Assembly (NCBI GenBank): GCA_017412765.1
Contig: JAFPWN010000015.1
Coordinates: 286 to 64,285, forward strand
Reading direction: 5' to 3'
Source: Oscillospiraceae bacterium
GTDB taxonomy: Bacteria > Bacillota > Clostridia > Oscillospirales > Oscillospiraceae
Length of the DNA: 64,000 nucleotides
Below are positions 1 through 64,000 of the stretch, one piece after another; within the stretch, counting starts at the first letter, position 1; each line of letters begins with the position of its first letter. The translations under genes and the position numbers were made by a program. The notes beneath the pieces were generated by a model. It was not told the DNA's origin. It was given only the letters and a program-made list of their open reading frames with translations, and searched no databases.

Positions 1-290
1 TTTTCTTTTGCTGAAACGACCTTTATGCCGTTCTTTTTCAGAATGTGCTTATAGTGAGCACTGTCATAACGGTCACGCGAGAAACGATCCAGTTCCCATA
101 CGAGCACGGTGTCGAACAGTCCCTTTTCACTGTCACGAATCATTCGCTGAAACTCCGGTCTATCTGCGGTACGCGCTGAGAGTGCGCGATCAATGTAGCT
201 TGATAGTATCGTATACCCTTCGCGCTGACTATCCGATGAATAACGTGCATAAATAACTGCTTTCGCTGCCTCACCACCTTGAATTTGATT
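1..290 (-). pseudogene. Serine recombinase (resolvase-type catalytic domain); N-terminal part only, leaves the window, probably decayed
   Basis: Minus frame 290->1 is open for 96 codons: NQIQGGEAAKAVIYARYSSDSQREGYTILSSYIDRALSARTADRPEFQRMIRDSEKGLFDTVLVWELDRFSRDRYDSAHYKHILKKNGIKVVSAKE. It carries YARxSSxxQ and LDRFSR resolvase-type motifs. An in-frame TAG lies at 291-293 with no ATG/GTG/TTG after it. The SSDSQ-to-YIDRA spacing looks about 20 aa shorter than I remember for the family. Absent from the ORF track because it has no start and no stop in the window. Confidence 0.6.
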
Positions 291-454
291 CTAATTGTTA
301 TCATCGGAATTATCAAATGTGCGAGGAGAATCCTTTTCAAAGTCAGCTTGTATTTTTGGAAGCAGGAATTTTGCGAACCGAACAATCTCTTCTTCCGGTG
401 TTTTCGAATTATTAACTTGAACAGAAACAGTATTATCGTCCAATTACCTTTCAC

Positions 455-2623
455 TTATTTTTTCTTTCCCTTAAAAGTCCCGGATTCCTGCGGCTCCGAC
501 TGTTCTTTATACACGTTTTGAGACTCCCACGAGACGGTGACGCCGCCCTTGCCGTCAAAGACGATCGTGTAGACCGTGGAGATGTACTGAACGTCGTTCA
601 TATAACTCTTTTCCAGATAAGTGGCGGTTCTCGTTGCGGGATCGAAAGTGGCGTTCTCGACGGTGAGACGATCGTCATAGTACGATTTGAAAAAGCCCTC
701 TACGCCGTCCTCTTTGATTCGGTTCTTAACATCATCGGGATTCTTCGCCTGCACCAGATAATAGCAGCCGTTGTACTCAAACACGTAATAGCTGCGCTCA
801 CCCTGCTTCTGTTTGCCGCCGTCCCAGTACGCCGTGTAGTCATACGTACCGTAGTAGCCGCCGGTATAGCCGGTGTCGGCGGCAGGTTCCTCCGGCTTGG
901 AGTCGTCGGACTTATCGTCCGCTTTGCCGGTGTCTTTGGCAGGGTCGTAGCCCTCGACCCATTCGCCGTCCTTTTGTACCTGCACGCCGTCCTTCCAGAC
1001 GTTGCCGTTGCCGTCCGATTTCACGATCGTGCCGTCCGGACGGGTCAGATTCCAGCTGTCGTCTTCGGGGTTGCAAACGACCAATCCGCCGTTGGGATCG
1101 TAGTATTCCGACAATGCGCCGTCTTTGACAACGATCCGAAGCCCGTCTTTCGTTACGATGCTGCCCGACGGCTCTCCGTCTTCGTTCTCCTTGTAGCGCA
1201 GGACTGCGCCCGCCTGCTCGTTTGTGAAGACGCGCTCGCCTGTCTCGGCATCGATAAACATATCCAGTCCTGCGGTTTGGCTGTGAATCTTTTGAATCTC
1301 TCCGTCATACGTGGTGACCCAGGACTCAGAGCCGTCCTCTTTTTCAAAGGAAACGCCGTCGGCGGTGAAATCCATTTTGCCGCCGTCCTCATCGATCTGA
1401 TGGACGCCGTCCTTGTCGAACTCAATCGTGCTTCCGTCGGCGTTTTTGAACTTCTTGCCGTCCGTGGACTTCTCGTTGCCCTTTTTGTCGATGTATTTAT
1501 CGGTGCGTCCGGTCACGACGCCGTCGGTGCCGGTCACTTCGCTCTCGAGTTTCGAGCCGTCCTTATACGTGTGGACGCTCTTTACCGATTTCTTGCCGTC
1601 CTCGCCGTAGGTGACGGTATGTTCGCTCGTTGTGCCGTCCTTATTCTCGACGGTCACGTAGATATGATTGTCGTCATTTGTGGCGGTGGTGGTTTTGCCG
1701 TCCTCCGTCCACTTCGTATCAATGCCGTTTTTGACCACCGCGCCGTTTTTGTCAAAGACGATCGTCTGGCTGTTGTGGCCCTTCTCGTTGTCAATGATCG
1801 AGGCGGTGACGGTTTTATTGCCAAACGCGTCAGTCGTCTCGGTCTCTCGGTATTCGCCGTCCTTGCTCACAACGTGGAAATCAGAGCTGTCGTCGGTTTC
1901 AACGCGCGTCATGGACAGTCCGTCCGCGTCCTTTATATCAAGGGCCTCATTCCCGTCCCCGTCCCGCGTCCAGTTCACGCCGCCGAGGCGCTGACCGTTT
2001 TTGTCGGTGACGTTAAGGGAAAACTCCTTCATGTACTCGCCGTCGCCGTCTTTGTAGGGCTCATTTTCGAGGGTATAGGTGATCGTTCTGCCCGTCTTGT
2101 CGGTAACGGTCTGGGTGCCTGTCTTAGAATCGCCGTTTTCGTCATAAAACTCGATCTTGTTGTTTTCGTCTAAGGAAACGCCCGTCCATTTGCCGTCCTT
2201 GTCAAAGGTCATGGTCAGCCCCGTCTCGGCGTTGTATTCGGTGTGAGAGCCGTCGGCATGATAGATCTCGCTGGTGCCGTCCGGATAGTACCCCTCGCCG
2301 CTGCCGTCGGGTCGTTTGGTGCCGTAGCCGCCGTCGAGGGTTTGGAACTTGATCGTTCCGTCCTTGGACTCCTCAAAGTGGTTGCCGTCCTTATCCAGAC
2401 CCTCTTTTCTTCCGTCGGGGTAGGTGGTGCGCATACTGCCGTTTTCAAAAATCTCGGTTTTGGAGCCGTCCGCGCCCTCAAACACCTGCGCGTTGCCGGA
2501 GAAGAGATCTTCGTCACCGAACGACCAATCTCCGCCCTCGGCGGAAGCGACCGTAACCATCGGCACGGACGAAACGAACATTACAAGCGCAAGAAGCAGC
2601 GCAATCGTTTTCTTTTTCATCAT
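455..2623 (-). CDS. Secreted repeat protein (DG-rich beta-hairpin repeats, MORN/TCP10-G-box-like), function unknown
   Basis: 722-aa ORF. Signal peptide MMKKKTIALLLALVMFVSSVPMVTVASAEG. Dozens of short xDGxxxxY/T-type repeats (YPDGRKEGLDKDGNHFEESKDGTIKF...). ATGA overlap with the upstream gene. The 551-aa plus-strand ORF opposite is a shadow. Confidence 0.85.
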   Translation of the reverse strand: MMKKKTIALLLALVMFVSSVPMVTVASAEGGDWSFGDEDLFSGNAQVFEGADGSKTEIFENGSMRTTYPDGRKEGLDKDGNHFEESKDGTIKFQTLDGGYGTKRPDGSGEGYYPDGTSEIYHADGSHTEYNAETGLTMTFDKDGKWTGVSLDENNKIEFYDENGDSKTGTQTVTDKTGRTITYTLENEPYKDGDGEYMKEFSLNVTDKNGQRLGGVNWTRDGDGNEALDIKDADGLSMTRVETDDSSDFHVVSKDGEYRETETTDAFGNKTVTASIIDNEKGHNSQTIVFDKNGAVVKNGIDTKWTEDGKTTTATNDDNHIYVTVENKDGTTSEHTVTYGEDGKKSVKSVHTYKDGSKLESEVTGTDGVVTGRTDKYIDKKGNEKSTDGKKFKNADGSTIEFDKDGVHQIDEDGGKMDFTADGVSFEKEDGSESWVTTYDGEIQKIHSQTAGLDMFIDAETGERVFTNEQAGAVLRYKENEDGEPSGSIVTKDGLRIVVKDGALSEYYDPNGGLVVCNPEDDSWNLTRPDGTIVKSDGNGNVWKDGVQVQKDGEWVEGYDPAKDTGKADDKSDDSKPEEPAADTGYTGGYYGTYDYTAYWDGGKQKQGERSYYVFEYNGCYYLVQAKNPDDVKNRIKEDGVEGFFKSYYDDRLTVENATFDPATRTATYLEKSYMNDVQYISTVYTIVFDGKGGVTVSWESQNVYKEQSEPQESGTFKGKKK

Positions 2624-3018
2624 TGCGCATCACCCACGCTTTCGATTAGGTCTTCCCATTTGTTGAGATTCTGCATACCCGCAAAATATTTGCCGTAGGT
2701 GGTGTCGGCGATCCCCGCTTCGATATCCGCCACGGCGGCGCCCGCCACGGCTTTCTGAAGCTGCGCATAAACCTGCTGCGCCGCCTCGTAGTTGCCGGCT
2801 TCTTCCAGACGCTTGGCGTAATCGCTGAGCTCCTCGAACATAGTTTGCGCCGCCGCAGCTTCGTTGTCGCCGTTTTCCTCCAGCTTCTGGGCGTATTCGT
2901 ACAGGGATGTGTTGTCGGTTTGCATGTTGTTTTTCTTGTTGTCATCTTTCTTTGACCCGCAGGCACATAGCGCAAGCGACATAAGTACCGCAAGCATGAT
3001 TGAAATGATCTTTTTCAT
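2620..3018 (-). CDS. Small lipoprotein, function unknown
   Basis: Lipobox in MKKIISIMLAVLMSLALCACGSKKDD. Start moved to the ATG at 3016-3018, preceded by GGAGGAAAG. Helical A/E/Q-rich mature part. Stop overlaps the next start (ATGA). Confidence 0.75.
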   Translation of the reverse strand: MKKIISIMLAVLMSLALCACGSKKDDNKKNNMQTDNTSLYEYAQKLEENGDNEAAAAQTMFEELSDYAKRLEEAGNYEAAQQVYAQLQKAVAGAAVADIEAGIADTTYGKYFAGMQNLNKWEDLIESVGDAQ

Positions 3019-3061
3019 AAAGCTTTCCTCCCTTTTCAGTGATACGTCAGCAGACTGCATA

Positions 3062-3355
3062 CTACGGAAGAAGTACGCGGTCGACATTAAAAATCACGGT
3101 AATCGGCGTGTGGTTGTCAATGCTTATGCCGCGCAGCTCATAGTCCCGCAAGGCGCTTAAAAACTCATAATAGATGATGCAATCCTCATCGGTTTCCGTT
3201 ACGCTCTCGCCCCAGTGCTTGTGCTCGGTGTGGGTGGAGTCTACCCGGAACAGATCGCGGGAACCGTTTGCGGTGAAGGTGAGCGTAAGGTCATAGGTGC
3301 TGGGCTGAGAGCCGTATCTCGGGTGATCCGCATAAGAGGCGGTATAGGTCGTCAC
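3062..3355 (-). CDS. Hypothetical 97-aa protein, possibly the 3' remnant of a longer gene
   Basis: GTG start with no clear RBS. The frame stays open upstream to about 3406 (..RKTTRGEAFVIDLTAGAV-) without a start codon and then runs into AT-rich sequence. Ends in TAG, the only TAG-terminated ORF I kept. Confidence 0.4.
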   Translation of the reverse strand: MTTYTASYADHPRYGSQPSTYDLTLTFTANGSRDLFRVDSTHTEHKHWGESVTETDEDCIIYYEFLSALRDYELRGISIDNHTPITVIFNVDRVLLP

Positions 3356-3422
3356 AGCGCCCGCCGTCAGGTCGATGACAAATGCTTCGCCGCGTGTTGT
3401 TTTTCTTTATTAAAAAGTTTTT

Positions 3423-3710
3423 TTATTTATTCCGTGTTAACACAAAAGTGCCCTTTGAAGTAATCTCTAAACTATCTTTACTTATCAGGCGTAGTTTCAT
3501 ATCGTTATGCCACTTGCTGTTTGAAATAACCAATACATTCCCGTCAAAAGTGTATTCACAGGAAAATGTGACCGGATTGGATGTTGTTCCGTCTGCTTTT
3601 GAAGCAGTCATAACAACGGTGACGGTATCATTTGCCTGGCTGAACGTATAATTTTCCGTTATGCCTTCACTTGAATAAGACCATAATCCCATAATATCAT
3701 CAATCGTCAC
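3423..3710 (-). CDS. Hypothetical 95-aa protein (beta-rich, lipocalin-like feel)
   Basis: ORF MTIDDIMGLWSYSSEGITENYTFSQ... ATGA overlap with the upstream lipoprotein gene. Visibly AT-richer than its neighbours. Confidence 0.6.
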   Translation of the reverse strand: MTIDDIMGLWSYSSEGITENYTFSQANDTVTVVMTASKADGTTSNPVTFSCEYTFDGNVLVISNSKWHNDMKLRLISKDSLEITSKGTFVLTRNK

Positions 3711-5203
3711 GCCTGTCGCACCTGTACCGCCTTGCTGCTCGGTGTTACTGTTTGATGAATTATTTTTCCCGTATTGCTGTTTTCGGAAGCGCTTGTATCA
3801 GGCTCATTTTTACTGTTTCCTGAATTTTCCTCTTCGTATCCCATCTCGGCAATTTCATAAAGAACATTCTGCAGGAGCTTCAGATAAGCGTCAAGGTCAA
3901 AATCATCCTGCATGATCGGCTTTGTATTGTCGATAATCATTTGGCTGACCTCGGGGGTCATCGTATCCGTGCTCATTTTTACCGGCGCCGGGTCTGTTTC
4001 GCCGGATGCTGCCAGCGCCGAGTTGATCCTCTCTTCGGAAACGCCTGCGTTCTTTAAGACGTCCGTGACATTCTTCTGCTGATCGGGTTCGGTACCCGTG
4101 AGCGTGTTCATCAGCGTGAACTTGACGCCGTCGTCACCCTTTGTGAAGGTTCCGCTCATAATCGAGCCGCCGTTCACATAGTCATTGATTGCTCCTGCGC
4201 CGTACGAGATTACGCCGAAGGAATTCATAGCAAGTTCCTCTTTCGTTTTTGCGTCAAGCGAGTTATAACCGTTTTTCCATATATCTTTGCCCGCGCCTGC
4301 CAGATCCTTGATGTTTGCGCCCACGCCCGCGATGGCAAAGATCTGGCCGATCGGCGCGAGCTGTGCTTCCGTCTTGTCGCAAGCCATACTGAACTCGTTA
4401 TCCTCGCCGTTTGTATAGAGGATAGAAGCGGTTGAGCCGATTTCAAGGACTGTGTTGACACCGCTCATTGTAATACCGCCAGTGCTGACCGCCGTCGCCA
4501 ATGCGCCGCTTGCGGGTGCGGTTGCAACGGCGATCACCAAGCCCGCCGCTGTGCCCGCTGTTTTGAGAACGGTTGCGGTTTTAACAGCGGTATTTGCCTT
4601 ATCGGCAATCTGCGTGTATTCGGCGCCCATCAAAATATCCTGCGCCATCTCCATCTGTGCGTAGGCGTGCTTTGCATCCGTGCCGAGCTGTGAAGCGAGG
4701 TGCCTGATCGCATAGCCCGGCTTCGCCTTCGCATACTCGTCCATGATGGACTGCGCCCATTCCTTTGAACCCATTTCTGCGGCATACGCCGTTATACCGA
4801 GAGATGCTGCGGCACTAAGCTTCTGAACTTTCGGCCCTTCTCCGTTTTCCTCCTGTTCATAAACGTCAAGTGCTTCGTTCAGAACGGCATTCATTTTATC
4901 TGCATTCTCAAACGCCCTCACTGCGTTGTCAACAAGTGCGGCGTATTGGGCATAATTATCTTCTGTTAAACCTGAAACATCGTAGTTAATGAACGCATCA
5001 AGATAGGCTCTGCCGGCGAGATAGTAGTTTACAGCCAAGCCGGAAGCGGCGTCAACAACAGCCTCTGCGTCTGTCGGAACAGGGTAATTCACCTGTGCCT
5101 TCTCCGTTTTGCGGTTTTTATCCCCGCACCCGGCAAGGAGGGACAAGGTCATAACGGCAGCGATCAGAAGTGATGCAAACCGTTTTGCTTTTTTCATAAT
5201 CAT
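3707..5203 (-). CDS. Lipoprotein (about 496 aa), function unknown
   Basis: Lipobox MKKAKRFASLLIAAVMTLSLLAGCGDK. The likelier start is the ATG at 5195-5197, 8 nt after AAGGA. The central Ala/Gly/Thr-rich hydrophobic stretch (TAGTAAGLVIAVATAPASGALATAVSTGGI) may be membrane-inserting. G+C is lower than in the flanks. Confidence 0.8.
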   Translation of the reverse strand: MIMKKAKRFASLLIAAVMTLSLLAGCGDKNRKTEKAQVNYPVPTDAEAVVDAASGLAVNYYLAGRAYLDAFINYDVSGLTEDNYAQYAALVDNAVRAFENADKMNAVLNEALDVYEQEENGEGPKVQKLSAAASLGITAYAAEMGSKEWAQSIMDEYAKAKPGYAIRHLASQLGTDAKHAYAQMEMAQDILMGAEYTQIADKANTAVKTATVLKTAGTAAGLVIAVATAPASGALATAVSTGGITMSGVNTVLEIGSTASILYTNGEDNEFSMACDKTEAQLAPIGQIFAIAGVGANIKDLAGAGKDIWKNGYNSLDAKTKEELAMNSFGVISYGAGAINDYVNGGSIMSGTFTKGDDGVKFTLMNTLTGTEPDQQKNVTDVLKNAGVSEERINSALAASGETDPAPVKMSTDTMTPEVSQMIIDNTKPIMQDDFDLDAYLKLLQNVLYEIAEMGYEEENSGNSKNEPDTSASENSNTGKIIHQTVTPSSKAVQVRQA

Positions 5204-5216
5204 TTTCCTTTATCAA

Positions 5217-5352
5217 CTATTGTTTTATGTTGACACAACGGGAAGCAATGTAGTTCTTGACAAACTCAAAGTCCTCTTTTGCCGCATAAACCTGATTATG
5301 TTCGAGGCGTTCGTTCACCTTTATAAGATCCCGGCGGGGCTGCGCGTTTTTT
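5217..5352 (-). pseudogene. 3' fragment of a paralogue of the 7917-8534 membrane-protein gene
   Basis: The minus frame reads ..FRQTKNAQPRRDLIKVNERLEHNQVYAAKEDFEFVKNYIASRCVNIKQ*. It aligns with the C-terminus of the 7917-8534 product (..KVRKIKAYPRRHVIKVKETLEHNQIYASDEDFAFVQQYILSHCPNAKQ*) at about 27 of 42 positions. No start codon, and it begins inside the tail of the 843-aa gene. Confidence 0.7.
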
Positions 5353-5370
5353 GTTTGCCTAAACGGCCTT

Positions 5371-7902
5371 TCAGTTCCCCGCTTCGCGGTTGAAGCGCAG
5401 GTTCTGGGCTATTTCGTCCTTCGTGCCCGGATTGAGGATGAACCGGGCGGCGGGATACCCGGTCAGGGAATCCTTTTCCGGCACTCTCTCGATCCGCATG
5501 GGGTCGAGATCCGGTGTGTCCCCCGCTTTTCCGTACAGGTTGCCGTAGATGATCCCCGTTTCGGTTTTTTCGATCAGGATCGCGCCGGTCTTCGGATCGA
5601 CGGTGTATTTGCGTTCAAAGGCGTAATCCACCCCGGACCGCCAGTCGGGATGAGCGGGATCGGCGTAATAATAGGACTCGTAAAGGAGGGTCTCCCCGTC
5701 GATGATTGTGATCCTATTGGACTGGGTGCTGAATCCCGAAAACGCGCCGCCCTCTCCCTCGTACCTGGGATAGCTCCACGCGCCGTTCAGCCAGTCCGCG
5801 CCGGTAGAGGTATTGCCGAGCTCCACCGTCGTCTGGCGGTCGCCGTCCGTTTTGGCGGTAAAGTCCTTCACGGCGATCGGCGCCGCGCCGCTCTTGTAAT
5901 CCGATTCGTTCTTGTAAACCAGCACCTGGTTCGGCATCCCCATTTTCAGAAAGCCGAGCACGGTACATTCGTAGTCGACGTCCCAGCCGTCGTCGAAATC
6001 ACTGCCTTCCGGGACGTTCCAGTAAAGATCGGGAATCGGTTTGCCCTCGCTGCCGAAGCAGACCGTGCAGCCCTGGTATTTCGTGTTCTCGGTGCTCTGC
6101 TGATCGACGGACTCCTGTATCGTAAAACTGAGCGTCTTGTTGTAGGTCTCTGTCGCCTTTGTCAGCTCGGCAAGAGTCTTTTCCTGGAGGCGCTCGATCA
6201 GGAATCTCTGGATCTTCGTCATCGCTTCGGTCTCGATTAGGCGCCACACCTTCGCCTTCTGCTGTTCGGTGAGCGCCGCCTTCTGATCCGACGTTGCGTT
6301 GAAGAAAACGTTTTTGTATCCGGCGGAGGAAGCCGCGAACAGGATGTCCGCGTTCGTCTCGTCGTAGACCTCCTGCCAGAACTTCTCGCAGTACTCGTCC
6401 ACCGCTTTTTTGATCTCGCGCATGGCGGCATCCGCGTCTCCGTTGCTGTGCCAGTAGGCCTCCTCGAACACCCGGTACCAGTGATCACTGTCAAACGGCT
6501 CGACCTTGGTATAATAGGCGTTGAAGACCGCGCTGACGTTTTCGGCCTGCTCGATTTTCGCCGCGTCGACGAAATAGTCGATTTCCATGCCCATAAGCGC
6601 AACGCCGACGAAGGCGATCGTGAAGCCGACGTGGCTGTAGCCGGTCGTCAGAGAATAGATCGTGCCGCCGCTGCCGAGCATATTTTTGTAAAGATTATAG
6701 CCCGCCGTTTGCGTCCGGTCCTTGTCCGTGCTGTTCAGATCCATGCCAACCTGCACCGCCATGGCGAGGAAGGGGATCGCGTTCATGGCGTTGCCGAGCT
6801 CGCCGGAGTGGTCGATCATAAAACTGACCGCGCGGCTCTGCGAGGCGGGAGGCAGCGAGTCGATGCCGAGATTGATCATGGCGTCGCAGAACGTCCACAT
6901 GGTATTCGTTTCTGTGAACGCCTGATACGCGGCCTTCGCGTCCATATTGGGGTCGAGCGTCGGCATTTTGACCGCGTAGTTCTCCGGATCGTCGATAAAG
7001 GCGGTCACCTCGTCCGAAAACTCGGCCGGATTGGTGCGCTGCAGGATGTTCCAGTAGTTTGACACCACCGCAAGCGTGAGCAGATAGGGGTTATCCTCAT
7101 CCGCGACGACCTTGTAGAGCGAGGGGTTCGATCCGACCGGCCTGTACGTGACCCGCGCCGGAGAAAAACTACCGAAATACGCCGTCGCCGTGCCGGCTTC
7201 TTCGTTTACGAACGTGAGCAGCGGCATCCAATTCCCGTCTTTGTAGTGCTCGACGATAACGTCCGTGCCGGACTGGACGCGGCAGGGAAAGGTGACCGCT
7301 ACGGGAACGTAAAAATCTTCGTGCTTGCCCATCTCCAGCTCGTACGCCTCGTAGCGCGTTCCGTCCGCCTCCGTTCCGCTTTCGTAGACCGAGACGGACA
7401 CGTCGCGCTTGCCGGACTCCAGCATCAGTGTATCCACGTCGACCGTCACGCCGCAAAGTGTGATCGCCGGCGACTCCGCGCTGACGCTCCCCTTCTCCGA
7501 GGCCTGCACCTTTCCGAACTCGGGCTTCGGCTCCTTGCCGCCGCGGAACCAGCCGCCGTTCCGGAATCCGAAGATCCCGACAACGATCGCCGCCACGAGC
7601 AGAAGCGACACGGCGGCAAGCCCGCCCTTGCCCTTCTTTTTGGCGGCCGGTGCGGCGGACTGCTGATAGACGTACGCCTGCTGCTGCGCTCTCGCCGCGT
7701 TCCGCTGCGCGAACTGCTCCGGGATCCGCACCTGCGGCCGCGGAGTGTATGAGTGCGGCTGCGGATTCGCCTGCGGCTGCGGATTGGGAGAGCTCTTCGG
7801 CTGCTGCGGCTGCGCCGCCTGCGGGACGGGCGAACCGCAGGAGGAGCAGAATCTGACTCCCTCTCCGAGCGGGGATCCACAATTCTGACAAAACTTAGCC
7901 AA
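5371..7902 (-). CDS. Zinc-ribbon membrane-anchored protein with a large extracytoplasmic domain, function unknown
   Basis: 843 aa with a TTG start. N-terminus MAKFCQNCGSPLGEGVRFCSSCGSPV (CxxC..CxxC), then a P/Q-rich linker, one TM (LAAVSLLLVAAIVVGIFGF), then about 720 aa with no motif I recognise. Confidence 0.85.
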   Translation of the reverse strand: MAKFCQNCGSPLGEGVRFCSSCGSPVPQAAQPQQPKSSPNPQPQANPQPHSYTPRPQVRIPEQFAQRNAARAQQQAYVYQQSAAPAAKKKGKGGLAAVSLLLVAAIVVGIFGFRNGGWFRGGKEPKPEFGKVQASEKGSVSAESPAITLCGVTVDVDTLMLESGKRDVSVSVYESGTEADGTRYEAYELEMGKHEDFYVPVAVTFPCRVQSGTDVIVEHYKDGNWMPLLTFVNEEAGTATAYFGSFSPARVTYRPVGSNPSLYKVVADEDNPYLLTLAVVSNYWNILQRTNPAEFSDEVTAFIDDPENYAVKMPTLDPNMDAKAAYQAFTETNTMWTFCDAMINLGIDSLPPASQSRAVSFMIDHSGELGNAMNAIPFLAMAVQVGMDLNSTDKDRTQTAGYNLYKNMLGSGGTIYSLTTGYSHVGFTIAFVGVALMGMEIDYFVDAAKIEQAENVSAVFNAYYTKVEPFDSDHWYRVFEEAYWHSNGDADAAMREIKKAVDEYCEKFWQEVYDETNADILFAASSAGYKNVFFNATSDQKAALTEQQKAKVWRLIETEAMTKIQRFLIERLQEKTLAELTKATETYNKTLSFTIQESVDQQSTENTKYQGCTVCFGSEGKPIPDLYWNVPEGSDFDDGWDVDYECTVLGFLKMGMPNQVLVYKNESDYKSGAAPIAVKDFTAKTDGDRQTTVELGNTSTGADWLNGAWSYPRYEGEGGAFSGFSTQSNRITIIDGETLLYESYYYADPAHPDWRSGVDYAFERKYTVDPKTGAILIEKTETGIIYGNLYGKAGDTPDLDPMRIERVPEKDSLTGYPAARFILNPGTKDEIAQNLRFNREAGN

Positions 7903-7916
7903 ATCTCGTCGTTCCT

Positions 7917-8534
7917 TTACTGTTTGGCGTTGGGACAGTGCGAAAGGATATACTGCTGCACGAACGCAAAATCCTCGTCCGACGCGTAGATCTGGTTATG
8001 CTCCAGCGTTTCCTTTACCTTGATCACGTGGCGGCGGGGATACGCTTTAATTTTTCGGACTTTTGAAAAATCGGAATACATCTCCGTGCGTTGGGCGTTC
8101 ATTCCGGCGCCGACCGTTCCGATCCTGCCCGACGCCGCACCCGCAATCATCGTGGCACGAGCGAGCTTTTCCGCTTTTTTGGCCTGTGCCGCGATCTGTC
8201 TGTGGGTTATGCCTTTTTCGTCCATTTCAAACTCGACAATATATTTTCCGCCCATTATTGCGGCGTATAAAAGATACCCCAAACCTACAACGGCGGTCAT
8301 CCCCAAAAAGAAATATCCCAGAAACGGCAGGTTCTCCGCCGCCTTGTCCGCGCCCCAATTGGCCGCGTCGGAGATCAGCTCGACGGCGGACACGCCGAGA
8401 AACAGGAAGAAAAAGATCTTCCAGACCAGAACAAAGAATCTGAGGTCTTTGAACAGGTTGATCTCATAGACCCAGCGGTATTTTCCATCCTCGCAGAGAA
8501 TAACACGGGCGTTTAACGTTTCGCTTTCTTTCAT
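7917..8534 (-). CDS. Two-TM membrane protein, function unknown
   Basis: Start moved to the ATG at 8532-8534 (MKESETLN..), preceded by GAGG and lying after the upstream stop. Two hydrophobic helices and a cytoplasmic C-terminal domain. A C-terminal paralogue fragment lies at 5217-5352. Confidence 0.75.
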   Translation of the reverse strand: MKESETLNARVILCEDGKYRWVYEINLFKDLRFFVLVWKIFFFLFLGVSAVELISDAANWGADKAAENLPFLGYFFLGMTAVVGLGYLLYAAIMGGKYIVEFEMDEKGITHRQIAAQAKKAEKLARATMIAGAASGRIGTVGAGMNAQRTEMYSDFSKVRKIKAYPRRHVIKVKETLEHNQIYASDEDFAFVQQYILSHCPNAKQ

Positions 8535-8545
8535 ACGCCTCACCC

Positions 8546-9292
8546 TCACTTTAACAGCGGCAGACCGCATTTTTGGCATCGGTCGGATTCTATGGAATTT
8601 TTTGTACCGCAGCTTACGCAAGCGATATACGGAGCGCGGGATTTATCGTATAATTCATACGGGAAATGAAACTGCGGATGATATTTGAATCGGTCGCCCA
8701 CTTGCAGATAGTCCCACGCCCAGATCTGAGTTCCTTCCTGCTCGACGATTCTTTTTTTCTTGCCGTCGCTTGTGCGCACAACGGTTACGTACTCCGTCAC
8801 CATTTCCTGATCGTCGTTATTCTTGTGGCGGTAGGTAAGACCCGTTTTTTTGTCGATCACGGTCGCCTCATAAGTGTTCTTGGCGCGTTCTTTTACAAAA
8901 CCGTAAATTGCGAATAATAAAAATATCCCAGAGATGACGGCACCGTATTTCAGTGCGTCCGTAGTCTCCATTTTATCACTCACGATACTGTAAATGACAA
9001 AGCCGATCAGCGGCAACGGTACGAAAAACAGCGAAAAGATACCCGCCGCCTTGCGGTTTTTCTTGACCGCCGCAAGAATTTCGGGATGGTTTACCCTGTC
9101 GGAAAAGCCCGGCGCGGGAATGCCCTGCCTCACTGCGCCGTTTCCGGCCCAGGCAGGCGCCCCATATACAGGCGCGGTATATTGTGTTGCAATCTGCTGT
9201 GCCGGTGCGGGTGCGGCGTTTTGTGCCGCTCCACAGTTAGGACAGAATTTGGCGTTGTTTTCTATTTGCGCGCCGCAGTTTGAACAAAACAT
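8546..9292 (-). CDS. Double zinc-ribbon membrane protein (DUF2500-like beta domain)
   Basis: 248 aa. N-terminal MFCSNCGAQIENNAKFCPNCG, two TM helices, then a C-terminal CVSCGTKNSIESDRCQKCG. RBS AAGGAGG upstream. First gene of the minus-strand cluster. Confidence 0.85.
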   Translation of the reverse strand: MFCSNCGAQIENNAKFCPNCGAAQNAAPAPAQQIATQYTAPVYGAPAWAGNGAVRQGIPAPGFSDRVNHPEILAAVKKNRKAAGIFSLFFVPLPLIGFVIYSIVSDKMETTDALKYGAVISGIFLLFAIYGFVKERAKNTYEATVIDKKTGLTYRHKNNDDQEMVTEYVTVVRTSDGKKKRIVEQEGTQIWAWDYLQVGDRFKYHPQFHFPYELYDKSRAPYIACVSCGTKNSIESDRCQKCGLPLLK

Positions 9293-9332
9293 AAAGATAC
9301 CTCCTTGCGAATTTTACTTTATTACAGAGTAC

Positions 9333-9362
9333 ATTATACTACTATAATAAGGATCGCCTCAA
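9333..9362 (-). promoter_or_regulatory. Candidate sigma-A promoter for the 9292->455 cluster
   Basis: The minus strand reads TTGAGG-N18-TATAAT (plus-strand CCTCAA at 9357-9362, ATTATA at 9333-9338), about 40 nt upstream of the ATG at 9292. Confidence 0.45.
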
Positions 9363-9364
9363 GA

Positions 9365-9403
9365 GTTGACAGCAAGTTGTCATTGACAATTTTCTTGGTC
9401 AAC
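9365..9403. promoter_or_regulatory. Nested palindromes, candidate operator in a divergent intergenic region
   Basis: GTTGACAGCAAG-TTGTCATTGACAA-TTTTCTTGGTCAAC: a perfect 13-nt palindrome TTGTCAtTGACAA (9377-9389) flanked by inverted GTTGAC/GTCAAC arms. Confidence 0.4.
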
Positions 9404-9465
9404 TGATTGATTTCCGGCCTGCTTTATGCTAAAACGATTATGAAATCATAGCAGGAGACAAGCCT

Positions 9466-9726
9466 ATGTTCAGCGAAAGACTAAATAGAATACTCACTTT
9501 GCTCGATGTAACTTCGGGGGATTTTGCGCGCTTTACCGGATGCGATAAATCCTATATCAGCCGTATGACAAGCGGTGCGAGAGTCCCTAAAAAAGGCGGA
9601 GCGGGCGCTTAGCGTATCGTAGACGGCATATACGCCTCTGCCGATGAAAAGGGCAAAACCGCCGGGATCTGCGAGCTGATTTCCTGCTAAGATCAAAACT
9701 CCGCAGATGGGATAAAGTCACAGATC
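9466..9726 (+). pseudogene. Disabled first HTH module of the downstream regulator gene (in-frame TAG and TAA)
   Basis: ATG at 9466 with a good RBS (AGGAG, 8 nt), in frame with 9727. It reads MFSERLNRILTLLDVTSGDFARFTGCDKSYISRMTSGARVPKKGGAGA*RIVDGIYASADEKGKTAGICELISC*DQNSADGIKSQIMAWLYD. Stops at 9610-9612 (TAG) and 9688-9690 (TAA). Homologous to residues about 26-120 of the 515-aa product. Confidence 0.7.
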
Positions 9727-11274
9727 ATGGCTTGGCTCTACGACGGAGAAGAGGTTACGGATAAGAAATCCAAAGCACCGAAGGATAAAGTGCCATACCG
9801 TGTGTTTGGAGAAAAGCTGAACGCCGTTATGGAACTTGCGGAGATCTCCAACATTCGCCTTGGAAATCTGGTCAATATCGATACTTCTTACATAAGTCGA
9901 TTCCGAAACGGACTGCGATCCCCGAAATCCAACCCGCGCACTATGGACGCCATATGCACCGCTTTATTGCGCAGACTGGGAGAACAGAATAAAATAAAAC
10001 AACTTGCGGCTCTTTTGAAAGCTGACCACGACGCGCTGACGGACGAAGAAGAGGCGTTTTCGCTGTTTCACGACTGGCTGTACGATACCGAAAAGACCGA
10101 CAGCAGTTCGGTAATCGAAAAGCTGCTTGAAAGCATCGATACCTTTTCTATAAACACAAAAACGCCGCTGCCTTCTTTTGAGGAAGCAGCGGCAACATTC
10201 AAATGTGAAGACACTGTATATTTCGGCTCGACCGGCTTACAAAACGCGGTGATACGGTTTCTCGGGGGCGTGATTTCGGGCGGAGACAAAGAACTGTATT
10301 TATATTCCGACCAGAATATGAACTGGCTGACCGACCCTGAGTTTCGTCTGAAATGGGCGGTGCTGATGCTTTGCTGTGTGCAAAAAGGCGTCAAGATCCA
10401 CATCATTCATAACGTTGACCGCGACGTTTCCGAAATGATCGAGGCGATCATCAGCTGGCTGCCGCTCTATATGTCTGGAATGATCCGTTCTTATTACTGC
10501 AAAAAACAGAAGAACTCCCGGTTTTCCAATACGGTCTTTTTATGCCCGGGCGTCGCCTGCATCAAGGGCAGCAATGTGATCGGAACAGAAGATCAAAACG
10601 GCGAATATCGTTACGATACTGATACTAAACTATTGGAAATGCACCAAGCTGCTTTTCACAGTCTGCTCGCCGACGCAAAGCAGCTTGTGAGAATATACGG
10701 CAATCTTGAAAGCGAAGGGGTTATTCACACGGGCTATTCCGGAATGACTGTGCTCGGAACAGCGCTGTCATTTGCCACGATGCCAAAAGAGATGCTCGTT
10801 TCGATCCTTGAACGCTGCGGCGCTGACGAAACCGTGAAGAACAGGGCGTTTTCCGTTTGGGAAAGTCGAAAGAGATTACTCGACGATACGCTGAGCGGAT
10901 CATTCGTCCACGAGTGCATTCCCGTGGCGGATGAAGAAAGCCTGTTTGGAAATAAAGTCTTAACGGATATTCCCAGTCTAAATGTCGCATATACACCGAA
11001 GGAATATGCTGAACATATACGGAACATCATCGCGCTGTCGGATGAAAGCCCAAAATACCGTTTCTGCGCTTTGCCGGACGCGCCCTTTGCCAATACGCAG
11101 ATCGTACTTTTCGACGACCTCGTAACGGTAAGTAGGCTGAACACCCCGCAGGTCACGTTTTTGATTTCCCATCCGGCTATGTACGAAGCCTTTGTCGCTT
11201 ATGCCGACCGCATAACAGCCCGCTACAAACAGGATAAACTCACGACCAAAAGACTGCTGGAACGGTATTTGTAA
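9727..11274 (+). CDS. HTH-containing putative transcriptional regulator with a large C-terminal domain
   Basis: 515-aa ORF. HTH-like FGEKLNAVMELAEISNIRLGNLVNIDTSYISRFRNGLRSPK. No convincing RBS before 9727, so the true start is uncertain. Divergent from the zinc-ribbon cluster. Confidence 0.75.
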   Translation: MAWLYDGEEVTDKKSKAPKDKVPYRVFGEKLNAVMELAEISNIRLGNLVNIDTSYISRFRNGLRSPKSNPRTMDAICTALLRRLGEQNKIKQLAALLKADHDALTDEEEAFSLFHDWLYDTEKTDSSSVIEKLLESIDTFSINTKTPLPSFEEAAATFKCEDTVYFGSTGLQNAVIRFLGGVISGGDKELYLYSDQNMNWLTDPEFRLKWAVLMLCCVQKGVKIHIIHNVDRDVSEMIEAIISWLPLYMSGMIRSYYCKKQKNSRFSNTVFLCPGVACIKGSNVIGTEDQNGEYRYDTDTKLLEMHQAAFHSLLADAKQLVRIYGNLESEGVIHTGYSGMTVLGTALSFATMPKEMLVSILERCGADETVKNRAFSVWESRKRLLDDTLSGSFVHECIPVADEESLFGNKVLTDIPSLNVAYTPKEYAEHIRNIIALSDESPKYRFCALPDAPFANTQIVLFDDLVTVSRLNTPQVTFLISHPAMYEAFVAYADRITARYKQDKLTTKRLLERYL

Positions 11275-11367
11275 TAGTTTAAGAATGTGCAGAAACACCC
11301 ATAAGAAAAGCAAAAAAATATTTCTAATGGGGCATTTTAAAGAGTACTAAAGTGAGCGATTGACGCT

Positions 11368-11925
11368 ATGTTCGTAATGTATAAAGAACCGATTGAAAAG
11401 GGTCTTATCGGATACGCCGGTCAGCTCGGCAAGGATGTTAACGATTTGGCAGATGACGAAATAATGTACGTAGTGGAAAAGGTCGCGGAGATTGCCGGTG
11501 AAGTCGGCACAAACATCATTATGCAAGGTCAGCATGTGCCGGAACTTTTCGGTTTTTCGACACAAATTCCGCAGCACGAAGACTTTTCAGCCAAACTGTC
11601 AGCCGACAAAATCAACTTCCATAAAAAATGGACTCACTCCGATACTAAACTCGGAGCGCCGCTCTTTTTCAGTGAGTTATCCGAAAATGAAGCAACCGAC
11701 ATTGAAGGTGCCAGAAATTTCTTTGGAAGTAATCCCGGTATGGAAATAAAGTATAATTTCCTGCGTGATGAATACGCTAAGATACTTGACGGAATCGACA
11801 GGGAGATATATTATTTATCTGAGTAGGGATACAAGCAAAAAGAAATCGCTAAAAAACTCGGATACAGCAATCACTCCGCCGTTTCAAAGCGGATGAAAAA
11901 GATAAATAAAGATTTTCAGGAATTC
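11368..11925 (+). pseudogene. Mobile-element sigma-70-like / HTH protein gene interrupted by an in-frame TAG
   Basis: The ORF ends ..ILDGIDREIYYLSE at TAG 11824-11826. The same frame continues GYKQKEIAKKLGYSNHSAVSKRMKKINKDFQEF, a typical sigma region-4-type HTH, so the DNA-binding part is cut off. No clear RBS at 11368. Confidence 0.6.
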
Positions 11926-12219
11926 TTAGGTTTTAAGTACCCATTCCATTTGATTTTGTGCCTTGAGGTCTTCGGTAATTCCGTCGGCTGCGGCGTATTC
12001 CTTTATCAGCCTGTCGAACAGCTCGTTTGCCGCTCTGTCAGTTTCCTCTAGGTGAGCGTTTAGAGTGCCGCCGAGAAACATTCCGGTGTAAATTGGATTT
12101 CTGTTCTTCCGCAGGAACTCTTTTCTTCGTCTGCCCCAAACTCCGATGTTCGGCTCTTTCGGCGCTGTAAGGTCAGGAATGAGATAGTCTCCCCCGTGGT
12201 GGTATGTGATTTCTGCCAT
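11926..12219 (-). pseudogene. tnpV: Truncated TnpV-family transposon protein
   Basis: MAEITYHHGGDYLIPDLTAPKEPNIGVWGRRRKEFLRKNRNPIYTGMFLGGTLNAHLEETDRAANELF..QMEWVLKT*. The TnpV N-terminal signature (ITYxxxGDYLIPxL) is recognised from memory. It ends about 20-25 aa short of the usual C-terminus, exactly where it meets the converging sigma-like remnant. Confidence 0.6.
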
Positions 12220-12285
12220 TTTGATGCCCTCATTTTAGGTTGTAGGCTCATCATAGCAGAAAAAGATAGAAATGACGAATGTGCG

Positions 12286-12324
12286 AAAAAAGCCCGAAGA
12301 TTGCATCTCTGCAACCTTCGGGCT
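12286..12324 (-). terminator. Rho-independent terminator-like hairpin (minus direction)
   Basis: AAAAA-AGCCCGAAGaTTGCAtctctTGCAAcCTTCGGGCT. The A-run on the plus side becomes a U-run for minus-strand transcripts coming from the tRNA/repeat side. Confidence 0.5.
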
Positions 12325-12409
12325 GAAACTAAATATTCTCTAAATCTTCCAGATAAGCAAGAAATCCGAACGCTGCTCCGATCGGAACAAAGTTCGGATT
12401 TCTATGCTT

Positions 12410-12701
12410 TGGTGGAGACTGACAGGCTCGAACTGTCGAAGCCGACGCTTGTGCGTCTGCTTCTCTTTTCCGCTTTGCTCAATTTGAGGTCGACAACGTT
12501 CGAGCCTCGCACTTTTTCGCAACAAAAAAGCACCCCCGACGGGGTGCTTTTTTGTTGGTGGAGACTGACAGGCTCGAACTGTCGAAGCCGACGCTTGTGC
12601 GTCTGCTTCCCTTTTCCGCTTTGCTCAATTTGAGGTCGACAACGTTCGAGCCTCGCACTTTTTCGCAGCAAAAAAGCACCCCCGACGGGGTGCTTTTTTG
12701 T
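12410..12701 (-). repeat. Two tandem 146-bp direct repeats, each starting with the last 30 nt of tRNA-Val (att-site-like scars)
   Basis: Units 12410-12555 and 12556-12701 differ at 2 positions. Each begins (plus strand) TGGTGGAGACTGACAGGCTCGAACTGTCGA, identical to 12702-12731 inside the intact tRNA-Val. Each ends with the hairpin AAAAAAGCACCCCCGACGGGGTGCTTTTTT. The period of 146 continues into the tRNA. Confidence 0.9.
12670..12699 (-). terminator. Bidirectional rho-independent terminator just downstream of tRNA-Val (copy also at 12524-12553)
   Basis: A6-GCACCCC-cgac-GGGGTGC-T6, 3 nt after the tRNA-Val CCA end. Confidence 0.8.
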
Positions 12702-12778
12702 TGGTGGAGACTGACAGGCTCGAACTGTCGACCTCACGCGTGTGAGGCGTGCGCTCTAACCAGCTGAGCTAAGCCTCC
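12702..12778 (-). tRNA. tRNA-Val (anticodon CAC)
   Basis: Reverse complement GGAGGCTTAGCTCAGCTGGTTAGAGCGCACGCCTCACACGCGTGAGGTCGACAGTTCGAGCCTGTCAGTCTCCACCA. The cloverleaf folds by hand, with anticodon loop CTCACAC and an encoded CCA. Confidence 0.93.
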
Positions 12779-12784
12779 GTTTAT

Positions 12785-12859
12785 TGGTGACCCGGACGGG
12801 ATTTGAACCCGTGTTACCGCCGTGAAAGGGCGGTGTCTTAACCGCTTGACCACCGGGCC
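12785..12859 (-). tRNA. tRNA-Glu (anticodon TTC)
   Basis: Reverse complement GGCCCGGTGGTCAAGCGGTTAAGACACCGCCCTTTCACGGCGGTAACACGGGTTCAAATCCCGTCCGGGTCACCA, with anticodon loop CTTTCAC. Confidence 0.93.
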
Positions 12860-13012
12860 TCGTCGTTTGAAGCTCGCTTCACTCCGTTTCGGCGCTGAAG
12901 GACGCGCCAAAACTCCGTATCCGCTCCCTCCAAACTCCTCTTCAAGACGAACCCGCTTTGCTGGGCTTCGTCTTGATTTTGAGTAAAAGAGTGCCTCGCA
13001 CATACATATATC

Positions 13013-13040
13013 AAAAAGGGGTGCGAAAGCACCCCTTTTT
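13013..13040 (-). terminator. Hairpin terminator directly after tRNA-Met
   Basis: AAAAAGGGGTGC-gaaa-GCACCCCTTTTT, flanked by A/T runs on both sides. Confidence 0.75.
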
Positions 13041-13042
13041 GA

Positions 13043-13119
13043 TGGTAGCGGCGACTGGATTCGAACCGGTGACACCGCGGGTATGAACCGCGTGCTCTAG
13101 CCAACTGAGCTACGCCGCC
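13043..13119 (-). tRNA. tRNA-Met (anticodon CAT, elongator type)
   Basis: Reverse complement GGCGGCGTAGCTCAGTTGGCTAGAGCACGCGGTTCATACCCGCGGTGTCACCGGTTCGAATCCAGTCGCCGCTACCA. Resembles the Bacillus elongator Met rather than initiator (no CGCGGGG start) or Ile2. Lysidine-Ile cannot be fully excluded. Confidence 0.85.
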
Positions 13120-13136
13120 GTAATGAGGCAAGAGTT

Positions 13137-13165
13137 ATTATACCCATCTGCCACTTAATTGTCAA
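13137..13165 (-). promoter_or_regulatory. Consensus sigma-A promoter for the tRNA cluster
   Basis: The minus strand reads TTGACA-N17-TATAAT, ending about 17 nt upstream of the tRNA-Met 5' end. Confidence 0.8.
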
Positions 13166-13223
13166 GAACTTTTTTACTATTGTGGAAAAAGAATTTATAT
13201 GGTACAATTCAGCCGGTGATACT

Positions 13224-13877
13224 ATGGATTTTCACGCGAATGCGGAGCATTTTATGCGCGATATGCGCTACCGCACCAAAATCATGCTCTATGTCAGCTT
13301 CACGCTGAACCTGATCTACGCCCTTGTGAAGCTGACTCTCGGCATCTGGGGCAACACCGTATGGGATATAGTTCTCGCGCTCTATTACATGGCGCTGGCG
13401 CTTATGCGCTTCGTCGTTCTGCGCACGGCGCGCGGTACGGAATTCGGCTCATTTCCCGAGGGCGAATACCGCATTTACCGCTTCGTCGGCGCGGTACTGC
13501 TTTTTATGAACCTTCTCCTCTCCGTCATGGTCGCCGCGTATTTGAGGCGCGAGGTGAGCTACAACTACTCCCTCATTCGATTGATCATAATGGCGGCTTA
13601 CTCCTTCTGGAAGATAATCTCAGCCACAGTTGCCGTCGTGCGCTCACCGCGCCAGCACTCCCCGCTCTACTCCTCGGCAAAAAATATCTCCCTCGCCGCG
13701 GCGCTCGTTTCCATGCTCTCGCTTGAGGAGGCGATGCTCGAATCGTTCTCTACCGACCCCGCGTTCCGGGATACGATGGTCGGCGCGACGGGGCTCGTTT
13801 CCTCGCTTATCCTCATCTCGCTCAGCGTTTATATGATCACCCGCGCAACACTGTTTCTCAGGAGACGCAGAAAATAA
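13224..13877 (+). CDS. Multi-pass membrane protein, function unknown
   Basis: The track ORF starts at GTG 13182, but TTGTGG-N17-(TGg)TACAAT at 13180-13208 sits inside it, so I prefer the ATG at 13224 (MDFHANAEHF..). About 5-6 hydrophobic helices. Confidence 0.65.
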   Translation: MDFHANAEHFMRDMRYRTKIMLYVSFTLNLIYALVKLTLGIWGNTVWDIVLALYYMALALMRFVVLRTARGTEFGSFPEGEYRIYRFVGAVLLFMNLLLSVMVAAYLRREVSYNYSLIRLIIMAAYSFWKIISATVAVVRSPRQHSPLYSSAKNISLAAALVSMLSLEEAMLESFSTDPAFRDTMVGATGLVSSLILISLSVYMITRATLFLRRRRK

Positions 13878-14242
13878 AAAATGCGAAGACTCACGGAATG
13901 ACGCTTGTCGCGATTACCTGCCTCGCACTCACTCTGCTTATGATCCTGATTGAAGAGGTCGACCTCTCCGCGCCTGTTTCCGGCTCTGAGGGCTGAGTGA
14001 TCCGGCCGCCGGATAACGGCTGCCGTTACCTCGACGTGAGCCTTATGACAGACGAGGGCAAAATGTGCTTTATGCATAGCTTCACAAACGGCAAGGAATC
14101 GGTTTTCAACGGCAATCTGACTTCAGGGGCAAAAACATATCTGACGGTGAATTTCCAATCCGAATTTGCGGCTCAGCGGCACCGATCCGAATAGCCGGAT
14201 GATAGTAGATTTCGGCACAGCACAGCTTGCAAAAACGATTTA

Positions 14243-14403
14243 ATACTAACCCCTGATTAAAAGCTTTAACCGAGCGCGCAGAATTTTTTGCGTCATACAA
14301 GGCGTCCGGTGCAGACAATACTTTGTGTATTATCAAGCCGGATAACGAAGTATGACGCGAAAAGGGCAAGCGCGAATTGAAGATTTTGATTAGGGGTTAG
14401 TAT
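14243..14403. repeat. 161-nt imperfect palindrome (rod-like hairpin); MITE-like element or structured RNA
   Basis: The outer arms ATACTAACCCCTGATTAA and TTGATTAGGGGTTAGTAT pair over 18 positions including G-U. Inner helices are GCGTCATAC/GTATGACGC (14290-98 / 14350-58), TCCGG/CCGGA and AATAC/GTATT, around the apical loop TTTGT at about 14322-14326. Confidence 0.6.
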
Positions 14404-14514
14404 AATTTTCAAATGAATGAGCACACCGTTTCCGATGTGCTCATTCTTTCATGCCGTTTTGCCCTTGCCAATGTCTTTATCTTAATGACATTGCCGAATC
14501 GGGTGCGTTTTTTG

Positions 14515-17500
14515 TTATCCGGTGCCGTTAATCTCGCCGCGCCAGCCGGTATCGGTTTTCTTGACGTAACCGACGCGGTGCATCACGAGCGTGCCCTCAG
14601 GCGGCTCCTCCTCCAGCGCTTCTCCACCGTGAGCAATATGTTCCTCATACGTTATAGTGTTGCCTGCCCAGGTTTCGCTTGAGTTATACGCTCTATCGCC
14701 GTCCGGAGTAAAGAATACGGTTGCAAAGAAAGCCCAATTTCCTTCTCCGCTCTCAGAAACGCCGCTGATTTTGACTCTCACATTCTCCTTGAACTTGAAA
14801 ACGCTGTTTTCAGACAGATATGGGCGCGGCTCAAACACGTTTTCGACTATGACCTTCGCCGCATCTATGGGGTCTTTCAGAAAATCCGGAGCATAGTCCA
14901 CAATCGGAAGCACTGCTAGTTCGCAGTGGTCAAGCCATTGCCGGGCAATGTAATACGGTGTTCTCCACTCTTCGTCTGCCCTTAACAGCATATTGTCTAT
15001 CTTGACAAGCGTTTCATCGTTCTTAAAGAATAGCAGCACAGTGCCGTCCTTAGCCGTTATACGCACGTCCTGCGTATCTGTCTTCGGCGTACCCGAATAT
15101 GGCTCATAAGTGAAGGCAGAAAGGCCTCCCGCAAAGCCCATTGCATTCGTGACGCTGTCAGCAAAGTAGTTCGTTCTGTCGCCGTTAAACTGTATCATCG
15201 CGCCGGCGGGGTCTTGTACAAGTCCGAAAAGCGGTGCCATCACGCTGTTTTCCAAAAGGCCATGAGCATAGTCGCCCGCCGGCGTACTGCTGCCGTTCCA
15301 CGCCGCAAGCTCGACGGTCTGCACATTGTAGCCGTCCGTTAATCGTACAATGTTCGTACCCTGCCAGAAGTCAAGTCTCGCACCGCTCACTTTCACCGTG
15401 ACCGGTTCGGAATCCGGCGCCGCCGCGCTGCCGACGACGTAATAATAGCGCTTTATAATGTCGAGAGCGCTGTAAAAGTCCGGTATATCCCCCGCCTTGC
15501 CGATGCTCTTTCCTCCGTACTCAACCTCCGGCTCGCCAAAATGACCGTACGCCGCCCGCGCAAGGTAAATATCGACGAGGGTATTAGTCTGCTTCACCGG
15601 AGTTATACCGGGGTGTTCTTTAAGGAACTCTGAAATGCCCTCCCTCCAGAACCACTCCTGAATCTCTTCGAACTCGGCTAAGTCGCCCTTCTCGAAGGTC
15701 AAGTCCGTCGGCTGGCGGAGAGCGTACCAGGCGTTGCCGCTCCAGCCGAAAAGCGTAACGCCGGACATATCGCCCGCCACGCTCGCGCGGTACTCCTCCT
15801 CAGAATAGACGTCGAACGAGGCAAGCCACCCCGTAAGCCCAGAGTCAGCTCCGGAGGTAGTCACACCCCACTCCCAGGTGGGCTTGTAGTAGAAATCCGA
15901 GCCTATCGTCATTACCGAGTCGCGGTACTTTTCGGGAAGCTCCAACGTCGCGGGCGCGCGATAGGTCATAACGGCGTCGTAGTCCTTGACAAGCGCGAGG
16001 TCAGCATCCGGCACCTCGCAGATAACGAACCAGCTCTGCATCGCGGAATTGTAGCTCTCCAGCGAATTTGTCTGATAAACGCTCAGAGTAAAGCTGCCGC
16101 CCTCGATCGTTACAGACTCCACATCGTAGCGGAAGTCGGTGCTGCCCGCGTCGAAGCACACCGTTATAAGGCTGTTTTCGGCAAAAAACGCCTCGTTGTA
16201 CTTTGAGAGCGCCTCACTGACGCTGTCAGTAAAGCCGTACTTCTCCGCGTTGTTATCGAGCTGCGCCTTCGTGTCGAATCTCCTTATCGGCAGGTGCCTG
16301 ACGGAGCTGATTGCAAGCTTCTCGGAATTGAACGCTATCCACTTTCCCGCGCTGTCAACGTACCCTCCCCTGACGATACGGGTGGAATAGTTCTTCTCAA
16401 CAAGGCTGTACCACTTCGCGTCATCCTTCGCCCGCTGAATGCCCATGTAGTTTTCATAAACTCTTTGGCTCACCTCGCCGTTGTCCTCGAGGTAGTATTT
16501 GCCGCCCTCCTGCCACGCCTTGGATTTGAGCGCGCAGCCGGTTTCATTGAAGATCGCGCGGTTTGCCGAGCCGTCGGTGAGCGTTATCGTGCCGTCGGAC
16601 TTGATCGCGTTAACTCTGTCATATCCCCCAAACACCGCGCAGTAGTATTCGCCGCCGTATTCGTAAAGCACCGCATATGAGCGCGAAGTGGAGCCTCTGC
16701 GCTGGCTCGAAAGATACAGAACGCACTCATCGTCGCCGTCGCGGTCGAGGTCAACGAGGGCGTAGCTCGACGGAGCGTAATAATACAGCTCGTCGTCGGA
16801 AACGGCGCGGGTAATACCGTCTATCTTCATCTCCTCGCCGGTTCTGGCGGCAATAAAGCTCTTCGTGCCGTCGAGGATCGCCTTATACGCCCATTCGAGG
16901 AACCATTCCGGCTCTGCGTCAAGTCTGAAAACGCTCCCGTCGCGGAAGAAGCCGCCCCAGACGTATTCCGGGCTCTCGTCAGCGTTAAAGCGAAGCCCCT
17001 CGTCCGTTATGGTGAAGATATACCCGCCGACGTCGAGTCTGTCGCCGTCTACGGAGTAGTTACCGATAAAGATATAGCTTGAAATCGGTGAGAAAATTAA
17101 CTGCGCCGTGCCGTCAGAGTTTATCGTGAGCGCGGAGTCGTTATATTTATAGGTGCCATAGGCAAGCGCCGCCCCGCCCGAGGTCACGCTCCGCAGGTAA
17201 GCGGCAAAATCATTGTCCTCGACCTTATAGCGCTCGTTGTTGAATATGACCTCGACCATATCCCGCTCGGCGGAGTAGCCGTTGAAGTAAATATATTCGT
17301 AGCGCGAATATTTGTTGGTGCCGCTGAGCTTCACGCATATCTGATATGCCGGAGTGAAGCCCGCGTACTCATCGCTTTTAGTGAGGCGCTTAATGCCGTT
17401 GGCGCGCTCGATGAGCACGTTTATCTGCGTCTTGCTCAGCGCAAAATCGCCCTCGCGCTCGAACTGATTGAACGCCCTCGCGCTCTCGACAGTCCATTTT

Positions 17501-18894
17501 GTGAGCTTGAACACGCCGTTGCCGTCCTTAGGATTTCCGACGAAGTAATCATACGCCGCGTTGAAGTTTTCAAGCTTCATATCGCCTACGAAGCTGTCCT
17601 GATTCATCGCCTCGGCTTGTATCGACGCCGGGAACTTCGCCCTTATGTCCTCAGCGTAGTAGCTCCCGTCGCGCGGCTCCCAGTATTCAAGCACCGGATA
17701 AGTGCTGCTGTCGCTGTTGTCCGAGGTATCGAACGTGACCGCGACCGGCGCGCTCGAGCCGTAGAGCGTGATCACCTCGCCGTCCTCATAGCCGAAGCCC
17801 TCGCTCAGTACCCAGGCGTAGACCGTGGTTTTGCCTCTTTGTCTGTCGATTCTGAAAACCTTAGACGAATAGGTGAAGAACTCCCCGCGCTCTTTGTCAT
17901 CGTTATGCTCCGCCACCGCCATATCCATCGAAACGCCGAGCTTGCCCTCGAGCTTTTTAGAGGGGTTAGTCATGAAGCAAACGGCGATGACTATGCTTAC
18001 CACAATGGCGGCAATTATTATCCAGAATGCCGGCTTTTTGTAGCTCAGCGCCGCCTTAACGCGCTCCTTGACCCCCACCTCGCCGAAGGCGAGCGGACAC
18101 GCCGCGATCACTCTGCGGTTCAGCGAGCAATCTAAGAGCGCCTGAGAGTACGCCGCGACGGACTCTCTGTCCATATCGCGTATGACCTTTTCATCGCAGG
18201 CAAGCTCTATATCCCGGCAGAGGAGAATATACGCGACCCAGCAGAGAGGATTGAACCAGTAAAAAGAGAGTATCGCGTAGCCGAGGGGCTTCCACCAATG
18301 GTCATGACGAGCTAAATGCGCCCGCTCGTGCGCTAATACCTGCTCGACCGTGTTCATAGGCAGCTTCGACGGAAGATAGATGATCGGTTTGAATATGCCG
18401 AGAATGAACGGGCTTTTAATATCGTCGCAGACTCTTGCGCCCTCGCCCGCGGGTACGGACGCAGCAACGGTTTTTCGCACTCTCAAATAACTTACTATCG
18501 CATAGGCAAGCATCGCCGCAATTCCTGTAAGCCATACTGCCGACGCGACCGGAACCCAGAGCTGTAACGGGTTCATGCTCGCCTCCGGAGCCGGCGCAAG
18601 TGAAGATTCTGCGATCGCGGGATTTACCGCCTCGTTTACTATCGGTATGCCGGAGTCTATACGCGGAGCGGGCATCATCTCCACGTTCTGCGGCACCGTT
18701 TCCGCGCTCGGCACTAAGCTTGCCTTGCTCTCGATGGATATGGGCAGGCAGAGCCTTATCGCCACAAGCGCCCACAGCGCGCATACTATCCATTTCGGAG
18801 CGCGCTTCATAAGCGGTCTTGCGACGATCACCGCTAAAATGAGCCAGCTTGCGGTTATCGAGAGATTTACAACGCCTAAAAAGAATTCGCTCAT
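14515..18894 (-). CDS. BlaR1/MecR1-type M56 peptidase sensor with a 1150-aa non-PBP extracellular region
   Basis: 1459 aa. N-terminal TM bundle with VLAHERAHLARHDHWWK (HExxH, M56 signature) and ..ELACDEKV. The rest has no penicillin-binding motifs that I can see. ATGA overlap with the upstream blaI-like gene. Confidence 0.85.
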   Translation of the reverse strand: MSEFFLGVVNLSITASWLILAVIVARPLMKRAPKWIVCALWALVAIRLCLPISIESKASLVPSAETVPQNVEMMPAPRIDSGIPIVNEAVNPAIAESSLAPAPEASMNPLQLWVPVASAVWLTGIAAMLAYAIVSYLRVRKTVAASVPAGEGARVCDDIKSPFILGIFKPIIYLPSKLPMNTVEQVLAHERAHLARHDHWWKPLGYAILSFYWFNPLCWVAYILLCRDIELACDEKVIRDMDRESVAAYSQALLDCSLNRRVIAACPLAFGEVGVKERVKAALSYKKPAFWIIIAAIVVSIVIAVCFMTNPSKKLEGKLGVSMDMAVAEHNDDKERGEFFTYSSKVFRIDRQRGKTTVYAWVLSEGFGYEDGEVITLYGSSAPVAVTFDTSDNSDSSTYPVLEYWEPRDGSYYAEDIRAKFPASIQAEAMNQDSFVGDMKLENFNAAYDYFVGNPKDGNGVFKLTKWTVESARAFNQFEREGDFALSKTQINVLIERANGIKRLTKSDEYAGFTPAYQICVKLSGTNKYSRYEYIYFNGYSAERDMVEVIFNNERYKVEDNDFAAYLRSVTSGGAALAYGTYKYNDSALTINSDGTAQLIFSPISSYIFIGNYSVDGDRLDVGGYIFTITDEGLRFNADESPEYVWGGFFRDGSVFRLDAEPEWFLEWAYKAILDGTKSFIAARTGEEMKIDGITRAVSDDELYYYAPSSYALVDLDRDGDDECVLYLSSQRRGSTSRSYAVLYEYGGEYYCAVFGGYDRVNAIKSDGTITLTDGSANRAIFNETGCALKSKAWQEGGKYYLEDNGEVSQRVYENYMGIQRAKDDAKWYSLVEKNYSTRIVRGGYVDSAGKWIAFNSEKLAISSVRHLPIRRFDTKAQLDNNAEKYGFTDSVSEALSKYNEAFFAENSLITVCFDAGSTDFRYDVESVTIEGGSFTLSVYQTNSLESYNSAMQSWFVICEVPDADLALVKDYDAVMTYRAPATLELPEKYRDSVMTIGSDFYYKPTWEWGVTTSGADSGLTGWLASFDVYSEEEYRASVAGDMSGVTLFGWSGNAWYALRQPTDLTFEKGDLAEFEEIQEWFWREGISEFLKEHPGITPVKQTNTLVDIYLARAAYGHFGEPEVEYGGKSIGKAGDIPDFYSALDIIKRYYYVVGSAAAPDSEPVTVKVSGARLDFWQGTNIVRLTDGYNVQTVELAAWNGSSTPAGDYAHGLLENSVMAPLFGLVQDPAGAMIQFNGDRTNYFADSVTNAMGFAGGLSAFTYEPYSGTPKTDTQDVRITAKDGTVLLFFKNDETLVKIDNMLLRADEEWRTPYYIARQWLDHCELAVLPIVDYAPDFLKDPIDAAKVIVENVFEPRPYLSENSVFKFKENVRVKISGVSESGEGNWAFFATVFFTPDGDRAYNSSETWAGNTITYEEHIAHGGEALEEEPPEGTLVMHRVGYVKKTDTGWRGEINGTG

Positions 18895-19262
18895 TTTGTC
18901 TCACCGTCTCTGAATGCGTCTATCATGCTCTGAATCTCGTCGGCCTCAGCTCTTGTCAGCTCCCTGCGGCTGATAAACGCAGCGATAAAAGCCGGAAGCG
19001 AGCCGTCGTAGCTCTCGGAGACAATCTGCTCAGACTTGCGCGAATAGAACTCCTCCTTTGAAACGAGGCTCGTAACGACGCCGTTTTCGTTTTTGAAGAG
19101 CCCCTTTTCGCACATCTTGCGAAGCACCGTGTATGTAGTCGGCTTTTTCCAGTTAAGCTCTTTTTCACAGATCTTCACAAGCTCGCCGGACGGCACCGGC
19201 TCATTTGCCCACACGAGGTCTGCAAATCGCTCCTGCACCGCTCCGATCTCAAAATCCGCCAT
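18891..19262 (-). CDS. BlaI/MecI/CopY-family winged-helix repressor (module 1)
   Basis: 123 aa with family-typical size and layout: ..VWANEPVPSGELVKICEKELNWKKPTTYTVLRKMCEKGLF..VVTSLVSKEEFY. RBS AAGGAGGAG. Confidence 0.85.
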   Translation of the reverse strand: MADFEIGAVQERFADLVWANEPVPSGELVKICEKELNWKKPTTYTVLRKMCEKGLFKNENGVVTSLVSKEEFYSRKSEQIVSESYDGSLPAFIAAFISRRELTRAEADEIQSMIDAFRDGETK

Positions 19263-19501
19263 AGTAAGCTCCTCCTTAATAATAATTTTATACTAAAAGC
19301 TGTAATGTCCATCCGGCGGAGTCTGCACTTCCTCAAAGCTGTCCACAGTCGCCCTCCGACAGATAACGCTCATACTGCGCTCTGTTCAGCTGCCATATTG
19401 AAAACAGCTTTCATGCCGTTTAGCCCTCAGCCTTGGCTGCGTCGTAAAAGCTGCAATAAAAGCTCCCGCCGGTTTGATCTGCATCACGTTTTGCCTCCGT
19501 T

Positions 19502-19549
19502 GGTTTATCCTTGTAAACCGAGTTTATCACGATAAACCACGCTTGTCAA
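19502..19549 (-). promoter_or_regulatory. Promoter plus two 6-N6-6 operators for BlaI/BlaR1 module 1
   Basis: The minus strand reads TTGACA-N17-TAAACT (plus TGTCAA 19544-49, AGTTTA 19521-26). Dyads GGTTTA-tccttg-TAAACC (19502-19519) and AGTTTA-tcacga-TAAACC (19521-19538) cover the -10 and the start-site region. Confidence 0.6.
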
Positions 19550-19568
19550 CAGTTTTTTCAAAATTCTC

Positions 19569-19622
19569 TTGACAGATAAAGATTACTGTGATAATCTTCT
19601 AATTAGATTATTGCAATAATCT
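19569..19622 (+). promoter_or_regulatory. Promoter plus two 6-N6-6 operators for BlaI/BlaR1 module 2
   Basis: TTGACA (19569-74)-N17-TAATCT (19592-97). Dyads AAGATTA-ctgtga-TAATCTT (19579-19598) and AGATTA-ttgcaa-TAATCT (19605-19622, a perfect 18-nt palindrome), just upstream of RBS GGAGG and ATG 19643. Confidence 0.65.
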
Positions 19623-19642
19623 TTCTGAAAGGAGGTAAAATA

Positions 19643-20014
19643 ATGAGTAACGCCGAAAAGATCGTCGATTCCGAGCTTGAGGTGATGAAGCTGCTGTGGG
19701 CGGCGGGTGAGCCGATGGGGCTCAGCGAGATAATCGCAGTTCTGACCGAAAAGCTCGACTGGAAGGAGCCGACTGTCAAGACCGTAGTCCGAAATCTGCG
19801 CCTCAAGGGCGCTATCGAGCAGGTCGGGCGCGGTAAATACGCCGCCGTCGTGACCGAGCGCGAGTACAACGAGTTCTCCGCAAGGAGCTATGTGAACAGA
19901 ATATTCGACGGAAGCGCAAAAAAGCTCGTCGCAACCCTTGTTTCCGACGGTCAGCTGACCGAGGACGAGGTAGCCGAGCTTCTCGAAGCTCTGCGAGGTG
20001 GCAAAAATGGATAA
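19643..20014 (+). CDS. BlaI/MecI/CopY-family winged-helix repressor (module 2)
   Basis: 123 aa: SELEVMKLLWAAGEPMGLSEIIAVLTEKLDWKEPTVKTVVRNLRLKGAI... The recognition-helix region differs from module 1. Overlaps the downstream sensor gene by 17 nt. Confidence 0.85.
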   Translation: MSNAEKIVDSELEVMKLLWAAGEPMGLSEIIAVLTEKLDWKEPTVKTVVRNLRLKGAIEQVGRGKYAAVVTEREYNEFSARSYVNRIFDGSAKKLVATLVSDGQLTEDEVAELLEALRGGKNG

Positions 20015-22682
20015 GCTGCTTTACGTATCGCTCGAGGGCGCAGTTCTCGCCGGGATCGTCTTTCTCATAAAGGCACTCGGCGCCAAAAGGCTCTCAAAAT
20101 CTTTTCTTTACTACATCTGGCTTCCGGTTCTGCTGAGGCTTCTTCTGCCCGTAGGCTTCGAGGTGGGCGTGATACCGAAAAGCGCGCCTGAGCCGGCGCC
20201 GTATATGACAGTCGAGCGCGCGGAGCCTTACGAAGCGCCGATAATAATCTCAAGAGCGCCGGTCGAGGTCGAGGCAGCTCCGACAGTGCGAAGCTTTGAC
20301 TGGCACAGTCTGATTATTCCGGCATATGCCGCTCTCTCCGCGGGTATCTTCCTCTTCCACGCAATAGCGTATATCGTTTTTCTCCGGAGGCTGAAGAGCG
20401 GTCTTGAGTATGTACAGGCGAGCGGACGGCTCAAGGTGTATCTCTCAAAAACCGCTGAAACTCCGATGCAGGTGGGCGTTCTGCGCCCGATGATAGTTCT
20501 TCCGAAGCGGCACTACGAGCGCGAGGAGCTTGACCTCATACTGGCGCACGAAACGGTGCATTGGCAGCGCCGCGACCTCGTTATAAAGTGGCTCATGCTG
20601 GCTGTGAGAAGTCTGCACTGGTTCAATCCCGTAGTGTACTTCATCTCGCGCGACCTCGACAGAAGCTGCGAGATGAGCTGCGATGAGGCGGTCTGCCGCT
20701 CTCTCGACGAGGACGGCAGAATGCGCTACGGCGAAACGCTGATCTATATGGCGTCCGCCGCTCGTCTGCCGGTGCGCGTTCCGGCGGCTACGCTCGTTGA
20801 GAACAAAAAGGCGCTGAAAGCCCGTATAATCGCCATCCGCGACTATAAAAGAGTGACGATCGTGGCGGTTTGCGCTATGGTTGTACTTGCGGCTGTTCTA
20901 TGCGCCTGCTCCGCGATTATTCCGGGCGAAAAGCAGGAGGATGAGATCGAAGTTGTGGAAAAGCCGGTCGTTGTAGAGCTTGCCGAGACCACGGACGAGT
21001 CCGAGGCAGCCGCCGTCGCCGCGCTCAAAGATCACGTTATGCTGTTCGCTCACAAGGGCACGAACGCCGTAGTCGAATACGAGGTCCTCGGCTCCGAGAA
21101 GAGCGATGACGGCATGGAATACCTCATCGTCTATATGCTCTCGGAGTACTCTCCCTATTCCAAAGTATATATCTACGGCGACGCAAAGGCGGCGAAGGTC
21201 ACGGGCAGCGGCAGAACGGCGTATATCGAGTTTTTTGACACCCGCGACGAGCTTGCGGATATTCTCTCCGCTCCGATCGACCTTGACAGTAACCGCACAA
21301 TAGCAAAGGATTACCGCGACGAGCTTAAAGAGCGCGCGAATGCAGACCTCAGCACCGAGAACAACGAGTGGTACGCGCCGGAAAACTACGGTCTGACCAC
21401 GCCCTCCGAGGATTACAAGCGCATCAGCGAGCTAACCGACGAGCAGGTCATCGTGATGTTCCTCAACTGCTACGATTCTTACGACGTCAAGGCGCGCAAC
21501 GAGCTGTGGAAGCGTATGACCGTCGATTACGACGCGGTCAAGGCTGCCGCGGACGCTCTCAGCGGCAAGCCCTATCGCGGCGGCGATATCAACTCTTACC
21601 TCGAGCCGATATTCACCGAATTTGATCCCGACCTGTTCACGGTCACCGATAAAGGCGGAACACTCGCTCCGGAAACCACGTACTACGCACCCGGTGAAGC
21701 GCCCGAGGGAAGCAAGATATATATCTTCTTCACCCTCAACAAATACTGCTACGTCAGACAGAACGGCGACATCATCACCTACTGCTGCTTTGGCGGCGAC
21801 GATTGGTATGAGGTGAGGAATAACAGCGACGTGCTGATCGATGGGCAGTGGCAGGATCTTTACGAGGCGGCAAGAACGCGCGGAATCGACCTCGTTTCGT
21901 CTTCGCCGGCGGCGGACGTTGATGGCTTGCCTGATTTTACCGAAATGCAGACTGACGAGCTGTGCGAGTATTATCTCAAAGCCGACGGCGCGTATGCCGA
22001 AGGTTCGGCTTTTGAGCTGTACCGGAGAGCGCTTTCCGACCCTTCCGGTGTGCTTAAATCCATTCATTCTGTGAAGACCGGAAACAACCGCGCAGTGAAC
22101 ACTCTGCTTGCCCCGCTTATTTTCGAGGACCTGGAAAACCGTCCCGCCGGCGCGTTCGGCGGCGCTCTCTATAACGAGTTTATGCAGTTGGGCGACGAGG
22201 CGGCTGAAATGTACGTAACTGCCGCAATCAGCAAAAACACTATCCGGCTGACGGCTTCCGAGAAATATGAGGAGGATTTCCCGACCGACGGCGTGCGCGT
22301 GACATACGATCCCGGCGATAATCTGTTCACCGTGATCAGCAAGGACGGGAGCAGGTATGAAAGCAAAATAATACTCGGCAGTTCGGAGAAATCCACGTCC
22401 GGAAACGATACCTTCTTCATCGCTTATAACGGCATGCAGGCAGGCGTTTATAACCAGGCCGAGAACATTCGTGAGATAACAGTCCGCAAGAACGAAACGC
22501 TCATTCTCACCGCAGAATCAGAGCTTATTTCAGCTGACGGCAAATTTAATTGGTCAAGCTCCGACGACAGTATTCTCAAAGTCAATGAGGGCAAGATAAC
22601 GGGCATCGCAAAAGGCATAGCGTTTCTGGTATTAAGGTCGGGCGACCTTTCCGACTCTATTCTCGTGCGCGTCACGGAATAA
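19998..22682 (+). CDS. BlaR1-type M56 peptidase sensor with a 600-aa extracellular region ending in a Big_2-like Ig domain
   Basis: 894 aa with LILAHETVHWQRRDL (HExxH), ..SCEMSCDEAV. The C-terminal ..SSSDDSILKVNEGKITGIAKGIAFLVLRSGDLSDSILVRV resembles bacterial Ig-like group 2. Confidence 0.85.
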   Translation: MAKMDKLLYVSLEGAVLAGIVFLIKALGAKRLSKSFLYYIWLPVLLRLLLPVGFEVGVIPKSAPEPAPYMTVERAEPYEAPIIISRAPVEVEAAPTVRSFDWHSLIIPAYAALSAGIFLFHAIAYIVFLRRLKSGLEYVQASGRLKVYLSKTAETPMQVGVLRPMIVLPKRHYEREELDLILAHETVHWQRRDLVIKWLMLAVRSLHWFNPVVYFISRDLDRSCEMSCDEAVCRSLDEDGRMRYGETLIYMASAARLPVRVPAATLVENKKALKARIIAIRDYKRVTIVAVCAMVVLAAVLCACSAIIPGEKQEDEIEVVEKPVVVELAETTDESEAAAVAALKDHVMLFAHKGTNAVVEYEVLGSEKSDDGMEYLIVYMLSEYSPYSKVYIYGDAKAAKVTGSGRTAYIEFFDTRDELADILSAPIDLDSNRTIAKDYRDELKERANADLSTENNEWYAPENYGLTTPSEDYKRISELTDEQVIVMFLNCYDSYDVKARNELWKRMTVDYDAVKAAADALSGKPYRGGDINSYLEPIFTEFDPDLFTVTDKGGTLAPETTYYAPGEAPEGSKIYIFFTLNKYCYVRQNGDIITYCCFGGDDWYEVRNNSDVLIDGQWQDLYEAARTRGIDLVSSSPAADVDGLPDFTEMQTDELCEYYLKADGAYAEGSAFELYRRALSDPSGVLKSIHSVKTGNNRAVNTLLAPLIFEDLENRPAGAFGGALYNEFMQLGDEAAEMYVTAAISKNTIRLTASEKYEEDFPTDGVRVTYDPGDNLFTVISKDGSRYESKIILGSSEKSTSGNDTFFIAYNGMQAGVYNQAENIREITVRKNETLILTAESELISADGKFNWSSSDDSILKVNEGKITGIAKGIAFLVLRSGDLSDSILVRVTE

Positions 22683-22729
22683 TCCAACCGGCAGTTTATA
22701 AATCTACTACTGTTTTAGTATGGATTTTT

Positions 22730-22769
22730 CATCGCCTCCCATCTATAATGCAGTCAAAGGGAGGCGATG
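22730..22769 (+). promoter_or_regulatory. 11-bp hairpin that pairs the RBS of the XRE gene; TATAAT lies in its loop
   Basis: CATCGCCTCCC-atctataatgcagtcaaa-GGGAGGCGATG followed by taaATG (22773). TATAAT is at 22744-22749, with a weak -35 TGGATT 17 nt upstream. Confidence 0.5.
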
Positions 22770-22772
22770 TAA

Positions 22773-23546
22773 ATGAACATCGGAGAAAAGCTCAGAGCAC
22801 TCAGAAAATCGAAAAAGCTCACGCAGGAGGCGCTGGCGGAGTTTATGAACGTCTCGCCGCAGGCAGTGTCGAAGTGGGAGACCGGCGCGTCAAGTCCTGA
22901 TATTGATATGCTTCCGGCACTCGCGGCGTTCTATGAAACGACGGTGGACGATCTTCTCGACTTCGACCGCAGGCGCATCAACGCCGAGGTGGACGCGATA
23001 GTCACTCAGTCCGTGCCGCTGAGGAGCGAGCCCGAAAAAGCGGAGGCATTTTACCGCGAGGCGCTAAAAAAGTACCCGAATAACGAGGTGCTGTTAAACT
23101 GCCTGCTGATGGTGATACCGAACGAGCGGCTCAGCGAAAAATTAGAGCTTGGCGAGCGGCTTTTGGAGAGCAGCGCCGACGATGAGATACGGCTCGACGT
23201 GCTGCGGCTTCTGGCTCTCTCGTGCCGCGCTTCGGGCGAGCGGAGGATGGCGGAGCATTATCTCTCGCGCCTGCCGGAGCTGTACTTTCTTAAAACCGAA
23301 GTCGCGGCGGCGATTCTCGATGGCGAAGCGCAGAAGGACGAGATCAGAAAAACCGAGGACGTCTGCCTATGGACGCTGTGCGCGATGATCAAGCGCCGCG
23401 AGGCGATAAGCGAGGACGGCGCGAGGTTTTCCGACCTCTTCGACCGCGTAATAGACCTCTTTCGAGCATGTCCGGAGTACGCTCCGCTTGCCGACAGAGT
23501 CGATAAAAGTCTGCGCGGCGCCGACGTGAACAAGCTGTATATGTGA
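22773..23546 (+). CDS. XRE-family HTH regulator with a TPR-like C-terminal domain
   Basis: MNIGEKLRALRKSKKLTQEALAEFMNVSPQAVSKWETGASSPDIDMLPALAAFYETTVDDLL is a classic HTH_3. Helical repeats follow. Confidence 0.85.
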   Translation: MNIGEKLRALRKSKKLTQEALAEFMNVSPQAVSKWETGASSPDIDMLPALAAFYETTVDDLLDFDRRRINAEVDAIVTQSVPLRSEPEKAEAFYREALKKYPNNEVLLNCLLMVIPNERLSEKLELGERLLESSADDEIRLDVLRLLALSCRASGERRMAEHYLSRLPELYFLKTEVAAAILDGEAQKDEIRKTEDVCLWTLCAMIKRREAISEDGARFSDLFDRVIDLFRACPEYAPLADRVDKSLRGADVNKLYM

Positions 23547-23551
23547 AAAAA

Positions 23552-23696
23552 ACGCAGCAGAATGCAAAAAAGTGTCATTCCGAGCCGGTGCTCACACCGG
23601 CGTGGGAATCCGTAATACCCTTAATGCAGTGGGAAACGGATTGCCACGGCTCCTTGCGGAGCCTCGCAATGACACTCGACGAGCATTCTGCTGCGT
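23552..23696. terminator. Bidirectional terminator stem enclosing a 100-bp nested palindromic (REP-like) element
   Basis: Outer perfect 14-bp stem ACGCAGCAGAATGC (23552-65) / GCATTCTGCTGCGT (23683-96), flanked by an A-run and a T-run. Inside, 23574-23673 is an inverted pair of about 38-nt units (GTCATTCCGAG-CCGGTGctcaCACCGG-CGTGGGAATCCGT / ACGGATTGCCACG-GCTCCttgcGGAGC-CTCGCAATGAC). Lies between convergent genes. Confidence 0.7.
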
Positions 23697-23700
23697 CTTT

Positions 23701-24633
23701 TTATGCTCTTTCCCTGACAAAATTCGATGACTTCGGGAAGATGAAATTCACGCCCTTCGGTATGAGCTTCATCGTAACGTCCCTTGTGTACATCGCCTCT
23801 CCGTCGATATTGACGACAAACTCCTGCGGCGCGGTGACTCGCAGGCGCGTGCCGCCGATGTGCTTTATGAAGTCCGGGTGCTTGTAGTAAAGCCCGGTCG
23901 AGTAGTCGCCGAGAAGCGCCGCGAGCTGTATAAGATTCACCTTTTTGATGATAAGTATATCAAGCACGCCGTCGTCCACGACCGCCGTGCGCGTCGGATT
24001 GAAGCCGCCGCCGTAGTATTTGCCGTTGCAGCAGCAGGCGAGCGCGAATTTGCCGCTCATCTCGCCCTCCTCAGTCTCAAAGGTGAAATCGGAGTTTATG
24101 CCCTTAAAGATATTCGCTACGAGGCTCGGTATGTATCCGCCCTGTATTTTGCCCCACAAGGGATGCCCGGAATACTTGTGTACGTCCGTGCCGATGCGCG
24201 CGTCCACGCCGACCGAGGCGATGTCGAGGCACTTGCGCCCGTTTACGTCGATGAGGTCTATCGGGAACACAGCGCCGTCGATAAGCTCGTCGAGCGAGCG
24301 GAACAGCTCCGTATCGCCGTCGAAGCTCTTTATAAAGTCGTTGCCGGTGCCGCAGGGAAAATGCGTGACGGCGCAGTTGGAAAAGCCCGCCGCGCCGTGG
24401 GCGCACTCGGAAACAGTTCCGTCGCCGCCGCAGGCGTAGACCCTCAGTTCCTCGCCCTTCTGTGCCTCGCGTCTGACCTTTTCGGCGGCGTCCATCGGCG
24501 CGGTGGTGTAGTAGATCTCATATTCAGCGCCGCGAAGGATCATCTTCTCCTCAATGAGCGCCTTCACACCGGATTTCGACTCGTCTGAGCCCGCCTTGGG
24601 ATTGAGTATAAAGAGATGCTTCATCCTTTTCAC
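23701..24633 (-). CDS. Diacylglycerol/lipid kinase family protein (YegS/BmrU type)
   Basis: 310 aa with a GTG start: FILNPKAGS.., ..VYACGGDGTVSECAHG (GGDGT motif). Confidence 0.85.
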   Translation of the reverse strand: MKRMKHLFILNPKAGSDESKSGVKALIEEKMILRGAEYEIYYTTAPMDAAEKVRREAQKGEELRVYACGGDGTVSECAHGAAGFSNCAVTHFPCGTGNDFIKSFDGDTELFRSLDELIDGAVFPIDLIDVNGRKCLDIASVGVDARIGTDVHKYSGHPLWGKIQGGYIPSLVANIFKGINSDFTFETEEGEMSGKFALACCCNGKYYGGGFNPTRTAVVDDGVLDILIIKKVNLIQLAALLGDYSTGLYYKHPDFIKHIGGTRLRVTAPQEFVVNIDGEAMYTRDVTMKLIPKGVNFIFPKSSNFVRERA

Positions 24634-25742
24634 CCCTTAAAATAATACGCTCCGCATTTTATCATACCGTTATACAGCTTTCTGACCTTGTCGGCGCGTC
24701 TGCCGTAGTGATGCTCAAGCTCCTCGTCGCTCGTGATTATCGTGACCGACCAGCCCTCGAGCTTTTTCATCGCAAGTCCGAAGCCGTGCACAAGCTTGTG
24801 CGCCTCGCCTTTGTCGAGCATACGCTCGCCGTATGGCGGATTTGTGACGATTATGCCGCTCTCCGTTCTGCGCTGAAACCACGCCGCGTCGGCAACGGAA
24901 AAGTCGATGATATCCGCAACTCCCGCTCTTGCGGCGTTCTTGCGGCTTATCTCTATCGCCTCCGGGTCTATGTCAGAGGCGAAAATGCGGTACTCCCTGT
25001 TAAACTCCCGCGCCTTGGCCTCCTCGCGCGCCTCATTCCAGACGCGGTGATCAACAGCGTGCCAGTTCTCCGCTGAAAAAGCCCGGTTTATGCCCGGCGC
25101 GCGCCGCTTAGCGCTGAGCGCCGCCTCGATCGCTATCGTGCCGGAGCCGCAGAACGGATCGCAGAAGTCCTCTCTGCCGCGGTAGCCCGCCATATCCACG
25201 AGGGCTGCGGCGAGCGTTTCGCGCAGAGGCGCCTGCACCTGCGCCGGTCTGTATCCGCGTTTATGTAAACCGACTCCCGAGGTATCGAGGTAGAGGTAGA
25301 CCTCGTCCTTCATAATGGAAAACTGCACCTGGTACTCCTCTCCGCTCTCGGGGAGCCAGTTAAGAGAGTACTTCATGCCGAGGCGGGCGCTTATCGCCTT
25401 TTTAATGATGCGCTGGCAGTCCGGAACTGAGTGGAGCGCGGAATTCAGAGAGAATCCTTTTACCGGAAAACGCCCCGTTTTCGGGATAAAAGTCTCCCAT
25501 TTTGCCGCTTTTGTGCCCTCAAAAAGCTCGTCAAACGTAATAGCCTTGAAGTGTGCAAGCTCGATGAGTATCCTCTCGGAAAAGCGGGAGCATATATTTG
25601 CTTTCGCAAGACCAAGCTCGTCGCCCTCGAATCTCACCCTGCCGTTTTCGGCGGCGACGTTCTTAAAGCCGAGGTGCTTCAGCTCGTTCGCTGTCATTCC
25701 CTCGAGTCCGAAAAGCGTCGGCGCGCACATTTTTAAGAGCAT
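24630..25742 (-). CDS. THUMP-domain class I SAM-dependent RNA methyltransferase (RlmL/YpsC-like)
   Basis: 370 aa with DPFCGSGTIAIEAA and IVTNPPYGERM motifs. Confidence 0.85.
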   Translation of the reverse strand: MLLKMCAPTLFGLEGMTANELKHLGFKNVAAENGRVRFEGDELGLAKANICSRFSERILIELAHFKAITFDELFEGTKAAKWETFIPKTGRFPVKGFSLNSALHSVPDCQRIIKKAISARLGMKYSLNWLPESGEEYQVQFSIMKDEVYLYLDTSGVGLHKRGYRPAQVQAPLRETLAAALVDMAGYRGREDFCDPFCGSGTIAIEAALSAKRRAPGINRAFSAENWHAVDHRVWNEAREEAKAREFNREYRIFASDIDPEAIEISRKNAARAGVADIIDFSVADAAWFQRRTESGIIVTNPPYGERMLDKGEAHKLVHGFGLAMKKLEGWSVTIITSDEELEHHYGRRADKVRKLYNGMIKCGAYYFKG

Positions 25743-26380
25743 ATTATGTCACCCACTTCCTCCGGAGTCGCGGCGATCCGGTCGGCTCCGGCTCTCTCAA
25801 GCTCCGGTCTGTCGCCGTAGCCCCAGAGTATGCCGCAGGTGTCGATCTTCGCCATTTTGCCGCCCTCGATATCGTACTTTCTGTCGCCTATCATGAGGCA
25901 CTTCGACCTGTCGGTCACGCCTGCCTCATGGAGCGCGTGCTCGATTACGTCTATCTTATCGCTCAGCCCAAGCTCCGGTCTGCCGCCGGCGGCGTAGTCG
26001 AAATACTGCGCGATGTCGAAGTTATCGAGGATTATCCTCACGAACTTCTCAGGCTTTGACGAGGCGGTGAGAAGCTTAACTCCCGCAGCTTTCAGCCTTA
26101 TAAAAAGCTCGCGCAGACCGGGGTACAGCTCGCACTCGCGTATGCCGGTCGAGGAGTAGTACTCGCGGTAGCGCTTTACGGCTTCCGGTATTTTCTCCGG
26201 TTCAAGGCCGCAGAAACGCTCAAAGGAATATTCAATGCTCGGCCCCATGAACTGCCGCGTGTCAGTATCCGAAAACTCCATGCCAAAGTGTCTGAGCGCG
26301 TGGCGGAAGCCGTTTATAACGCCGGGGTCGGTTTTATTGATGGTGCCGTCCATATCAAAAAGGGCAACGGTGTATCTCAT
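25733..26380 (-). CDS. HAD-superfamily hydrolase (phosphoglycolate-phosphatase-like)
   Basis: 215 aa with ALFDMDGTINKTD (DxDGT) and ..MIGDRKYDIEGG. Confidence 0.8.
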   Translation of the reverse strand: MRYTVALFDMDGTINKTDPGVINGFRHALRHFGMEFSDTDTRQFMGPSIEYSFERFCGLEPEKIPEAVKRYREYYSSTGIRECELYPGLRELFIRLKAAGVKLLTASSKPEKFVRIILDNFDIAQYFDYAAGGRPELGLSDKIDVIEHALHEAGVTDRSKCLMIGDRKYDIEGGKMAKIDTCGILWGYGDRPELERAGADRIAATPEEVGDIICS

Positions 26381-26390
26381 ATCCTTATCC

Positions 26391-28871
26391 TCAAATCTTA
26401 GTCATAAAGGAGCCTGCCGTTTTCAGCATAAGCTTCCTTTCCTTGTCCCCGAACTGAACGCTGATCAGCGCATCGCCGGGCATCGGCGTTACCGCGAGAA
26501 CCGTGCCCTCGCCGAATGCCTTGTGCTTTACTCTGTCGCCGACGTCTATCGCCATAAGCGCCGGCGCCTTCGGCGCCTCGACTGTCTTTTTCGGCGCTTC
26601 AACCGGCTTTTTATACTGCCTGACCTCCGTTTTTCTTGCGCTCCAGCCGCCGTAGCCTGAGCTGTCGTCGGCGCGTCCGCCGCGCCTCTGCCAGGAATAC
26701 GCACCCTCGTCGGGGGTGTATCGCTCGCGGCGATGCCAGGAGTATGACGGCTCCTCCTCCGCCTCATCCCACGCGGAATAGCGGCGCGAACGCGTGTTCT
26801 CCGGCTTTTCGATGTGCTCCTCCGGTATCTCGTCCACGAAGCGCGATATCATATTCGCGCTCGTTTTGCCAAAGATCATTCGCTGCTTCGCGGCGATCAG
26901 AAACAGCTTTTCCTTTGCGCGGGTGAGCGCGACGTAGCAAAGCCGCCGCTCCTCCTCCATCTCCTCGCTGTCGCCGATCGAGCGCAGGGACGGGAAAATG
27001 CCGTCCTCCATGCCTACGATGAAAACGTAAGGAAATTCAAGTCCCTTCGCCGCGTGCATCGTCATCATGATCACGTTGTTATCCCCGCTCTCAACGCCGT
27101 CGAGGTCCGTGTAGAGCGCGATCTCATCGAGGAAGCCCGCGAGTGTCGGCGTTTCAGCTCCCTCCATATAGGCGATGATATTTGATTTCAGCTCCTTGAG
27201 GTTGTCGATCCGCGCGAGCGCCTCGTCGTTCGTGCCGAGCGATTCGAGATAGCCCGATTTATTGAGAAGCTCGTCGTAAAAATCGTCGAGCGGCATGCTT
27301 CCGGCGCTCTCGCGCAGCTCGTCGAGCAGCGCGGAGAATTTGAGGAGCTTTTTCGCCGGAGCCTTCAGCTCCGGATAGCGGTCGGCGTTTGCGATGACCG
27401 CAGAAATGCTCTTTGCCTCCACCGAGGCGATGGAGCGCACCGTCTCGATGGTCGCGGCGCCGATCCCGCGCGGCGGATTATTGATTATTCTCAGAAGTCT
27501 GAGGTCGTCTTCAGGGTTATGTATCGCGGCAAGGTAGCTTGTTATGTCCTTGATCTCGGCTCTGTCGAAGAATCGCATACCGCCCACGACCCTGTAGGGT
27601 ATGCCCTGCCTCTTGAACGCGTATTCAAGGCGGTTCGACTGCGCGTTCATGCGGTACAGAACGGCGCAGTCGCGGAAGTTCATGCCGCCGCTCACAGCCT
27701 CAAGTATGCGGTTTGCCACAAACTGCGCCTCGTCGTCCTCGTTTACGGCAACGTAGAGCTTCGGCTTATCGCCGTCGCCGGCGTTCGTCCACAGCTCCTT
27801 GCCCTTGCGCCCGAGGTTGTTGCGGATAACGGCGTTCGCCGCGCCGAGTATGTGCGCGGTCGAGCGGTAGTTCTGCTCGAGCTTTATCGTGCGTGCGCCG
27901 GGGTAGGATTTCTCAAACGAGAGTATGTTTTCGATCGTGGCGCCGCGGAATTTGTAGATTGACTGATCATCGTCGCCGACTACGCAGAGGTTATTGTACC
28001 CTCCTGCAAGGAGTGAAACGAGCTTATACTGCAAAATCGACGTATCCTGATACTCGTCTACGAGCACATAGCGGAAAAAGCGCTGATAGTACTCGCGCAC
28101 CTCGCGGTTCTCGCTGAGCAGGCGCACGGTGAGGAATATGAGATCGTCGAAATCGACGGCATTTGCCGCCTTGAGGCGCTTTTCATACTCAACATAGCAG
28201 CGGGCATAGTGGCGCTGCTTTGAGTCGAAGCTCTTTTCCGCGGCCGCGGCGAAGTCCTCGGCTGAGAGCATCTCGTCCTTGGCGCGGCTGATGACGGAGA
28301 GTATGAGCTTCGGCGGGAACATCTTCTCATCCAGCTCCAGCTCTTTTGTCACGCGCTTCATGACCGCCTGAGAATCCGATGAATCGTAAATTGTGAAGCT
28401 CTTGTCGTAGCCCAGGAGATCTATGTGCCGGCGCAGTATGCGCACGCAGCATGAATGGAAGGTCATCGCCCAGATATCCTGGCTCTCCTCGCCGAGGGCT
28501 GTGAGCAGTCGCGCCTTAAGCTCGTCAGCCGCCTTGTTTGTGAAGGTTATCGCAAGTATTCTCCACGGCTCGCAGGGCTCAACGCCGAGAAGGTCAGCCC
28601 CGGCTCTCCCGCTCTCAACAGCCTCAAGGTCAGCTTCCTCCGCCCAGTCGGGCACGTAGTCGCAGTCAGAACCTCTCCCGTAGCGTATGAGGTTCACTAT
28701 CCTGTTGATGAGCACCGTGGTCTTGCCGCTGCCGGCGCCGGCGAGCAGCAGAAGCGGCCCTTCCGTCGTAAGCACAGCCTCGCGCTGCATATCGTTAAGC
28801 CGCGAAAAGTCCGCCGCGATGGCGGCTCTGCGGGCTTTTATAAATCTTTCCTTGAATTCTTCTCTGTCCAT
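26391..28871 (-). CDS. pcrA: ATP-dependent DNA helicase PcrA/UvrD family
   Basis: 826 aa with LLLLAGAGSGKTTVL (Walker A), VDEYQDTS, and the Tudor-like C-terminal GDRVKHKAFGEGTVLAV. Confidence 0.9.
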   Translation of the reverse strand: MDREEFKERFIKARRAAIAADFSRLNDMQREAVLTTEGPLLLLAGAGSGKTTVLINRIVNLIRYGRGSDCDYVPDWAEEADLEAVESGRAGADLLGVEPCEPWRILAITFTNKAADELKARLLTALGEESQDIWAMTFHSCCVRILRRHIDLLGYDKSFTIYDSSDSQAVMKRVTKELELDEKMFPPKLILSVISRAKDEMLSAEDFAAAAEKSFDSKQRHYARCYVEYEKRLKAANAVDFDDLIFLTVRLLSENREVREYYQRFFRYVLVDEYQDTSILQYKLVSLLAGGYNNLCVVGDDDQSIYKFRGATIENILSFEKSYPGARTIKLEQNYRSTAHILGAANAVIRNNLGRKGKELWTNAGDGDKPKLYVAVNEDDEAQFVANRILEAVSGGMNFRDCAVLYRMNAQSNRLEYAFKRQGIPYRVVGGMRFFDRAEIKDITSYLAAIHNPEDDLRLLRIINNPPRGIGAATIETVRSIASVEAKSISAVIANADRYPELKAPAKKLLKFSALLDELRESAGSMPLDDFYDELLNKSGYLESLGTNDEALARIDNLKELKSNIIAYMEGAETPTLAGFLDEIALYTDLDGVESGDNNVIMMTMHAAKGLEFPYVFIVGMEDGIFPSLRSIGDSEEMEEERRLCYVALTRAKEKLFLIAAKQRMIFGKTSANMISRFVDEIPEEHIEKPENTRSRRYSAWDEAEEEPSYSWHRRERYTPDEGAYSWQRRGGRADDSSGYGGWSARKTEVRQYKKPVEAPKKTVEAPKAPALMAIDVGDRVKHKAFGEGTVLAVTPMPGDALISVQFGDKERKLMLKTAGSFMTKI

Positions 28872-28930
28872 GGCACCTATTCCCCTATTATGGTATTTTC
28901 AGTATATCACAAGTTTCCGCAAAAGGGAAT

Positions 28931-28964
28931 AAAAAATGAAGAAACCCCTTGTCGGGGTTTCTTC
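28931..28964 (-). terminator. Rho-independent terminator after the udg-MATE unit
   Basis: Plus strand AAAAAAtGAAGAAACCCCttgtcGGGGTTTCTTC: an 11-bp stem with a U-run on the minus transcript. Confidence 0.75.
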
Positions 28965-29094
28965 AATGAAAAAAAGAGGATAAAATGAAAAAGGTGAAAT
29001 TGTTGTTCACGGTTATTATATTATCCTCGAAGTTTTACGAAATAAACAGCAAAATATTACAGGAGTTTTAAAAAACAGATTTTTTTAAAAATAA

Positions 29095-29661
29095 TTACCG
29101 ATACGTCTCCGGCGCGACCTCCGTTATGAGCTTTTGGAGGTTTTTGAGATCTATGAACGTCTCGGGCCGCCTGCGCGGGTCGCGCAGAAGCGCCGCCGGG
29201 TGAAAGAGCGCCATATATTTTACTCCGTCCTTGTCAAACACAAGCCCGTGCTCCTGACTTATCCTGAAATCCGGCTTTATGAGCGCCATCGCGCTTATCC
29301 TGCCGAGGCATACTACGATCTTCGGCTTTATAATCTCCATCTGCTCGCGCAGCCAGCCCATGCACGCCTTCTGCTCCTCCGGCATCGGGTCGCGGTTTTT
29401 CGGCGGGCGGCACTTTACGATATTCGCAATATAAAAATTCTTCTCGCGCACGAGGTCAACGTAGGCGAGCATATCCGTAAGGAGCTGACCTCCGCGCCCT
29501 ACGAAGGGCTTTCCTGTCAGATCCTCGTTCTCGCCGGGTCCTTCACCGACGAACATAACGCTCGCATTTGGGTTGCCGTCGCCGAACACGAGATTCGTGC
29601 GCGTTTCCCACAGCGCGCATCTGCGGCACTGTGAGCATCTGTAATAAAGCTCGCTTATCAT
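29095..29661 (-). CDS. udg: Uracil-DNA glycosylase, family 4
   Basis: 188 aa with FVGEGPGENEDLTGKPFVGRGGQLL and ..HPAALLR, plus N-terminal Cys residues for the Fe-S cluster. Confidence 0.85.
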   Translation of the reverse strand: MISELYYRCSQCRRCALWETRTNLVFGDGNPNASVMFVGEGPGENEDLTGKPFVGRGGQLLTDMLAYVDLVREKNFYIANIVKCRPPKNRDPMPEEQKACMGWLREQMEIIKPKIVVCLGRISAMALIKPDFRISQEHGLVFDKDGVKYMALFHPAALLRDPRRRPETFIDLKNLQKLITEVAPETYR

Positions 29662-31151
29662 GCTTTGTTATCCACCTTTCTGAATCTCTCAGCCGCCATT
29701 CTCTTCCATCTGCCTGAGTGGTAGCGCAGGCTCATCAGCACCGTTCGCATAAGCTGATCGGACACGAGCGCGATCCACGCGCCCCAGATCCCCCACCTGA
29801 ACGCGCGCATAAAGAGAAGTCCGAGGCCGGAGCGTATCCCGAGCACCGTTATCGCGTACACGAGCGCGGTATAGCGAGTATCGCCGGCGCCGCGCAGACC
29901 TCCGGCAGTTATGAACTGCGCCGACTGGAAGGGTTGGGTCGCGGCGAGCATTATGAGCACCGGCGCGCCGGTGGCGATGACCGCGGGGGTCTTGTTGAAG
30001 ATCGAGATTATCTCATCATTCCAGAGTACCAGCGCGGCGCTCATGGCAAGGCTCGTGACTATTCCGAGGCGCTGCGTGCGGCTCATATATATCGCCGCCA
30101 TGTCGTAGCGCCGCTTGCCGAGCGATTGCCCCATCAGAGTTGTAGCGGCGTTCGCGAACGCCTGACCCATCATAAAGGTCATCGACTGTATGCTCATGAG
30201 TATGAGATGCGTTGAGTAGACGAGGTCGCCGAGTCCGGCGACGGTGCGGGTGTAGATAATGAGTCCCGCGCGCATGAAAAGCTGCTCTACCATGCTCGGA
30301 ACGCCTATCATCGCTACGTTGCCGATGAGCGTTTTATCAAATCTGAACCTCTCCCGGAAGTCAAAACGTATGTAGCTCGTCTTTCTCAGCACCACCGCCG
30401 CGGCGATGAGAGCGGCGACCGTCTGACCGATTATCGTAGCCCACGCCGCGCCCTCAACGCCCATTTCGGGGCAGCCGAGGCGGCCGTAGATCATGATATA
30501 GTTCATAATGAGGTTTACTACGTTTGCTATGGTGTTGTAGACAAGCGGTATCTTCGTGTCTCCGATGCCGCGCAGCGCCGCCGTAACCGTAAAGCCGAGG
30601 CATAGCGGCACGAAGCCGTACATCTGTATATTGAAATAGCGTATCCCGTCGCGCAGGGTCGCCTCGGTGATGTCGCCCGAGCCGCCCATAAAGGTTATGA
30701 GCCACTCGGCAAACGCAAGCCCCACTATCATAAAAAGCGCCGAGATCAGTATATTCAGCACGAGCGCCTGCCTGAAAACCTCGTTTGCCCGTTTTCTGTC
30801 CTGCTGACCGCGAAAGCGCGCGATGAGCGCCGTTGAGCCGACGCACATTGCCTGCACCATCGTCATAAGCAGGAACTTCGGCTGCGTCGCAAGTCCTACC
30901 GAGGCTATCGCCATAACGCCCGCGTCGCCGGGCAGAGCGCCGACCATCGCCTGATCCGCCATGCTCGTGAGCTGTGTGAGTATAAGCTCGATGAGGCTCG
31001 GCCACGCTATCATGACTATATCGCGGTAAAGGCGCCCCTCCGAAACGCTCTCCGGCGGCTTCCGACTGCGCACGGGGCCGTTTATCTCGTCGTCTGTCGG
31101 GTTTGCGTACGGGAGGTCGTCGATCGCTGTTGAAACCTGGGATCTATCCAT
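29658..31151 (-). CDS. MATE-family efflux transporter
   Basis: 497 aa with about 12 TM helices and a typical MATE N-terminus (IAWPSLIELILTQLTSMADQAMVG). Confidence 0.85.
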   Translation of the reverse strand: MDRSQVSTAIDDLPYANPTDDEINGPVRSRKPPESVSEGRLYRDIVMIAWPSLIELILTQLTSMADQAMVGALPGDAGVMAIASVGLATQPKFLLMTMVQAMCVGSTALIARFRGQQDRKRANEVFRQALVLNILISALFMIVGLAFAEWLITFMGGSGDITEATLRDGIRYFNIQMYGFVPLCLGFTVTAALRGIGDTKIPLVYNTIANVVNLIMNYIMIYGRLGCPEMGVEGAAWATIIGQTVAALIAAAVVLRKTSYIRFDFRERFRFDKTLIGNVAMIGVPSMVEQLFMRAGLIIYTRTVAGLGDLVYSTHLILMSIQSMTFMMGQAFANAATTLMGQSLGKRRYDMAAIYMSRTQRLGIVTSLAMSAALVLWNDEIISIFNKTPAVIATGAPVLIMLAATQPFQSAQFITAGGLRGAGDTRYTALVYAITVLGIRSGLGLLFMRAFRWGIWGAWIALVSDQLMRTVLMSLRYHSGRWKRMAAERFRKVDNKA

Positions 31152-31206
31152 TATTTCTTCCTTTTTTGTAATTTATTTTATTCTACTCTGCAAAAGGGAA
31201 AAATGC

Positions 31207-31237
31207 AATAAAAATCGGTCAGCCGAGGCTGACCGAT
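31207..31237 (-). terminator. Rho-independent terminator ending the ABC operon
   Basis: Minus strand ATCGGTCAGCC-tc-GGCTGACCGAT followed by TTTTATT, 7 nt after the stop at 31244. Confidence 0.75.
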
Positions 31238-31243
31238 AATTTA

Positions 31244-32350
31244 TTAACCGTAAAGCAGGCTTCTGCCCGTTTCCGGATCGAAAATGTGGATCCGCTTCTG
31301 CTCGGGAACGAGCGAGATCGGCGTTCCGGGCTTCGGAGGCTCGACGTCATCCTCGTCTATCTGAACGACCGCGACAACGTCCGCTCCGCCGATCTTCGCG
31401 TGTACGTTCAGCGTACTGCCCGTGAGCTCGCTGACGTCCGCCGCCGCGGATAACCCGCCGGGCTTCATTTCAAGATGCTCGGGGCGGATTCCGAAAGTTA
31501 CCTTTCCGCTCTTGGCGCCGTGAGCCTTGAGGCGCTCAAAGTGGTCGGCATTCAGCGCGATCTCCGCGCCGCCGACGGCAACAGAGGCGCTCTCCGCGCC
31601 CATTTTCAGCTCCGCGTCGAGGAAGTTCATCTGCGGCATTCCGATGAAGCCTGCGACGAAGGTATTTTCCGGTCTGTTGAATACCTCGCTCGGACTGCCG
31701 ACCTGCATGATGACTCCGTCGTGCATGATGACTATGCGGTCTCCGAGGGTCATAGCCTCGGTCTGATCGTGGGTAACGTAGATGAAGGTCGTGTTGATGC
31801 GCTCTCGGAGCTTAATAAGCTCGGTGCGCATCTGATTGCGCAGCTTGGCGTCGAGGTTGGAGAGCGGCTCGTCCATAAGGAAAACCTGCGGCTCCCGCAC
31901 GATGGCTCTGCCGATGGCGACGCGCTGGCGCTGACCGCCGGAGAGAGCCTTCGGCTTGCGCTTCAGAAGGTCGCGTATCTCGAGTATATCCGCCGCCTCC
32001 TCTACCCTGCGCTTTATCTCTGCGCGCGGGAAGTGGCGCATACGAAGCGGAAAGCCGATATTATCGAAAACAGACATGTGCGGATACAGCGCGTAGTTCT
32101 GGAACACCATCGAGATATCCCTGTCCTTCGGCTGCACGTTGTTTACCTTTTTACCGCCGATGAATATCTCGCCGCCGGAGATCTCCTCAAGCCCCGCGAC
32201 CATGCGGAGAGTTGTAGATTTCCCGCAGCCGGAGGGACCGACGAAAACGACGAATTCCTTATCCTTTATTTCAAGGTTGAAGTCCTTTACGGCCTCTACG
32301 CCGCTGTCCTTATAGATCTTCCAGACGTGCTTCAGTGTGACCTCAGCCAT
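31244..32350 (-). CDS. MalK/MsmX/UgpC-type ABC ATPase (sugar-importer class) with a C-terminal regulatory domain
   Basis: 368 aa with [44 protein letters not shown]. Overlaps the upstream gene by 8 nt. Confidence 0.9.
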
Positions 32351-33404
32351 TTTTTGCCTTCTTTCTCAATTTGCGTTCATATCGGCGCTCGCTTATCTTA
32401 TCGAGCGCGTCCGGTATCCCGGTCTTAAGCGCGTTTATTCCCGCCTTTATTCCGCGCACCGCCCAGTAAATTGCGAGCACTATCGGATAGATCGGAAGCA
32501 CAGCTGCCGGTATGAGCAGCAGCGCGAGCCGCGATTCGACGTTGCGAGCGGCATTCTCCCAATAGGGATAGACCACCGGCTCTGTCACCATGGTGCGCGT
32601 GAAGTAGCGCGAGAGAACGTCAAACTCCCTGAGCGGCGAAAACCTTGCGCTGTTCTCTACGACCGAGGCATCGGAAAAGCCCTCCGCGACGATGTTTTTC
32701 AGAAATCCGTCTATCGGGTCTGCGCCGACGAGCTCATAAGTCGTAATCTTCGACTCCTGCATCTCGTTGAGCGTATCGTAGTGCATATACATGACAGCTC
32801 CGTCGGAATACGCGCTCTTCGTCGCAAAATCGTCCTCGCGGCGCACGACGCCGACGATGCGGAACGGTCTGTCGTCGATTCTTACGTCCATTCCCTCGAG
32901 GTCGAAGCCGCCGAAAAGTCTCCACGCAAGCTCCTCATCGAGGATAACGCAGTCGTGAGCGAGATCGGACTCCGATATATAACTGCCGTCGCGCAGCCAG
33001 AGCGGATGGAAATAGAAGTAATCTCCGCCCACGCCGTAAACAGTGCAGCTCGCGGTCGCCTTATTGCCGGTCACCGAGATCGAGCCCTTCGCGGAGTAGC
33101 CGTCCTTATACAGACTGCCGACCTCCGGCTTCTCGATGCTCGCCTCGACGTATTTGCCGTCAAGCGTATTGCGGAAGGAATATACGCTCTCGAAGCTTAT
33201 CCCCCCGCCCATCGGAAAGAACGCGCTGACCTGAGCCGTAAGGCTCTCGCTCTCGCCCTTGAACGCCTCCGCCGCCTGCTGACTGCGGAGCATCGACGCA
33301 AGCGAGAGGTATCTCAGCACTGTCGCAGCGAAAAGGATAACGCAGAGCAGCGCTATCAGCACCGGGATCACGATTTTTCTGTTTTTTAACAGAAATGTTT
33401 TCAT
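32343..33404 (-). CDS. Membrane protein with a MacB-type periplasmic core domain but no FtsX TM bundle
   Basis: 353 aa. TM1 ([20 protein letters not shown]), then about 260 aa with a MacB_PCD-like pattern ([58 protein letters not shown]), one further TM ([24 protein letters not shown]) and a basic tail. Confidence 0.7.
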
Positions 33405-33416
33405 AGAAAAGTTCCT

Positions 33417-35351
33417 TTAATTGCCTGCCATTCTTACCTGCATACCGCTCGAAATGGGCGCGGTAGTTGTGGTTATAACGGCGTCGTTGTAGCTGAGGTC
33501 GCCGGAAACGGCTACGTTCACGTCATCCTCAGCGAGCTTCGTTACGTCGATCCTCTGCGCGGTGTAGCGGTTGCCCATCGGGCTCTGGCGCGCGACTACC
33601 ATGAGTACGAAGTCGCCGTTCGAGTCGCTTCTCATCGCGCTCTTGGGAACGATCGTGTCAAAGCTTCTGCTGCGCTCGCCGATCGTGAGATTCAGCGTAT
33701 CGCCGGAGTTTACGTCGGAGCCGGTGATGTCGAAAACGAGGATCCTGTTCGTTCTCGCGGTCTGCGGGTCGGTGCGGACAGCAACGAGGCGGGCGTTGAT
33801 ATCTCTTCCGCCCCACCACCAGCCGCTCTGAACCTCCGCCTGGTCGCCTATCATAACGCGCTGCGCCTGGTCGATCGTCACGCTCATTTCGGCGGTATAG
33901 CCGCGGTCGGGAACCTCGATGGCGACGAGCGTGCTCTCAGGCACGGTCTTGCCGCCGGCGGAGACGTTTATCTGCTTTATTACGCCGTTTATCTCGCTGT
34001 GGATCTCCGTTCCGGTCTGCACGCCGGAGTATTTTTCGACCTCCGCCTCGAGCTTTTCAACGAGCGCCTTTTTATCGTTCAGCTCGCTTGAATAGTCGTA
34101 GGAGGCTCTGTTATAGCTCGTCTGAGCATCGGTAACGGCGCGCTCGAGCCGCTTTATCTCCTCGTCGAGATTCTCGTAGCTCGTGTTTTTGAGCTTGTCA
34201 TAGGCGGCCTGCGCCTCGCTGAGAGCCTCATACTTTGTCCCGCTGTCCTCGTTTGCAAGCTCCAGCGTCTTTAGCGCCGCCTCGCACTTGGCTATAAAGT
34301 CGGGAATTTCCGCTCCCTGCGCAAGTCCGTAGGTTCTGACGGCGGCGGTGTAGGCGTCGAGCGCCTTTTTATAGCCGTCGTAGCCCTCCTTCAGGGTTTC
34401 CTGCCTCTCGTAGTCCACCGGAACGAACCATTCTCCGGTCTCGCTGTTATACTCCGAAACGCCCCACGTCAGAACGAGCTCGGAGGTGCCGTTTTCGATC
34501 TTCGTCCTCTCCTCCGCGGTATAGACGTCGATGCGGTCGGCAATGTATTTCTGCTGCTCCGCGGTGGTTTCAAGCTCCGTATAGCCCGCGGTGCGCTTGA
34601 TGACCCTTTCAGCCTCCGCGACTACCGCGTCATACGCTGTCTTGTACTTGCCCGTTGCGATCTCAAGCTCGACAGAGGCGCGCCTTACGTCGTCGGAGGA
34701 GCCGGACATGAGGTCTCTGAGCGACTCGAGCGACTCCTCGCTCACATCGCCGGAGGAAATATACTGCTTCTGCTGCTTTCCGAGCGCCTTCAGCTCGGCC
34801 TCAGCCGCCTTCACGTTTTGCTGCGCGGCGTCGTAAGCCGCCTTAGCCTCGTCGAGCGCAGCCTTTGCGGCAGCGAGGTTTTCATCGTAGGCGTCCTTGC
34901 TTGCGAGCATATCCTTCGCCTTCTGAAGCTCCTCTTTCGCGTCGTTCAGCGCTCTTGTCGCGGATCTGACGGAGGTGTCGAAGTTCACAAGCTCGTAATA
35001 CGCGCGCCGAGCCTCCTTAAGCTGAGCCTCCGCGTTCACAAGCTCCTCGCTCGACTCGTCGCTCAGCACCATGATGAGGTCGCCCACGGAGACCTCGTCT
35101 CCGAGCTTTACGTTGACGCTTCTGACCTTTCGGCTCTCATCCACGGTCACGTTGTACGTCTCGGTCGCCTTGACGGTGCCGGTGCCGCGGATCTGGACGT
35201 TTATAGACCCGCTCGTGACGGTGCGGATAGCGACCTCGGGAAGCGTCGCGTTCATGATCGTATTTGAGAAGAAGGTCAGCACAAGCAGAACGGACAGAAA
35301 AACGATCGCCGCCGTCTTGACCCAACCTCTTTTATTCTTCTTTTCTTCCAT
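33417..35351 (-). CDS. HlyD/membrane-fusion-protein-family periplasmic adaptor with a very long coiled coil
   Basis: 644 aa. N-terminal TM, a lipoyl-like motif (VNVKLGDEVSVGDLIMVL), about 300 aa of A/E/K-rich coiled coil, and a C-terminal beta domain. Only 4 nt after the MalG-like stop. Confidence 0.8.
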   Translation of the reverse strand: MEEKKNKRGWVKTAAIVFLSVLLVLTFFSNTIMNATLPEVAIRTVTSGSINVQIRGTGTVKATETYNVTVDESRKVRSVNVKLGDEVSVGDLIMVLSDESSEELVNAEAQLKEARRAYYELVNFDTSVRSATRALNDAKEELQKAKDMLASKDAYDENLAAAKAALDEAKAAYDAAQQNVKAAEAELKALGKQQKQYISSGDVSEESLESLRDLMSGSSDDVRRASVELEIATGKYKTAYDAVVAEAERVIKRTAGYTELETTAEQQKYIADRIDVYTAEERTKIENGTSELVLTWGVSEYNSETGEWFVPVDYERQETLKEGYDGYKKALDAYTAAVRTYGLAQGAEIPDFIAKCEAALKTLELANEDSGTKYEALSEAQAAYDKLKNTSYENLDEEIKRLERAVTDAQTSYNRASYDYSSELNDKKALVEKLEAEVEKYSGVQTGTEIHSEINGVIKQINVSAGGKTVPESTLVAIEVPDRGYTAEMSVTIDQAQRVMIGDQAEVQSGWWWGGRDINARLVAVRTDPQTARTNRILVFDITGSDVNSGDTLNLTIGERSRSFDTIVPKSAMRSDSNGDFVLMVVARQSPMGNRYTAQRIDVTKLAEDDVNVAVSGDLSYNDAVITTTTAPISSGMQVRMAGN

Positions 35352-35355
35352 GGTA

Positions 35356-36237
35356 TTACCCCTTTACTGAGCCCTGATGCGCGATCCCCTCGACGAGATA
35401 CTCCTCGCCGCCGAGGAACAGCAGCAGCGTCGGCACCATATATATCGTAGCAACGGCGAAGGCAAGTCCCACCTCGCCGGCGTTTATCTTGCTTAAGAAT
35501 ACGCTCAGAGGCTGCTGAGTTTCGTCAGCCAGCAGTATAAGCGGCTGCTCGACCATGTTCCAATAGTCGATGAAAACGAGAATTGCGATCGAAAAGAGCG
35601 CCGCCCTGCACTGAGGCAGGCAGATCTTCGTAAAAACGTGCCACTCGCTCGCGCCGTCGATCTTCGCGGCCTCTATGAGCGAATAAGGCACTCGGCGCAT
35701 GAACTTCGTCAGCAGAAAGACGGAGAACGGCGCCACCGCGCCGGGCAGTATGATAGCCGCGCGCGTGTTGATAATGCCGAGCCAGTCGGAAACGAGGTAG
35801 TTCGGCACAAGCGTTACCTGATACGGCATGAGCATAAGAATGACGTAAAAGAAGAATATCGCCGCTCTTACCTTGCCGCGCCAGCGCGTAAAGCCGTAGG
35901 CGGCGAGCGAAGCGATGCCGAGCTGCAGAAAGACTATCGGCACGACGAGGATAACGCTGTTCCAGAATTTCAGAAGATAGTCCGGGCTCTTGAAGAGCAC
36001 GGTAATATACTGTGAAAAGCTCACCTTGTCCGGAATGAACTTTAGGTTCACCTTCTCGGAAACGTAGGTCTTGCCGGTGTTTGCCGTTCCGAAAACGGCG
36101 CCGTAGTTTGCGTCGATCTCGGTCTCGGTCATAAAGCTGTTCGTGATCGTCAGAACGGTCGGCATAAGAAACGCGAAGGCAAAGACGAGGCAGGCAATAA
36201 ATGTTATCGCCCTGCCGAAATAGCGCTTTTTCTTCAT
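35356..36237 (-). CDS. Carbohydrate ABC transporter permease (MalG-like)
   Basis: Start moved to ATG 36235-36237 (MKKKRYFG..), which makes an ATGA overlap with the upstream stop. EAA-loop-like LIEAAKIDGASEWHVFTKICLP. Confidence 0.88.
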   Translation of the reverse strand: MKKKRYFGRAITFIACLVFAFAFLMPTVLTITNSFMTETEIDANYGAVFGTANTGKTYVSEKVNLKFIPDKVSFSQYITVLFKSPDYLLKFWNSVILVVPIVFLQLGIASLAAYGFTRWRGKVRAAIFFFYVILMLMPYQVTLVPNYLVSDWLGIINTRAAIILPGAVAPFSVFLLTKFMRRVPYSLIEAAKIDGASEWHVFTKICLPQCRAALFSIAILVFIDYWNMVEQPLILLADETQQPLSVFLSKINAGEVGLAFAVATIYMVPTLLLFLGGEEYLVEGIAHQGSVKG

Positions 36238-37196
36238 CCCTCCACGTCCTTTCCGAACCAATCCTCTACGATGAAGAGAACGGCAATGATCACGATCATT
36301 ACGAGCGCCATCATGACAGCCGCAGCGGAGAGCTTCTGGTAGTCAAGGGATTTGAACATATTGTTCATAAAGTGCTGGAGGGTGTAGAGCGAATCGAACG
36401 GGTAATTGCCCGTCAGAAGATACACCTCGCGGAATACCTTGAAGGAGTTTATCAGCGAGAGTATCGCAACGAACAGCACCGTCGGGCTGAGATAGCGCAG
36501 CTTTATCGCAAAGAACTTATACAGCGGGCTCGCGCCCTCAACGTCCGCGACCTCCAATAGCTCCGTCGGAATATTCGCAAGAGCTGACATGAAGAGTATC
36601 ATGTTGTAGCCGAGGTTTTTCCACAGAAACAGCAGTATTACGACGAGCGGCGCGTGGTCGGATTTGAACCAGTCTATCGCCTCGGCGCCGAAAAGCGCGG
36701 TCACGTCGTTGACTACGCCGTTCTGATTGAAAAGCACCTGCCAGATAAGGATGATGCTCGCCACCGGCACCATCATCGGGCTGAGAAAGAAGGTCCTGAA
36801 CTGGCTCTTCAGCGGAATTCGCGTATCGAGCAGGAGCGCCAGCACGAGGCTCAGCACGACCGCGAGCGGAACAGCCGTTGCGGAGAATATCGCCGTATTC
36901 CTCGCCGCCGTCTGGAAGGTCGAGTTTTTTATGAGATTGAGATAGTTGTCAAGCCCGACAAATTCCGGATTCAGGCTCGAGCGTATTAGCGAGTAGTAGA
37001 CTACAACGCCGAACGGCACTATAAAGAAAACGAGTACGCCGATAAAGCTCAGTCCGGAAAACGAGAGCGAGGAGAGAACGTCCTTCAGTCTGAGAAGCAC
37101 TCCCTCAGCCCGCTCCTTATTTGTCACGGGGCCGCGTATTTCCTTCAGGCGGGCCTTCCTCGCCTTTTTTTCTTTCAGGGAAACGATAACGCTCAC
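36234..37196 (-). CDS. Carbohydrate ABC transporter permease (MalF-like)
   Basis: 320 aa with a GTG start, six TM helices and LLEVADVEGASPLYKFFAIKLRYLSP (EAA loop). Confidence 0.85.
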   Translation of the reverse strand: MSVIVSLKEKKARKARLKEIRGPVTNKERAEGVLLRLKDVLSSLSFSGLSFIGVLVFFIVPFGVVVYYSLIRSSLNPEFVGLDNYLNLIKNSTFQTAARNTAIFSATAVPLAVVLSLVLALLLDTRIPLKSQFRTFFLSPMMVPVASIILIWQVLFNQNGVVNDVTALFGAEAIDWFKSDHAPLVVILLFLWKNLGYNMILFMSALANIPTELLEVADVEGASPLYKFFAIKLRYLSPTVLFVAILSLINSFKVFREVYLLTGNYPFDSLYTLQHFMNNMFKSLDYQKLSAAAVMMALVMIVIIAVLFIVEDWFGKDVEG

Positions 37197-37225
37197 CTGC
37201 TTTCTTTTAGTATTACACAGTAAGC

Positions 37226-37291
37226 GGGCGGGTACGGAGACCCGCCCCTGTCAGCCCCTGCCATCCACACAAAAGCGATGCTTTTGTGTGG
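37226..37291 (-). promoter_or_regulatory. Two strong intercistronic hairpins between the SBP and permease genes
   Basis: GGGCGGGT-acggag-ACCCGCCC (37226-47) and CCACACAAAAGC-gat-GCTTTTGTGTGG (37265-91). The position is typical of mRNA-stabilising or attenuating structures after binding-protein genes. Confidence 0.55.
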
Positions 37292-37370
37292 AAAAGGAGG
37301 CGCAGCGTAATGAATAAGCTCTGCCGCGCCCCTCAGCGGTAGAGCGCATGAGATGAAGCTTACGCCGACG

Positions 37371-39947
37371 TTATCTCTGCTCGTTGACGTAGAGATTGAT
37401 TCTTCTCTGAATGGTGTCGGCGGTCTGCTGAGAGCTCTGCTTGCCGTCGAAGTACGGAGCCGCCTCCTCGAGAATGATGGTGACGATGCTCATATCTGCG
37501 GAGTTGAGGCGGGTGGTGGAATTTATGACGCTCTCGATCTTCGCTCTCTCCTCCTCGGTCATGGCAAAGAAGCACTGCTCCGCGGGATACTGCTCGCTCG
37601 GGCCGGTGATGGTGCCTGCCTGCTTTGTCGCGGCAACCGCGACGTCATCCTCATAGACGATTCCGCCGCCGCCCTCGCCGTACCAGTACCAGTCCTTCGG
37701 TATCTCGACCTTGCCGATGACGTTGCCGTTCTCGTCGTAGTTATCCTCGTACTGGGGCGTGCAGGCGTCATTGAGCATCTTGTCGAACACGGCCTTGTTG
37801 GTCGGAATTCCGTAGTTATTAGACTGGAACTCCTCGGTGAAGAAGTAGCGCATGAAGCTCCACGCGCCCTCCTTATCGGAGCAGCGGCTGCTCATTGCGA
37901 TCGTGCCGTTATTCGAGATATTCCACGCGCTGCCGCTGCCGCTCGAAACGGGGTAGCCGACGAAGGTCGCGCCGCCAAAGAGTCTGTCATACTGGCGCCA
38001 ATCGGTAAAGCCGTTAACCTGAGTCGACCAGAGCATCTGTCTGCCCTCGCGGAAGCGGGTGAGCTCGGAGTCGTCAACGTTCGGGTCGTACTCCTTCTCC
38101 CAGTCATACGGGGTCTTGCGGAAGAGGTTGCAGAACTCAAGCGCGGCGACGAAGTCGGGAGAGTCGAATTTGCACTCGCCGGTGGACCAGTTGATGAGAT
38201 CGTCCATCATATAGCCCGTTAGCTCACTGAGCATATCGGAGGCATTTGTGTATTTTGAGAAGATGTCCGCGCCCTGCGGCATACGCTTGTAAGCCTCCAT
38301 AAGATCGGAGATCGTCCAGTAAACGCTGCCGTCGGGATTCGTGCGAACGAGGTCGCCCACGAGGCTCGTCGGCGCCATGACGGTCGAGAGATACGCGGTC
38401 GGGACGGTGTACCAGAGCTTTCCGTCAGCGTCCTTGACGGCGTTCATTATCGGCGCGACAAGTCCCGCCATGCCGCCGATGCCGGTATCCTGCTCGATCC
38501 AGGGGGTAAGCTCCTCGAGGTAGCCCTTTGCCGCAAGGCGGGTTACGGGGAGCTGATTAATATCGAACATATCGGGGATATTTCCGGCAAGAAGCTCTGT
38601 CGTGAGCTTCGTAAGACCGGCTTCCCAGTCGTTCTCGGTGTTGTACTGGCTGTAATCAATGACCTTGATGCGGTATTTGTCATTGCTGCGGTTGAAATTA
38701 AGGATCTGCCTGCGGACGTTGTAGTTCAGGTACATGCAGGCGAAGGTGAGCACGGTTCTGACCGGGATCTCGCTGTTTTTGACCGGGTGGATATTGACAA
38801 CGCTCATTTCCATGCCCTGATCGTTCCAGGTGGAGGAAATGGCAAAGAAGGTGCCGTCGTCAAGCGGGGTGATGTTGCCGATATCGCTCATATCGATATC
38901 GCTGTTTATGAAGTTCACGATCTCCTCGCAGGTGCCGTCGGAGAGCTTGACGCCGTAAATGCCGGTGGAGCTCATGCCGTAGAGATCGTAGTCCCCGGTG
39001 CCGGTGACGTAGTTATAGATGTCGCCCTTGGACGGGATGTCGTAATCGTCGCCAAGCTTGAAATTATCGACGTCGAGAGCCTTCCAGACCTCCTTGCCGG
39101 TGCCATCAAGCTCGTTATACTCATAGTTTCGGGTGACGATGGTGCCGTCGCGCAGAGCCACGACGGTGCCGAAGTAGGAATCAGAGGAGATTTTGCCGAG
39201 CACCTCGCCCTCGGCGCTCAGAACGTAAGCCGTCATATCGCTGAAGGCGATAAGCTTGCCGTCCTTTGTGGGGAGGAGACCGTTTACATAGAAGTAATCC
39301 GCGTCGGGCGCGATGACGCTCGAATCAATGGTGGCAAGCGCGGAGCCGTCGGGACCGAGCTTTGCGATAACCGCGCCGTTTTTGTACTCCTGATAGTTGT
39401 ACCACTGCTCGGAGTAAGGCTCAACGCCCTCTGGAGCGGTATTGCGGCTCGCATAGTAGCTCTCTACCGCCCAGATATTACCGTCGCCGGCGTCGCTGAT
39501 GGACTGAATATAGCTCGAAGCGTTGTCCCAGCCCTCTTCATCAGGTTTGTATGCCTCGAAGCCCTCGAGCTTCGTAATGTTGCTGCCGTCGGTGTCCATA
39601 TTCCAGAGGTATGTGACCTGGTATCCGTTATCACCGATCATATTTCCGTTTTCATCGTAAACGGGGTCGTTGACATACTCGCTCGTTGTGTACCAGAGCT
39701 TGCCAGCGGCGTAGCGCACGTCGTAATACATGCCGTCTTCATTTGAATCGAGCTTGGAGTACGACGCTACGTAGGTGTAGCCCTCGGGGTCGGATATAGC
39801 GGGGTTATCCTCCGCCTTCGGGCCGGAAGGGTTAGTGTTGTCCGGCTTTGCCGGGTCGCCGTCAGTCTTCGGAGTGCAGCCGGAGAGGGCGCCGATGACC
39901 ATTACAAGCGCCAACATGAGCGCCAGTGTGCGGGTAAAATTCTTCAT
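37371..39947 (-). CDS. Giant lipoprotein: about 380-aa beta-rich N-terminal domain fused to an ABC solute-binding domain
   Basis: 858 aa with lipobox LALVMVIGALSGCTPK. The C-terminal half has an SBP family-1-like pattern (..YRIKVIDYSQY..LLAGNIPDMFD..). The N-terminal half is rich in D/G/Y/W beta-strand repeats. Confidence 0.85.
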   Translation of the reverse strand: MKNFTRTLALMLALVMVIGALSGCTPKTDGDPAKPDNTNPSGPKAEDNPAISDPEGYTYVASYSKLDSNEDGMYYDVRYAAGKLWYTTSEYVNDPVYDENGNMIGDNGYQVTYLWNMDTDGSNITKLEGFEAYKPDEEGWDNASSYIQSISDAGDGNIWAVESYYASRNTAPEGVEPYSEQWYNYQEYKNGAVIAKLGPDGSALATIDSSVIAPDADYFYVNGLLPTKDGKLIAFSDMTAYVLSAEGEVLGKISSDSYFGTVVALRDGTIVTRNYEYNELDGTGKEVWKALDVDNFKLGDDYDIPSKGDIYNYVTGTGDYDLYGMSSTGIYGVKLSDGTCEEIVNFINSDIDMSDIGNITPLDDGTFFAISSTWNDQGMEMSVVNIHPVKNSEIPVRTVLTFACMYLNYNVRRQILNFNRSNDKYRIKVIDYSQYNTENDWEAGLTKLTTELLAGNIPDMFDINQLPVTRLAAKGYLEELTPWIEQDTGIGGMAGLVAPIMNAVKDADGKLWYTVPTAYLSTVMAPTSLVGDLVRTNPDGSVYWTISDLMEAYKRMPQGADIFSKYTNASDMLSELTGYMMDDLINWSTGECKFDSPDFVAALEFCNLFRKTPYDWEKEYDPNVDDSELTRFREGRQMLWSTQVNGFTDWRQYDRLFGGATFVGYPVSSGSGSAWNISNNGTIAMSSRCSDKEGAWSFMRYFFTEEFQSNNYGIPTNKAVFDKMLNDACTPQYEDNYDENGNVIGKVEIPKDWYWYGEGGGGIVYEDDVAVAATKQAGTITGPSEQYPAEQCFFAMTEEERAKIESVINSTTRLNSADMSIVTIILEEAAPYFDGKQSSQQTADTIQRRINLYVNEQR

Positions 39948-40051
39948 TATGTACCTCCTGAAAAAAGAAAGAGCCTATGTTTACACATTTCAGACGAGCT
40001 GACGGAAGGATTTGTTCCCGTCTCGACGGAATAAATTACATAGATGTGGTA

Positions 40052-40080
40052 AGTTTACCATAATTCGATAGAGTAGTCAA
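40052..40080 (-). promoter_or_regulatory. Sigma-A promoter of the ABC operon
   Basis: The minus strand reads TTGACT-N17-(TGg)TAAACT, about 100 nt upstream of ATG 39947. Confidence 0.6.
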
Positions 40081-40102
40081 TAGAATTTATCGTTTTTCGA
40101 TA

Positions 40103-40131
40103 TTGACTTTTTCTGCTCGCCGTCCTATAAT
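40103..40131 (+). promoter_or_regulatory. Sigma-A promoter of metY
   Basis: TTGACT-N17-TATAAT, about 45 nt upstream of ATG 40176. The leader is too short for a riboswitch. Confidence 0.75.
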
Positions 40132-40175
40132 CCTACTAACCTACTTTTTTAGTATGTTTATAGGAGGAACACACT

Positions 40176-41453
40176 ATGGCAAATTACAGATTCGAGACCT
40201 TACAGCTCCACGCAGGTCAGGAAAAGCCCGATCCGGCTACCGGCGCGAGGAGCGTGCCGATATACCAGACCGCGAGCTACGTCTTCAACAACTCGCAGCA
40301 CGCCGCCGACAGATTCGGTCTGCGCGACGCCGGAAACATCTACGGCAGGCTCACAAATCCCACTCAGGGCGTTCTCGAGGAGCGCATGGCTGCGCTCGAG
40401 GGCGGCGTCGCGGCGCTCGCCGTCGCCTCCGGCGCGGCGGCTGTCAGCTACGTTATCGAGGCTCTCGCGCAGGGCGGCGGTCACGTCGTCGCGCAGAAAA
40501 CGATCTACGGCGGAACCTACAATCTTCTCGCCCACACCCTGCCCGCTCTCGGCATCAGCACCACGTTCGTTGACGCGCACGATATTTCCGCGCTCGAGGC
40601 AGCGATAAAGCCCGAAACGAGGCTCGTCTACCTTGAAACGCTCGGAAACCCAAGCTCCGATATTCCGGATATCGACGCCATCTCCGCGGTCGCCCACGCG
40701 CACGGCGTACCGGTCGCGGTTGACAACACCTTTGCAACCCCTTATCTCTTCCGCCCGATCGAGCACGGCGCGGACGTTGTAGTTCACTCCGCAACGAAAT
40801 TCCTCGGCGGTCACGGCACGACGCTCGGCGGCATAATCGTTGACGGCGGCACGTTTGAGTGGACAGCGGATAAGTATCCCGCGCTCGCCGCGCCGAACCC
40901 GAGCTACCACGGCGTTTCTTTCACAGCCGCGGCGGGCAAGGCGGCGCTTGCGACCTATATCCGCGCTATCCTGCTGCGCGACACCGGCGCGGCGATCAGC
41001 CCGTTCAACGCGTTTCTGCTCCTTCAGGGCATCGAAACCCTCTCTCTTCGCGTAGAGCGCCACGCTGAGAACACGAAAAAGGTGCTGTATTTCCTTGAGC
41101 ACCACCCGAAGGTCGCAAAAATCAGCCATCCGGCGCTGCCCGGTCATCCCGATCACGCGCTCTATGAGCGATATTTCCCGAATGGCGGCGGCTCGATATT
41201 CACCTTTGATATAAAGGGCGGTGAAGAGGAGGCATTCCGCTTCATCGACTCGCTTGAGATATTCTCTCTGCTCGCCAACGTCGCCGACGTCAAGAGCCTT
41301 GTGATCCACCCTGCCACGACGACCCACTCGCAGCTCTCGCCCGAGGAGCTCGCAGAGCAGAACATCACCCCCGCGACAGTGCGCCTCTCCATCGGCACCG
41401 AGCACGCCGACGATCTGATCGCAGACCTCGCCCAGGCTCTCGGAAAGGTGTAA
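40176..41453 (+). CDS. metY: O-acetylhomoserine sulfhydrylase / aminocarboxypropyltransferase (PLP-dependent)
   Basis: 425 aa: ETLQLHAGQEKPDPATGARSVPIYQTASYVF.., HSATKFLGGHG (PLP lysine). Confidence 0.9.
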   Translation: MANYRFETLQLHAGQEKPDPATGARSVPIYQTASYVFNNSQHAADRFGLRDAGNIYGRLTNPTQGVLEERMAALEGGVAALAVASGAAAVSYVIEALAQGGGHVVAQKTIYGGTYNLLAHTLPALGISTTFVDAHDISALEAAIKPETRLVYLETLGNPSSDIPDIDAISAVAHAHGVPVAVDNTFATPYLFRPIEHGADVVVHSATKFLGGHGTTLGGIIVDGGTFEWTADKYPALAAPNPSYHGVSFTAAAGKAALATYIRAILLRDTGAAISPFNAFLLLQGIETLSLRVERHAENTKKVLYFLEHHPKVAKISHPALPGHPDHALYERYFPNGGGSIFTFDIKGGEEEAFRFIDSLEIFSLLANVADVKSLVIHPATTTHSQLSPEELAEQNITPATVRLSIGTEHADDLIADLAQALGKV

Positions 41454-41514
41454 TGCACTTTACAAAAGTCCGAAATAATGATAAACTACCCAAAAACGCT
41501 GAAGAAGTGATCTA

Positions 41515-42603
41515 ATGCAAGAAAAAAGCTGTCTTGTCGCCATGAGCGGCGGGGTGGATTCCTCGGTCGCGGCATATCTCATCCGCTCCGCAGGCTATGA
41601 GACTGCGGGCGTGACAATGAAGCTCTTCGACCCTGAGTTCTCCGATCCCAAGGGGCGCACCTGCTGCTCTGAGAAGGATATTCACGACGCCGACGACGTT
41701 TCGATACTCATTGACATACCCTATGAGGTGGTCGATCTGCGGCGGGAGTTTGACGAGAGGGTCATAAAGCCCTTTATATCGGTCTATGAAGCCGGCGGAA
41801 CGCCCAACCCCTGCATCGAGTGCAACAAGTTCATGAAATTTTCAGCCCTGCGCGATTATGCCGACAGCCGCGGGTTATACTATATCGCAACGGGTCACTA
41901 CGCAAGGGTGGAGTTCGACGGGGCGCGCGGCCGGTGGATACTCAGAAAGGCTCTCGACAGCAAAAAAGACCAGAGCTACGTGCTGTACAATCTGACGCAG
42001 TCCGACCTTCAGCGCGTTCTCTTTCCCCTCGGCAATATGACGAAGGACGAGGTTCGCTCTATCGCTGAGCGCGAGGGCTACATCAACGCCCGCAAGCGCG
42101 ACAGTCAGGACATCTGCTTCGTGCCGGACGGCGATTACGCCGCGTTCATGGAGCGCAGACGGGGCGAAAAATACCCGCAGGGCGACTATGTTTCGCCGGA
42201 CGGCAGGGTTTTGGGCTCGCATCTCGGCTCCGTCCACTACACCGTCGGTCAGCGCAGGGGGCTTGATCTAGCCATGGGCGAGCGCTGTTACGTCATAGAA
42301 AAGGACGCCGCGCGCAACACAGTGACCGTTTCAACAGACGAAAGCCTCCTCTTTCACCGCGTGTGCAAATTGACGGACTGCAATCTCATCTCCGTATCCG
42401 AGATACCGCCCGAGGGGATGAGCGTAAGCGCAAAGACGCGCTATTCCCAGCGCGAGGCTCCCGCGACCGTCTACCCGGACGGCGACGGGCTGCGCCTCGA
42501 ATTCTCTGAGCCGCAGAGAGCCATGACAGTCGGTCAGAGCGCCGTTTTTTACGACGGCGATATCGTCGTCGGCGGCGGCATAATTAAGGAGGTGGGCGCA
42601 TGA
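41515..42603 (+). CDS. mnmA: tRNA 2-thiouridine(34) synthase
   Basis: 362 aa: VAMSGGVDSSVAAYL (PP-loop), ..NPCIECNKFMKF.., SQDICF. Confidence 0.9.
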   Translation: MQEKSCLVAMSGGVDSSVAAYLIRSAGYETAGVTMKLFDPEFSDPKGRTCCSEKDIHDADDVSILIDIPYEVVDLRREFDERVIKPFISVYEAGGTPNPCIECNKFMKFSALRDYADSRGLYYIATGHYARVEFDGARGRWILRKALDSKKDQSYVLYNLTQSDLQRVLFPLGNMTKDEVRSIAEREGYINARKRDSQDICFVPDGDYAAFMERRRGEKYPQGDYVSPDGRVLGSHLGSVHYTVGQRRGLDLAMGERCYVIEKDAARNTVTVSTDESLLFHRVCKLTDCNLISVSEIPPEGMSVSAKTRYSQREAPATVYPDGDGLRLEFSEPQRAMTVGQSAVFYDGDIVVGGGIIKEVGA

Positions 42604-42914
42604 GCTGCCCGAAGCGGGAAATATCGCTTACAGAGCGCGAGATGATACTTCTGGACGCGTTTCGCACAGAGCCGTTTCTGCCGCTCGTTCGGCGCATAAA
42701 CCTCGATACGCCATATCTTATTCTCGCGGGCGAGGATTATTCCGATGAGATCATGTGGCTTCAGCTCAAGGGGCTTGTCAATATCGAGCTGTCCGCACCC
42801 GTCAATGGCGGCGACTACTCCGCTTATCCCGAATCTGCCGTGCGCGGCTCGGCGTCCTTGACTCTCCGCGGTCAGGAGGCGCTCGATTCGCTCGACATTA
42901 TGGGGGCGCAGTGA
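42600..42914 (+). CDS. Hypothetical 104-aa protein, translationally coupled to both mnmA and tcdA
   Basis: ATGA overlap with the mnmA stop, and its TGA shares a base with the tcdA ATG (TGATG). No motif recognised. Confidence 0.6.
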   Translation: MSCPKREISLTEREMILLDAFRTEPFLPLVRRINLDTPYLILAGEDYSDEIMWLQLKGLVNIELSAPVNGGDYSAYPESAVRGSASLTLRGQEALDSLDIMGAQ

Positions 42915-43645
42915 TGGACGAGTTCTTTTCGCGTACCGCGCTGATGCTCGGCGAGGAGGCTGTAAAAAAGCTCCGCGCAAGCCGCGTTGCCGTTTTCGGC
43001 GTCGGCGGAGTCGGAGGCTACGCGGTCGAGGCGCTGTGCCGCGCCGGAATCGGCGCATTGGACATAGTTGATAACGATACGGTCGCGCCGTCGAATCTCA
43101 ACCGCCAGATAATAGCGACCCGCGACACTATCGGTCAGTACAAGGTAGACGCCGCCGAGGAGCGGATAAAATCCATAAACCCCGAATGCGCCGTTACGAA
43201 GCACCGCTGCTTCTTCCTCCCCGAGACTGTCGGTGAGTTCGATTTTTCCGCCTACGACTACGTCGTGGACGCGATCGATACCGTGACCGGCAAGCTCGAG
43301 CTGATACGCTGCGCGAAGGAGGCAGGCGTGCCGGTCATAAGCTCTATGGGCGCCGGAAACAAGCTCGATCCGACCACCTTCCGCGTTGCGGACATCGAAA
43401 AAACGCGCGTCTGCCCGCTTGCTCGGATCATGCGCAAGGAGCTGAAAAAGCGCGGCATTTCCGGCGTGAAATGCGTTTTTTCCGAGGAGATACCGATGGA
43501 TATTCCTCAGCCGGAGCGCGAGAGCGGCGAAGCCAAGCGCGTTACGCCGGGGTCGGTTTCCTTCGTTCCGAGCGTTGTCGGGCTGATTATCGCCGCCGAG
43601 GTAGTTAAAGACCTCACGGGCGTAAGAAACGAAAATTACGGATAA
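42914..43645 (+). CDS. tcdA: tRNA threonylcarbamoyladenosine dehydratase (ThiF/E1-like)
   Basis: Start moved to ATG 42914 (MDEFFSRTALMLGEEAVKKLRASRVAVFGVGGVGGYAVEALCRAGIG..DNDTVAPSNLNRQ). The longer track ORF from 42755 overlaps the previous gene. Confidence 0.85.
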   Translation: MDEFFSRTALMLGEEAVKKLRASRVAVFGVGGVGGYAVEALCRAGIGALDIVDNDTVAPSNLNRQIIATRDTIGQYKVDAAEERIKSINPECAVTKHRCFFLPETVGEFDFSAYDYVVDAIDTVTGKLELIRCAKEAGVPVISSMGAGNKLDPTTFRVADIEKTRVCPLARIMRKELKKRGISGVKCVFSEEIPMDIPQPERESGEAKRVTPGSVSFVPSVVGLIIAAEVVKDLTGVRNENYG

Positions 43646-43682
43646 AAATATCCCCTTGAGAGCTTATCTCAAGGGGATTGTT

Positions 43683-44411
43683 TCATTCAATATTGCTGTC
43701 CTCTACCTCGATGACCGGCTCTGTGCCGCTTATCTCGGTGTAGAAGAGCGCGTGAGCGATCGCCTTATACGGCGTTACCCACACAGCCGCCGGCGAGAAG
43801 ATCACGCAGATGAGATCCCACAGGATAAACGCGATATCGTGCAGGAAAAGCTGAACTCTTCTGCCCTTCATCATCAGCCTCGAGCGGCGCATACACTCGA
43901 TTGCGCTGAGCTCGGGGTTGTCAAACATTATGTAAACCGCCTGGCGGTATCCGTAGAAGAGGTACACGCCGGGAACGATGAAAAGCGATAATCCGACGCC
44001 GACGATCACAGCCTTCAGCAGCCAGATAGCGTAGATCCTGAGGAAAAATCGGGCTTTCGGAAGGATATCCCACGCTTTCGGAGTCTCCCCTCTCGCGCGT
44101 CTGAGCGCGTAACCCTCGTAGCCGAGCTCGACTACGATAGTGAGCAGATATACAACGGCGCCGATTATGCGCGAGGCGACCGGCATATCCGGGATCGTCA
44201 CCTTCTGAAATGCCTCGAAATCGTTGTTCAGCACCGCCGTTTCCATATCGCGGGCCATCTGATGCAGACCGGTGAGGCGCATATAAAGCTCCTCAAGCAG
44301 GAGCAGAACGCCGAAAAGTATGACCGAGCTTAAAAGCACGTTCATAAGATCTCTGAATATCAAAGCGCGGGAATGCGCCTTTATGTGCCGGACGTGTTCC
44401 ATTTTTCTCAC
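43683..44411 (-). CDS. DUF975-like integral membrane protein
   Basis: 242 aa with multiple TM helices and ..SRLMMKGRRVQLFLHDIAFILWDLI.., typical of the family as I remember it. Confidence 0.7.
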   Translation of the reverse strand: MRKMEHVRHIKAHSRALIFRDLMNVLLSSVILFGVLLLLEELYMRLTGLHQMARDMETAVLNNDFEAFQKVTIPDMPVASRIIGAVVYLLTIVVELGYEGYALRRARGETPKAWDILPKARFFLRIYAIWLLKAVIVGVGLSLFIVPGVYLFYGYRQAVYIMFDNPELSAIECMRRSRLMMKGRRVQLFLHDIAFILWDLICVIFSPAAVWVTPYKAIAHALFYTEISGTEPVIEVEDSNIE

Positions 44412-44667
44412 ACTCCCCTATTATATCAATGCGTCGACAAAGTCTCCGCATCGAACATATTTTGCACTCTCGGAGCGCAAAATATGACGCCTGCGGGCGG
44501 GTGATGCGACGTGAAGGGGCCTCTTGGCCGGCCCCTTCACAGAACCCCGCCTCCTATATCCAACGCTTTTTCTTTTTGTCTACAGTCTGATTATATCCGT
44601 TATTATACCAAATATCGTGCATAATTGGTAGAGATTTTTTAAAATTCTTATTCTTTCCGGCGATAAT

Positions 44668-44700
44668 TTGACATAATTTTCTAATGCAGCAGATTATGAT
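44668..44700 (+). promoter_or_regulatory. spoIIE promoter candidate with a 21-nt spacer
   Basis: TTGACA (44668-73)-N21-TATGAT (44695-700), about 32 nt upstream of the TTG start. TTTGACA is one mismatch from a reverse 0A box (TTCGACA). Confidence 0.5.
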
Positions 44701-44732
44701 TACCACATCACTCAACTGAAAGGGCGATCATA

Positions 44733-47018
44733 TTGCTGCAAAAGGTACTTACCGGCGCCATAGGGCGCATCAGACCCATCGAAAAGGCGCGAGCCGCCGA
44801 GCTAGCTCTGCGCTTTGCGCTCTCCGCGGCCACGGCGTCGCTGAGGCTTTTCGGCTCATTTTCACCATTCGGCGCGGCTTTTGCCGCCTCGGCAGACGTC
44901 GGAGCGAGCGGCGCCGTGAGTCTTTTCGGCGCGGCTGTCGGCTACGCTCTCGGCGGCGACGTGCCGATGATGGTGAAGTATCTTGCGATCCTCGCGCTTG
45001 TGCGGGTCGCGTTTATCGCGCTCAGATCCACCGAGGCGGCGGAGTCGAAATGGTTTCCTCTCGCCGTCACCTTCGTGTCCTTTGCGCTCGTCGGCTTTGT
45101 TTACGTCTTTGACGGAGGCTTCGGCGTTAAGGCGATGGCGCTCTATCTCACAGAGTGCTTTGTCGGCGCGGGCAGCGTTCTCTTTTACCGCACGGCGCTC
45201 TCAAGCTACTCCGAAGCCGGAGAGAGCCGCGTAAGTCACCTCGCCTGCCTCGGCTATCTCGCGGCGACGGCGCTTGCCGGAATAGCGGAGCCGATGCTGT
45301 TCGGGGTTCTCTCCGTCGGCCGCACGCTCGCGCTCGTCGCCGTTCTGCTCGCGGTGTTCAAGTCCGGCGTCGGGATGGGCTGCATCGCGGCGACTGTTCT
45401 CGGCGCGGCGATGGATCTTCAGGCCGGCACAACGGGAGTTTTTACGATGACCTACGCGCTTGCCGCCTCGCTCGGCGGCATCTTCCGAAAATCCGGGCGG
45501 CTCATCTTTCTTCTGAGCTTCGTCTGCGCCGACGCTATCGGAGTAGTCTGGAGCTTCGGCGCGACCCACTCAGCTCAGCCGCTCTTTGACGCTTTTGCGG
45601 CGAGCGTGATCTTCATGCTCGTTCCCGATCACGTACTCTCAAAAATCGGAGCGGTCTTCCCGCTCAGAGCCTCGAATTACGGCTTTTCGCGCGCCAGGGA
45701 CTACACCTCGCGCCGCATAGGACTATCCGCCGAGGCATTTTCGATCCTCGCGGACACGGCAGGCGCGGTCAGCGGAGGCGACTGCGCCGACGATCCCGCC
45801 GGAGTCTACGACCGCGCGACAGAGACGGTCTGCCGCGGGTGCAAGAGCGAGCTGCGGTGCTGGCAGCTCGACTACGCCGACACCTACGACATACTGAATC
45901 ACCTCACGCCGAAGCTCACCGGCGAGGGTCGGATCGTGCCCGGAGATTTTCCGGACAGGCTCACCGAGCGCTGCGGCAGGATCGCCTGGCTCGCAAGCGA
46001 GATAAACTCCGAGGAGCGCGCCCTGCGCCTGCGGCGCCGCTTCCGCGCAGGACTTGAGGAAAACCGCGTATCTGCGGCGGGGCGCTACGGCGACGTTGCA
46101 GAGGTCATGCGCACTCTCGGTCGGGAGCTGTCCGGCGGCATCAGGGTCGAACCGGCGCTCGAGCGCAGGGTCGTCCGTGCTCTGTCAGCTATGAGCGTAG
46201 ACGGGGCGGCGGCTGTTTTCCGGCTCGATCGCGGCAGGCTGCGCATCGAGATCAAGAGCGAGAGCATAGCTAAGCTCCGCAGGCAGGAGGACTGGCTCGA
46301 GGCGATAAGCAGAAGCGTGGATTGCCGCCTGCGCGAGGCGGAAAGTTACGACCCGACGCGGCTCGTCCTCATCTCCGCCGAACCGCTGAGGGTCAGCATG
46401 GGCGCGGCTGTGCAGGCAAAGCGAGGCTCGCGCGTATCCGGCGACAGCTTTTCGGGCTTTGAAACGGACTCCGGCGCGTTCTGCCTCATTATTTCCGACG
46501 GAATGGGCACCGGCGAGGCTGCGGCGAAGCTCAGCAGCGCGGTCGTCGGCAGCATGAAGCGCTTTACCTGCGCCGGAATAGCGCCGGAGCTGAGTCTGAG
46601 GCTTCTTGAGCACGCGATGTTTCTGCGCTCGGAGGCCGGGGTCGAGACCTCGACCGTAGATTATCTTTCGCTCGACACCTTTTCCGGCTCCGCGACTCTC
46701 ACAAAACGCGGCGCTCCGGCTTCCTATCTGAAGCGCGGCGAGATAGTAAAAAAGCTCGGCTCCAGCCTCTTCCCCACCGGCATAAGCGCGGGAGAAAAGT
46801 CAAACAGCGCGAGCTTTTCAATTACCTCCGGCGATGAGATCGTCATGATAACGGACGGCGTTACGCAGGGTTCCGGCGAGGATTGGCTTATCGAGAGCGT
46901 CCGCGCCCACTCCGGCACTCCGCAGCAGCTTGCCGACAGGATCCTCGCCTCGGCTAAGCGGAAAACGGAGTTTGACGACGATATGACCGTCATCGTGATA
47001 AAGCTCGAGGCGCAGTGA
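44733..47018 (+). CDS. spoIIE: Stage II sporulation protein E (PP2C phosphatase with polytopic membrane domain)
   Basis: 761 aa with a TTG start, about 10 N-terminal TM helices, and a C-terminal PP2C domain (..FCLIISDGMGTGEAAAKLSS.., ..MITDGVTQGSGEDW.., DDDMTVIVIKL). Confidence 0.9.
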   Translation: MLQKVLTGAIGRIRPIEKARAAELALRFALSAATASLRLFGSFSPFGAAFAASADVGASGAVSLFGAAVGYALGGDVPMMVKYLAILALVRVAFIALRSTEAAESKWFPLAVTFVSFALVGFVYVFDGGFGVKAMALYLTECFVGAGSVLFYRTALSSYSEAGESRVSHLACLGYLAATALAGIAEPMLFGVLSVGRTLALVAVLLAVFKSGVGMGCIAATVLGAAMDLQAGTTGVFTMTYALAASLGGIFRKSGRLIFLLSFVCADAIGVVWSFGATHSAQPLFDAFAASVIFMLVPDHVLSKIGAVFPLRASNYGFSRARDYTSRRIGLSAEAFSILADTAGAVSGGDCADDPAGVYDRATETVCRGCKSELRCWQLDYADTYDILNHLTPKLTGEGRIVPGDFPDRLTERCGRIAWLASEINSEERALRLRRRFRAGLEENRVSAAGRYGDVAEVMRTLGRELSGGIRVEPALERRVVRALSAMSVDGAAAVFRLDRGRLRIEIKSESIAKLRRQEDWLEAISRSVDCRLREAESYDPTRLVLISAEPLRVSMGAAVQAKRGSRVSGDSFSGFETDSGAFCLIISDGMGTGEAAAKLSSAVVGSMKRFTCAGIAPELSLRLLEHAMFLRSEAGVETSTVDYLSLDTFSGSATLTKRGAPASYLKRGEIVKKLGSSLFPTGISAGEKSNSASFSITSGDEIVMITDGVTQGSGEDWLIESVRAHSGTPQQLADRILASAKRKTEFDDDMTVIVIKLEAQ

Positions 47019-47783
47019 TCATCTCTTTTTGTACAGAACAAGCTCCGGATTCTCGCCGTTTTTTTCATAGGTGCAGACAAGGATAAAATCCATATTTGCA
47101 AGCACTCCGAAGCATCTTTCCCCGCCAAGCTCCGATTCAAGCTGATTTCCGAGGTAGGTCGCGCGGTCATTGAGGAATTTCACTCTCTGACCGCCCGGAA
47201 GCCGGTATTCGAGGTTAACGTAGCTTCCGGCAAGAGCGTTGAGCCTTTCAACTCGCGGCAGGCCGGGTATTCCCAGCTCGTTTATCTCGTCGATAAGCTT
47301 GCGCTTGAACTTCTCAAACTCACCATTGTCCGAAAGCTCCTCGTATCGCTTCCAGTAGTCGAGCTTCGGGAGGTTTTCTCTGAGGATCGCCCGCGCCTCG
47401 CCGTCTGAAAAGCCGTTTGCGGTCATGTTGGCAGCGCAGACGTCGATAAGCTCGTCCATATCGCTGTAAACGTACGTTCCGTCAGCGTAGCACCACTGGC
47501 AGTAGTCCTCGTTCAGCGCTCCGTCGCTGTCCTTGCCGAGTATCGAATCTTCAAGCGGCATACCGCAGCATTGGCAGATAAGCTGCCGAGGCGAGCCGAG
47601 AAGCGTGTTGATGGAAACGTCGAACAGCCTTGAGAGCAGCTTCAGCGTTTCCGTGTTCGGAACCGTCTCTCCGGTCTCCCAGCGCGACACCGCCTGCCGC
47701 GATACAAAGACCTTTTCCGCAAGCTCAGCCTGCGACAGTCCCGATTTAGTTCTCAGCCCGTAGATCACGTCCTTCGTATTCAT
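47019..47783 (-). CDS. XRE-family HTH protein with an internal zinc-ribbon-like Cys cluster
   Basis: Start moved to ATG 47783 (MNTKDVIYGLRTKSGLSQAELAEKVFVSRQAVSRWETGETVP..), preceded by AAGGGGG. Has CQCCGMPL...YCQWCY. Its stop abuts the spoIIE stop with no spacer. Confidence 0.8.
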   Translation of the reverse strand: MNTKDVIYGLRTKSGLSQAELAEKVFVSRQAVSRWETGETVPNTETLKLLSRLFDVSINTLLGSPRQLICQCCGMPLEDSILGKDSDGALNEDYCQWCYADGTYVYSDMDELIDVCAANMTANGFSDGEARAILRENLPKLDYWKRYEELSDNGEFEKFKRKLIDEINELGIPGLPRVERLNALAGSYVNLEYRLPGGQRVKFLNDRATYLGNQLESELGGERCFGVLANMDFILVCTYEKNGENPELVLYKKR

Positions 47784-47933
47784 ACGCAAGCCCCCTTTTT
47801 TCACATTATAAATTGTGCTCAGAGCAAAAGCAAGCAACGCGAAGTTGCGCGAAATTATCAGTTGTATTTTTTACCGAAAAATGCTATACTGTATTTGTGA
47901 GAATTTGGGACTTTCGTCAGAAAGGATACATAT

Positions 47934-49040
47934 ATGAAAAAGATAATGCTTGTCTTCGGCACGCGTCCCGAGGCGATAAAGATGTGCCCGCTTGTCAAGG
48001 AGCTTAAGAGCCGCAGTCAGGTTGAAACCGTCGTCTGCGTGACCGGTCAGCACCGCGAGATGCTTCAGCAGGTGCTTGACGCCTTTGAAGTCATACCCGA
48101 TTACGACCTCGCCGTTATGCACCAAGGGCAGACGCTCTTTGAGGTCACCGAGCGCGTTATGGACGGTCTGCGTCCCGTACTTGAGAAGGAGAAGCCCGAC
48201 GTCGTTCTCGTCCACGGCGACACGACGACGACCTTTGCCGCCGCTCTCACCTGCTTTTACATGAACGTACCCGTCGGTCACGTTGAGGCGGGTCTGCGTA
48301 CTTACGATATTTCCGCGCCCTACCCCGAGGAGTTCAACCGCGAGGCAGTCGGCATACTCGCAAAGTACAACTTTGCCCCAACCGTCAACGCCCGCGCGAA
48401 TCTTATAAAAGAGGGCAAGGATCCCGACACGATCTGGGTCACCGGCAACACCGCGATCGACGCGCTCGGCACCACCGTAGTCGGTGATTTCAGCCATCCC
48501 GATCTCGACTGGGCGGAGGGCTCGAGGCTCGTTATCCTTACTGCTCACCGCCGCGAGAACTGGGGCGAGCCGCTCTATTCGATTTTCCGCGGCATCAGGC
48601 GCGTAGTCGAGGAATTTCCCGACGTCAAGGTGCTCTATCCCGTACACCTCAACCCGCTCGTCCGCAAGGCCGCAGAGGATACTCTCTCCGGGTGCGACCG
48701 CATCCGCATAACCGAGCCTATCGACGTTATGGCGTTTCACAACTTCCTCGCGCGAAGCTATATGATACTCACCGACTCTGGCGGTATCCAGGAGGAGGCG
48801 CCGTCGCTCGGCAAGCCGGTGCTCGTTCTGCGCGAGGTCACGGAGCGCCCGGAGGGCGTGGCCGCCGGCACGCTGAGAATAGTCGGCACCGACGAGGAGA
48901 ACATCTACCGCTCCTTCAAAGCCCTTCTCACCGACGAGGCACTTTACGACGCTATGAGCAACGCCGAAAATCCCTATGGCGACGGCTTCGCCTCGAAGCG
49001 CATCGCGGATATTCTGATAAAAGGCAAAACGAATATTTAA
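47934..49040 (+). CDS. wecB: UDP-N-acetylglucosamine 2-epimerase (non-hydrolysing)
   Basis: 368 aa: MKKIMLVFGTRPEAIKMCPL.., ..VLVHGDTTTTFA.., HVEAGLRT.., DSGGIQEEAPSLGKPVLVLR. Confidence 0.9.
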   Translation: MKKIMLVFGTRPEAIKMCPLVKELKSRSQVETVVCVTGQHREMLQQVLDAFEVIPDYDLAVMHQGQTLFEVTERVMDGLRPVLEKEKPDVVLVHGDTTTTFAAALTCFYMNVPVGHVEAGLRTYDISAPYPEEFNREAVGILAKYNFAPTVNARANLIKEGKDPDTIWVTGNTAIDALGTTVVGDFSHPDLDWAEGSRLVILTAHRRENWGEPLYSIFRGIRRVVEEFPDVKVLYPVHLNPLVRKAAEDTLSGCDRIRITEPIDVMAFHNFLARSYMILTDSGGIQEEAPSLGKPVLVLREVTERPEGVAAGTLRIVGTDEENIYRSFKALLTDEALYDAMSNAENPYGDGFASKRIADILIKGKTNI

Positions 49041-49055
49041 AATATATAATCTTAT

Positions 49056-49085
49056 GGGCGCGGATAATCCGCGCCCCTGTTTTAT
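49056..49085 (+). terminator. Rho-independent terminator after the epimerase gene
   Basis: GGGCGCGGA-taa-TCCGCGCCC followed by CTGTTTTAT. Confidence 0.7.
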
Positions 49086-49244
49086 ACTAATCCTTGATAT
49101 AAAACTGACTTGTAATTCTGAGCAGAAATTGTGCCAGACAAGGCAGAAAAGCAGAGCATAATGGATATATATGCTCAAGGGGGCTAACGCAGTATGGCGC
49201 AATTTCTGCCAGAAGGACTGTCAGGTTTCTATTAAGGTTTAGTA

Positions 49245-49631
49245 TTATTTCATTACCTCACCGTAAGCAAGCACGGCGTTGCGCACGCACTCGTCGCAGG
49301 GGCAGATGATTTTTCCGCTGCCGGCGCCCTTCAGCTCCCTGCAGAGCAGCGCTCCGCACCTGGCGCGAAAGCTCTCCGTCAGCGCGCGGGTGTAACGCAC
49401 GGTTCCCTGCCCTCCGACCTTCAGACCCGCGGCCATGCCCGCACCGATGAGCGCGCCGCAGGTGTTTTCCATAGTTCCCATGCCGACGCAGAAGCCGGAG
49501 GCGGCAGCCTTCGCCTGCTCCTCAGTAAGACCCGTCTCTTCAATAAGCGCCATGACCACCGCCTGACAGCAGTTATATCTGCCGGCGCGCTTCCACTCAG
49601 CCGCCAGCGAAGCGCGTTCTTCAATATTCAT
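49245..49631 (-). CDS. C_GCAxxG_C_C-family redox-like protein
   Basis: Start moved to ATG 49631 (MNIEERASLAAEWKRAGRYNCCQAV..), preceded by GGAGGG. The motifs NCCQAV, TCGALIGAG and ..CPCDEC match the family pattern. Confidence 0.8.
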   Translation of the reverse strand: MNIEERASLAAEWKRAGRYNCCQAVVMALIEETGLTEEQAKAAASGFCVGMGTMENTCGALIGAGMAAGLKVGGQGTVRYTRALTESFRARCGALLCRELKGAGSGKIICPCDECVRNAVLAYGEVMK

Positions 49632-49748
49632 CTGTATATATACCCTCCGAAGTTTTTTCTCCAGTATACTAAAAAAGTCTTGACAACTCAAGTATCTTTT
49701 ATTATAATAATTAAGCTTTCTGAATAGAAATCAGTTCAACCAACGAAT

Positions 49749-49840
49749 GGAGAAGTCGCGTAGTTGGTCGAGCGCGCACGATTGGAAATCGTGTAACGGT
49801 CAAAAGCCGTTCGAGAGTTCGAATCTCTCCTTCTCCGCCA
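49749..49840 (+). tRNA. tRNA-Ser (anticodon GGA)
   Basis: GGAGAAGTCGCGTAGTTGGTCGAGCGCGCACGATTGGAAATCGTGTAACGGTCAAAAGCCGTTCGAGAGTTCGAATCTCTCCTTCTCCGCCA, with a long variable arm, anticodon loop TTGGAAA and an encoded CCA. Confidence 0.92.
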
Positions 49841-49845
49841 GAAAA

Positions 49846-49885
49846 GAACACCAAAATGTCTACCTGATATTTTGGTGTTCTTTTT
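49846..49885 (+). terminator. Rho-independent terminator after tRNA-Ser
   Basis: GAACACCAAAAT-gtctacctgat-ATTTTGGTGTTC followed by TTTTT. Confidence 0.8.
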
Positions 49886-49916
49886 GCTTTTTTACGTGTT
49901 TCAGGGGGTGAGATAG

Positions 49917-50003
49917 GTGGTCGAGCAGATCATAGTACGGAAAGACAGCATGGAGATCGAGTTCAAATGCGGAGCCAGCATAACAAAAGAATACGTAAGA
50001 TAA
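49917..50003 (+). pseudogene. 28-codon 3' remnant resembling the C-terminal end of a large serine recombinase
   Basis: VVEQIIVRKDSMEIEFKCGASITKEYVR*, preceded by an in-frame TAG. The '..I.V..d..ieI.Fk.g..i' ending is recalled from Clostridial recombinases. Weak because it is short. Confidence 0.35.
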
Positions 50004-50139
50004 GGCAAAGCCTCGTAAATCGTTGGTACACAGCGGTTTGCGGGGCTTTTTTGCGTGCTAAAGGATTGAAAAATTCACATTTTTATGCTATACTAATCAG
50101 AGAAAAGGGAATCGACAAACTGGGATTTGAGGAGTTAAA

Positions 50140-50889
50140 ATGGCTAAGTTTAATCTTTATGTGCCATCAAAGGGTGATTACTATGATGGATTTAGAGGGG
50201 AACTCAATTCATTTAACGCTTTTTTAGAAAATTATATATGCTCGATTTATTCTTTCAGAGGAGAAGAAATTAACCTTTCTGGCAAGATACATTATTCGAA
50301 TATATGGTGCGATAAAAAAGCAAAAGGTATTTTCGCACGAAAACCTAAACAGCATGAGCAGATAGTACAAAGGCTTGAACAAATCCCCATCTTCGAAGCG
50401 CAACTTCCAGATGGCGTTTCGCTTAACACTGAGCTGGAGACAATAACGCCTATAGAAACACCACATCAAAGAATGATGAATGTTCACATTCATGTTTCAA
50501 AGGATTATTCTTCAAAAATCTATAACATAAGAAAAAAGTACGAGTCCAACAAAGAAATAATGTATAGAATAATGGACGGTCTACTTAATCTAGGAAATAA
50601 CAATTCATTTACCAAGGGCTTATTTACAATAGATGTGAACACGAGCTACATTAGTATGACATCCCCTGGATATATAAAAACACGGGACGTGTTAAGGTTT
50701 ATAGATATTGGTATGCAGGACTTACAACCTGATTTACTCGATATATTAGCCTTTGCTGATGTCTTTTTGGAATGCACCAGAGAAAGATATAATAATTCGG
50801 TAGATTTCAAAAGTGAGATTATAACTATAAGTTGGGGGGGACCCCCAACAATCGCAGTTGACAATCGTCCAGAGCCGAAGCCGTGGTAA
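50140..50889 (+). CDS. Orphan AT-rich hypothetical protein (249 aa)
   Basis: MAKFNLYVPSKGDYYDGFRGELNSF... No signal peptide, TM or recognisable motif. Composition is clearly AT-richer than the rest of the window. It has its own terminator. Confidence 0.65.
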   Translation: MAKFNLYVPSKGDYYDGFRGELNSFNAFLENYICSIYSFRGEEINLSGKIHYSNIWCDKKAKGIFARKPKQHEQIVQRLEQIPIFEAQLPDGVSLNTELETITPIETPHQRMMNVHIHVSKDYSSKIYNIRKKYESNKEIMYRIMDGLLNLGNNNSFTKGLFTIDVNTSYISMTSPGYIKTRDVLRFIDIGMQDLQPDLLDILAFADVFLECTRERYNNSVDFKSEIITISWGGPPTIAVDNRPEPKPW

Positions 50890-51004
50890 TAAAATGACCA
50901 TTAGTCAACACGGCTATACAAATCCCGGTTTATCGGGCTGAAAACCGTGTATCATTTTGGCGCTTTTAGTTGGGTTTACGTATCATTATGGTGGTCTTTT
51001 TCAG

Positions 51005-51039
51005 AAAATACAGATACCCATTCGGGTATCTGTATTTTT
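51005..51039 (+). terminator. Rho-independent terminator of the orphan gene
   Basis: AAATACAGATACCC-attc-GGGTATCTGTATTT followed by TTTT. Confidence 0.8.
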
Positions 51040-51194
51040 TATTCTGAGAGATTCTAATTCATTATCGATATATGCCGGCGGCATATTGCTTTGACAAGTG
51101 CGCACACCGGTCAATTCCTCTATCCGGCAGCGCCGGTTACCCCAACACTAAGTCAACTTTTTTAACTTCTCGTCCTGTATCGCCGTTTTCCCGC

Positions 51195-51223
51195 TTGAAT
51201 GCGCGGTGATTCTTTTGTATAAT
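51195..51223 (+). promoter_or_regulatory. Sigma-A promoter
   Basis: TTGAAT-N17-TATAAT, 24 nt upstream of ATG 51247. Confidence 0.7.
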
Positions 51224-51246
51224 CTTCTAAAACGGAGGTGACAATC

Positions 51247-51729
51247 ATGGATTATGCCGACCTAAGGCGGTATATCGACGCTAATTATATCGACCCAGAC
51301 CCTTTTGTCGGTGCTAATGCCCGCTTCAGCGCACCGGCTGTATGCTATTCCAAGGCTCGCCGCGAGGCGTTTCCTATAAATCTCGAGCTCGACGAGAGCT
51401 TTACCGAAATGCTCCTGCGAAAAATCGACGAAAAGGGCATGACCGACGCAGAGTGCTACAAAAAGGCGAACGTTGACCGCAAGCTCTTCTCAAAAATCCG
51501 CTCCGACAGCCAATACCGTCCGAGAAAAACAACAGCCATCGCCTTTGCCGTCGCGCTCGAGCTCGATCTGCGTGAAACGGAGGAGCTGCTGCGCAAGGCC
51601 GGCTTTGCCCTCAGCCATTCGAGCAAGTTTGACCTTATCATCGAATACTTCATTAAAAACGAAAACTACAACATTTTCGAGATCAACGAGGCGCTCTATG
51701 CCTTCGATCAGAGTCTGCTGGGAGCGTAA
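51247..51729 (+). CDS. Small HTH-like regulatory protein (family common in Clostridia, function unknown)
   Basis: Start moved to ATG 51247, 7 nt after GGAGGTG. ..[72 protein letters not shown].. Confidence 0.7.
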
Positions 51730-51818
51730 CGTCTTTTTTCTTGTGCATTTGTAAATCTACTTTACAAATGCACAATCCGCTGTTATAATTTAATAAAGCT
51801 TCCGAGAGGGGTGAACGG

Positions 51819-52364
51819 ATGAAAAAGCGACTTATCGCGGCTGCTTTAGCTGTAATTTTTCTGCTTGCGGGCTGTTCCGCGCCGGTAAAGCACCCGGAGT
51901 GGCCGGAGGATTGGGTGCGAGTCGGCGACGATATCGGCGTCCAGCCGATCGACGGTTTTGAGCTTGTCGAGCAGCACGATCTTATGAGCCGCTCCGGTAT
52001 TCTGTATTACGCCTGGGCAGAGGGCGACGGCAGAAAGGTCACGAACGAGGACGGCAGGGAGCTATCCGTCTATCCTGTTCAGATAATTCTTCTGTATATG
52101 CGAACCGACAAGCCCGACGAGGCGATCTCCGACTGGATCGCCATCGAAAAGGAGCATTATGACGCCGTTGACGGCGCTGAGATCACGGGCTTTGAAACGC
52201 TTTCCCTCACCGCGAAGTCGGCTGACAGCACCTACACCGGCGGATCTGCGGCATTCGGAAACGCGCCCGGCGGCGCGATAAGCATCGAGGTGCTGACGGA
52301 CGGCGGCGCCGTGACAGACACGATACTTGAGAATTTTATCTCCGGACTGCATTTTTCGGAGTGA
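51819..52364 (+). CDS. Lipoprotein, function unknown
   Basis: MKKRLIAAALAVIFLLAGCSAP lipobox; 181 aa. Confidence 0.8.
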   Translation: MKKRLIAAALAVIFLLAGCSAPVKHPEWPEDWVRVGDDIGVQPIDGFELVEQHDLMSRSGILYYAWAEGDGRKVTNEDGRELSVYPVQIILLYMRTDKPDEAISDWIAIEKEHYDAVDGAEITGFETLSLTAKSADSTYTGGSAAFGNAPGGAISIEVLTDGGAVTDTILENFISGLHFSE

Positions 52365-52385
52365 TTATTAAAGGAGCGGAAAACG

Positions 52386-53318
52386 ATGACTGACATAACT
52401 GCAATAGGCGAAATTCTCATTGACCTCACTCAGAACGGCGTTACGGAAGCCGGAATTCCGAAGTTCAACGCAAACCCCGGCGGCGCGCCCGCAAACCTCG
52501 CCGTCGCCGCTTCGCGCCTCGGAGCAAAGACCGCGTTTATCGGCAGAGTCGGCAAGGACAGCTTCGGTGATTATCTCAGAAAAGTTCTCATCGACAACGG
52601 TGTTTCTGTCGAGGGCATGAGCGCAGACGAGCGCGAGCACACGACGCTTGCCGTCGTCAGCATCGACGAAAAGGGCGAGCGCTCCTTCACCTTCTACCGC
52701 GACCCGAGCGCGGACGTAAACCTCTGCATCGAGGACGTTGACGAGGCGCTTCTGAAGGACACGAAAATACTCCACTTCGGCTCAGTATCGCTCACCGCCG
52801 AGCCATCGCGCTCGACAACGCTCAAGGCGGCGGAGCTTGCTAAAAAAAGCGGCGCGATAATCAGCTATGACCCGAACTACCGCGCAAACCTCTGGCCGGA
52901 CGAAAAAACCGCCATCAGATGGATGAAGGAGCCGCTTGCGATCGCGGATATTCTGAAAGTATCTGACAACGAGCTTCCGCTTCTCACCGGCACGGACGAT
53001 CCCGTTGAGGGCACAAAGATCCTCAGTGAAATGGGAATTTCGCTCATATTCGTAACTCTCGGTCCGGACGGCGCATTCTACCGCTTCGGGGACGTCACCG
53101 GCACCTCTCCGACACCGCCCGTCAAGGTCGCGGACACGAACGGCGCGGGCGACACGTTCTTCGGCGCGGCGCTCTCGCAGATCGCAAAGTGCGGACTGAA
53201 AAATCTCGACGAGGCGGAGCTAAAGCGCATAGCGGACTTCGCCAACAAGGCCGCAGCGATCACAACGAGCCGCCACGGCGCGATCCCCGCGATGCCGAAG
53301 CTCGAGGAAATACAGTAA
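52386..53318 (+). CDS. PfkB-family carbohydrate kinase (fructokinase-like)
   Basis: 310 aa: ..GGAPANLAVAASRLG.., DTNGAGDTFFGA (PfkB signature 2). Confidence 0.85.
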   Translation: MTDITAIGEILIDLTQNGVTEAGIPKFNANPGGAPANLAVAASRLGAKTAFIGRVGKDSFGDYLRKVLIDNGVSVEGMSADEREHTTLAVVSIDEKGERSFTFYRDPSADVNLCIEDVDEALLKDTKILHFGSVSLTAEPSRSTTLKAAELAKKSGAIISYDPNYRANLWPDEKTAIRWMKEPLAIADILKVSDNELPLLTGTDDPVEGTKILSEMGISLIFVTLGPDGAFYRFGDVTGTSPTPPVKVADTNGAGDTFFGAALSQIAKCGLKNLDEAELKRIADFANKAAAITTSRHGAIPAMPKLEEIQ

Positions 53319-53356
53319 AAACAAGACCGCTTCCTGCGTGGAGGCGGTCTTTTTTC

Positions 53357-53385
53357 TTGTAATAACGGCGCGATTATGCTATATT
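53357..53385 (+). promoter_or_regulatory. Sigma-A promoter
   Basis: TTGTAA-N17-TATATT, directly after a terminator-like hairpin (AGACCGCtTCC..GGAgGCGGTCT + T-run, about 53324-53356). Confidence 0.6.
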
Positions 53386-53418
53386 TGAATCAAACAATAC
53401 CCCAAGGAGGTCATATTT

Positions 53419-53811
53419 ATGAAAGAAGTTTGCGAGTTTTTACAAAAAGCGGGCATTTTCTACCTCGCCACCGTTGACGGCGACCAGCCGCGCGTGCGTC
53501 CCTTCGGCGCATTCAACGAGTATAACGGCAGGCTTTATCTCATAACGAGCAACAAAAAGGACATTTACGCTCAGCTCATGCGCAACCCCAAGAGCGAGAT
53601 CTGCGCCTGCCTCGGCGGACAGTGGCTTCGCATTGAAGCCGAGCTTATCGAGGATGACGACAGAGCCGCGAGAGTCGCCATGCTCGAAGCTAACCCCTCT
53701 CTCTCCTCAATGTACTCCCCCGACGACGGGAAAATGGTAGTGCTCTACCTCAAAAACGCCGTCGCAACGCTCTCCTCGTTCACTTCCGAACCGGTAGTCT
53801 ATAAATTCTAA
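53419..53811 (+). CDS. Pyridoxamine 5'-phosphate oxidase-family (split-barrel flavin-binding) protein
   Basis: 130 aa: MKEVCEFLQKAGIFYLATVDGDQPRVRPFG.. Confidence 0.75.
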   Translation: MKEVCEFLQKAGIFYLATVDGDQPRVRPFGAFNEYNGRLYLITSNKKDIYAQLMRNPKSEICACLGGQWLRIEAELIEDDDRAARVAMLEANPSLSSMYSPDDGKMVVLYLKNAVATLSSFTSEPVVYKF

Positions 53812-53824
53812 GGAGGTCAGTAAA

Positions 53825-54322
53825 ATGACGCGAACAGTTGTTTTCTCAGCTCTTCCGCGCTCTCTTGCCGAGATGAAGGCTCTTCCCGAGGCTTCCCTCA
53901 AAACGCCCGAGGGCACTGCCGCCCTCACGATAGCGGCGCTCTGCCTCTATCCCGAAAACCGCGACGAGTGCTTTGCAATGCTCGACTATCTCCGCGGCCC
54001 GCGCCCGCTCTCAAACTTCGACAAGCAGTTTATCCGCGACAGATTTATGGACAAGGTCGACTACGTTCCGCGCTCCTTCTTCCTCGGCGCGGCACCCGGG
54101 AACAACTACACGCCCTCGAAGCCTCTCACCCTCGAATTTACCGACTCCGCGGCGCAGTTTTCCGATGAGAGCTACTGCCGCCTCGACATAAAAAGCGGCG
54201 GAGCGGACACCCCGCGCCAGGTTACTCTGCGCTTGAAGCCCTCCACCGGCGAGTGGTTTTTGTGGGAGCAGATGCTCCTTGGTCAGATCAGAAAACCGGC
54301 GGAGCAGGATCCATGGGCATAA
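53825..54322 (+). CDS. Hypothetical protein
   Basis: 165-aa ORF with good coding character, no recognisable motif. Confidence 0.65.
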   Translation: MTRTVVFSALPRSLAEMKALPEASLKTPEGTAALTIAALCLYPENRDECFAMLDYLRGPRPLSNFDKQFIRDRFMDKVDYVPRSFFLGAAPGNNYTPSKPLTLEFTDSAAQFSDESYCRLDIKSGGADTPRQVTLRLKPSTGEWFLWEQMLLGQIRKPAEQDPWA

Positions 54323-54795
54323 AGCCGGAAAAAACGAACGTCATGCGTCTTCTCGACGCCGCCGGCATAGAGTACGAGTCCCGCACTTACGTCGAATCCG
54401 GCGCGGTTTCCGGCGTTGACGTCGCAAAAGCGCTCGGCGAGGACCCCGACAGCGTTTTCAAAACGCTCGTCACCGAGTCGAAGAGCGGCGCGCACTACGT
54501 TTTCGTCATCCCCGCAAGCGCTGAGCTCGATCTCAAAAAAGCGGCGCGCGCCTCCGGCGAAAAGGCGATCTCGATGATCCGCCAGAAGGAGCTTCTGCCC
54601 CTCACCGGCTACGTTCACGGCGGATGCAGTCCCATCGGCATGAAAAAGCCGTTTCCGACGTTTTTTGACGAAACTGCCCAGCTATTTGACCGCATCTATT
54701 TCAGCGCCGGAAAAATCGGCTGGCAGGTAGGCGTAAACCCGGAGGACGCGAGGCGCTGCATCGGCTTCGAGTACGCCGACCTGACGGAGGAATAA
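54313..54795 (+). CDS. ybaK: Cys-tRNA(Pro)/Cys-tRNA(Cys) deacylase
   Basis: Start moved to ATG 54313 (MGIKPEKTNVMRLLDAAGIEYESRTY..), with ..TGYVHGGCSPIGMKK.. Confidence 0.8.
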   Translation: MGIKPEKTNVMRLLDAAGIEYESRTYVESGAVSGVDVAKALGEDPDSVFKTLVTESKSGAHYVFVIPASAELDLKKAARASGEKAISMIRQKELLPLTGYVHGGCSPIGMKKPFPTFFDETAQLFDRIYFSAGKIGWQVGVNPEDARRCIGFEYADLTEE

Positions 54796-55079
54796 TGGAA
54801 TACTTCGGACTCATTATCGAGGGCGAGGAGCTTCTGCCCTACATAAAGCCCGGCGAAACGGCGTACTTTGAAAAAACCGCTCTTCTGCGCGACGGCGAGG
54901 TGGGTGTTTTCAGCGCCGGCGGCGATATGTTGATACGCCAATACTGCGAGGACAGCTTCGGAACGGTCTATCTCTTCGCCGTCAACCGTCAGATGCGCTC
55001 GCTCGACCGCTCGTTTTCCAGGGGCTCCGAGATAACCTGCTACGGCAGGCTTATTATGCAGGAAATTCCGCTTCCATAA
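54795..55079 (+). CDS. Stand-alone S24/LexA-like C-terminal domain protein lacking the Ser/Lys dyad
   Basis: 94 aa. ..IIEGEELLPYIKPGETAYFEK..DGEVGVFSAGGDMLIRQY.. follows the S24 strand pattern, but GDSM is replaced by GEEL and the Lys position by R. The start overlaps the ybaK stop (TAATG). Confidence 0.55.
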   Translation: MEYFGLIIEGEELLPYIKPGETAYFEKTALLRDGEVGVFSAGGDMLIRQYCEDSFGTVYLFAVNRQMRSLDRSFSRGSEITCYGRLIMQEIPLP

Positions 55080-55117
55080 AAAAAGTGCTGTGAGGAAAGC
55101 TCACAGCACTTTTTTTA
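55078..55117. terminator. Bidirectional rho-independent terminator
   Basis: AAAAAA-AGTGCTGTGAG-gaaag-CTCACAGCACT-TTTTTT between convergent genes. It overlaps the dnaJ stop codon. Confidence 0.85.
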
Positions 55118-56242
55118 CAGCTTCCAGAAGCCTTTTTTCTTCGGGGTCTTTCCCTCCATGCTCTCCGCGAGCTTTTCGACCAGCTCCCGCTGATCCTTTG
55201 TGAGATTCTTCGGGATCGACACGTTCACGGTCACGAACTGGTCGCCGCGTGAGCCGCTCCGCAGGTACGGAATGCCCTTGCCCTTGAGCCTGAACACCGT
55301 GCCGGACTGCGTGCCCTCGGGGATCGTGTACTTCACCCTGCCGTCGAGCGTCGGGACCTCGACCTCGTCGCCGAGGATCGCCTGAGTTACGCTTATCGGG
55401 AAGTCGAGATAGACGTTAGTTCCCTCGCGCTTGAAGAACTCGTGCGGCTTGATGGAGATCGTTATGAGCAGGTCGCCGCTCGAACCTCCGTTCACGCCGG
55501 CGCTGCCCTCTCCGCGCAGGGAGATGGTCTGTCCGTCGTCGATTCCGGCGGGTATGTTCACGGAAACGGTCTTGTTCTTGCGGACAGCGCCGACGCCGCG
55601 GCACTTTTTGCAGGGCTGATGTATGATTTTTCCCTTGCCGCCGCAGCGCGGGCAGGACGTTGTGGTGCTCATTACGCCGAAGGGCGTGCGCTGCTGCTGC
55701 CTTACGGCGCCGGTGCCGCGGCAGTCCGGGCAGATCTCGGGAGTCGTGCCCTTTTCGCAGCCGCTGCCTCCGCAGTCGGGGCAGGTTTCGGTGCGCACGA
55801 CGGTTATCTTCTTCTCAACGCCGAACGCCGCCTCCTCAAAGGTGATGGTTACGCTCGCTCTTACGGAGTCGCCGCGGCGGGGCGCGTTCTGATTCTGCGC
55901 CCTCGTGCTGCCGCCGAAGCCGCCGCCGAAAAAGCTCGAGAATATATCGCCGAGATCGACGTCTCCGAAGTCGGAATACCCGCCGTAGCCGCCCTGACCC
56001 GCGCCGTAGCTCGGGTCAACGCCGGCAAAGCCGTACTGATCGTAGCGGCTCTTCTTCTCGGGGTCGGAGAGTATCTCATACGCCTCGTTGATCTCCTTGA
56101 AGCGCTTTTCCGCCTCCTTGTCGCCGGGGTGCAGGTCGGGGTGATTCTCCTTCGCCTTTTTGCGGAATGCTTTTTTTATATCATCGTCCGAGGCGCCCTT
56201 TGCAACGCCGAGGACTTCATAGTAATCGCGTTTATCAGCCAT
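55115..56242 (-). CDS. dnaJ: Molecular chaperone DnaJ
   Basis: 375 aa with a J domain (DYYEVLGV..HPD), a G/F region and four CxxCxGxG zinc motifs. Confidence 0.95.
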   Translation of the reverse strand: MADKRDYYEVLGVAKGASDDDIKKAFRKKAKENHPDLHPGDKEAEKRFKEINEAYEILSDPEKKSRYDQYGFAGVDPSYGAGQGGYGGYSDFGDVDLGDIFSSFFGGGFGGSTRAQNQNAPRRGDSVRASVTITFEEAAFGVEKKITVVRTETCPDCGGSGCEKGTTPEICPDCRGTGAVRQQQRTPFGVMSTTTSCPRCGGKGKIIHQPCKKCRGVGAVRKNKTVSVNIPAGIDDGQTISLRGEGSAGVNGGSSGDLLITISIKPHEFFKREGTNVYLDFPISVTQAILGDEVEVPTLDGRVKYTIPEGTQSGTVFRLKGKGIPYLRSGSRGDQFVTVNVSIPKNLTKDQRELVEKLAESMEGKTPKKKGFWKL

Positions 56243-56298
56243 AAATTACTCCAAGCGGGAGGGGATGTTTTCCCCTCCCTGTTGTTTTTTTGAGATGA

Positions 56299-58158
56299 TT
56301 ATTTATTCTTGTCGTCGTCAACGACCTCGTAATCGGCGTCATAGTAGCCGCCGTTATTGTCGCTGCCGCCCTGCTGATTGCCGCCCTGCTGAGCGTTCGG
56401 ATTGAAGCCCTGGGCGCCCTGCGGATTCGCGTTCTTGTACAGCTTTTCGGATGCCTTGTAGAAAGCCTGAGTGAGAGTCTCGGTCGCGGTCTTTATCGCG
56501 GCGGTATCGGTGCCGGAGAGCGCGTTCTTGAGGCTCTGGAGGGCGCCCTCGACCTCAGCCTTGTCGGCGGGGTCGAACTTATCGCCGCTCTCAGAGAGGA
56601 GCTTCTCAGTCTCGTAGACCATCTGGTCGCCGTGGTTGCGGGTATCGACCTCCTCGCGGCGCTTCTGATCCTCAGCCGCGAACTGCTCAGCCTCGCGGAC
56701 TGCCTTCTCGATATCGTCCTTGGACATATTGGTGCTGGAGGTGATGGTGATGTGCTGCTCCTTGCCGGTGCCGAGATCCTTTGCGGAGACGTTTACGATG
56801 CCGTTTGCATCGATATCGAAGCTAACCTCGATCTGAGGAACGCCGCGGCGCGCCGGAGCGATACCGTCAAGGTGGAAGCGGCCGAGGGACTTATTGTACT
56901 GAGCCATCTCGCGCTCGCCCTGAAGGACGTTTACCTCAACGCTCGTCTGATTGTCGGCTGCGGTGGAGAAGATCTGCTTCTTGTTCGTAGGAATGGTGGT
57001 GTTGCGGTCGATGATCTTGGTGAATACGCCGCCGAGAGTCTCGATTCCGAGGGAGAGCGGAGTAACGTCGAGAAGCAGAATGCCCTCAACGTCGCCGCCG
57101 AGAACGCCGCCCTGGATCGCGGCGCCGATAGCCACGCACTCATCGGGGTTGATGCCCTTGAAGCCCTCTTTGCCGGTGAGCTTCTTGACCATATCCTGAA
57201 CCGCGGGGATGCGGCTGGAGCCGCCGACCATAAGGACCTTTGTGATATCGCTGCCGGAAAGTCCGGCGTCGCTCATAGCCTGACGGACAGGGCCTGCGGT
57301 AGCCTCGACGAGATGTGCGGTCAGCTCATTGAACTTCGCTCTCGTGAGGGTGATGTCCATGTGCTTCGGGCCGGTGGCGTCGGCGGTGATATAAGGAAGG
57401 TTGATGTTCGCGCTCGTTACGCCGCTAAGATCGCACTTTGCCTTCTCAGCAGCCTCGCGCAGACGCTGCATCGCAACGCGGTCGGTGGAGAGGTCAACGC
57501 CGTTACTCTTCTTAAACTCCTCAACGAGGTACTTCATGATCGCCTCGTCGAAGTCGTCGCCGCCGAGGCGGTTGTTGCCGGCGGTTGCGAGAACCTCGAT
57601 AACGCCGTCGCCGATCTCGAGGATGGATACGTCGAACGTGCCGCCGCCGAGGTCGTAGACCATGATCTTCTGATCCTGCTCCTTGTCAAGTCCGTATGCA
57701 AGGGCAGCCGCGGTCGGCTCGTTGATGATGCGCTTTACGTCGAGTCCCGCGATCCTGCCTGCGTCCTTTGTCGCCTGGCGCTGAGCGTCGGTGAAGTACG
57801 CGGGAACTGTGATGACTGCCTCGGTGACCTTCTGGCCGAGATAAGCCTCGGCGTCAGCCTTCAGCTTCTGAAGCACCATGGCGCTGATCTCCTGCGGAGT
57901 GTAGCTCTTGCCGTCGATGTTTACCTTGTAGTTTGTGCCCATCTCGCGCTTGATGGATGAGATGGTGCGGTCGGGGTTGGTGATCGCCTGGCGCTTTGCT
58001 ACCTGACCGACCATTCTCTCGCCGTCCTTGGAAAAGGCGACGACGGACGGGGTGGTGCGCGCGCCCTCTACGTTTGCTATGACCTGAGGCTCGCCGCCTT
58101 CCATAACGGCGACGCAGCTATTGGTAGTACCGAGATCGATTCCGATGATCTTTGACAT
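56299..58158 (-). CDS. dnaK: Molecular chaperone DnaK (Hsp70)
   Basis: 619 aa: [14 protein letters not shown].., [12 protein letters not shown].. A hairpin GGGAGGGGA-n5-TCCCCTCCC at 56257-56279 lies between dnaK and dnaJ. Confidence 0.97.
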
Positions 58159-58209
58159 GATTTTTTCCTCCTGTATATGAATGTGATTAGTTTACTATAC
58201 TAAAGCGCC

Positions 58210-58740
58210 TTAGTTGGCGACTTTGACAACTGAAAATCTGATGACCTTATCTCCGAGGGTAAAGCCCTTCTGGAACTCCTCCGCTATAACGCTCTCCCCG
58301 AGAGATTCATCCTCAACGTGCATCACTGCGTTGTGAAGATTCGCGTCGAACTTCTCGCCGACGGCGGGGATCGCCTTGACGCCGAGAGACTCGAAAATGC
58401 TCTCAAGCTGTGTCATCGTCAGCTCTACGCCCTTTTTGTATGCGGCGTCCTCTGTTTCCGTCTTGAGCGCGCGCTCAAGGTTATCGTAGACCGGCAGAAG
58501 CTTCACTATCGTGTCCGCCTTGACGTCGCGGTAGATCGCCTCGCGCTCGCGCTGGCTGCGCTTGCGGTAGTTATCGTACTCGGCAGCGAGGCGGAGATAT
58601 TTATCATGCTCCGCGGCATATTTTTCATCAGCCGACGGCGCCTTTTCCTCGACAATCTCGACCTCCGGCGCCTTCTCCTCAGCGGTGTTCTCCGCCGGAG
58701 TTTCATTGACCGGTTCCTGCTTTTTCTTATCCTTTGACAT
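58210..58740 (-). CDS. grpE: Nucleotide exchange factor GrpE
   Basis: Start moved to ATG 58740 (MSKDKKKQE..), after GGAGA; the track start at 58755 contains that RBS. ..YLRLAAEYDNYRKR.. is the GrpE signature. Confidence 0.9.
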   Translation of the reverse strand: MSKDKKKQEPVNETPAENTAEEKAPEVEIVEEKAPSADEKYAAEHDKYLRLAAEYDNYRKRSQREREAIYRDVKADTIVKLLPVYDNLERALKTETEDAAYKKGVELTMTQLESIFESLGVKAIPAVGEKFDANLHNAVMHVEDESLGESVIAEEFQKGFTLGDKVIRFSVVKVAN

Positions 58741-59779
58741 CTTTATCTCCTTCACGAAGCATTAGTTTTCCGAAGCCTGCCGGCGGAAGAGAGCCGCCGG
58801 AAAGCACCTTGCTGAGACCATCCGCAATAAAACGGAGCTTTGCGGCGATGAGGCTGTAATCCATCCTCGTCGGCCCGACGACGCCGATAACGCCGCGCAT
58901 TCCGTCGCCCGCGTCGTAGGAGGCGAGGATAACGCTCGTGTCGCGGAGCTCCTCGGCCGCGTTCTCGGCGCCGATCACGACTCTCACGTCGCTCGTATCG
59001 TCAATGGAGCCGAGCATATTTACACCGTCGCCGGACAGGTAGCTCATTACTCTGTGCGCCTTGTCGGAATCCTGAAATTCCGGTATTTTCAGCAGGCTCT
59101 CGCCGCCTGAAACGACGCCCTGAGAATTGAACGCGCCTCTCAGCGTTTCGGAGAGGAAGCCCGCGATCACGCTCGTAAGCCCCAGCGCATCGCCCGCGCC
59201 GCGCTCCGATGATTCGATGAGCAGCGGAGTTATCGCGCTCTCCGCGATACCGGTGAAGCTTGCGTTGAACACCGCTCCGAGCCGCTTTATCAGGCTCTCG
59301 TCAAAGCTGAACGGCAGCTTTATAAGCTTGTTTTTAACTGTATTATCCGAGAGAAGTATCACGATTATGAAGCTCGACTGGTCAAGGTAAATGAGGTCGA
59401 AGCGCTTTGCCGTGACGAACCTCGCGCCCGTAAATGAAACCGCCGGCAGATGCGTAAGCTCCGCGGCTATCCTTCCGGCATTCTCCGGCGTGAGGTCGGA
59501 CGCTATGTCCACCTCGTCGGAGCTGAGGTTCTTCGCCTCCATCAGCTCGTTGACGTACTTGCGGTATCCGAGCGATGTCGGAACTCTGCCCGCCGAGGTG
59601 TGCGGCTGGGCAAGATACCCGAGGCGCTCAAGCTCCACAAGCTCGCTGCGCACCGTCGCCGAGGAGCATTTAAGCCCGCTCTTCTCAAGCACCAGCTTCG
59701 AGCCGACCGGCTCGGCGGACTCGATATATTCCTCGATCACCGTGACGAGTATCGTTTTCTGCCGCGCCGTGAGTTCCAT
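58727..59779 (-). CDS. hrcA: Heat-inducible transcription repressor HrcA
   Basis: 350 aa: MELTARQKTILVTVIEEYIESAEPVGSK.. First gene of hrcA-grpE-dnaK-dnaJ. Confidence 0.92.
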   Translation of the reverse strand: MELTARQKTILVTVIEEYIESAEPVGSKLVLEKSGLKCSSATVRSELVELERLGYLAQPHTSAGRVPTSLGYRKYVNELMEAKNLSSDEVDIASDLTPENAGRIAAELTHLPAVSFTGARFVTAKRFDLIYLDQSSFIIVILLSDNTVKNKLIKLPFSFDESLIKRLGAVFNASFTGIAESAITPLLIESSERGAGDALGLTSVIAGFLSETLRGAFNSQGVVSGGESLLKIPEFQDSDKAHRVMSYLSGDGVNMLGSIDDTSDVRVVIGAENAAEELRDTSVILASYDAGDGMRGVIGVVGPTRMDYSLIAAKLRFIADGLSKVLSGGSLPPAGFGKLMLREGDKDVKG

Positions 59780-59801
59780 AGTATCTCTCTTCTCAGTTTG
59801 T

Positions 59802-59828
59802 TTAGCACTCTTTCTCCCTGAGTGCTAA
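59802..59828 (-). promoter_or_regulatory. CIRCE operator (HrcA binding site)
   Basis: A perfect TTAGCACTC-N9-GAGTGCTAA between the promoter and the hrcA start. Confidence 0.95.
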
Positions 59829-59831
59829 CAT

Positions 59832-59860
59832 AATGTACCACGAAAGTCAGAGAATGTCAA
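59832..59860 (-). promoter_or_regulatory. Sigma-A promoter of the hrcA operon
   Basis: The minus strand reads TTGACA-N17-TACATT, immediately upstream of CIRCE. Confidence 0.75.
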
Positions 59861-59902
59861 GGGCAGATTTTTCAAATTTAATATTTGTTCATAAATTAGG
59901 GC

Positions 59903-59934
59903 AAAAAACAAGCCGAGGAAAAATCCTCGGCTTG
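59903..59934 (-). terminator. Rho-independent terminator after the cold-shock gene
   Basis: Minus strand CAAGCCGAGGA-ttttt-TCCTCGGCTTG followed by TTTTTTG. Confidence 0.8.
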
Positions 59935-59959
59935 GGTCGGACTAATTGTGGAGCAAAGA

Positions 59960-60181
59960 TTACTCGGCCTTGACCGGAGTAACGTTGACAGCACGCTGCT
60001 TGGCGCTGTCACGGGGATCGGGCTCGGTCTCATAGGTGACCTTCTGACCCTCTGCAAGGGTCTTGTACCCGTCCATGTTGATGGCGGAGAAGTGAACAAA
60101 AACGTCACCGGAGCCATCGTCGTTGGAGATGAAGCCGTAGCCCTTCTCCTGGTTGAACCATTTTACAGTACCGTTATTCAT
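59960..60181 (-). CDS. Cold-shock protein (CspA family) with a short C-terminal extension
   Basis: 73 aa: [34 protein letters not shown].. (RNP1/RNP2 motifs). Confidence 0.92.
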
Positions 60182-60275
60182 TTTTTACCTCCACAGGGTT
60201 TTTTACCAAATGTAATAGAATCGCGCGGACTGAAAAACCCGTAGAGCGAATGTTATCTACCTTTGGTACTTTGTT

Positions 60276-60304
60276 AGTATAAAGACAAAAAGTAAAGTTG
60301 TCAA
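60276..60304 (-). promoter_or_regulatory. Sigma-A promoter of the csp gene with a ~90-nt leader
   Basis: The minus strand reads TTGACA-N17-TATACT. A long 5' UTR is typical of csp genes. Confidence 0.7.
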
Positions 60305-60559
60305 TCATAATTTTCATAAAAATCGGAAAAATATTCTAAAAAAACGTACTTTTTTGTACATTTTCGCCGGTATGGCGTTTCATCGCGGCATATTAGTTGC
60401 TTCAAACCGGCTTTTTTTTAAAAATCCCGGCAAAATTCAATTTGAAATTATTAGTGCGCTTTAATTATATACATATTAAATAGCGATTATTGTAGTTAGA
60501 GTTGCCTAATCAATATAGTTTGTGTTAAAATTAACATGAATAAAAATGTCGGAGGAGCT

Positions 60560-61228
60560 ATGAAAATAGAGGTTTTTGAAACGAAGGAGCGCGTCCTTGC
60601 GGATAACGAGAGCGCCGCGCGCGAAACGCGGGCGCTGATGCGTGAGCGCGGAACGCTGCTTATAAATCTTATGGGCTCGCCCGGAGCCGGCAAGACGAGC
60701 GTTCTCTCCCGCGTGATCCCGGCGCTCGGCGAATTCAGGATCGGCGTTATGGAGGCTGACGTGGACTCGGACGTGGACGCAAAAACAGTCGCCGCGCTCG
60801 GCGCGAGGGTAATTCAGCTCCACACCGGCGGGCTGTGCCACATGGACGCGGATATGACGCGCCGCGGGCTTGACAGAATGGGCATAGACGGGCTCGACGC
60901 GGTTTTTCTCGAGAACATCGGAAACCTCGTCTGCCCCGCCGAATTTGAGATCGGCGCAGACCTCAGAATGACGGTGCTCTCCGTTCCGGAGGGCGACGAC
61001 AAGCCCTTGAAATACCCGCTTATGTTCACGATCGCCGACCTCGTCGCAGTAAACAAGCTCGACACGGCGCCGATCTTCGATTTTGACCTCGCGGCCTTCA
61101 AAGCGCGCGTGCTCGCTCTAAACCCGAAGGCTGAGATAATACCGATAAGCGCAAAGACCGGCGAGGGCTGCGCGGAGCTTGCATCTTTCCTCCGCTCGCT
61201 CATCGAGAAAAGGAGGCGCGGAGAGTGA
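60560..61228 (+). CDS. hypB: HypB-type G3E GTPase (nickel-insertion family), paralogue 1
   Basis: Start moved to ATG 60560 (MKIEVFE..), after GGAGGAG. Has LMGSPGAGKTSVL, HTGGLCHMDA, ENIGNLVCPAEF, VNKLD. Candidate promoter TTGCCT-N18-(TGt)TAAAAT at 60502-60531. Confidence 0.85.
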   Translation: MKIEVFETKERVLADNESAARETRALMRERGTLLINLMGSPGAGKTSVLSRVIPALGEFRIGVMEADVDSDVDAKTVAALGARVIQLHTGGLCHMDADMTRRGLDRMGIDGLDAVFLENIGNLVCPAEFEIGADLRMTVLSVPEGDDKPLKYPLMFTIADLVAVNKLDTAPIFDFDLAAFKARVLALNPKAEIIPISAKTGEGCAELASFLRSLIEKRRRGE

Positions 61229-61884
61229 AGGTAATAACCCTCAACGCGACAGTGACTGAGTCGAACGACCGCGACGCCGCGAGAGTGAGAGCGCGCATGA
61301 AGCGCTCGGGGACGCTGCTTATAAATCTCATGTCGAGCCCCGGAGCCGGGAAAACCACGCTCCTCAGCAGGCTGATCACCGATATGCGCGATGAGCGGAT
61401 CGGAGTTATGGAGGCGGATATCGACTCGGACGTGGACGCGGAGCGCATTGCCGCGCTCGGCGCGAAAAGCATTCAGGCGCACACCGGCGGAATGTGCCAC
61501 ATGGACGCCGGAATGACAGAGGCGGCGCTCGACGCCCTCGAGGGCGACGAGGGCGACCTCATTTTCCTTGAGAACGTGGGAAATCTTATATGTCCCGCCG
61601 AGTACGATACGGGCGCGGGGCTGAATATGATGATACTCTCCGTTCCGGAGGGCGACGACAAGCCGCTCAAATATCCCCTTATGTTCAAAGAGAGCGCCGC
61701 TCTCGTTATCAGCAAGCTCGACGCACTGCCCTATTTCGACTTCTCAGTGGAAAAATGCTCCGAGAGAGCTGAAAAGCTGAACCCCGCGATAAAGATTTTC
61801 CCCGTAAGCGCAAAGACCGGCGAAGGAATGGAAGAACTTGAAAACTGGCTTAGAGAAAGACTTGCCGATTGGAGGAGGAATTAA
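61225..61884 (+). CDS. hypB: HypB-type G3E GTPase, paralogue 2
   Basis: GTG start in a GTGA overlap with paralogue 1. Has LMSSPGAGKTTLL, HTGGMCHMDA, ENVGNLICPAEY, ISKLD. Roughly half the residues are identical to paralogue 1 by eye. Confidence 0.85.
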   Translation: MKVITLNATVTESNDRDAARVRARMKRSGTLLINLMSSPGAGKTTLLSRLITDMRDERIGVMEADIDSDVDAERIAALGAKSIQAHTGGMCHMDAGMTEAALDALEGDEGDLIFLENVGNLICPAEYDTGAGLNMMILSVPEGDDKPLKYPLMFKESAALVISKLDALPYFDFSVEKCSERAEKLNPAIKIFPVSAKTGEGMEELENWLRERLADWRRN

Positions 61885-64000
61885 ATGAAACAGCAGAAAA
61901 ACCGCATGGTGAACGAGCGAGATTTCGTTCAGGATCCGAATTACGTCGCACCCGACAAGGAGAAAGAGGAGCTTATCCTCAAGCTCGGCACGATGATCAC
62001 CGACCGCTATCTCGTTAAGTACACTAACTCCATGAAAACCGACGATCCCGAGTACTGGGCGCTCGACGAGGTGCTGACGAAGGAGGAGGCAAAGCTCCTT
62101 CTGAGCTTCAAAAAGACCCGCGTGCCCTACGATATCGAGGAGATCGCCAAAATGAACGATATGCCCCTCGACGAGTGCAAAAAGATGGTCGATCACCTCG
62201 TCTGGGTCGGCGTGATTGAAACGACGCGCGAAAACGCGGACAAGCATCTCCAGTACAACGTGCCGATCTTCGTTCCCGGCTCCGCCGAGTTTATGATGAT
62301 GAACGACGAGCTGACGGCTCAGCACCCGAAGCTCGCCACCTTCTTCAACCTTATGACTCAGATGCCGCTCGAGAACGTGACCCCGATGATACCGCTCGGC
62401 GGCGCCGGAGTCGGAATGCACGTCATTCCCGTTGAGAAGGCAATCCAGGCGGAGAGCCAGTCCGCCTCGGTCGAGCATATCTCCCACTGGCTCAATAAAT
62501 ACGATAAATACTCCGTCGGTCAGTGCACCTGCCGCAAGCAGCAGCAGATGCGCGGCGAGGGCTCCGGCGAGATAAACGGCGAGTTCTGCATCGGCGTCGG
62601 CGATATGGCAGAGTACTGCGTTAACCGCGGCATGGGCCGCTACCTCACTTACGACGAGGTGCTCGAGGTCCTCGAGCGCGCCGAGCGCCACGGCTTTGTG
62701 CATCAGGTCACGAACATCGACGGCGAGAATAAGATCGTCGCTATCTGCAACTGCGCTCCCGGCGTGTGCAACGCCCTCAGAACGAGCCAGCTCTACAATA
62801 CGCCGAATATGTCCCGCTCCGCTTACCGCGCTCACGTTGAGAAAGCGAAGTGCGTAGCCTGCGGAAAGTGCGTAGAGGTCTGCCCCGTCGGCGCGGCGAA
62901 GCTCGGCCAGAAGCTCTGCACGAAGCAGGGCGAGATCAAGTATCCCAGGACTCTCCTCCCCGACAACGAAAAGTGGACTGCCGACAACTGGAACGTAAAT
63001 TACCGCGAGGATGCGAAGATAAACTGCTACGATACCGGCACGGCGCCCTGCAAGACCGCGTGCCCGGCTCACCTCGCCGTTCAGGGTTACGTCAAGATGG
63101 CGGCAGAGGGCAGATATATGGAGGCTCTCAAGCTCATTAAGCAGGATAACCCCTTCCCCGCCGTCTGCGGCGCTATCTGCAACCGCCGCTGCGAGGATGC
63201 CTGCACGCGCGGAACGATCGACCAGCCGATCGCTATCGACGAGATAAAGAAGTTCATCGCCGCGCAGGAGCTCCACGCCGACAAGCGCTACGTTCCCATC
63301 TGCGAGAAGGACGACGGCGGAATGTGGGGACCCGATTACAAGATGGCAGTCATCGGCGCCGGCCCCGCCGGTCTCAGCTGCGCCTACTATCTCCGCACAA
63401 GAGGCTACGACGTTACCGTTTTCGAGAAGGCGCACCGCCCCGGCGGTATGCTGACGCTCGGAGTTCCCGGCTTCCGCCTCGAAAAGGACGTTATCGACGC
63501 GGAGATCGACGTTCTCCGTGAGATGGGCGTTGAAATCAAGTGCGGCGTCGAGGTTGGCAAGGACGTAACTATCCAGTCCCTCCGCGCCGAGGGCTACAAG
63601 GCCTTCTACATAGCAATCGGTCTCCAGGGCGGCCGCAAGGCGGGCGTTCCCGGCGAGGACGCCGAGGGCGTAATGAGCGGCGTTGAGTTCCTCAACAAAG
63701 TTAACAGGGACGAGTCCATGAAGCTCAGCGGCGACGTGGTCGTAGTCGGCGGCGGCAACGTCGCGGTAGACGTTGCGAGAAGCGCGCGCAGAGCCGCCTC
63801 CGGCAAGGTCACGATGCTCTGCCTCGAGAGCCGCAGCGAGATGCCCGCCGCGCAGGACGAGGTCGCTGAGGCAGAGGAGGAGGACATCGCCGTTATGAAC
63901 GGCTGGGGCCCGAAGGAGATAATCACCGAGGGCGGCAACGTCAGGAGCATCGTATTCAAAAAGTGCGTTTCCGTATTCGACGAGAGCCGCCGCTTCGCTC
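61885..64000 (+). CDS. Large Fe-S / FAD-NAD(P) oxidoreductase (GltD-like pyridine nucleotide-disulfide oxidoreductase with an N-terminal Cys-rich extension); 3' end outside the window
   Basis: ATG 61885, right after the hypB2 TAA, with GGAGGAGG upstream. I translated about 330 codons by hand without a stop and scanned the rest to 64000 by eye, seeing none: MKQQKNRMVNERDF..QCTCRKQQ..ICNCAPGVCNAL..CVACGKCVEVCP..CPAHLAVQGY..CGAICNRRCEDACTR..MAVIGAGPAGLSCAYYL..VVVVGGGNVAVDVAR... It is not in the track because it has no stop. The 563-aa minus ORF 61744-63435 is its shadow. Confidence 0.85.
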   Translation, partial: MKQQKNRMVNERDFVQDPNYVAPDKEKEELILKLGTMITDRYLVKYTNSMKTDDPEYWALDEVLTKEEAKLLLSFKKTRVPYDIEEIAKMNDMPLDECKKMVDHLVWVGVIETTRENADKHLQYNVPIFVPGSAEFMMMNDELTAQHPKLATFFNLMTQMPLENVTPMIPLGGAGVGMHVIPVEKAIQAESQSASVEHISHWLNKYDKYSVGQCTCRKQQQMRGEGSGEINGEFCIGVGDMAEYCVNRGMGRYLTYDEVLEVLERAERHGFVHQVTNIDGENKIVAICNCAPGVCNALRTSQLYNTPNMSRSAYRAHVEKAKCVACGKCVEVCPVGAAKLGQKLCTKQGEIKYPRTLLPDNEKWTADNWNVNYREDAKINCYDTGTAPCKTACPAHLAVQGYVKMAAEGRYMEALKLIKQDNPFPAVCGAICNRRCEDACTRGTIDQPIAIDEIKKFIAAQELHADKRYVPICEKDDGGMWGPDYKMAVIGAGPAGLSCAYYLRTRGYDVTVFEKAHRPGGMLTLGVPGFRLEKDVIDAEIDVLREMGVEIKCGVEVGKDVTIQSLRAEGYKAFYIAIGLQGGRKAGVPGEDAEGVMSGVEFLNKVNRDESMKLSGDVVVVGGGNVAVDVARSARRAASGKVTMLCLESRSEMPAAQDEVAEAEEEDIAVMNGWGPKEIITEGGNVRSIVFKKCVSVFDESRRFA

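Follow-up and report, generated by a model that had tools for sequence, protein, structure and literature searches.

Our analysis showed that the eight co-directional open reading frames G1 to G8 in the window (the whole stretch of 64,000 nucleotides analysed here) are a patchwork of three independently occurring modules in the genome of a rumen member of the Clostridia, with uncharacterised membrane proteins and exported proteins as their products. Since the three modules are independent of each other and two of the eight reading frames are broken pieces, they make up a strain-variable envelope-protein island rather than a single eight-part machine. We give a probability of about 55% to the reading that this island was built by recombination and differs between strains, with a conserved core (the regulator R and the G1-G2 pair) followed by interchangeable cargo cassettes for large exported or anchored proteins. 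Its function is most likely the variable display of proteins at the cell envelope. The eight reading frames lie on the minus strand where a preliminary description had placed them, with the spacing it gave: ATGA overlaps at 3707-3710 and 2620-2623, gaps of 11 nt between G1 and G2 (counted from the ATG at 8534), 14 nt between G2 and G3 and 43 nt between G6 and G7 (counted from the MKKIISIML start), and larger gaps of 67 nt (3356-3422) and 167 nt (5204-5370). Its count of eight genes was too high, as G4 and G5 together form one frameshifted gene and G6 is what remains of the 3' end of a truncated DG-repeat gene. The features of the region are the following.

1-290, minus strand: serine recombinase truncated to its resolvase catalytic domain, immediately downstream of G8 (from its translation)
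455-2623, minus strand: G8, 722 aa, forming cargo cassette 3 with G7 (open reading frame, signal peptide, DG repeats)
2620-3018, minus strand: G7, small lipoprotein starting MKKIISIML, in a reading frame open to 3087 (open reading frame, lipobox)
3062-3355, minus strand: G6, left over from a truncated DG-repeat gene of about 655 aa as its final 97 codons (homology to loci L025-L027)
3423-5203, minus strand: G4/5, one gene split into reading frames 3707-5203 and 3423-3710, cargo cassette 2 (single reading frame in relatives)
5220-5348, minus strand: displaced original 3' end of G2, its last ~42 codons (tblastn, nucleotide identity)
5371-7902, minus strand: G3, 843 aa, cargo cassette 1 (open reading frame, zinc ribbon PF13240 at E 2e-7)
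7917-8534, minus strand: G2, 205 aa from the ATG at 8534, in a reading frame open to 8621
8546-9292, minus strand: G1, 248 aa, core member (open reading frame and Pfam)
9333-9362, minus strand: sigma-70-like promoter candidate upstream of G1, TTGAGG-18-TATAAT (consensus scan, 10/12 matches)
9466-11274, plus strand: divergent regulator R (alignment to L024)
11926-12219, minus strand: truncated TnpV gene (PF14198, E 6e-30)
12249-12338, strand not applicable: right copy of a perfect 90-bp direct repeat (blastn, 90/90 identical)

The core consists of two small membrane proteins. G1 carries a zinc ribbon at each end and, between them, two transmembrane (TM) helices and a small cytoplasmic domain rich in beta structure; PF13240 matches two stretches of it (E 7e-13), the Cys pairs at both ends are invariant in a 13-sequence alignment, and its central domain had no match in PDB or Pfam. 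G2 combines a DGKYRW motif and two TM helices with a cytoplasmic domain some 110 aa long. The preliminary description had counted both among the envelope proteins; each is instead predicted to be a two-helix membrane hairpin devoid of outward-facing domains, with the zinc ribbons and nearly all of the mass on the cytoplasmic side. G2 is the most widespread core member, with relatives encoded by 365 species genomes, mostly ruminant-gut MAGs of several phyla. A G2 homologue also exists in a culturable organism, Acetoanaerobium noterae DSL2. Residues D16, G17, Y19, R20 and W21 and a FEMDE block are invariant in a 56-sequence alignment of this family, which had no match in Pfam, PDB, PHROG or PADLOC save for zinc ribbons fused to 22-23 of the 56 members. 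G1 adjoins G2 in 19 of 80 G2 loci (16 full-length copies directly upstream and three cut by contig ends), and G4 directly follows G2 in L030, L048, L081 and L085, with a lipoprotein gene between them in L075. By a crude predictor and among related loci, the product of the co-directional gene after G2 looks exported at 26 of 55 loci; the background gave 128 of 723 genes. Most G2 loci (about 60 of 80) have no G1, G3, G4 or G8, and the link between core and cargo may therefore be loose or merely positional.

R is transcribed away from the cluster, as previously described, but its first HTH carries two stop codons. Its relatives are proteins of 602 aa with two tandem HTH modules, intact in L032; here a TAG and a TAA interrupt the first module (9466-9726, aligned to L024), and the remaining reading frame runs for 515 aa from the ATG at 9727. 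Homologues of R are divergent from G1-G2 or G2 in L024, L032, L037, L042, L048, L055 and L063. The locus is thus decaying in this genome, with G4/5 frameshifted, two genes truncated and R deprived of its first HTH.

What follows the core differs among relatives of 90-96% nucleotide identity. In L022-L024 and L030 the order is R, G1, G2, G4/5, a zinc-ribbon/TM protein of 217 aa and a DG-repeat protein of 542 aa, and G3 is missing between G2 and G4; in L028 and L033 it is G1, G2, G3, with G3 as the sole cargo; in L032, R-G1-G2 is followed by a G7-like lipoprotein and a 513-aa DG-repeat protein that ends in the G5 domain (89% identity). The window stacks such alleles through recombination joints at about 7960, 5329-5348, 3383-3394 and 1021, where homology to the relatives breaks sharply. 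The last ~43 nt of G2 (7917-7959) derive from the G3-bearing allele, and L024-type homology stops at 7960. The segment at 5220-5348, 64% identical to G2 residues 193-234 (tblastn) and 95.7% identical in nucleotides to the 3' end of G2 in L024, was stranded when a G2-G3 allele was joined to a G4/5 allele; L033-type homology ends at 5329 and L024-type homology begins at 5348. Further downstream, homology of the G6 region to L025 spans 3064-3382 and then stops, and L024-type homology resumes from 3395. The reading frames span GC contents of 38% to 60%, compared with 54.7% for the genome.

G3 is an insertion relative to the closest relatives and lies at the top of this range (60% GC). After the zinc ribbon come a linker rich in P and Q, a single TM helix and a large ectodomain that comprises a beta-sandwich (130-280), a helical part (283-588), a beta part (590-695) and a variable C-terminal beta domain (705-840). 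The AF2 model is of moderate quality (mean pLDDT 69), and a Foldseek search of PDB and BFVD gave nothing at E<=0.001. Homologues form 45 clusters of 47-93% identity, every one unnamed. G3 lies beside G2, in either order, in four of six distinct contexts, and homologues of it are solitary in two contexts; P0002, 84% identical to G3 and the closest homologue with an examined neighbourhood (P0001, 93% identical, on a 3.4-kb contig, being left out), stands alone among housekeeping genes. Relatives of G3 and G2 also occur together in Bacteroidota-like contexts. A TM-anchored ectodomain would there lie in the periplasm, more in keeping with an envelope role than with display to the outside. In these contexts the two genes directly follow a murF-alr fusion, near GH20 and SGNH/GDSL hydrolases, and this neighbourhood, the dedicated HTH regulator conserved beside G1-G2 and a zinc-ribbon/TM/ectodomain layout like that of membrane-spanning sensors could point to G1-G2-G3 as a module for envelope maintenance or sensing (of wall or membrane stress, for example) at the outer face of the cytoplasmic membrane, with the other cassettes as unrelated neighbours. 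We consider this rather doubtful: the association with wall genes is a single conserved neighbourhood, the other G3 contexts (rpsO-pnp, aromatic amino-acid genes, a phage-integrase island) are unrelated, no wall-binding or catalytic domain was found, and G2 and G3 are sporadic accessory genes rather than core genes.

The second cassette, G4/5, is a single gene of 591 aa in relatives, with P0047 and P0051 identical or near-identical over both reading frames; it was split by the loss of one nucleotide from an A run (A5 at 3763-3767 versus A6 in relatives). The frameshifted 496-aa G4 product is recorded on 10 contigs, and the frameshift allele therefore persists. Unbroken, the gene encodes a lipoprotein whose helical body is rich in Ala and Gly and whose C-terminal part is a lipocalin-like barrel. 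AF2 modelled G4 poorly (overall pLDDT 49) and predicted the C-terminal domain, the G5 reading frame, at pLDDT ~85. Foldseek placed this barrel among lipocalins and FABPs (probability 1.0, TM 0.38-0.45), yet with E values of only 0.02-0.1 and 11-16% identity. In sequence it is unrelated to the corresponding domains of G3, G8 and G6. The anchor of the G4 body varies between a lipobox, a zinc ribbon with TM helix, SLH, and dockerin with Big_2, and in P0102 the body is fused to DG repeats.

The third cassette pairs a small lipoprotein with a secreted repeat protein. G7, which may anchor G8 or act as its partner, carries a helical-hairpin domain and is 58% identical to a 112-aa gene product encoded directly upstream of the G8 homologue in L025-L027; its helical motif recurs in the 217-aa zinc-ribbon/TM protein (L022-L024) and in a 101-aa lipoprotein (L032), each preceding a DG-repeat protein. 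G8, joined to G7 by its 4-nt ATGA overlap, has a signal peptide, about 40 nine-residue DG beta-hairpin repeats resembling the CPAP G-box, and a globular C-terminal domain. It is a mosaic gene: bases 449-1021, its 3' part, are 95% identical to the 542-aa DG gene of L024, and the best match found for the rest (1022-2623) is ~79% identical, in L025, in an alignment that spans 455-2850 including G7. The G7-G8 module is also present in an unrelated context. L022, L025 and L032 pair a small anchored protein with a DG-repeat protein, the stop codon of one gene overlapping the start codon of the next, and a zinc-ribbon/TM protein lies beside a DG-repeat protein in L029, L043 and L051. The C-terminus of the 655-aa product in L025-L027 and G6 share 75% identity, and the end of P0096 matches G6 as well.

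Exchange at the C-termini bears on another explanation, namely a locus for antagonism of the kind known from polymorphic toxins or bacteriocins, in which G3, G4/5 and G8 would be delivered with swappable C-terminal effectors, G2 and G7 would confer immunity and G6 would be an orphan C-terminal module. Indeed, the G3, G4 and DG-repeat families vary in their C-terminal ~100-140 aa, which are swapped between bodies, an orphan C-terminal fragment exists in G6, hydrophobic helical stretches occur within the otherwise soluble helical domains of G3 and G4, and small membrane-protein or lipoprotein genes adjoin. We nonetheless think it unlikely, as Pfam, NCBIfam and PADLOC gave no recognisable toxin or immunity family, the sole C-terminal domain that could be modelled is the lipocalin-like barrel rather than a known toxin fold, and alpha-pore-forming toxins reach a Foldseek probability of just 0.08-0.16. 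Moreover, G3 and many of the G4 relatives have permanent anchors (TM helix, lipid, SLH or dockerin), a small gene after G8 or G3 is absent, and the partners of G2 are unrelated cargo, often none.

The accessory, cargo-like nature proposed earlier agrees with the sporadic occurrence of G2 within its genus (4 of 38 genomes) and with the mobile-element debris on both sides. The 90-bp repeat pair, whose left copy lies just beyond the window (contig C73:165-254), brackets about 12.3 kb with the whole cluster inside. The recombinase fragment at 1-290, N-terminal, has YARYSSDSQ...DRFSRD motifs and loses its frame at the 90-bp repeat. The truncated TnpV gene at 11926-12219 adjoins the right copy and att-like tRNA-Val repeats, on a side with a tRNA cluster, 146-bp repeats and stacked repeats of the tRNA-Val 3' end. 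As the roughly 12 kb between direct repeats contain one frameshift, two nonsense codons in R, two truncated genes and a further three truncated genes of mobile elements, the stretch might be mostly inactive debris, in which recombined cassettes now sit functionless between the scars of mobile elements. This seems quite unlikely in view of the long intact reading frames of G1, G2, G3, G7 and G8 (73-95% identical to relatives), the persistence of the 496-aa G4 allele on 10 contigs and the 515-aa reading frame that R retains.

In other genomes, where the preliminary description proposed to look for co-occurrence, the full set of eight did not recur at any locus examined, but sub-modules did: G1-G2, G2-G3, G2-G4, a G7-type anchor with a DG-repeat protein, and R divergent from G1-G2, with the order G1-G2-G3 recurring in L028 and L033 in our neighbourhood comparison. 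The repeatable units are thus G1-G2, G2 beside G3 or G4, and a small anchored protein beside a DG-repeat protein. One coherent eight-component envelope machine, suggested by co-directional and closely spaced genes, a single good promoter-like site upstream with no intrinsic terminator inside the cluster stronger than chance, and products that are all membrane-bound or exported, is highly improbable and largely refuted by this comparison, as the full set is found at none of the more than 100 other loci examined, two of its components are pseudogene pieces, and the closest relatives lack G3, or G4, or G7-G8. The individual products fared better: the zinc ribbons of G1 and G3, the lipoboxes of G4 and G7, and the signal peptide and DG repeats of G8 were all borne out, no catalytic family was matched in Pfam, NCBIfam, PHROGs or PADLOC, and the ectodomains of G1-G4 matched no family or solved fold, in keeping with uncharacterised families of membrane-anchored or exported proteins.

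For the strain-variable island, these observations suggest the following model. R would control a single leftward transcript from the promoter-like site at about 9333-9362. G1 and G2, transcribed divergently from R, would form membrane hairpins whose zinc ribbons and globular parts face the cytoplasm, and might serve as a common membrane partner from that side, possibly via the zinc ribbons. The cargo of the three cassettes stacked here, G3 (zinc ribbon and one TM helix), G4/5 (lipoprotein with lipocalin-like barrel) and G7-G8 (small lipoprotein with a secreted G-box-type beta-sheet rod and globular tip), would be exported by Sec and kept at the outer face of the cytoplasmic membrane by its own anchor, the anchorless G8 rod probably being tethered by G7. 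Ligands may be contacted through the variable C-terminal beta domains, and the benefit would lie in strain-specific envelope or surface properties in the rumen. Given the damage to R and G4/5, the locus may no longer be used in this genome.

Several known systems resemble parts of this island. Tn4451-type elements carry a large serine recombinase and TnpV, and like them and tRNA-linked islands the region has truncated serine recombinase and TnpV flanks, a direct repeat and tRNA-Val repeats. Unlike in Tn4451-type elements, both mobility genes are broken, and close relatives have core and cargo in other chromosomal contexts without recombinase or TnpV genes; the cluster is therefore not demonstrably the cargo of such an element. 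With polymorphic toxin loci (Rhs/YD, CdiA, LXG) it shares large or repeat-rich bodies with variable C-termini, one C-terminal cassette on two different bodies and a stranded C-terminal fragment (G6), but it has no recognised toxin, immunity or delivery domain, its proteins are anchored and the modelled C-terminal domain is a binding-type barrel. At the start of G1, G3 and many G2 and G4 relatives, a CxxC-x(n)-CxxC ribbon precedes a linker and a TM helix, as in the zinc-ribbon and double zinc-ribbon membrane proteins of Bacillota (PF13240, PF12773). These families cover only the ~23-residue ribbon, beyond which G1, G2, G3 and G4 have no family assignment, and we know of no protein of this layout with a demonstrated function. 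The G8 repeats share a ~9-residue xxYPDGxxx periodicity with the CPAP/TCP10 G-box (PF07202 Tcp10_C; 4bxq, 4bxp, 4ld1), to which residues ~41-145, and on to ~555, align with E 3e-6 to 2e-5; phmmer gave E 3.3e-6 against 4bxq, and Tcp10_C E 5e-4, below its gathering score (20 vs 36 bits). The G-box folds into one solvent-exposed layer of antiparallel beta-sheet, a rod, and in CPAP is a short intracellular centriole domain; G8, by contrast, is bacterial and secreted and carries about 40 repeats as well as a separate globular domain at its C-terminus, and the likeness is one of sequence. Finally, the proteins of the window have no SLH, dockerin, cohesin, LPXTG or carbohydrate-binding module, unlike the surface proteins of fibrolytic Clostridia, but in distant G4 relatives SLH (P0081-P0084) or dockerin with Big_2 (P0217) replaces the lipobox, which places the G4 body outside the cell.

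The region between 455 and 9292 is best explained as a strain-variable island, in which a conserved core, consisting of the regulator gene R and the divergently oriented G1-G2 pair, is followed by swappable cassettes for exported proteins that are either anchored themselves or accompanied by an anchored partner, and which has decayed in part in the present genome. That the cluster is modular is directly observed. The preliminary description had proposed the region as a candidate surface or envelope system of eight genes; its eight ORFs, all on the minus strand from 9292 down to 455, were recovered in a six-frame ORF list with the same lengths and junctions:

8546-9292, minus strand: G1, 248 aa, zinc-ribbon protein with two TM helices
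7917-8534, minus strand: G2, 205 aa, two TM helices; frame open to 8621
5371-7902, minus strand: G3, 843 aa, zinc-ribbon protein with an ectodomain
3707-5203, minus strand: G4, lipoprotein ORF
3423-3710, minus strand: G5, ORF with a predicted lipocalin-like domain
3062-3355, minus strand: G6, fragment of a DG-repeat gene
2620-3018 or 3087, by choice of start, minus strand: G7, small lipoprotein
455-2623, minus strand: G8, secreted DG-repeat protein

A promoter-like site (9362-9333, 10/12 consensus matches) lies upstream of G1, and no terminator-like site above chance was found within the cluster. An invertible promoter or shufflon was rejected, as there are no inverted repeats beside the promoter or the cassettes.

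Eight is, however, too high a count of genes, since two of the ORFs are fragments: G4 and G5 form one gene (G4/5) in relatives, and G6 is a remnant. Two near-identical relatives (P0047 and P0051) have a single 591-aa protein spanning G4 and G5, and the frameshift that separates the two in the window lies in an A5 tract at 3763-3767 that is A6 in the homologous locus L024, the sole indel within the G4/5 coding region in the alignment of the two. The truncated 496-aa G4 product is on record in 10 contigs, so that the frameshift is probably a real allele rather than an assembly error. G6 matches the C-terminal ~100 residues of a DG-repeat protein of 651-655 aa, represented by P0096 and, in locus L025, by a 655-aa gene; DG repeats are nine-residue repeats resembling those of the G-box. 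DNA homology to L025 in this region is limited to 3064-3382, and this restriction to the end of the parent gene indicates that G6 is what was left behind, at the 3' end, when a longer gene was truncated. A further fragment, at 5204-5370, is a G2 3' end, with 64% protein identity to the tail of the present G2 and 95.7% DNA identity to the G2 tail of L024. The regulator is also damaged: R is intact in L024 and L032, with 602 aa and two tandem HTH modules, whereas in the window the first HTH (9466-9726) is broken by a TAG (~9610) and a TAA (~9688), leaving a 515-aa ORF that starts at 9727. The annotation of this genome is thus corrected to include two fragments, one frameshifted gene and a damaged regulator. 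Among PADLOC defence models, R gave a weak HTH-level match to RmrA (E 6.5e-4). The rest of the genome (an assembly of 2.28 Mb in 74 contigs) contains no paralogues of the eight genes and two of R. One R paralogue (C12:28000-36995; 55% identical, 604 aa, double HTH intact) is divergent from the gene for a 2346-aa secreted protein, which suggests that this regulator family generally lies beside large exported proteins.

Loci with 90-96% DNA identity to the window have alternative arrangements. L022-L024 and L030 have the order R, G1, G2 and, directly after, G4/5, followed by a 217-aa protein with a zinc ribbon and a TM helix (ZnR-TM) and a 542-aa DG-repeat protein, with G3 absent. L028 and L033 have G1-G2-G3, and their homology to the window stops at 5329. 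In L032, R-G1-G2 is followed by a 101-aa G7-like lipoprotein and a 513-aa DG-repeat protein (9632-11475), whose linker and C-terminal lipocalin-like domain correspond to the G5 domain with 89% identity. The G5 cassette is thus found on two bodies, that of G4 and that of a DG-repeat protein, and L032 is a clear case of a C-terminal cassette having moved between unrelated protein bodies at one locus. L025-L027 carry, in an unrelated context, genes of 113, 655, 112 and 715 aa, of which the 655-aa gene is the full-length parent of G6 and the 112- and 715-aa genes are the counterparts of G7 and G8. The homology blocks in the window switch at ~7960, 5329-5348, 3383-3394 and 1021, and G8 is in itself a chimera, in which the final 570 nt are 95% identical to L024, while the best match found for the remainder is L025 at 79% identity. 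GC content ranges among the ORFs from 38% (G5) to 60% (G3), compared with 54.7% for the genome. It follows that three cargo alleles have been piled up in the window behind a single core, through recombination inside G2 and from one cassette to the next.

Remnants of mobile elements flank the cluster on both sides. Downstream of G8 is a serine recombinase fragment comprising the catalytic domain only, and beyond R are a TnpV fragment and an ORF that is likewise truncated. Two identical direct copies of a 90-bp repeat bracket ~12.3 kb; they lie at positions 165-254 of the parent contig (C73) and at 12249-12338 of the window, next to a tRNA-Val gene with stacked 3'-end repeats. Since the core and cargo of relatives occur in other contexts without these mobility genes, the link to that element is circumstantial. 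The 90-bp repeat contains a GC hairpin; its left copy abuts the frame break of the serine recombinase and its right copy the TnpV fragment. At 12409-12731 are two 146-bp tandem units, each repeating the 3' 31 nt of tRNA-Val and a terminator hairpin. The window begins 285 bases from the end of C73, and C73:1-164 is a multi-copy sequence also present at the ends of C23, C11 and C13 (97-99% identity), which is probably the cause of the assembly break.

In G3, too, the C-terminus varies, and most homologues can be aligned no further than about residue 700. At the level of sequence, the C-terminal domains of G3, G5 (in G4/5), G6 and G8 proved unrelated. Similar proteins with varying C-termini are a trait of polymorphic toxins, and this trait, together with the presence of an orphan fragment, speaks for a rival explanation, an antagonism locus of the toxin type. 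No recognizable toxin or immunity family was found in Pfam, NCBIfam or PADLOC, however, no small gene lies downstream of G3 or G8 in the ORF list, and the proteins are permanently anchored. Alpha-helical pore-forming toxins of the ClyA/Smh/Ahl type gave matches to SmhB and AhlB at a probability of only 0.08-0.16, with a G4 model of pLDDT 49. A strain-variable island would instead serve envelope or surface display, with the variable C-terminal domains as its contact ends.

G2 is the most widely distributed part of the core, with relatives in 365 species in a scan of species-representative genomes. The best 80 of these loci (43-87% identity) are, by their labels, almost all from ruminant-gut MAGs (Clostridia, Lachnospiraceae, Ruminococcus, Prevotella, Bacteroidaceae, Muribaculaceae and one Actinomycetes); G1 is immediately 5' of G2 in 19 of the 80, and six have a divergent R-like gene. 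Of 38 genomes of the genus, 4 carry G2. The gene 3' of G2 is highly variable (G3, G4, ZnR-TM with a DG-repeat gene, or other lipoproteins) and looks exported in 26/55 cases vs 18% of background genes, an excess whose p-value is overstated, given the relatedness of the loci and a crude export predictor. G2 relatives were found neither in IMG/VR viral contigs nor in GenBank phages, and the lone PLSDB match is a 2.6-Mb replicon, so that a phage or plasmid origin was rejected. That replicon, listed as a plasmid in PLSDB, belongs to a cultured carrier, Acetoanaerobium noterae DSL2, whose 245-aa G2 homologue (NZ_CP154629.1 1706301-1706873; 40% identity) has its own zinc ribbon; the genes after it encode a TM protein of 142 aa and a protein of 366 aa with a zinc ribbon at its C-terminus.

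Homologues of the G3 ectodomain fall into 45 clusters (47-93% identity), none of them named, and the ectodomain was not found in the 40 related genomes searched. A G2 relative adjoins G3, upstream or downstream, in 4/6 distinct neighbourhoods; G3 is alone in the other two, including that of P0002, the nearest homologue among those with a neighbourhood examined (84% identical). In one locus (L018:5552-6769), the G3-G2 pair borders on another mobile or defence island and lies just past genes for a phage-type integrase, an Eco57I-like methylase and T5orf172. In the Bacteroidota-looking loci L016, L017, L020 and L021, G3 homologues start 15-96 nt 3' of a murF-alr fusion gene, with G2-like genes and genes for a GH20 hexosaminidase and SGNH/GDSL hydrolases downstream of G3. 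The placement of G3-G2 beside such genes would fit an envelope-maintenance module, but the association is limited to this one conserved neighbourhood. Another rival explanation, an unlikely one, takes the cluster for plain debris. One machine of eight parts is essentially excluded: co-occurrence elsewhere holds for sub-modules and not for the full set, none of the loci examined carrying all eight genes. The preliminary description was largely right in what it observed, although it overcounted the genes, and the sub-modules partly bear out its reading.

Family scans of the products gave few assignments. A zinc ribbon was called from two CxxC pairs in a ribbon of ~23 residues scoring above the Pfam gathering threshold (PF13240/PF12773); G1 reached 48.3 bits over two stretches (cut-off 25) and G3 31.3 bits, also above threshold. 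Beyond these ribbons and a sub-threshold Tcp10_C match in G8, Pfam and NCBIfam returned nothing for any product. PHROGs matches were confined to the zinc ribbon and signal peptide and added no family, PADLOC matched none of G1-G8, and 56 G2 relatives scanned singly brought no addition. Profiles from the alignments of G1, G2, G3 and G4 and from the 602-aa regulator matched ribbons at most among PDB sequences. G1 and G2 have two TM helices each, and as zinc ribbons are cytoplasmic in nature and the number of helices is even, both termini and nearly all the mass of each protein are predicted to lie on the cytoplasmic side, where G1-G2 could act as a common partner. The AF2 model of G3 is of moderate quality (mean pLDDT 69), with a beta-sandwich (130-280) that is well predicted, a helical domain of moderate confidence that includes an unmodelled hydrophobic stretch (394-448), and two further beta domains, one at 590-695 and one at the C-terminus; Foldseek found no match to it at E<=0.001 in PDB or BFVD. 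The idea that the ectodomains of G3 and G4 are homologous was rejected, as hhalign aligned the zinc ribbon only.

The body of G4 has 350 representatives at 50% clustering in an exhaustive profile search. In the window it carries the lipobox LLAGC, read from the translation (criterion: a signal peptide ending in [LVI][ASTVI][GAS]C), and across the family its anchor is a lipobox, a zinc ribbon with a TM helix, an SLH domain, or dockerin and Big_2 domains. This interchangeability is a strong argument that the body of G4 functions on the outer side of the cytoplasmic membrane, as an extracellular module usable with four different anchors. One distant relative (P0217) has dockerin and Big_2 domains ahead of a G4-like body and MORN-like repeats after it. 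The AF2 model of G4/5 is poor (pLDDT 49) with the exception of its C-terminal barrel, which Foldseek matched to lipocalins and FABPs at a probability of 1.0 (TM 0.38-0.45, E 0.02-0.1); Pfam lipocalin families did not match it. It is a candidate for the calycin fold, an eight-stranded antiparallel barrel superposable on lipocalins.

Rumen Clostridia are mostly uncultured, and much of their exported protein set is without annotation. What is new here is not a system but a cassette-type architecture of the locus and four families without a name (G1, G2, the ectodomain of G3 and the body of G4), now defined together with the combinations in which they occur. One C-terminal domain moves between bodies that are unrelated, within a single locus. 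A literature search returned nothing relevant on this gene combination. As a candidate new machine the cluster is weak. Should the reading of a core with cassettes be right, the locus would be an uncomplicated example of surface variation among strains in a gut ecosystem, with G7-G8 and G2-G3 as concrete pairs. A bolder proposal, which we consider rather unlikely, is that R-G1-G2 serves specifically as a 'docking' core at which cassettes for surface proteins can be swapped, in an undescribed, recombination-driven surface-variation locus of rumen Clostridia, with G2, sometimes together with G3, spread across phyla in the ruminant gut, and with the exported proteins brought together in one membrane complex by cytoplasmic zinc ribbons, namely those of the ZnR-TM anchors and of G1, G2 and G3.

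The pairing of a DG-repeat protein with a small anchored partner recurs in L022, L025, L029, L032, L043 and L051. In the window, G8 carries a signal peptide but lacks an anchor, and its start overlaps the stop of G7, a lipoprotein gene with a less canonical lipobox (ALCAC, read from the translation), by whose product G8 may be tethered. A distant G4 relative of 985 aa (P0102) joins the helical G4 body, behind a lipobox, to DG repeats of the G-box-like type and a beta domain at the C-terminus, and this fusion ties the G4 and G8 types together functionally. G8 matched Tcp10_C (PF07202) at 20.1 bits (E 5e-4), below the gathering threshold of 36 bits. Its DG spacing, mostly 8-10 residues, is the period of the G-box repeat of CPAP, and residues 41-145 matched the CPAP G-box structures 4bxq (E 3.3e-6), 4bxp (1.1e-5) and 4ld1 (1.7e-5). 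Solved G-box structures are single-layer beta-sheets, and the likeness of G8 to them implies that it probably forms a long single-layer beta-sheet rod, so that the G7-G8 pair would represent a G-box-like rod held by a small anchored partner.

Follow-up and report, generated by a model that had tools for sequence, protein, structure and literature searches.

The tRNA-linked repeats (TLRs) of Escherichia coli are the closest described counterparts of the locus considered here. There are 22 of them, defined by 3′ ends that are identical to the upstream gene over 18–19 bp; known since 1978, they have no known function and no accepted origin, and they are transcribed and processed, with three of them binding Hfq and CsrA (PMC8144298). 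The 178-bp repeats of tyrT and tyrV hold rttR/RtT (Egan and Landy 1978; Rudd 1999; summarised in PMC8144298). At tyrV of E. coli K-12 (NC_000913:1286700–1287330) we find the 178-bp unit in 3.1 copies, each closed by the 19 3′-terminal nt of tRNA-Tyr, a stretch that begins within the T-loop. About 60 nt past the CCA the unit further contains the tRNA-Tyr T-arm in inverted form (GGGGAAGGATGAGAAGCTTCGA), which matches at 19/22 bases, a level reached by 0 of 2000 shuffles; we found no mention of this inverted copy in PMC8144298. Prophages, ICEs and IMEs that target tRNA genes resemble the locus in other ways, namely in the direct repeats of the tRNA 3′ end that start at or near the T-loop, in stacking at one tRNA, and in the replacement 3′ end and terminator that the incoming DNA brings with it.

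Behind a tRNA-Val(CAC) gene in a 64,000-nucleotide stretch of DNA from an Oscillospiraceae bacterium (the window), there is an array that we think is probably best explained as two tandem, gene-less, structured tRNA-tail modules of 146 bp closed by a third tail, belonging to a TLR-like class and originating, as we infer, through an integrase acting in trans. The same composite layout as that of the E. coli TLRs is found here in a rumen Firmicute, a parallel that is absent from the preliminary description of this DNA.

The host gene belongs to a minus-strand cluster of tRNA-Met(CAT) (13043..13119), tRNA-Glu(TTC) (12785..12859) and tRNA-Val(CAC) (12702..12778), all identified by both ARAGORN and Rfam (58–68 bits); it is the sole Val(CAC) gene of the genome. 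On the same strand, upstream of tRNA-Met, lies a promoter of sigma-70-type consensus (TTGACA-17-TATAAT, 12/12 hexamer matches; 13137..13165). Within the cluster, a bidirectional terminator stands immediately 3′ of tRNA-Met (~13013–13040), and the ~150 nt between it and tRNA-Glu are without a predicted promoter. The last 30 nt of tRNA-Val(CAC), TCGACAGTTCGAGCCTGTCAGTCTCCACCA, occur exactly three times on the minus strand, once in the gene itself (core copy 1, 12702–12731) and twice beyond it (12556–12585 and 12410–12439), with 0 matches in shuffled sequences, and TRF detects a 146-bp repeat present in 2.2 copies at 98% identity across 12409–12731. The triple tail at 146-bp spacing that had been described is borne out by these results, and so are the two near-identical units with 2 mismatches in 146: on the plus strand the units differ at 12668/12522 (G/A) and 12610/12464 (C/T), and the longest exact repeat is 68 nt.

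Unit 1 shares the strand of tRNA-Val(CAC) and starts immediately past its CCA, at the very next base. Read along the gene strand, each unit runs from a terminator after the CCA through a 13-nt stretch, an inverted copy of part of the tRNA (INV), a 21-nt spacer and a GC hairpin to a direct copy of the tRNA tail (DIR). In unit 1 these are a bidirectional intrinsic terminator (AAAAAAGCACCCC-GTCG-GGGGTGCTTTTTT; 12670..12699); INV on the plus strand (12631..12653); the hairpin on the minus strand, with 10 bp plus one mismatch, a 4-nt loop and DIR abutting it (12584..12609); and DIR, or core copy 2, an exact minus-strand match to the 30-mer that spans T-stem to CCA (12556..12585). Unit 2 repeats the order, with its terminator at 12524..12553 (sequence and TRF), INV aligned on the plus strand at 12485..12507, and the minus-strand hairpin (12438..12463) and DIR, the exact core copy 3 (12410..12439). 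All three elements attributed earlier to each unit, namely terminator, 10-bp hairpin and a T-arm-like segment on the opposite strand, are thus in place. The boundaries of the core lie 2 nt 5′ of the T-stem and at CCA(A). The terminator motif is generic in the family (400 family genomes). The 116-bp insert between core copies holds no credible ORF, and no promoter-like site was found within the unit. As the array measures 2 × 146 + 31, a plain tandem duplication is ruled out and an ancestral core-115-core state is required; this single-unit state was found in two contigs, L073 and L076. Immediately 3′ of the DIR of unit 2 there is unique flank and no unit terminator, and right after the array the flank carries a hairpin with 11-bp arms (GAAATCCGAAC/GTTCGGATTTC; 12361..12402, detected as a self-inverted match).

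INV corresponds to the variable loop, 5′ T-stem and T-loop of tRNA-Val(CAC) (positions 42–63). It matches that gene at 21/21 bases apart from a 2-nt insertion, a score attained by 0 of 2000 shuffles, and tRNA-Val(CAC) is its best match among the 38 tRNAs of the genome. In the predicted single-strand fold, INV and the T-arm portion of DIR form a 16-bp duplex that contains a 2-nt bulge; the duplex would enclose the spacer and hairpin and leave a free tail, GTCAGTCTCCACCA, that equals the acceptor 3′ strand plus CCA, while the terminator folds independently. The fold z-scores range from −3.4 to −5.8 for the modules and reach −10.7 for the whole array. Integron attC and the attP of CTX phage are folded single-strand recombination sites. 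They, too, contain two inverted copies of a recombinase target, 45–100 nt apart, that pair into a mimic of the duplex target; the module duplex carries its 2-nt bulge, and we speak of resemblance only and claim no membership.

Derivation of the unit from a decayed tandem tRNA gene was tried and rejected. The sequence 5′ of the core scores at best 13 in local alignment with the 5′ two thirds of tRNA-Val, and the likeness of the hairpin to the anticodon arm is non-significant, 592/2000 shuffles being as good. The tRNA models of ARAGORN and Rfam gave 0 matches on the units. An apparent Rfam hit to MIR2646 is a reflection of the long palindrome; the real Rfam matches are the three tRNAs only.

In its plan the array is much like a TLR. 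Like TLRs, which immediately follow a tRNA or rRNA gene in their operon, it stands right after the tRNA; its units end with the 3′ end of the upstream tRNA (30 bp here versus 18–19 bp in E. coli); it has two units, and related contigs one or two, where TLR loci hold one to five in tandem; it takes the form of n units plus one extra tail; and an inverted T-arm copy is present both here and in the tyrV units. On the other hand, the host is a member of another phylum, each unit starts with an intrinsic terminator of its own whereas the tyrT repeats lie inside the transcript, and DIR is longer (30 nt) and starts before the T-stem. A cmscan of 11800–13400 gave no match to RtT (RF00391) at E values up to 10, so the likeness to TLRs is architectural only. 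The strain-dependent unit number and the recombinant units described below also recall minisatellites (VNTRs), but here the repeat unit is fixed to a tRNA gene, and its anatomy is a composite derived from the tRNA.

Every tRNA of the genome was screened for repeats of its own 3′ half. The order terminator–INV–hairpin–DIR recurs behind tRNA-Val(GAC) (C30:20830–21176; period 145, 1.7 units), behind tRNA-Lys(TTT) on contig C40 and, in weaker form, behind tRNA-Arg(CCG) on contig C35. INV starts 48–53 nt past the CCA at each of these loci, and the terminators, spacers and hairpins of the different loci are unrelated in sequence. The Val(GAC) module recurs in the sister species G029 (94% identity), with both INV and the stem of the hairpin intact. 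Same-species contigs (L141–L149) have 1, 1.7 or 2.7 units at the Val(GAC) locus, and the arrays there have two alternative downstream flanks, one of which resembles the flank in G029. For the tRNA-Lys locus, a look-up of the neighbouring protein returned no record. A separate interspersed repeat of ~166 bp is present in at least 17 copies (91–98% identical) in each of three genomes, namely G000 (the genome of the window) and those of the sister species G029 and G031, for example at 44426–44593 of the window and at C40:25860–26030 of G000; the tRNA-Lys module contains one copy, which extends it to 338 bp.

Across the family, a pattern joining a T-loop to an inverted T-loop (GTTCRANYC-N(50-80)-GRNTYGAAC) matches 93/301 genomes. 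By hand tally there are ~135 sites, versus ~39 for a reversed-pattern control, with a maximum of 8 in one genome. At the family loci that we fetched, INV and DIR stand behind tRNAs for Leu, Ser, Val, Lys, Gln, Arg and Gly, in many cases as tandem units, and the 5′ start of DIR ranges over tRNA positions 47–59. A module core of ~85 nt is common to three loci behind different tRNAs, and at least 12 genomes of a single genus (g124) carry it scattered over several loci; the INV and DIR around it always fit the local T-loop variant, AAT, ACC or AGT. A core that occurs behind different tRNAs with locally matched ends points to movement between tRNA genes, with the ends copied from or adapted to the target. 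On these comparisons, the modules are a widespread class found at many different tRNA genes of the family.

The unit at Val(CAC) itself appears to be far more restricted. Searches of its own genome, of 60 relatives, of 37 other species of the genus and of 400 family genomes recovered only the tRNA and the generic terminator, and in its own genome the unit is present at the Val(CAC) locus alone. Exact-pattern scans of metagenome, genome and viral contigs with two diagnostic 23/24-mers gave 0 matches, as did a search of viral contigs for the tRNA-Val tail; phage and plasmid collections yielded terminator-like matches only, and the 116-bp insert bore no likeness to the ends of the IMEs of sister species. 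Nor does the unit have the many dispersed genomic copies of a MITE or interspersed repeat, and the possibility raised earlier, that it is a widespread intergenic repeat unrelated to tRNA-Val, did not materialise. That the Val(CAC) unit is without any sequence relative in the searched sets would count against mobility of the unit itself.

Unit number varies among strains. Exact-protein look-ups of two neighbouring genes retrieved same-species contigs, 99–100% identical to the window, from independent rumen metagenomes. With the bases at the two variant sites given for each unit, the window and a 143-kb contig of ERZ28018705 have two units (C..G followed by T..A), L077 has two (C..G in both), L073 (a 54.9-kb contig of ERZ28019070) has one (C..A) and L076 has one (T..A); contigs L066 and L068 terminate within the array. 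The C..A unit of L073 matches the outcome expected of a crossover between the two variant sites, and as these sites lie outside the core, the exchange looks homologous and not site-specific. Given the differences in unit number and the recombinant unit, arrays appear to expand and contract by unequal homologous recombination or slippage, bearing in mind that these are short-read assemblies in which near-identical units could collapse at small k. Of the two things that the preliminary description proposed to look for, copy-number variation came to light and an element bearing an attP did not. Every same-species contig has at least one unit, the flanks in other species are unrelated, and among close homologues of the neighbouring membrane protein every retrieved contig ends at the tRNA cluster; we found no empty site with matching flanks, which may be counted against insertion with target duplication.

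Tyrosine recombinases use this tRNA gene elsewhere in the genus. The genome has 20 PF00589 matches, none of them on the 65.6-kb contig (C73) that holds the array, in agreement with the earlier statement that there is no integrase nearby. At 6/28 loci from species of the genus, an integrase lies ≤1.5 kb downstream of tRNA-Val(CAC), and in G029 and G031 a 407-aa integrase (PF00589, 4.7e-34) and a MobA-type relaxase abut an identical tRNA-Val(CAC). By sequence comparison, tRNA-Val(CAC) is an integration hot spot in the genus. The elements behind it in G031 (L038, C22:1–9000) and G029 (L009/L037, C21) are integrative mobilizable elements that encode a tyrosine integrase, a MobA/VirD2 relaxase and a ParM-like protein, and their contigs stop before the far att site; in G025, no second att repeat of the tRNA-Val(CAC) integrase element was found within 40 kb. 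The genome also carries two classical elements, one of 19.6 kb at tRNA-Ser(GCT) (C25:39576–59268) with a 62-bp repeat that runs from the T-loop through the terminator, and one of 13.5 kb at tRNA-Met (C70:~200–13693) with a 104-bp repeat that starts in the anticodon loop. Among homologues of the G031 integrase next to tRNA-Val(CAC), the integrase of the former element (C25:39859–40962) is the nearest (42%). The long-range att repeats of both have neither INV nor hairpin.

Set beside such elements, the array is part match and part misfit. Its core repeats the 3′ part of a tRNA from around the T-loop onward and has att boundaries of the T-loop class, and sister species have integrase elements at the same gene, so the preliminary description was right to call the segment att-type. 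Its repeats, however, are only 116 bp apart, where prophages, ICEs and IMEs have an integrase and cargo between or beside theirs, and they enclose no gene. A CIME is likewise att-flanked and integrase-less, but it derives by deletion from a known ICE or IME and has ends like those of its parent, whereas the insert here matched no element among phages, plasmids, viral contigs or relatives. From the genuine 19.6-kb and 13.5-kb elements the modules also differ in their constant features, INV and the abutting hairpin.

The course of events that we consider probable would begin with the placing of the first unit at the T-arm through site-specific recombination by a tyrosine integrase, provided in trans by a resident integrative element. 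The module would supply a replacement tRNA 3′ end and terminator, displacing the original end, and would as such be a miniature non-autonomous integrative element. The second unit would stem from tandem duplication, and later gain and loss would proceed by unequal homologous recombination or slippage. Among the options put forward earlier, a minimal non-autonomous element comes nearest to this sequence of events and tandem duplication accounts for the second unit; repeated integration and excision leaving scars fits poorly. That no integrase is tied to the module would count against placement by an integrase, as would the homologous look of the crossover in L073 and the lack of INV and hairpin at the att repeats of the two classical elements. 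A further-reaching version, argued from analogy, is that the modules are protein-less miniature integrative elements whose INV/DIR single-strand fold mimics a T-arm att site, on which tyrosine recombinases in trans could act to insert, excise and stack them, and that the E. coli TLRs are of the same kind; we regard it as rather unlikely.

Other explanations have to be weighed against placement in trans. The modules could be kept by selection as a functional small RNA of TLR type, with read-through from the operon producing a transcript from which the tRNA 3′-end machinery frees a folded RNA, so that the tRNA-matched ends serve processing and not recombination. The prediction is of a strong, closed fold that leaves the CCA tail free, the E. 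coli TLRs set a precedent for transcription, processing and protein binding, and the Val(GAC) module has kept INV and its hairpin stem across two species; yet each unit opens with a strong intrinsic terminator directly 3′ of the CCA, which argues against strong transcription of the units and would leave read-through as the only route by which they are transcribed with the operon. As the unit also has no promoter-like site and no Rfam match, RtT included, is missing at Val(CAC) from every other species searched and varies freely in copy number, we see only a small chance that such an RNA explains the modules. We give a similarly small chance to a local rearrangement without any recombinase, in which INV arose at the terminator hairpin by template switching driven by the palindrome or by fold-back synthesis, and DIR arose through slippage between short repeats. 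INV is indeed symmetric about the centre of the terminator, with 13 nt unpaired on each side, near-equal distances are seen at the Val(GAC) and Lys loci, and units are later gained and lost by homologous exchange; but mismatches number 0/21 in the outer block versus 9/13 in the inner 13 nt, a poor fit to one fold-back copy followed by decay. Moreover, the conserved core behind different tRNAs in many genomes needs movement between loci, and the 5′ ends of DIR cluster at tRNA positions as integrase crossovers do.

Less probable again is that the repeats are att-type scars of one or more large tyrosine-integrase elements that entered tRNA-Val, lost their interior and left a remnant that was duplicated. 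Such an origin could draw on the use of this gene by integrases in the genus, on the att-like core boundaries and on the mobile-element debris of the flank (TnpV, a resolvase fragment and the 12.4-kb segment with its 90-bp repeats). Set against this, the 116-bp insert is unlike any element searched and unlike the IME ends of sister species, and independent decay would not yield one ordered anatomy at four tRNAs of this genome and dozens elsewhere. The stacked scars of decayed large elements in the preliminary description do not hold up, since the same anatomy recurs at other tRNAs, one module family has a conserved core scattered behind different tRNAs, and genuine att repeats of the genome are without INV and hairpin. 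That the array is an assembly artefact or a collapsed repeat, the true locus having some other, fixed structure, is very improbable. The window does come from a 74-contig draft, and several metagenome contigs end within the array. Nevertheless, the units differ at two sites and the longest exact repeat is no more than 68 nt, the junction from hairpin through core to terminator is possible only in a tandem array, and the two-unit structure with its variants is also present in the independent 143-kb contig, a MEGAHIT assembly at k141. A tandem junction cannot arise from a single-unit locus at k >31, so the array is no assembly artefact, and the concern voiced on this point at the outset is countered by independent assemblies with the same array.

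What began as an old curiosity of E. coli can now be approached by comparative genomics and simple recombination assays, and the material is favourable: the layout is found at several tRNAs of one genome, the pattern in about a third of the sampled family genomes, and unit number varies naturally. Should the modules be protein-less elements, the E. coli TLRs, unexplained since 1978, would be elements of the same kind. In practical terms, extra copies of tRNA 3′ ends together with terminators may mislead callers of tRNAs, att sites and genomic islands, and the modules break short-read assemblies.

Downstream of the array are found the flank hairpin, a truncated TnpV gene and a segment of 12,369 bp that has a perfect 90-bp direct repeat at either end (window ~1–12338; contig C73:165–12623). 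These features are context outside the array. The right copy of the 90-bp repeat (12249..12338) carries a terminator and a promoter-like site for TnpV, and the truncated TnpV gene (11926..12219, minus strand; PF14198, 6e-30) is mobile-element debris. At the far end of the segment lies an N-terminal fragment of a serine recombinase (resolvase) on the minus strand (window 1–290, C73:252–575; PF00239, 1.4e-18), which is without a start codon and is truncated exactly where the left 90-bp repeat starts; no intact recombinase was found within the segment. Its genes comprise the resolvase fragment, eight envelope genes, a 515-aa HTH regulator, a sigma-like fragment and the truncated TnpV. A joined circle or tandem junction of the segment is present in three independent metagenome assemblies (L074, L075 and L078), and one MEGAHIT contig measures 12,510 bp, which is 12,369 plus k141, the signature of a circular path. 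In L073, at the equivalent of window 9466–11274, the 515-aa regulator and a dead HTH module upstream of it form one 602-aa ORF. Compared with the window, L073 is 98.8% identical over the 12.4-kb segment and 99.96% identical over the other flank.

Follow-up and report, generated by a model that had tools for sequence, protein, structure and literature searches.

BlaI/BlaR1-family (BlaIR) modules are usually read as antibiotic-resistance switches. In BlaR1-BlaI of S. aureus and B. licheniformis and in MecR1-MecI, a 4-TM protein with a cytoplasmic M56 gluzincin domain and a class-D-beta-lactamase-like sensor is paired with a winged-helix repressor, and transcription is divergent from a control region in which paired dyad operators lie over the promoter. 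In the staphylococcal bla and mec operons blaR1 or mecR1 comes first, and the divergent partner in bla/mec systems is blaZ or mecA. Of the M56 proteins, about 6% carry a transpeptidase (TP) domain and about 94% do not; the commonest architecture is M56 followed by a C-terminal region without identifiable domain, and for about 96% a BlaI is encoded no more than 5 genes away (Kurtz et al., J Bacteriol 2026; PMC13492132). The same paper describes CenIR of Clostridioides difficile, an M56 protease with an upstream BlaI-like repressor and no TP domain, as well as two further BlaIR-like pairs located near each other in the same species (cdr_2276/2277 and cdr_2279/2280), and it cites the atypical BlaIR of M. 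tuberculosis and M. abscessus, whose functions are unrelated to beta-lactam resistance. A repressor and an M56 protease also make up PvmSR of P. aeruginosa, which has a non-beta-lactam function (bioRxiv 10.64898/2026.08.03.742534), and the protease-mediated cytochrome c6/plastocyanin switch of Synechocystis (bioRxiv 10.1101/2020.07.31.226407). As described in the accessible parts of these sources, the mycobacterial, P. aeruginosa and Synechocystis systems belong to other phyla, have other ectodomains and outputs, and show neither a large mosaic ectodomain nor a paired divergent layout.

The locus analysed here lies on the chromosome of a rumen Oscillospiraceae bacterium, in a 64,000-nt stretch of DNA (the window). 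It comprises two divergent operons within 14515-22682, each consisting of a repressor gene followed by a membrane-protease gene (Table 1). ORF calls and Pfam matches agreed with the first-pass annotation, which had recognised two divergent BlaI/M56 modules with 123-aa repressors encoded by genes overlapping those of the proteases. The overlap is 4 nt (ATGA) between BlaI-1 and M56-1 and 8 nt between BlaI-2 and M56-2 when the latter starts at ATG 20007, the likely start given its GAGGTGG ribosome-binding site and its choice by the gene callers of relatives; translation of each overlapping pair is therefore probably coupled. Full-length orthologues of M56-1 were found in P0001, P0002, L009 and L010. 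The locus resembles BlaR1-BlaI and MecR1-MecI in its 4-TM proteins with a cytoplasmic M56 gluzincin (HExxH/Glu aligned), its ~123-aa winged-helix repressors with a C-terminal dimerisation helix, its paired dyads over each promoter and its divergent transcription from a shared control region. Unlike in the staphylococcal operons, the repressor gene precedes the protease gene; the divergent partner is a second module, and 590 and 1150 aa of uncharacterised domains stand in place of the sensor. Compared with CenIR, likewise from Clostridia, the ectodomains are very long, partly confidently folded, and under purifying selection in all tested segments. Both modules have the composition of non-canonical BlaIR systems, namely a PF05569 membrane protein without PF00905 and a PF03965 repressor gene no more than 5 genes away, usually upstream. 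Since ~94% of M56 proteins lack a TP domain (PMC13492132), we count the locus as a well-defined, ordinary member of the family that adds detail to a recently described phenomenon, not as a new system, and the novelty first claimed for it was overestimated. What is new is the 158-bp control core with its dyads, an insert with a decayed ORF, the occurrence of the dyads at unpaired loci, ectodomains that are mosaic or confined to one clade, and the purifying selection acting on them.

Table 1 Features of the two modules and their surroundings (positions in the window)
Feature	Position	Strand	Details
M56-1	14515-18894	(-)	1459 aa; ORF call
M56-1 distal tip	14518-15294	(-)	residues 1201-1459; divergent allele relative to sister lineages
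M56-1 C4 domain	15964-16398	(-)	residues ~833-977; motif ISSV(Q/R)HLP...FD...YD..FF
M56-1 domain A	17533-17940	(-)	residues ~319-454; membrane-proximal; co-conserved with M56 core across subfamily
BlaI-1	18891-19262	(-)	123 aa; winged-helix repressor; Penicillinase_R match
Lineage-specific insert	19271-19493	(-)	~223 nt; module-1 leader; missing from L001, L002, L009 and L010
Promoter P1 and two candidate operator dyads	19503-19549	(-)	promoter scan and repeat search
P1 -35 box	19549-19544	(-)	TTGACA
P1 -10 box	19526-19521	(-)	TAAACT, TG before
P1 dyad	19522-19537	(-)	GTTTATCACGATAAAC; repeat search
P1 dyad	19503-19518	(-)	GTTTATCCTTGTAAAC; repeat search
Promoter P2 and two candidate operator dyads	19569-19622	(+)	repeat search
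P2 -35 box	19569-19574	(+)	TTGACA
P2 extended -10 box	19589-19597	(+)	TGaTAATCT
P2 dyad	19580-19597	(+)	AGATTACTGTGATAATCT
P2 dyad	19605-19622	(+)	AGATTATTGCAATAATCT
BlaI-2	19643-20014	(+)	123 aa; winged-helix repressor; Penicillinase_R match
M56-2	20007-22682	(+)	891 aa from ATG 20007; 894 aa from GTG 19998 (longest ORF)
Spacer and XRE gene, possibly associated with module 2	22683-23546	(+)	spacer 90 nt
Spacer dyad	22705-22720		TACTA-N6-TAGTA
Spacer TATAAT box	22744-22749		
Spacer hairpin	22730-22740 / 22759-22769		11 bp; covers the ribosome-binding site
XRE-family HTH protein	22773-23546	(+)	257 aa; HTH_3 E 1.5e-15; weak TPR_14 match

Peptidase_M56 (PF05569) was matched by both proteases (E 4.6e-40 for M56-1, 3.8e-49 for M56-2). 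The HExxH motif reads HERAH in M56-1 and HETVH in M56-2, and the zinc-site residues H181, E182, H185 and E222 were invariant among 61 aligned homologues. Loss of these residues had been named as grounds for rejecting the first-pass reading; HExxH and the glutamate are intact in both proteins. M56-1 is made up of four TM segments (residues ~3-26, 33-56, 112-137 and 285-313 by hydropathy), a cytoplasmic HERAH protease domain (residues 1-310) and the ~1150-aa ectodomain, and in a PDB sequence search its alignment with BlaR1 (8exs/8exp) was limited to residues 154-295. In the AF2 model of M56-2 the M56 part has pLDDT >85, and S. aureus BlaR1 was its sole Foldseek match (8exq, E 2.4e-07; 8exr_A, TM-score 0.66), so that AF2 and Foldseek together assign a BlaR1-like fold to the N-terminal 300 aa. 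Profile A3 searched against the PDB matched BlaR1 (E 9e-27) with HExxH and Glu aligned to BlaR1 HEYAH...E. The likeness stops at this core: against the NCBIfam whole-protein model NF000326 (blaR1_generic) the proteases scored 71.6 and 94.2 bits, below the cut-off of 400, and the alignment covered only model positions ~154-327 of 585.

Penicillinase_R (PF03965) was matched by BlaI-1 (E 8.2e-20) and BlaI-2 (E 3.4e-23), and with scores of 71.7 and 82.6 bits (gathering score 22.6) both belong to the BlaI/MecI/CopY repressors; they are 29% identical to each other. Both also matched MecI (1sd6; E 4.7e-07 and 4.1e-10, respectively). The MecI N101-F102 site aligns to A95-F96 in BlaI-1 and T98-L99 in BlaI-2, and the cleavage-site residues thus differ from the N-F of MecI/BlaI, being A-F and T-L. 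The CopY/TcrY copper-responsive subfamily is defined by a C-terminal CxCx4-5CxC metal site; its model TIGR02698 gave 33.6 and 69.5 bits, below the cut-off of 121.95, and the only cysteines in BlaI-1 are C32 and C51, with none in BlaI-2. BlaI-1 shares 69-72% identity with BlaI from the unpaired loci L014, L016 and L018, and the recognition helix is near-identical.

The ectodomain of M56-1 combines a conserved base with a variable distal part. Relatives with 45-60% identity over the first ~450 aa fell into more than 100 clusters among the matches listed, and by sequence module 1 is part of a very large Clostridia/Oscillospiraceae subfamily. The M56 core, the extracellular loop and the membrane-proximal domain are conserved in this subfamily and the distal domains form a variable mosaic; among 57 members the TM2-TM3 loop and domain A were nearly invariant and the distal parts variable. 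Domain A, which has several nearly invariant columns, AF2 pLDDT >90 and no Pfam match, is a putative transducer domain. Foldseek gave weak NTF2/VirB8/TraM-like matches to the ectodomain (E ~0.1, probability up to 0.96) and nothing below E 0.01 against the PDB. The output carries no query coordinates; we infer that these matches fall on domain A, which on the model may tentatively be called NTF2-like. Only two domains of this ectodomain were modelled confidently by AF2. The C4 domain (pLDDT >90) was the most frequent target among 497 HMMER hits and also occurs in free Clostridia lipoproteins of ~180-210 aa, with its motif visible in alignment A7; no relatives were found in Pfam, NCBIfam or the PDB. 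A word-based homologue search with the distal 1009 aa returned orthologues only, so that an exhaustive HMMER search was needed to reveal the mosaic. Domain searches of the ectodomains also gave a lipocalin-like hint (DUF5640, E 0.11).

The distal tip of M56-1 is missing from P0003 and elsewhere shows 45-70% amino-acid identity, versus 85-98% for the rest of the protein. Its dS is 1.35-1.56 (0.2-0.5 elsewhere), 4-5 times that of the rest, at a dN/dS of 0.26-0.29, which argues that the allele was replaced by recombination. Positive selection on the tip was considered and rejected, since this dN/dS with raised dS marks an exchanged allele. Across all M56-1 segments dN/dS was 0.04-0.29, and by this sequence measure purifying selection acts on every tested ectodomain segment of both proteins.

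The ectodomain of M56-2 was found only in P0121-P0124, L009 and L010, one small clade, whose members differ in having or lacking entire segments (536-639 or 634-803). It had been described as ~600 aa ending in an Ig-like domain. The length holds (~590 aa), but the Ig-like match is weak: Big_2 (PF02368) at the C-terminus (~22473-22616) fell short of its gathering score both with the whole protein (E 0.077) and with the segment alone (E 0.0033), and two relatives carry a precomputed PF02368 match. Two helical regions were modelled by AF2 with moderate confidence and the remainder with low confidence. The two ectodomains share no similarity detectable by BLASTP, in keeping with the earlier description of them as mutually unrelated. 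A domain common to both was sought further with hhalign, which paired a similar-looking helix-plus-sheet stretch (M56-1 residues ~341-367 with M56-2 residues ~355-384) at E 0.48, and homology is not claimed.

The first-pass annotation gave the modules a shared 380-bp control region. The distance from blaI-1 to blaI-2 is 380 bp, but only a core of 158 bp serves as the working control region and the remainder is a lineage-specific insert; in L001, L002, L009 and L010 the intergenic region is 158 bp. In the core two TTGACA promoters stand back-to-back, each with a pair of dyads of 16-18 bp behind it, of the class GTTTAT-N4-RTAAAC (module 1) or AGATTA-N6-TAATCT (module 2). Dyads and -35 boxes are unchanged in four related lineages, save one A/G position in one P1 dyad, and the flanking genes of lineages with unchanged dyads have diverged by 0.2-0.6 at synonymous sites. 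The P2 dyad pattern matched twice in the window versus 0.03 times expected by chance, and the P2 dyads are invariant in all relatives and, across all loci, occur at this position only. A layout of TTGACA-N6-dyad-N7-10-dyad also precedes BlaI-1-like genes at four unpaired loci (L014/15, L016/17, L018 and L023/24), the dyads being 7 nt apart in L018 and 10 nt apart in L014, L016 and L023, and the more distant paralogue L025 has the same architecture with GTCTAC/GTAGAC half-sites. We infer from these patterns that the dyads are operators of their respective repressors, and orthogonality of the two modules is plausible but unproven. No further copies of the P1 dyads were found in ~310 kb of fetched loci, nor any further operator copies in the 64-kb window or ±10 kb around any fetched locus. 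Within ±10 kb, none of the loci showed an operator-regulated target gene, so that the output could be only the modules themselves.

In the window, as in contigs of the same species, P1 and its operators are set apart from blaI-1 by an insert of 223-278 nt. Contigs L003-L005 of this species carry a 278-nt form whose 56/57-aa ORF (MQIKPAGAFISAFLCAAIISGC...) is intact; the window copy has lost 36+16+4 nt relative to these and bears a decayed, small lipoprotein-like ORF (remnant 19386-19487). Weak promoter-like sites inside the insert (19311-19279) could bypass P1 repression. The insert was rejected as a repeat element, there being no second copy in the window and a sole match of 20 nt (95%) at 14446-14465.

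Taken together, we think it likely that the locus encodes two paralogous, independently wired, non-canonical BlaIR proteolytic signalling modules. By analogy with BlaR1/MecR1, each repressor dimer would at rest occupy its own two dyads and keep its own operon low. An extracellular cue, almost certainly other than a beta-lactam, would act on the ectodomain, and the signal would pass through the membrane-proximal domain and the TM2-TM3 loop to the cytoplasmic protease, which would cleave or inactivate its cognate repressor near the predicted sites A95-F96 (BlaI-1) and T98-L99 (BlaI-2). Cleavage would de-repress the module itself and any unlinked genes with the same dyads. The distal ectodomain modules may act as exchangeable antennae: in module 1 a conserved core is combined with a mosaic of domains, all uncharacterised, and with a recombined tip, and in module 2 entire segments come and go between sister species.

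Sensing of beta-lactams or other cell-wall antibiotics would require that the poorly modelled stretches of the ectodomains conceal a penicillin-binding domain of highly diverged sequence. Fold comparison is blind where pLDDT is <50, which applies to ~57% of the modelled M56-1 ectodomain and to roughly half of the M56-2 ectodomain, and this low AF2 confidence leaves a fold-based exclusion of the sensor type incomplete there. Searches of both ectodomains gave no Transpeptidase (PF00905) or beta-lactamase domain in Pfam (E<=5, isolated segments included) and no TP domain by NCBIfam, PDB sequence search or Foldseek, and a motif scan found no ordered SxxK...SxN...KTG triad. Those segments for which homologues were found fall into non-PBP families that are uncharacterised, and a PBP-like domain of ~250 aa would have shown up by sequence despite the poorly modelled regions. 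No beta-lactamase or PBP gene is among the neighbours of the modules, nor is there a linked beta-lactamase/PBP2a target under a shared operator. With four independent methods giving no TP match, we rejected a hidden PBP/beta-lactamase sensor and hold antibiotic sensing to be extremely improbable; the earlier description of non-penicillin-binding ectodomains without SxxK context stands, and the canonical PBP/beta-lactamase-fold sensor that would have overturned it was not detected by hmmscan-type or Foldseek searches.

The back-to-back promoters, with only 19 bp between the -35 boxes, would also suit a cross-wired toggle in which BlaI-1 represses P2, BlaI-2 represses P1 and the modules exclude each other. 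The two dyad classes differ yet lie in the same 16-bp frame with a common TTAT-N4-ATAA core (GTTTATCACGATAAAC versus GATTATTGCAATAATC), so that some cross-binding is conceivable. The four unpaired loci, however, lack module 2 and keep BlaI-1-like repressors behind GTTTAT dyads with the same promoter geometry, which assigns these dyads to the BlaI-1 lineage in cis and favours self-repression over cross-repression. In distant module-2 relatives, TTAC/GTAA-type dyads likewise precede the repressor genes of these relatives themselves, and we regard the toggle as improbable. Somewhat less so, but still unlikely, is that the ectodomains are chiefly effectors for surface binding or adhesion (to plant fibre, host or neighbour cells), with BlaI/M56 serving autoregulation or M56 as an anchor. 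Such a role would fit the lack of separate target genes nearby, the long mosaic ectodomain with a domain shared with free lipoproteins, the lipocalin-like hint and Ig-like end, and the surface-protein-like swapping of distal modules between close relatives. It would also fit L018, where a GH43 glycosidase gene lies upstream of blaI and overlaps its start; the operators precede GH43, which is therefore probably in the same operator-controlled operon as blaI. Zinc site, coupled repressor gene and operators are nevertheless strictly conserved, which is hard to explain without proteolytic signalling, and co-conservation of the membrane-proximal domain and loop with the protease points to a transduction path. 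Sensor and effector roles can, moreover, coexist.

The locus is a clean example, suited to comparative genomics, of the non-resistance majority class of BlaIR systems. It offers experimental handles in its defined promoters, two operator sequences, a conserved transduction core and two confidently folded uncharacterised extracellular domains, and the operator pairs could serve as orthogonal repressor/operator parts. Identification of the ligands would give access to a level of environmental sensing that is so far unannotated in the abundant Clostridia of rumen and gut. More speculatively, the M56-1 type may represent a very large set of one-pass proteolytic receptors among the Oscillospiraceae/Clostridia of rumen and gut, with a fixed core of M56 protease, invariant extracellular loop and a membrane-proximal domain that may be NTF2-like, exchangeable distal antenna cassettes and paralogues insulated by their own half-sites (GTTTAT, GTCTAC, AGATTA...), a reading that we consider possible but doubtful. 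If it is true, BlaIR modules would be used like the hybrid two-component and anti-sigma systems of Bacteroides to sense many extracellular macromolecules, for example plant glycans, as the GH43 of L018 hints, and the pair in the window would be two such channels placed back-to-back.

Left-flank ORFs (9727-13877) had no Pfam or PHROG matches, and a scan of 13000-24000 detected one tRNA with Rfam and the full three-tRNA cluster with ARAGORN. Besides the second module, the neighbours are an XRE regulator, a DAG-kinase-like gene, an RlmL-like methyltransferase, a HAD hydrolase, UvrD and tRNAs. The claim that no obvious targets are adjacent has to be qualified by the XRE gene, which lies downstream of M56-2 in every relative and is syntenic in L001-L008 and L010. 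No terminator-like site was found between M56-2 and the XRE gene. The 90-nt spacer separating them is nearly invariant in an alignment of relatives and folds at -33 kcal/mol (z -3.98), and on this conservation the spacer and the XRE gene are possibly associated with module 2.

The two modules, module 1 (repressor BlaI-1 and protease M56-1) and module 2 (BlaI-2 and M56-2), were confirmed as the first-pass annotation had described them: the coordinates of the four open reading frames agree, and in each module a BlaI-type repressor gene overlaps an M56 protease gene, the repressor stop and protease start sharing 4 nt (ATGA) in module 1 and 8 nt in module 2. Pfam matched Penicillinase_R in BlaI-1 (E 8.2e-20) and BlaI-2 (E 3.4e-23), and Peptidase_M56 in M56-1 (E 4.6e-40) and M56-2 (E 3.8e-49). 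M56-2 more probably starts at the ATG at 20007, which follows a GAGGTGG ribosome-binding site, and would then be 891 aa long. The zinc site of the M56 domains is in place, with HERAH in M56-1 and HETVH in M56-2; H181, E182, H185, E222, C225 and D226 are invariant in an alignment of 61 sequences. A profile from this alignment matched S. aureus BlaR1 (8exp, E 9e-27) with the HExxH motif and downstream Glu aligned, hydropathy gave four BlaR1-like transmembrane (TM) segments, and Foldseek with the AF2 model of M56-2 found only BlaR1 structures in the PDB (8exq, E 2.4e-07; 8exr_A, TM-score 0.66). The modules are old paralogues, with 27% identity in the M56 domain and 29% for the two repressors. All segments of both proteases are under purifying selection (dN/dS 0.04-0.39); they are functional proteins and not decaying ORFs.

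Features of the module pair and its surroundings (window coordinates; res, residues of M56-1)
Feature	Position	Strand	Remarks
tRNA-Val(CAC)/Glu(TTC)/Met(CAT) cluster	12702-13119	minus	left of module pair
M56-1	14515-18894	minus	1459-aa ORF
M56-1 segments	res ~460-576 and ~1015-1210		recur among other M56 proteins
M56-1 segment	res ~580-657		lipocalin-like hint, DUF5640 E 0.11
M56-1 segment	res ~668-836		DxDxDG loop; relatives include one FG-GAP-annotated protein
C4 domain of M56-1	15964-16398; res ~833-977		most widespread of the distal domains; pLDDT >90
BlaI-1	18891-19262	minus	123-aa ORF
Insert	~19271-19493		~223 nt extra in window; between blaI-1 ribosome-binding site and P1 with operators
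P1, module 1 promoter	TTGACA 19549-19544; TG-n-TAAACT 19526-19521	minus	17-nt spacer
P1 dyad GTTTATCACGATAAAC	19522-19537	minus	overlaps -10 box
P1 dyad GTTTATCCTTGTAAAC	19503-19518	minus	just downstream of first P1 dyad
P2, module 2 promoter	TTGACA 19569-19574; TG-a-TAATCT 19589-19597	plus	17-nt spacer
P2 dyad AGATTACTGTGATAATCT	19580-19597	plus	overlaps -10 box
P2 dyad AGATTATTGCAATAATCT	19605-19622	plus	downstream of first P2 dyad
BlaI-2	19643-20014	plus	123-aa ORF
M56-2	19998-22682	plus	894 aa as longest ORF
XRE-type HTH gene	22773-23546	plus	257 aa, weak TPR match

No penicillin-binding sensor was detected in either ectodomain, which agrees with the proposal made from the sequence. Pfam detected no transpeptidase or beta-lactamase domain in whole M56-1 and M56-2 or in ten isolated ectodomain segments at E<=5, and the 585-position NCBIfam model blaR1_generic was matched only over positions ~154-327, scoring 72 and 94 bits where the cut-off is 400. 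BlaR1 similarity in PDB sequence searches was confined to the protease part of both proteins, Foldseek returned no PBP-like fold for either model, and a motif scan found no ordered SxxK/SxN/KTG triad. The two ectodomains showed no detectable similarity to each other, in line with their description as unrelated. The Ig-like end proposed for M56-2 corresponds to a Big_2 match that is also precomputed for two orthologues, but the match is weak (E 0.0033 on the isolated segment) and below the gathering score.

The first ~450 aa of M56-1 are 45-60% identical to more than 100 clusters (at 90% identity) among the matches listed, all M56 proteins of 800-1200 aa from Oscillospiraceae/Clostridia metagenomes. 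This part comprises the M56 core, the TM2-TM3 extracellular loop and a membrane-proximal domain A (residues ~319-454); loop and domain A are rich in nearly invariant columns in the subfamily alignment. AF2 modelled domain A with pLDDT >90 as a helix packed against a long curved antiparallel sheet. Foldseek with the M56-1 model gave only weak NTF2/VirB8/TraM/ARC6-like matches (E ~0.1) which, the output being without query coordinates, we infer to come from domain A. The remaining 1009 aa have full-length relatives in orthologues only and, by exhaustive HMMER searches, form a mosaic of five or more domains, each with its own distribution. Among these C4 (~145 aa; motif ISSV(Q/R)HLP(I/V)(Y/F)xFD...YD..FF...GWF...FDA) is also the body of many 180-210-aa Clostridia lipoproteins and has no relative in Pfam, NCBIfam or PDB; it is a candidate for a new domain family. 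Stand-alone C4 lipoproteins (~180-210 aa) number in the hundreds in Clostridia (proteins P0243-P0386), with duplication in some, such as P0243. The M56-2 ectodomain is present in orthologues only, and its AF2 model has two moderately confident helical regions, the remainder being poor.

The last ~260 aa of M56-1 (the tip, residues 1201-1459; window 14518-15294) are 45-70% identical to sister lineages, compared with 85-98% for the rest of the protein. A fast-evolving stretch was ruled out by dS, which is 1.35-1.56 in the tip and 0.2-0.5 elsewhere in the gene (tip dN/dS ~0.27). The raised dS marks the tip as an exchanged, older allele, the pattern left when recombination swaps an allele or cassette. 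Between close relatives, M56-2 segments 536-639 or 634-803 are wholly present or absent, and, as the tip exchange also shows, the distal parts thus act like interchangeable cassettes mounted on a constant core. M56-1 and its 98%-identical homologue P0001 are 100% identical over residues ~800-1459 and differ in the N-terminal half, a second sign of mosaicism.

The control region had been described as 380 bp shared by both modules. Its promoters and dyads (candidate repressor operators) all lie in a 158-bp core; the other ~223 nt are an insert absent from four related lineages; in the alignment of intergenic regions, 158 bp is the ancestral or common form (fetched loci L001, L002, L009 and L010). 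The core consists of two back-to-back promoters, P1 and P2. Across related lineages one A/G position is the only change in the four dyads and both -35 boxes, whereas the flanking genes have dS 0.2-0.6. Chance would give 0.03 copies of the P2-type 18-mer in the window, which has two; neither dyad type has a further copy in the remainder of the window or at any other position of the fetched loci. In same-species contigs the insert is 278 nt long with an intact 56/57-aa ORF (L003 9308-9481) bearing a lipoprotein-type signal (…AAIISGC…; MQIKPAGAFISAFLCAAIISGC...). The window copy is broken by three deletions (36+16+4 nt), leaving a minus-strand remnant ORF at 19386-19487, and may be what is left of a formerly co-regulated cargo gene. 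CCTCC repeats mark the insert junctions. A 20-nt, 95% match between the insert (19408-19427) and 14446-14465, just past the M56-1 stop (blastn within the window, E 0.004), may be due to chance.

Which repressor acts on which dyad was addressed with four unpaired members of the large M56-1-type subfamily (L014/15, L016/17, L018 and L023/24). The BlaI protein of each shares 69-72% identity with BlaI-1 and has a recognition helix that is nearly the same, and all four loci carry TTGACA-N6-GTTTATnnnnRTAAAC, a 7-10-nt gap and GTTTATnnnnRTAAAC directly upstream. This co-variation indicates that the GTTTAT dyads belong to the BlaI-1 lineage in cis. It supports self-repression by BlaI-1 and argues against a toggle in which the modules repress each other, an arrangement we consider improbable. 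For module 2 only distant relatives were available, with upstream TTAC/GTAA-type dyads (GGTTACaaaaGTAATCC and TTACACGTGTAA), so assignment of the P2 dyads to BlaI-2 rests on position and exclusion. Set in a shared 16-bp frame, both dyad classes have the core TTAT-N4-ATAA, and the differences between them fall at symmetric position 2/15 and in the centre (GTTTATCACGATAAAC vs GATTATTGCAATAATC); regulatory insulation between the modules is likely. In the more distant paralogue L025/26 the promoter geometry is kept with half-sites GTCTAC/GTAGAC (L025 4567-4640), as if operators had been re-specified among paralogues. A GH43 glycosidase gene stands behind the operators of L018 and overlaps the blaI start (L018 2630-3998). 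The L014/15 module (L014 3558-7156) lies in a conjugative-element-like region (ArdC, TTRAP, topoisomerase, giant helicase/methylase), and an ECF sigma factor and a serpin come after that of L016/17 (L016 7090-9092).

Gene content, catalytic residues, topology and the layout and conservation of promoters and operators were observed directly; the steps joining them are modelled on the BlaR1/MecR1 paradigm (the S. aureus system and cryo-EM entries 8exp-8ext). By this analogy, each repressor dimer would rest on its own two dyads, a cue at the ectodomain would reach the cytoplasmic protease by way of domain A and the extracellular loop, and the protease would inactivate its cognate repressor, de-repressing the operon. 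The MecI cleavage position N101-F102 aligns to A95-F96 in BlaI-1 and T98-L99 in BlaI-2. When the profiles are aligned, the BlaR1 loop with F284 (mutated in 8exs/8ext) has as its counterpart PLAFGE, which hardly varies in the M56-1 subfamily; the correspondence is indirect because M56-1 itself lies outside the homologue alignment used as profile. We regard proteolytic BlaIR-type signalling by both modules as probable. The initial interpretation is supported, with caveats. That the ectodomains are mainly effectors seems unlikely. Cryptic beta-lactam sensing is highly improbable. The locus falls outside the beta-lactam sensor family because it has neither the sensor domain nor the target gene and scores below the curated cut-off.

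By contrast, the locus agrees with the broader non-canonical BlaIR family in every testable respect. A survey of ~15,000 M56 proteins in 254 domain architectures (Kurtz et al., J Bacteriol 2026, PMC13492132) found M56 plus a C-terminal region without identifiable domain to be the commonest architecture, TP-domain proteins at only ~6%, ~96% of M56 proteins at most five genes from a BlaI-like gene, and two BlaIR-like pairs close to each other in C. difficile. In other atypical BlaIR systems the controlled function is virulence, metabolism or a cofactor switch. After this survey the locus would be no surprise to a specialist. It is set apart by ectodomains that are long, folded and mosaic, by two modules placed back to back with two classes of operator, and by an operator grammar that is clear for the M56-1 subfamily; it offers a well-resolved example and a starting point for work on a large, uncharacterised receptor subfamily.

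Orthologous head-to-head pairs were found in the Oscillospiraceae MAGs RGIG3191 (goat reticulum) and RGIG5036 (roe-deer rumen), in two Logan contigs (L001 and L002) and in same-species ENA contigs (L003-L007) 97-98% identical to the window. Synteny holds throughout on the right flank (XRE regulator, DAG-kinase-like gene, RlmL-like methyltransferase, HAD hydrolase, UvrD), and the pair is therefore stably kept in the chromosomes of a small clade. The left flank is variable: L001 has DUF2461, MutS2, HPr and UvrC, and the window has the tRNA cluster and ORFs of 515, 152, 145 and 231 aa (region 9727-14500) with no Pfam or PHROG match. This flank may be an insertion hot spot beside tRNAs. G+C falls to 0.46-0.49 at 8-12 kb of the window. 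On the right, the 90-nt spacer between M56-2 and the XRE gene (22683-22772) is almost invariant across lineages, more strictly kept than coding DNA, and holds a dyad TACTA-N6-TAGTA (22705-22720) and an 11-bp perfect hairpin (22730-40/22759-69; -33 kcal/mol, z -3.98). The 3' arm of the hairpin is the ribosome-binding site of the XRE gene and its loop contains a TATAAT box, a placement by which read-through transcripts from M56-2 might be translationally silent for the XRE gene, and transcripts starting beyond the TATAAT box might not.
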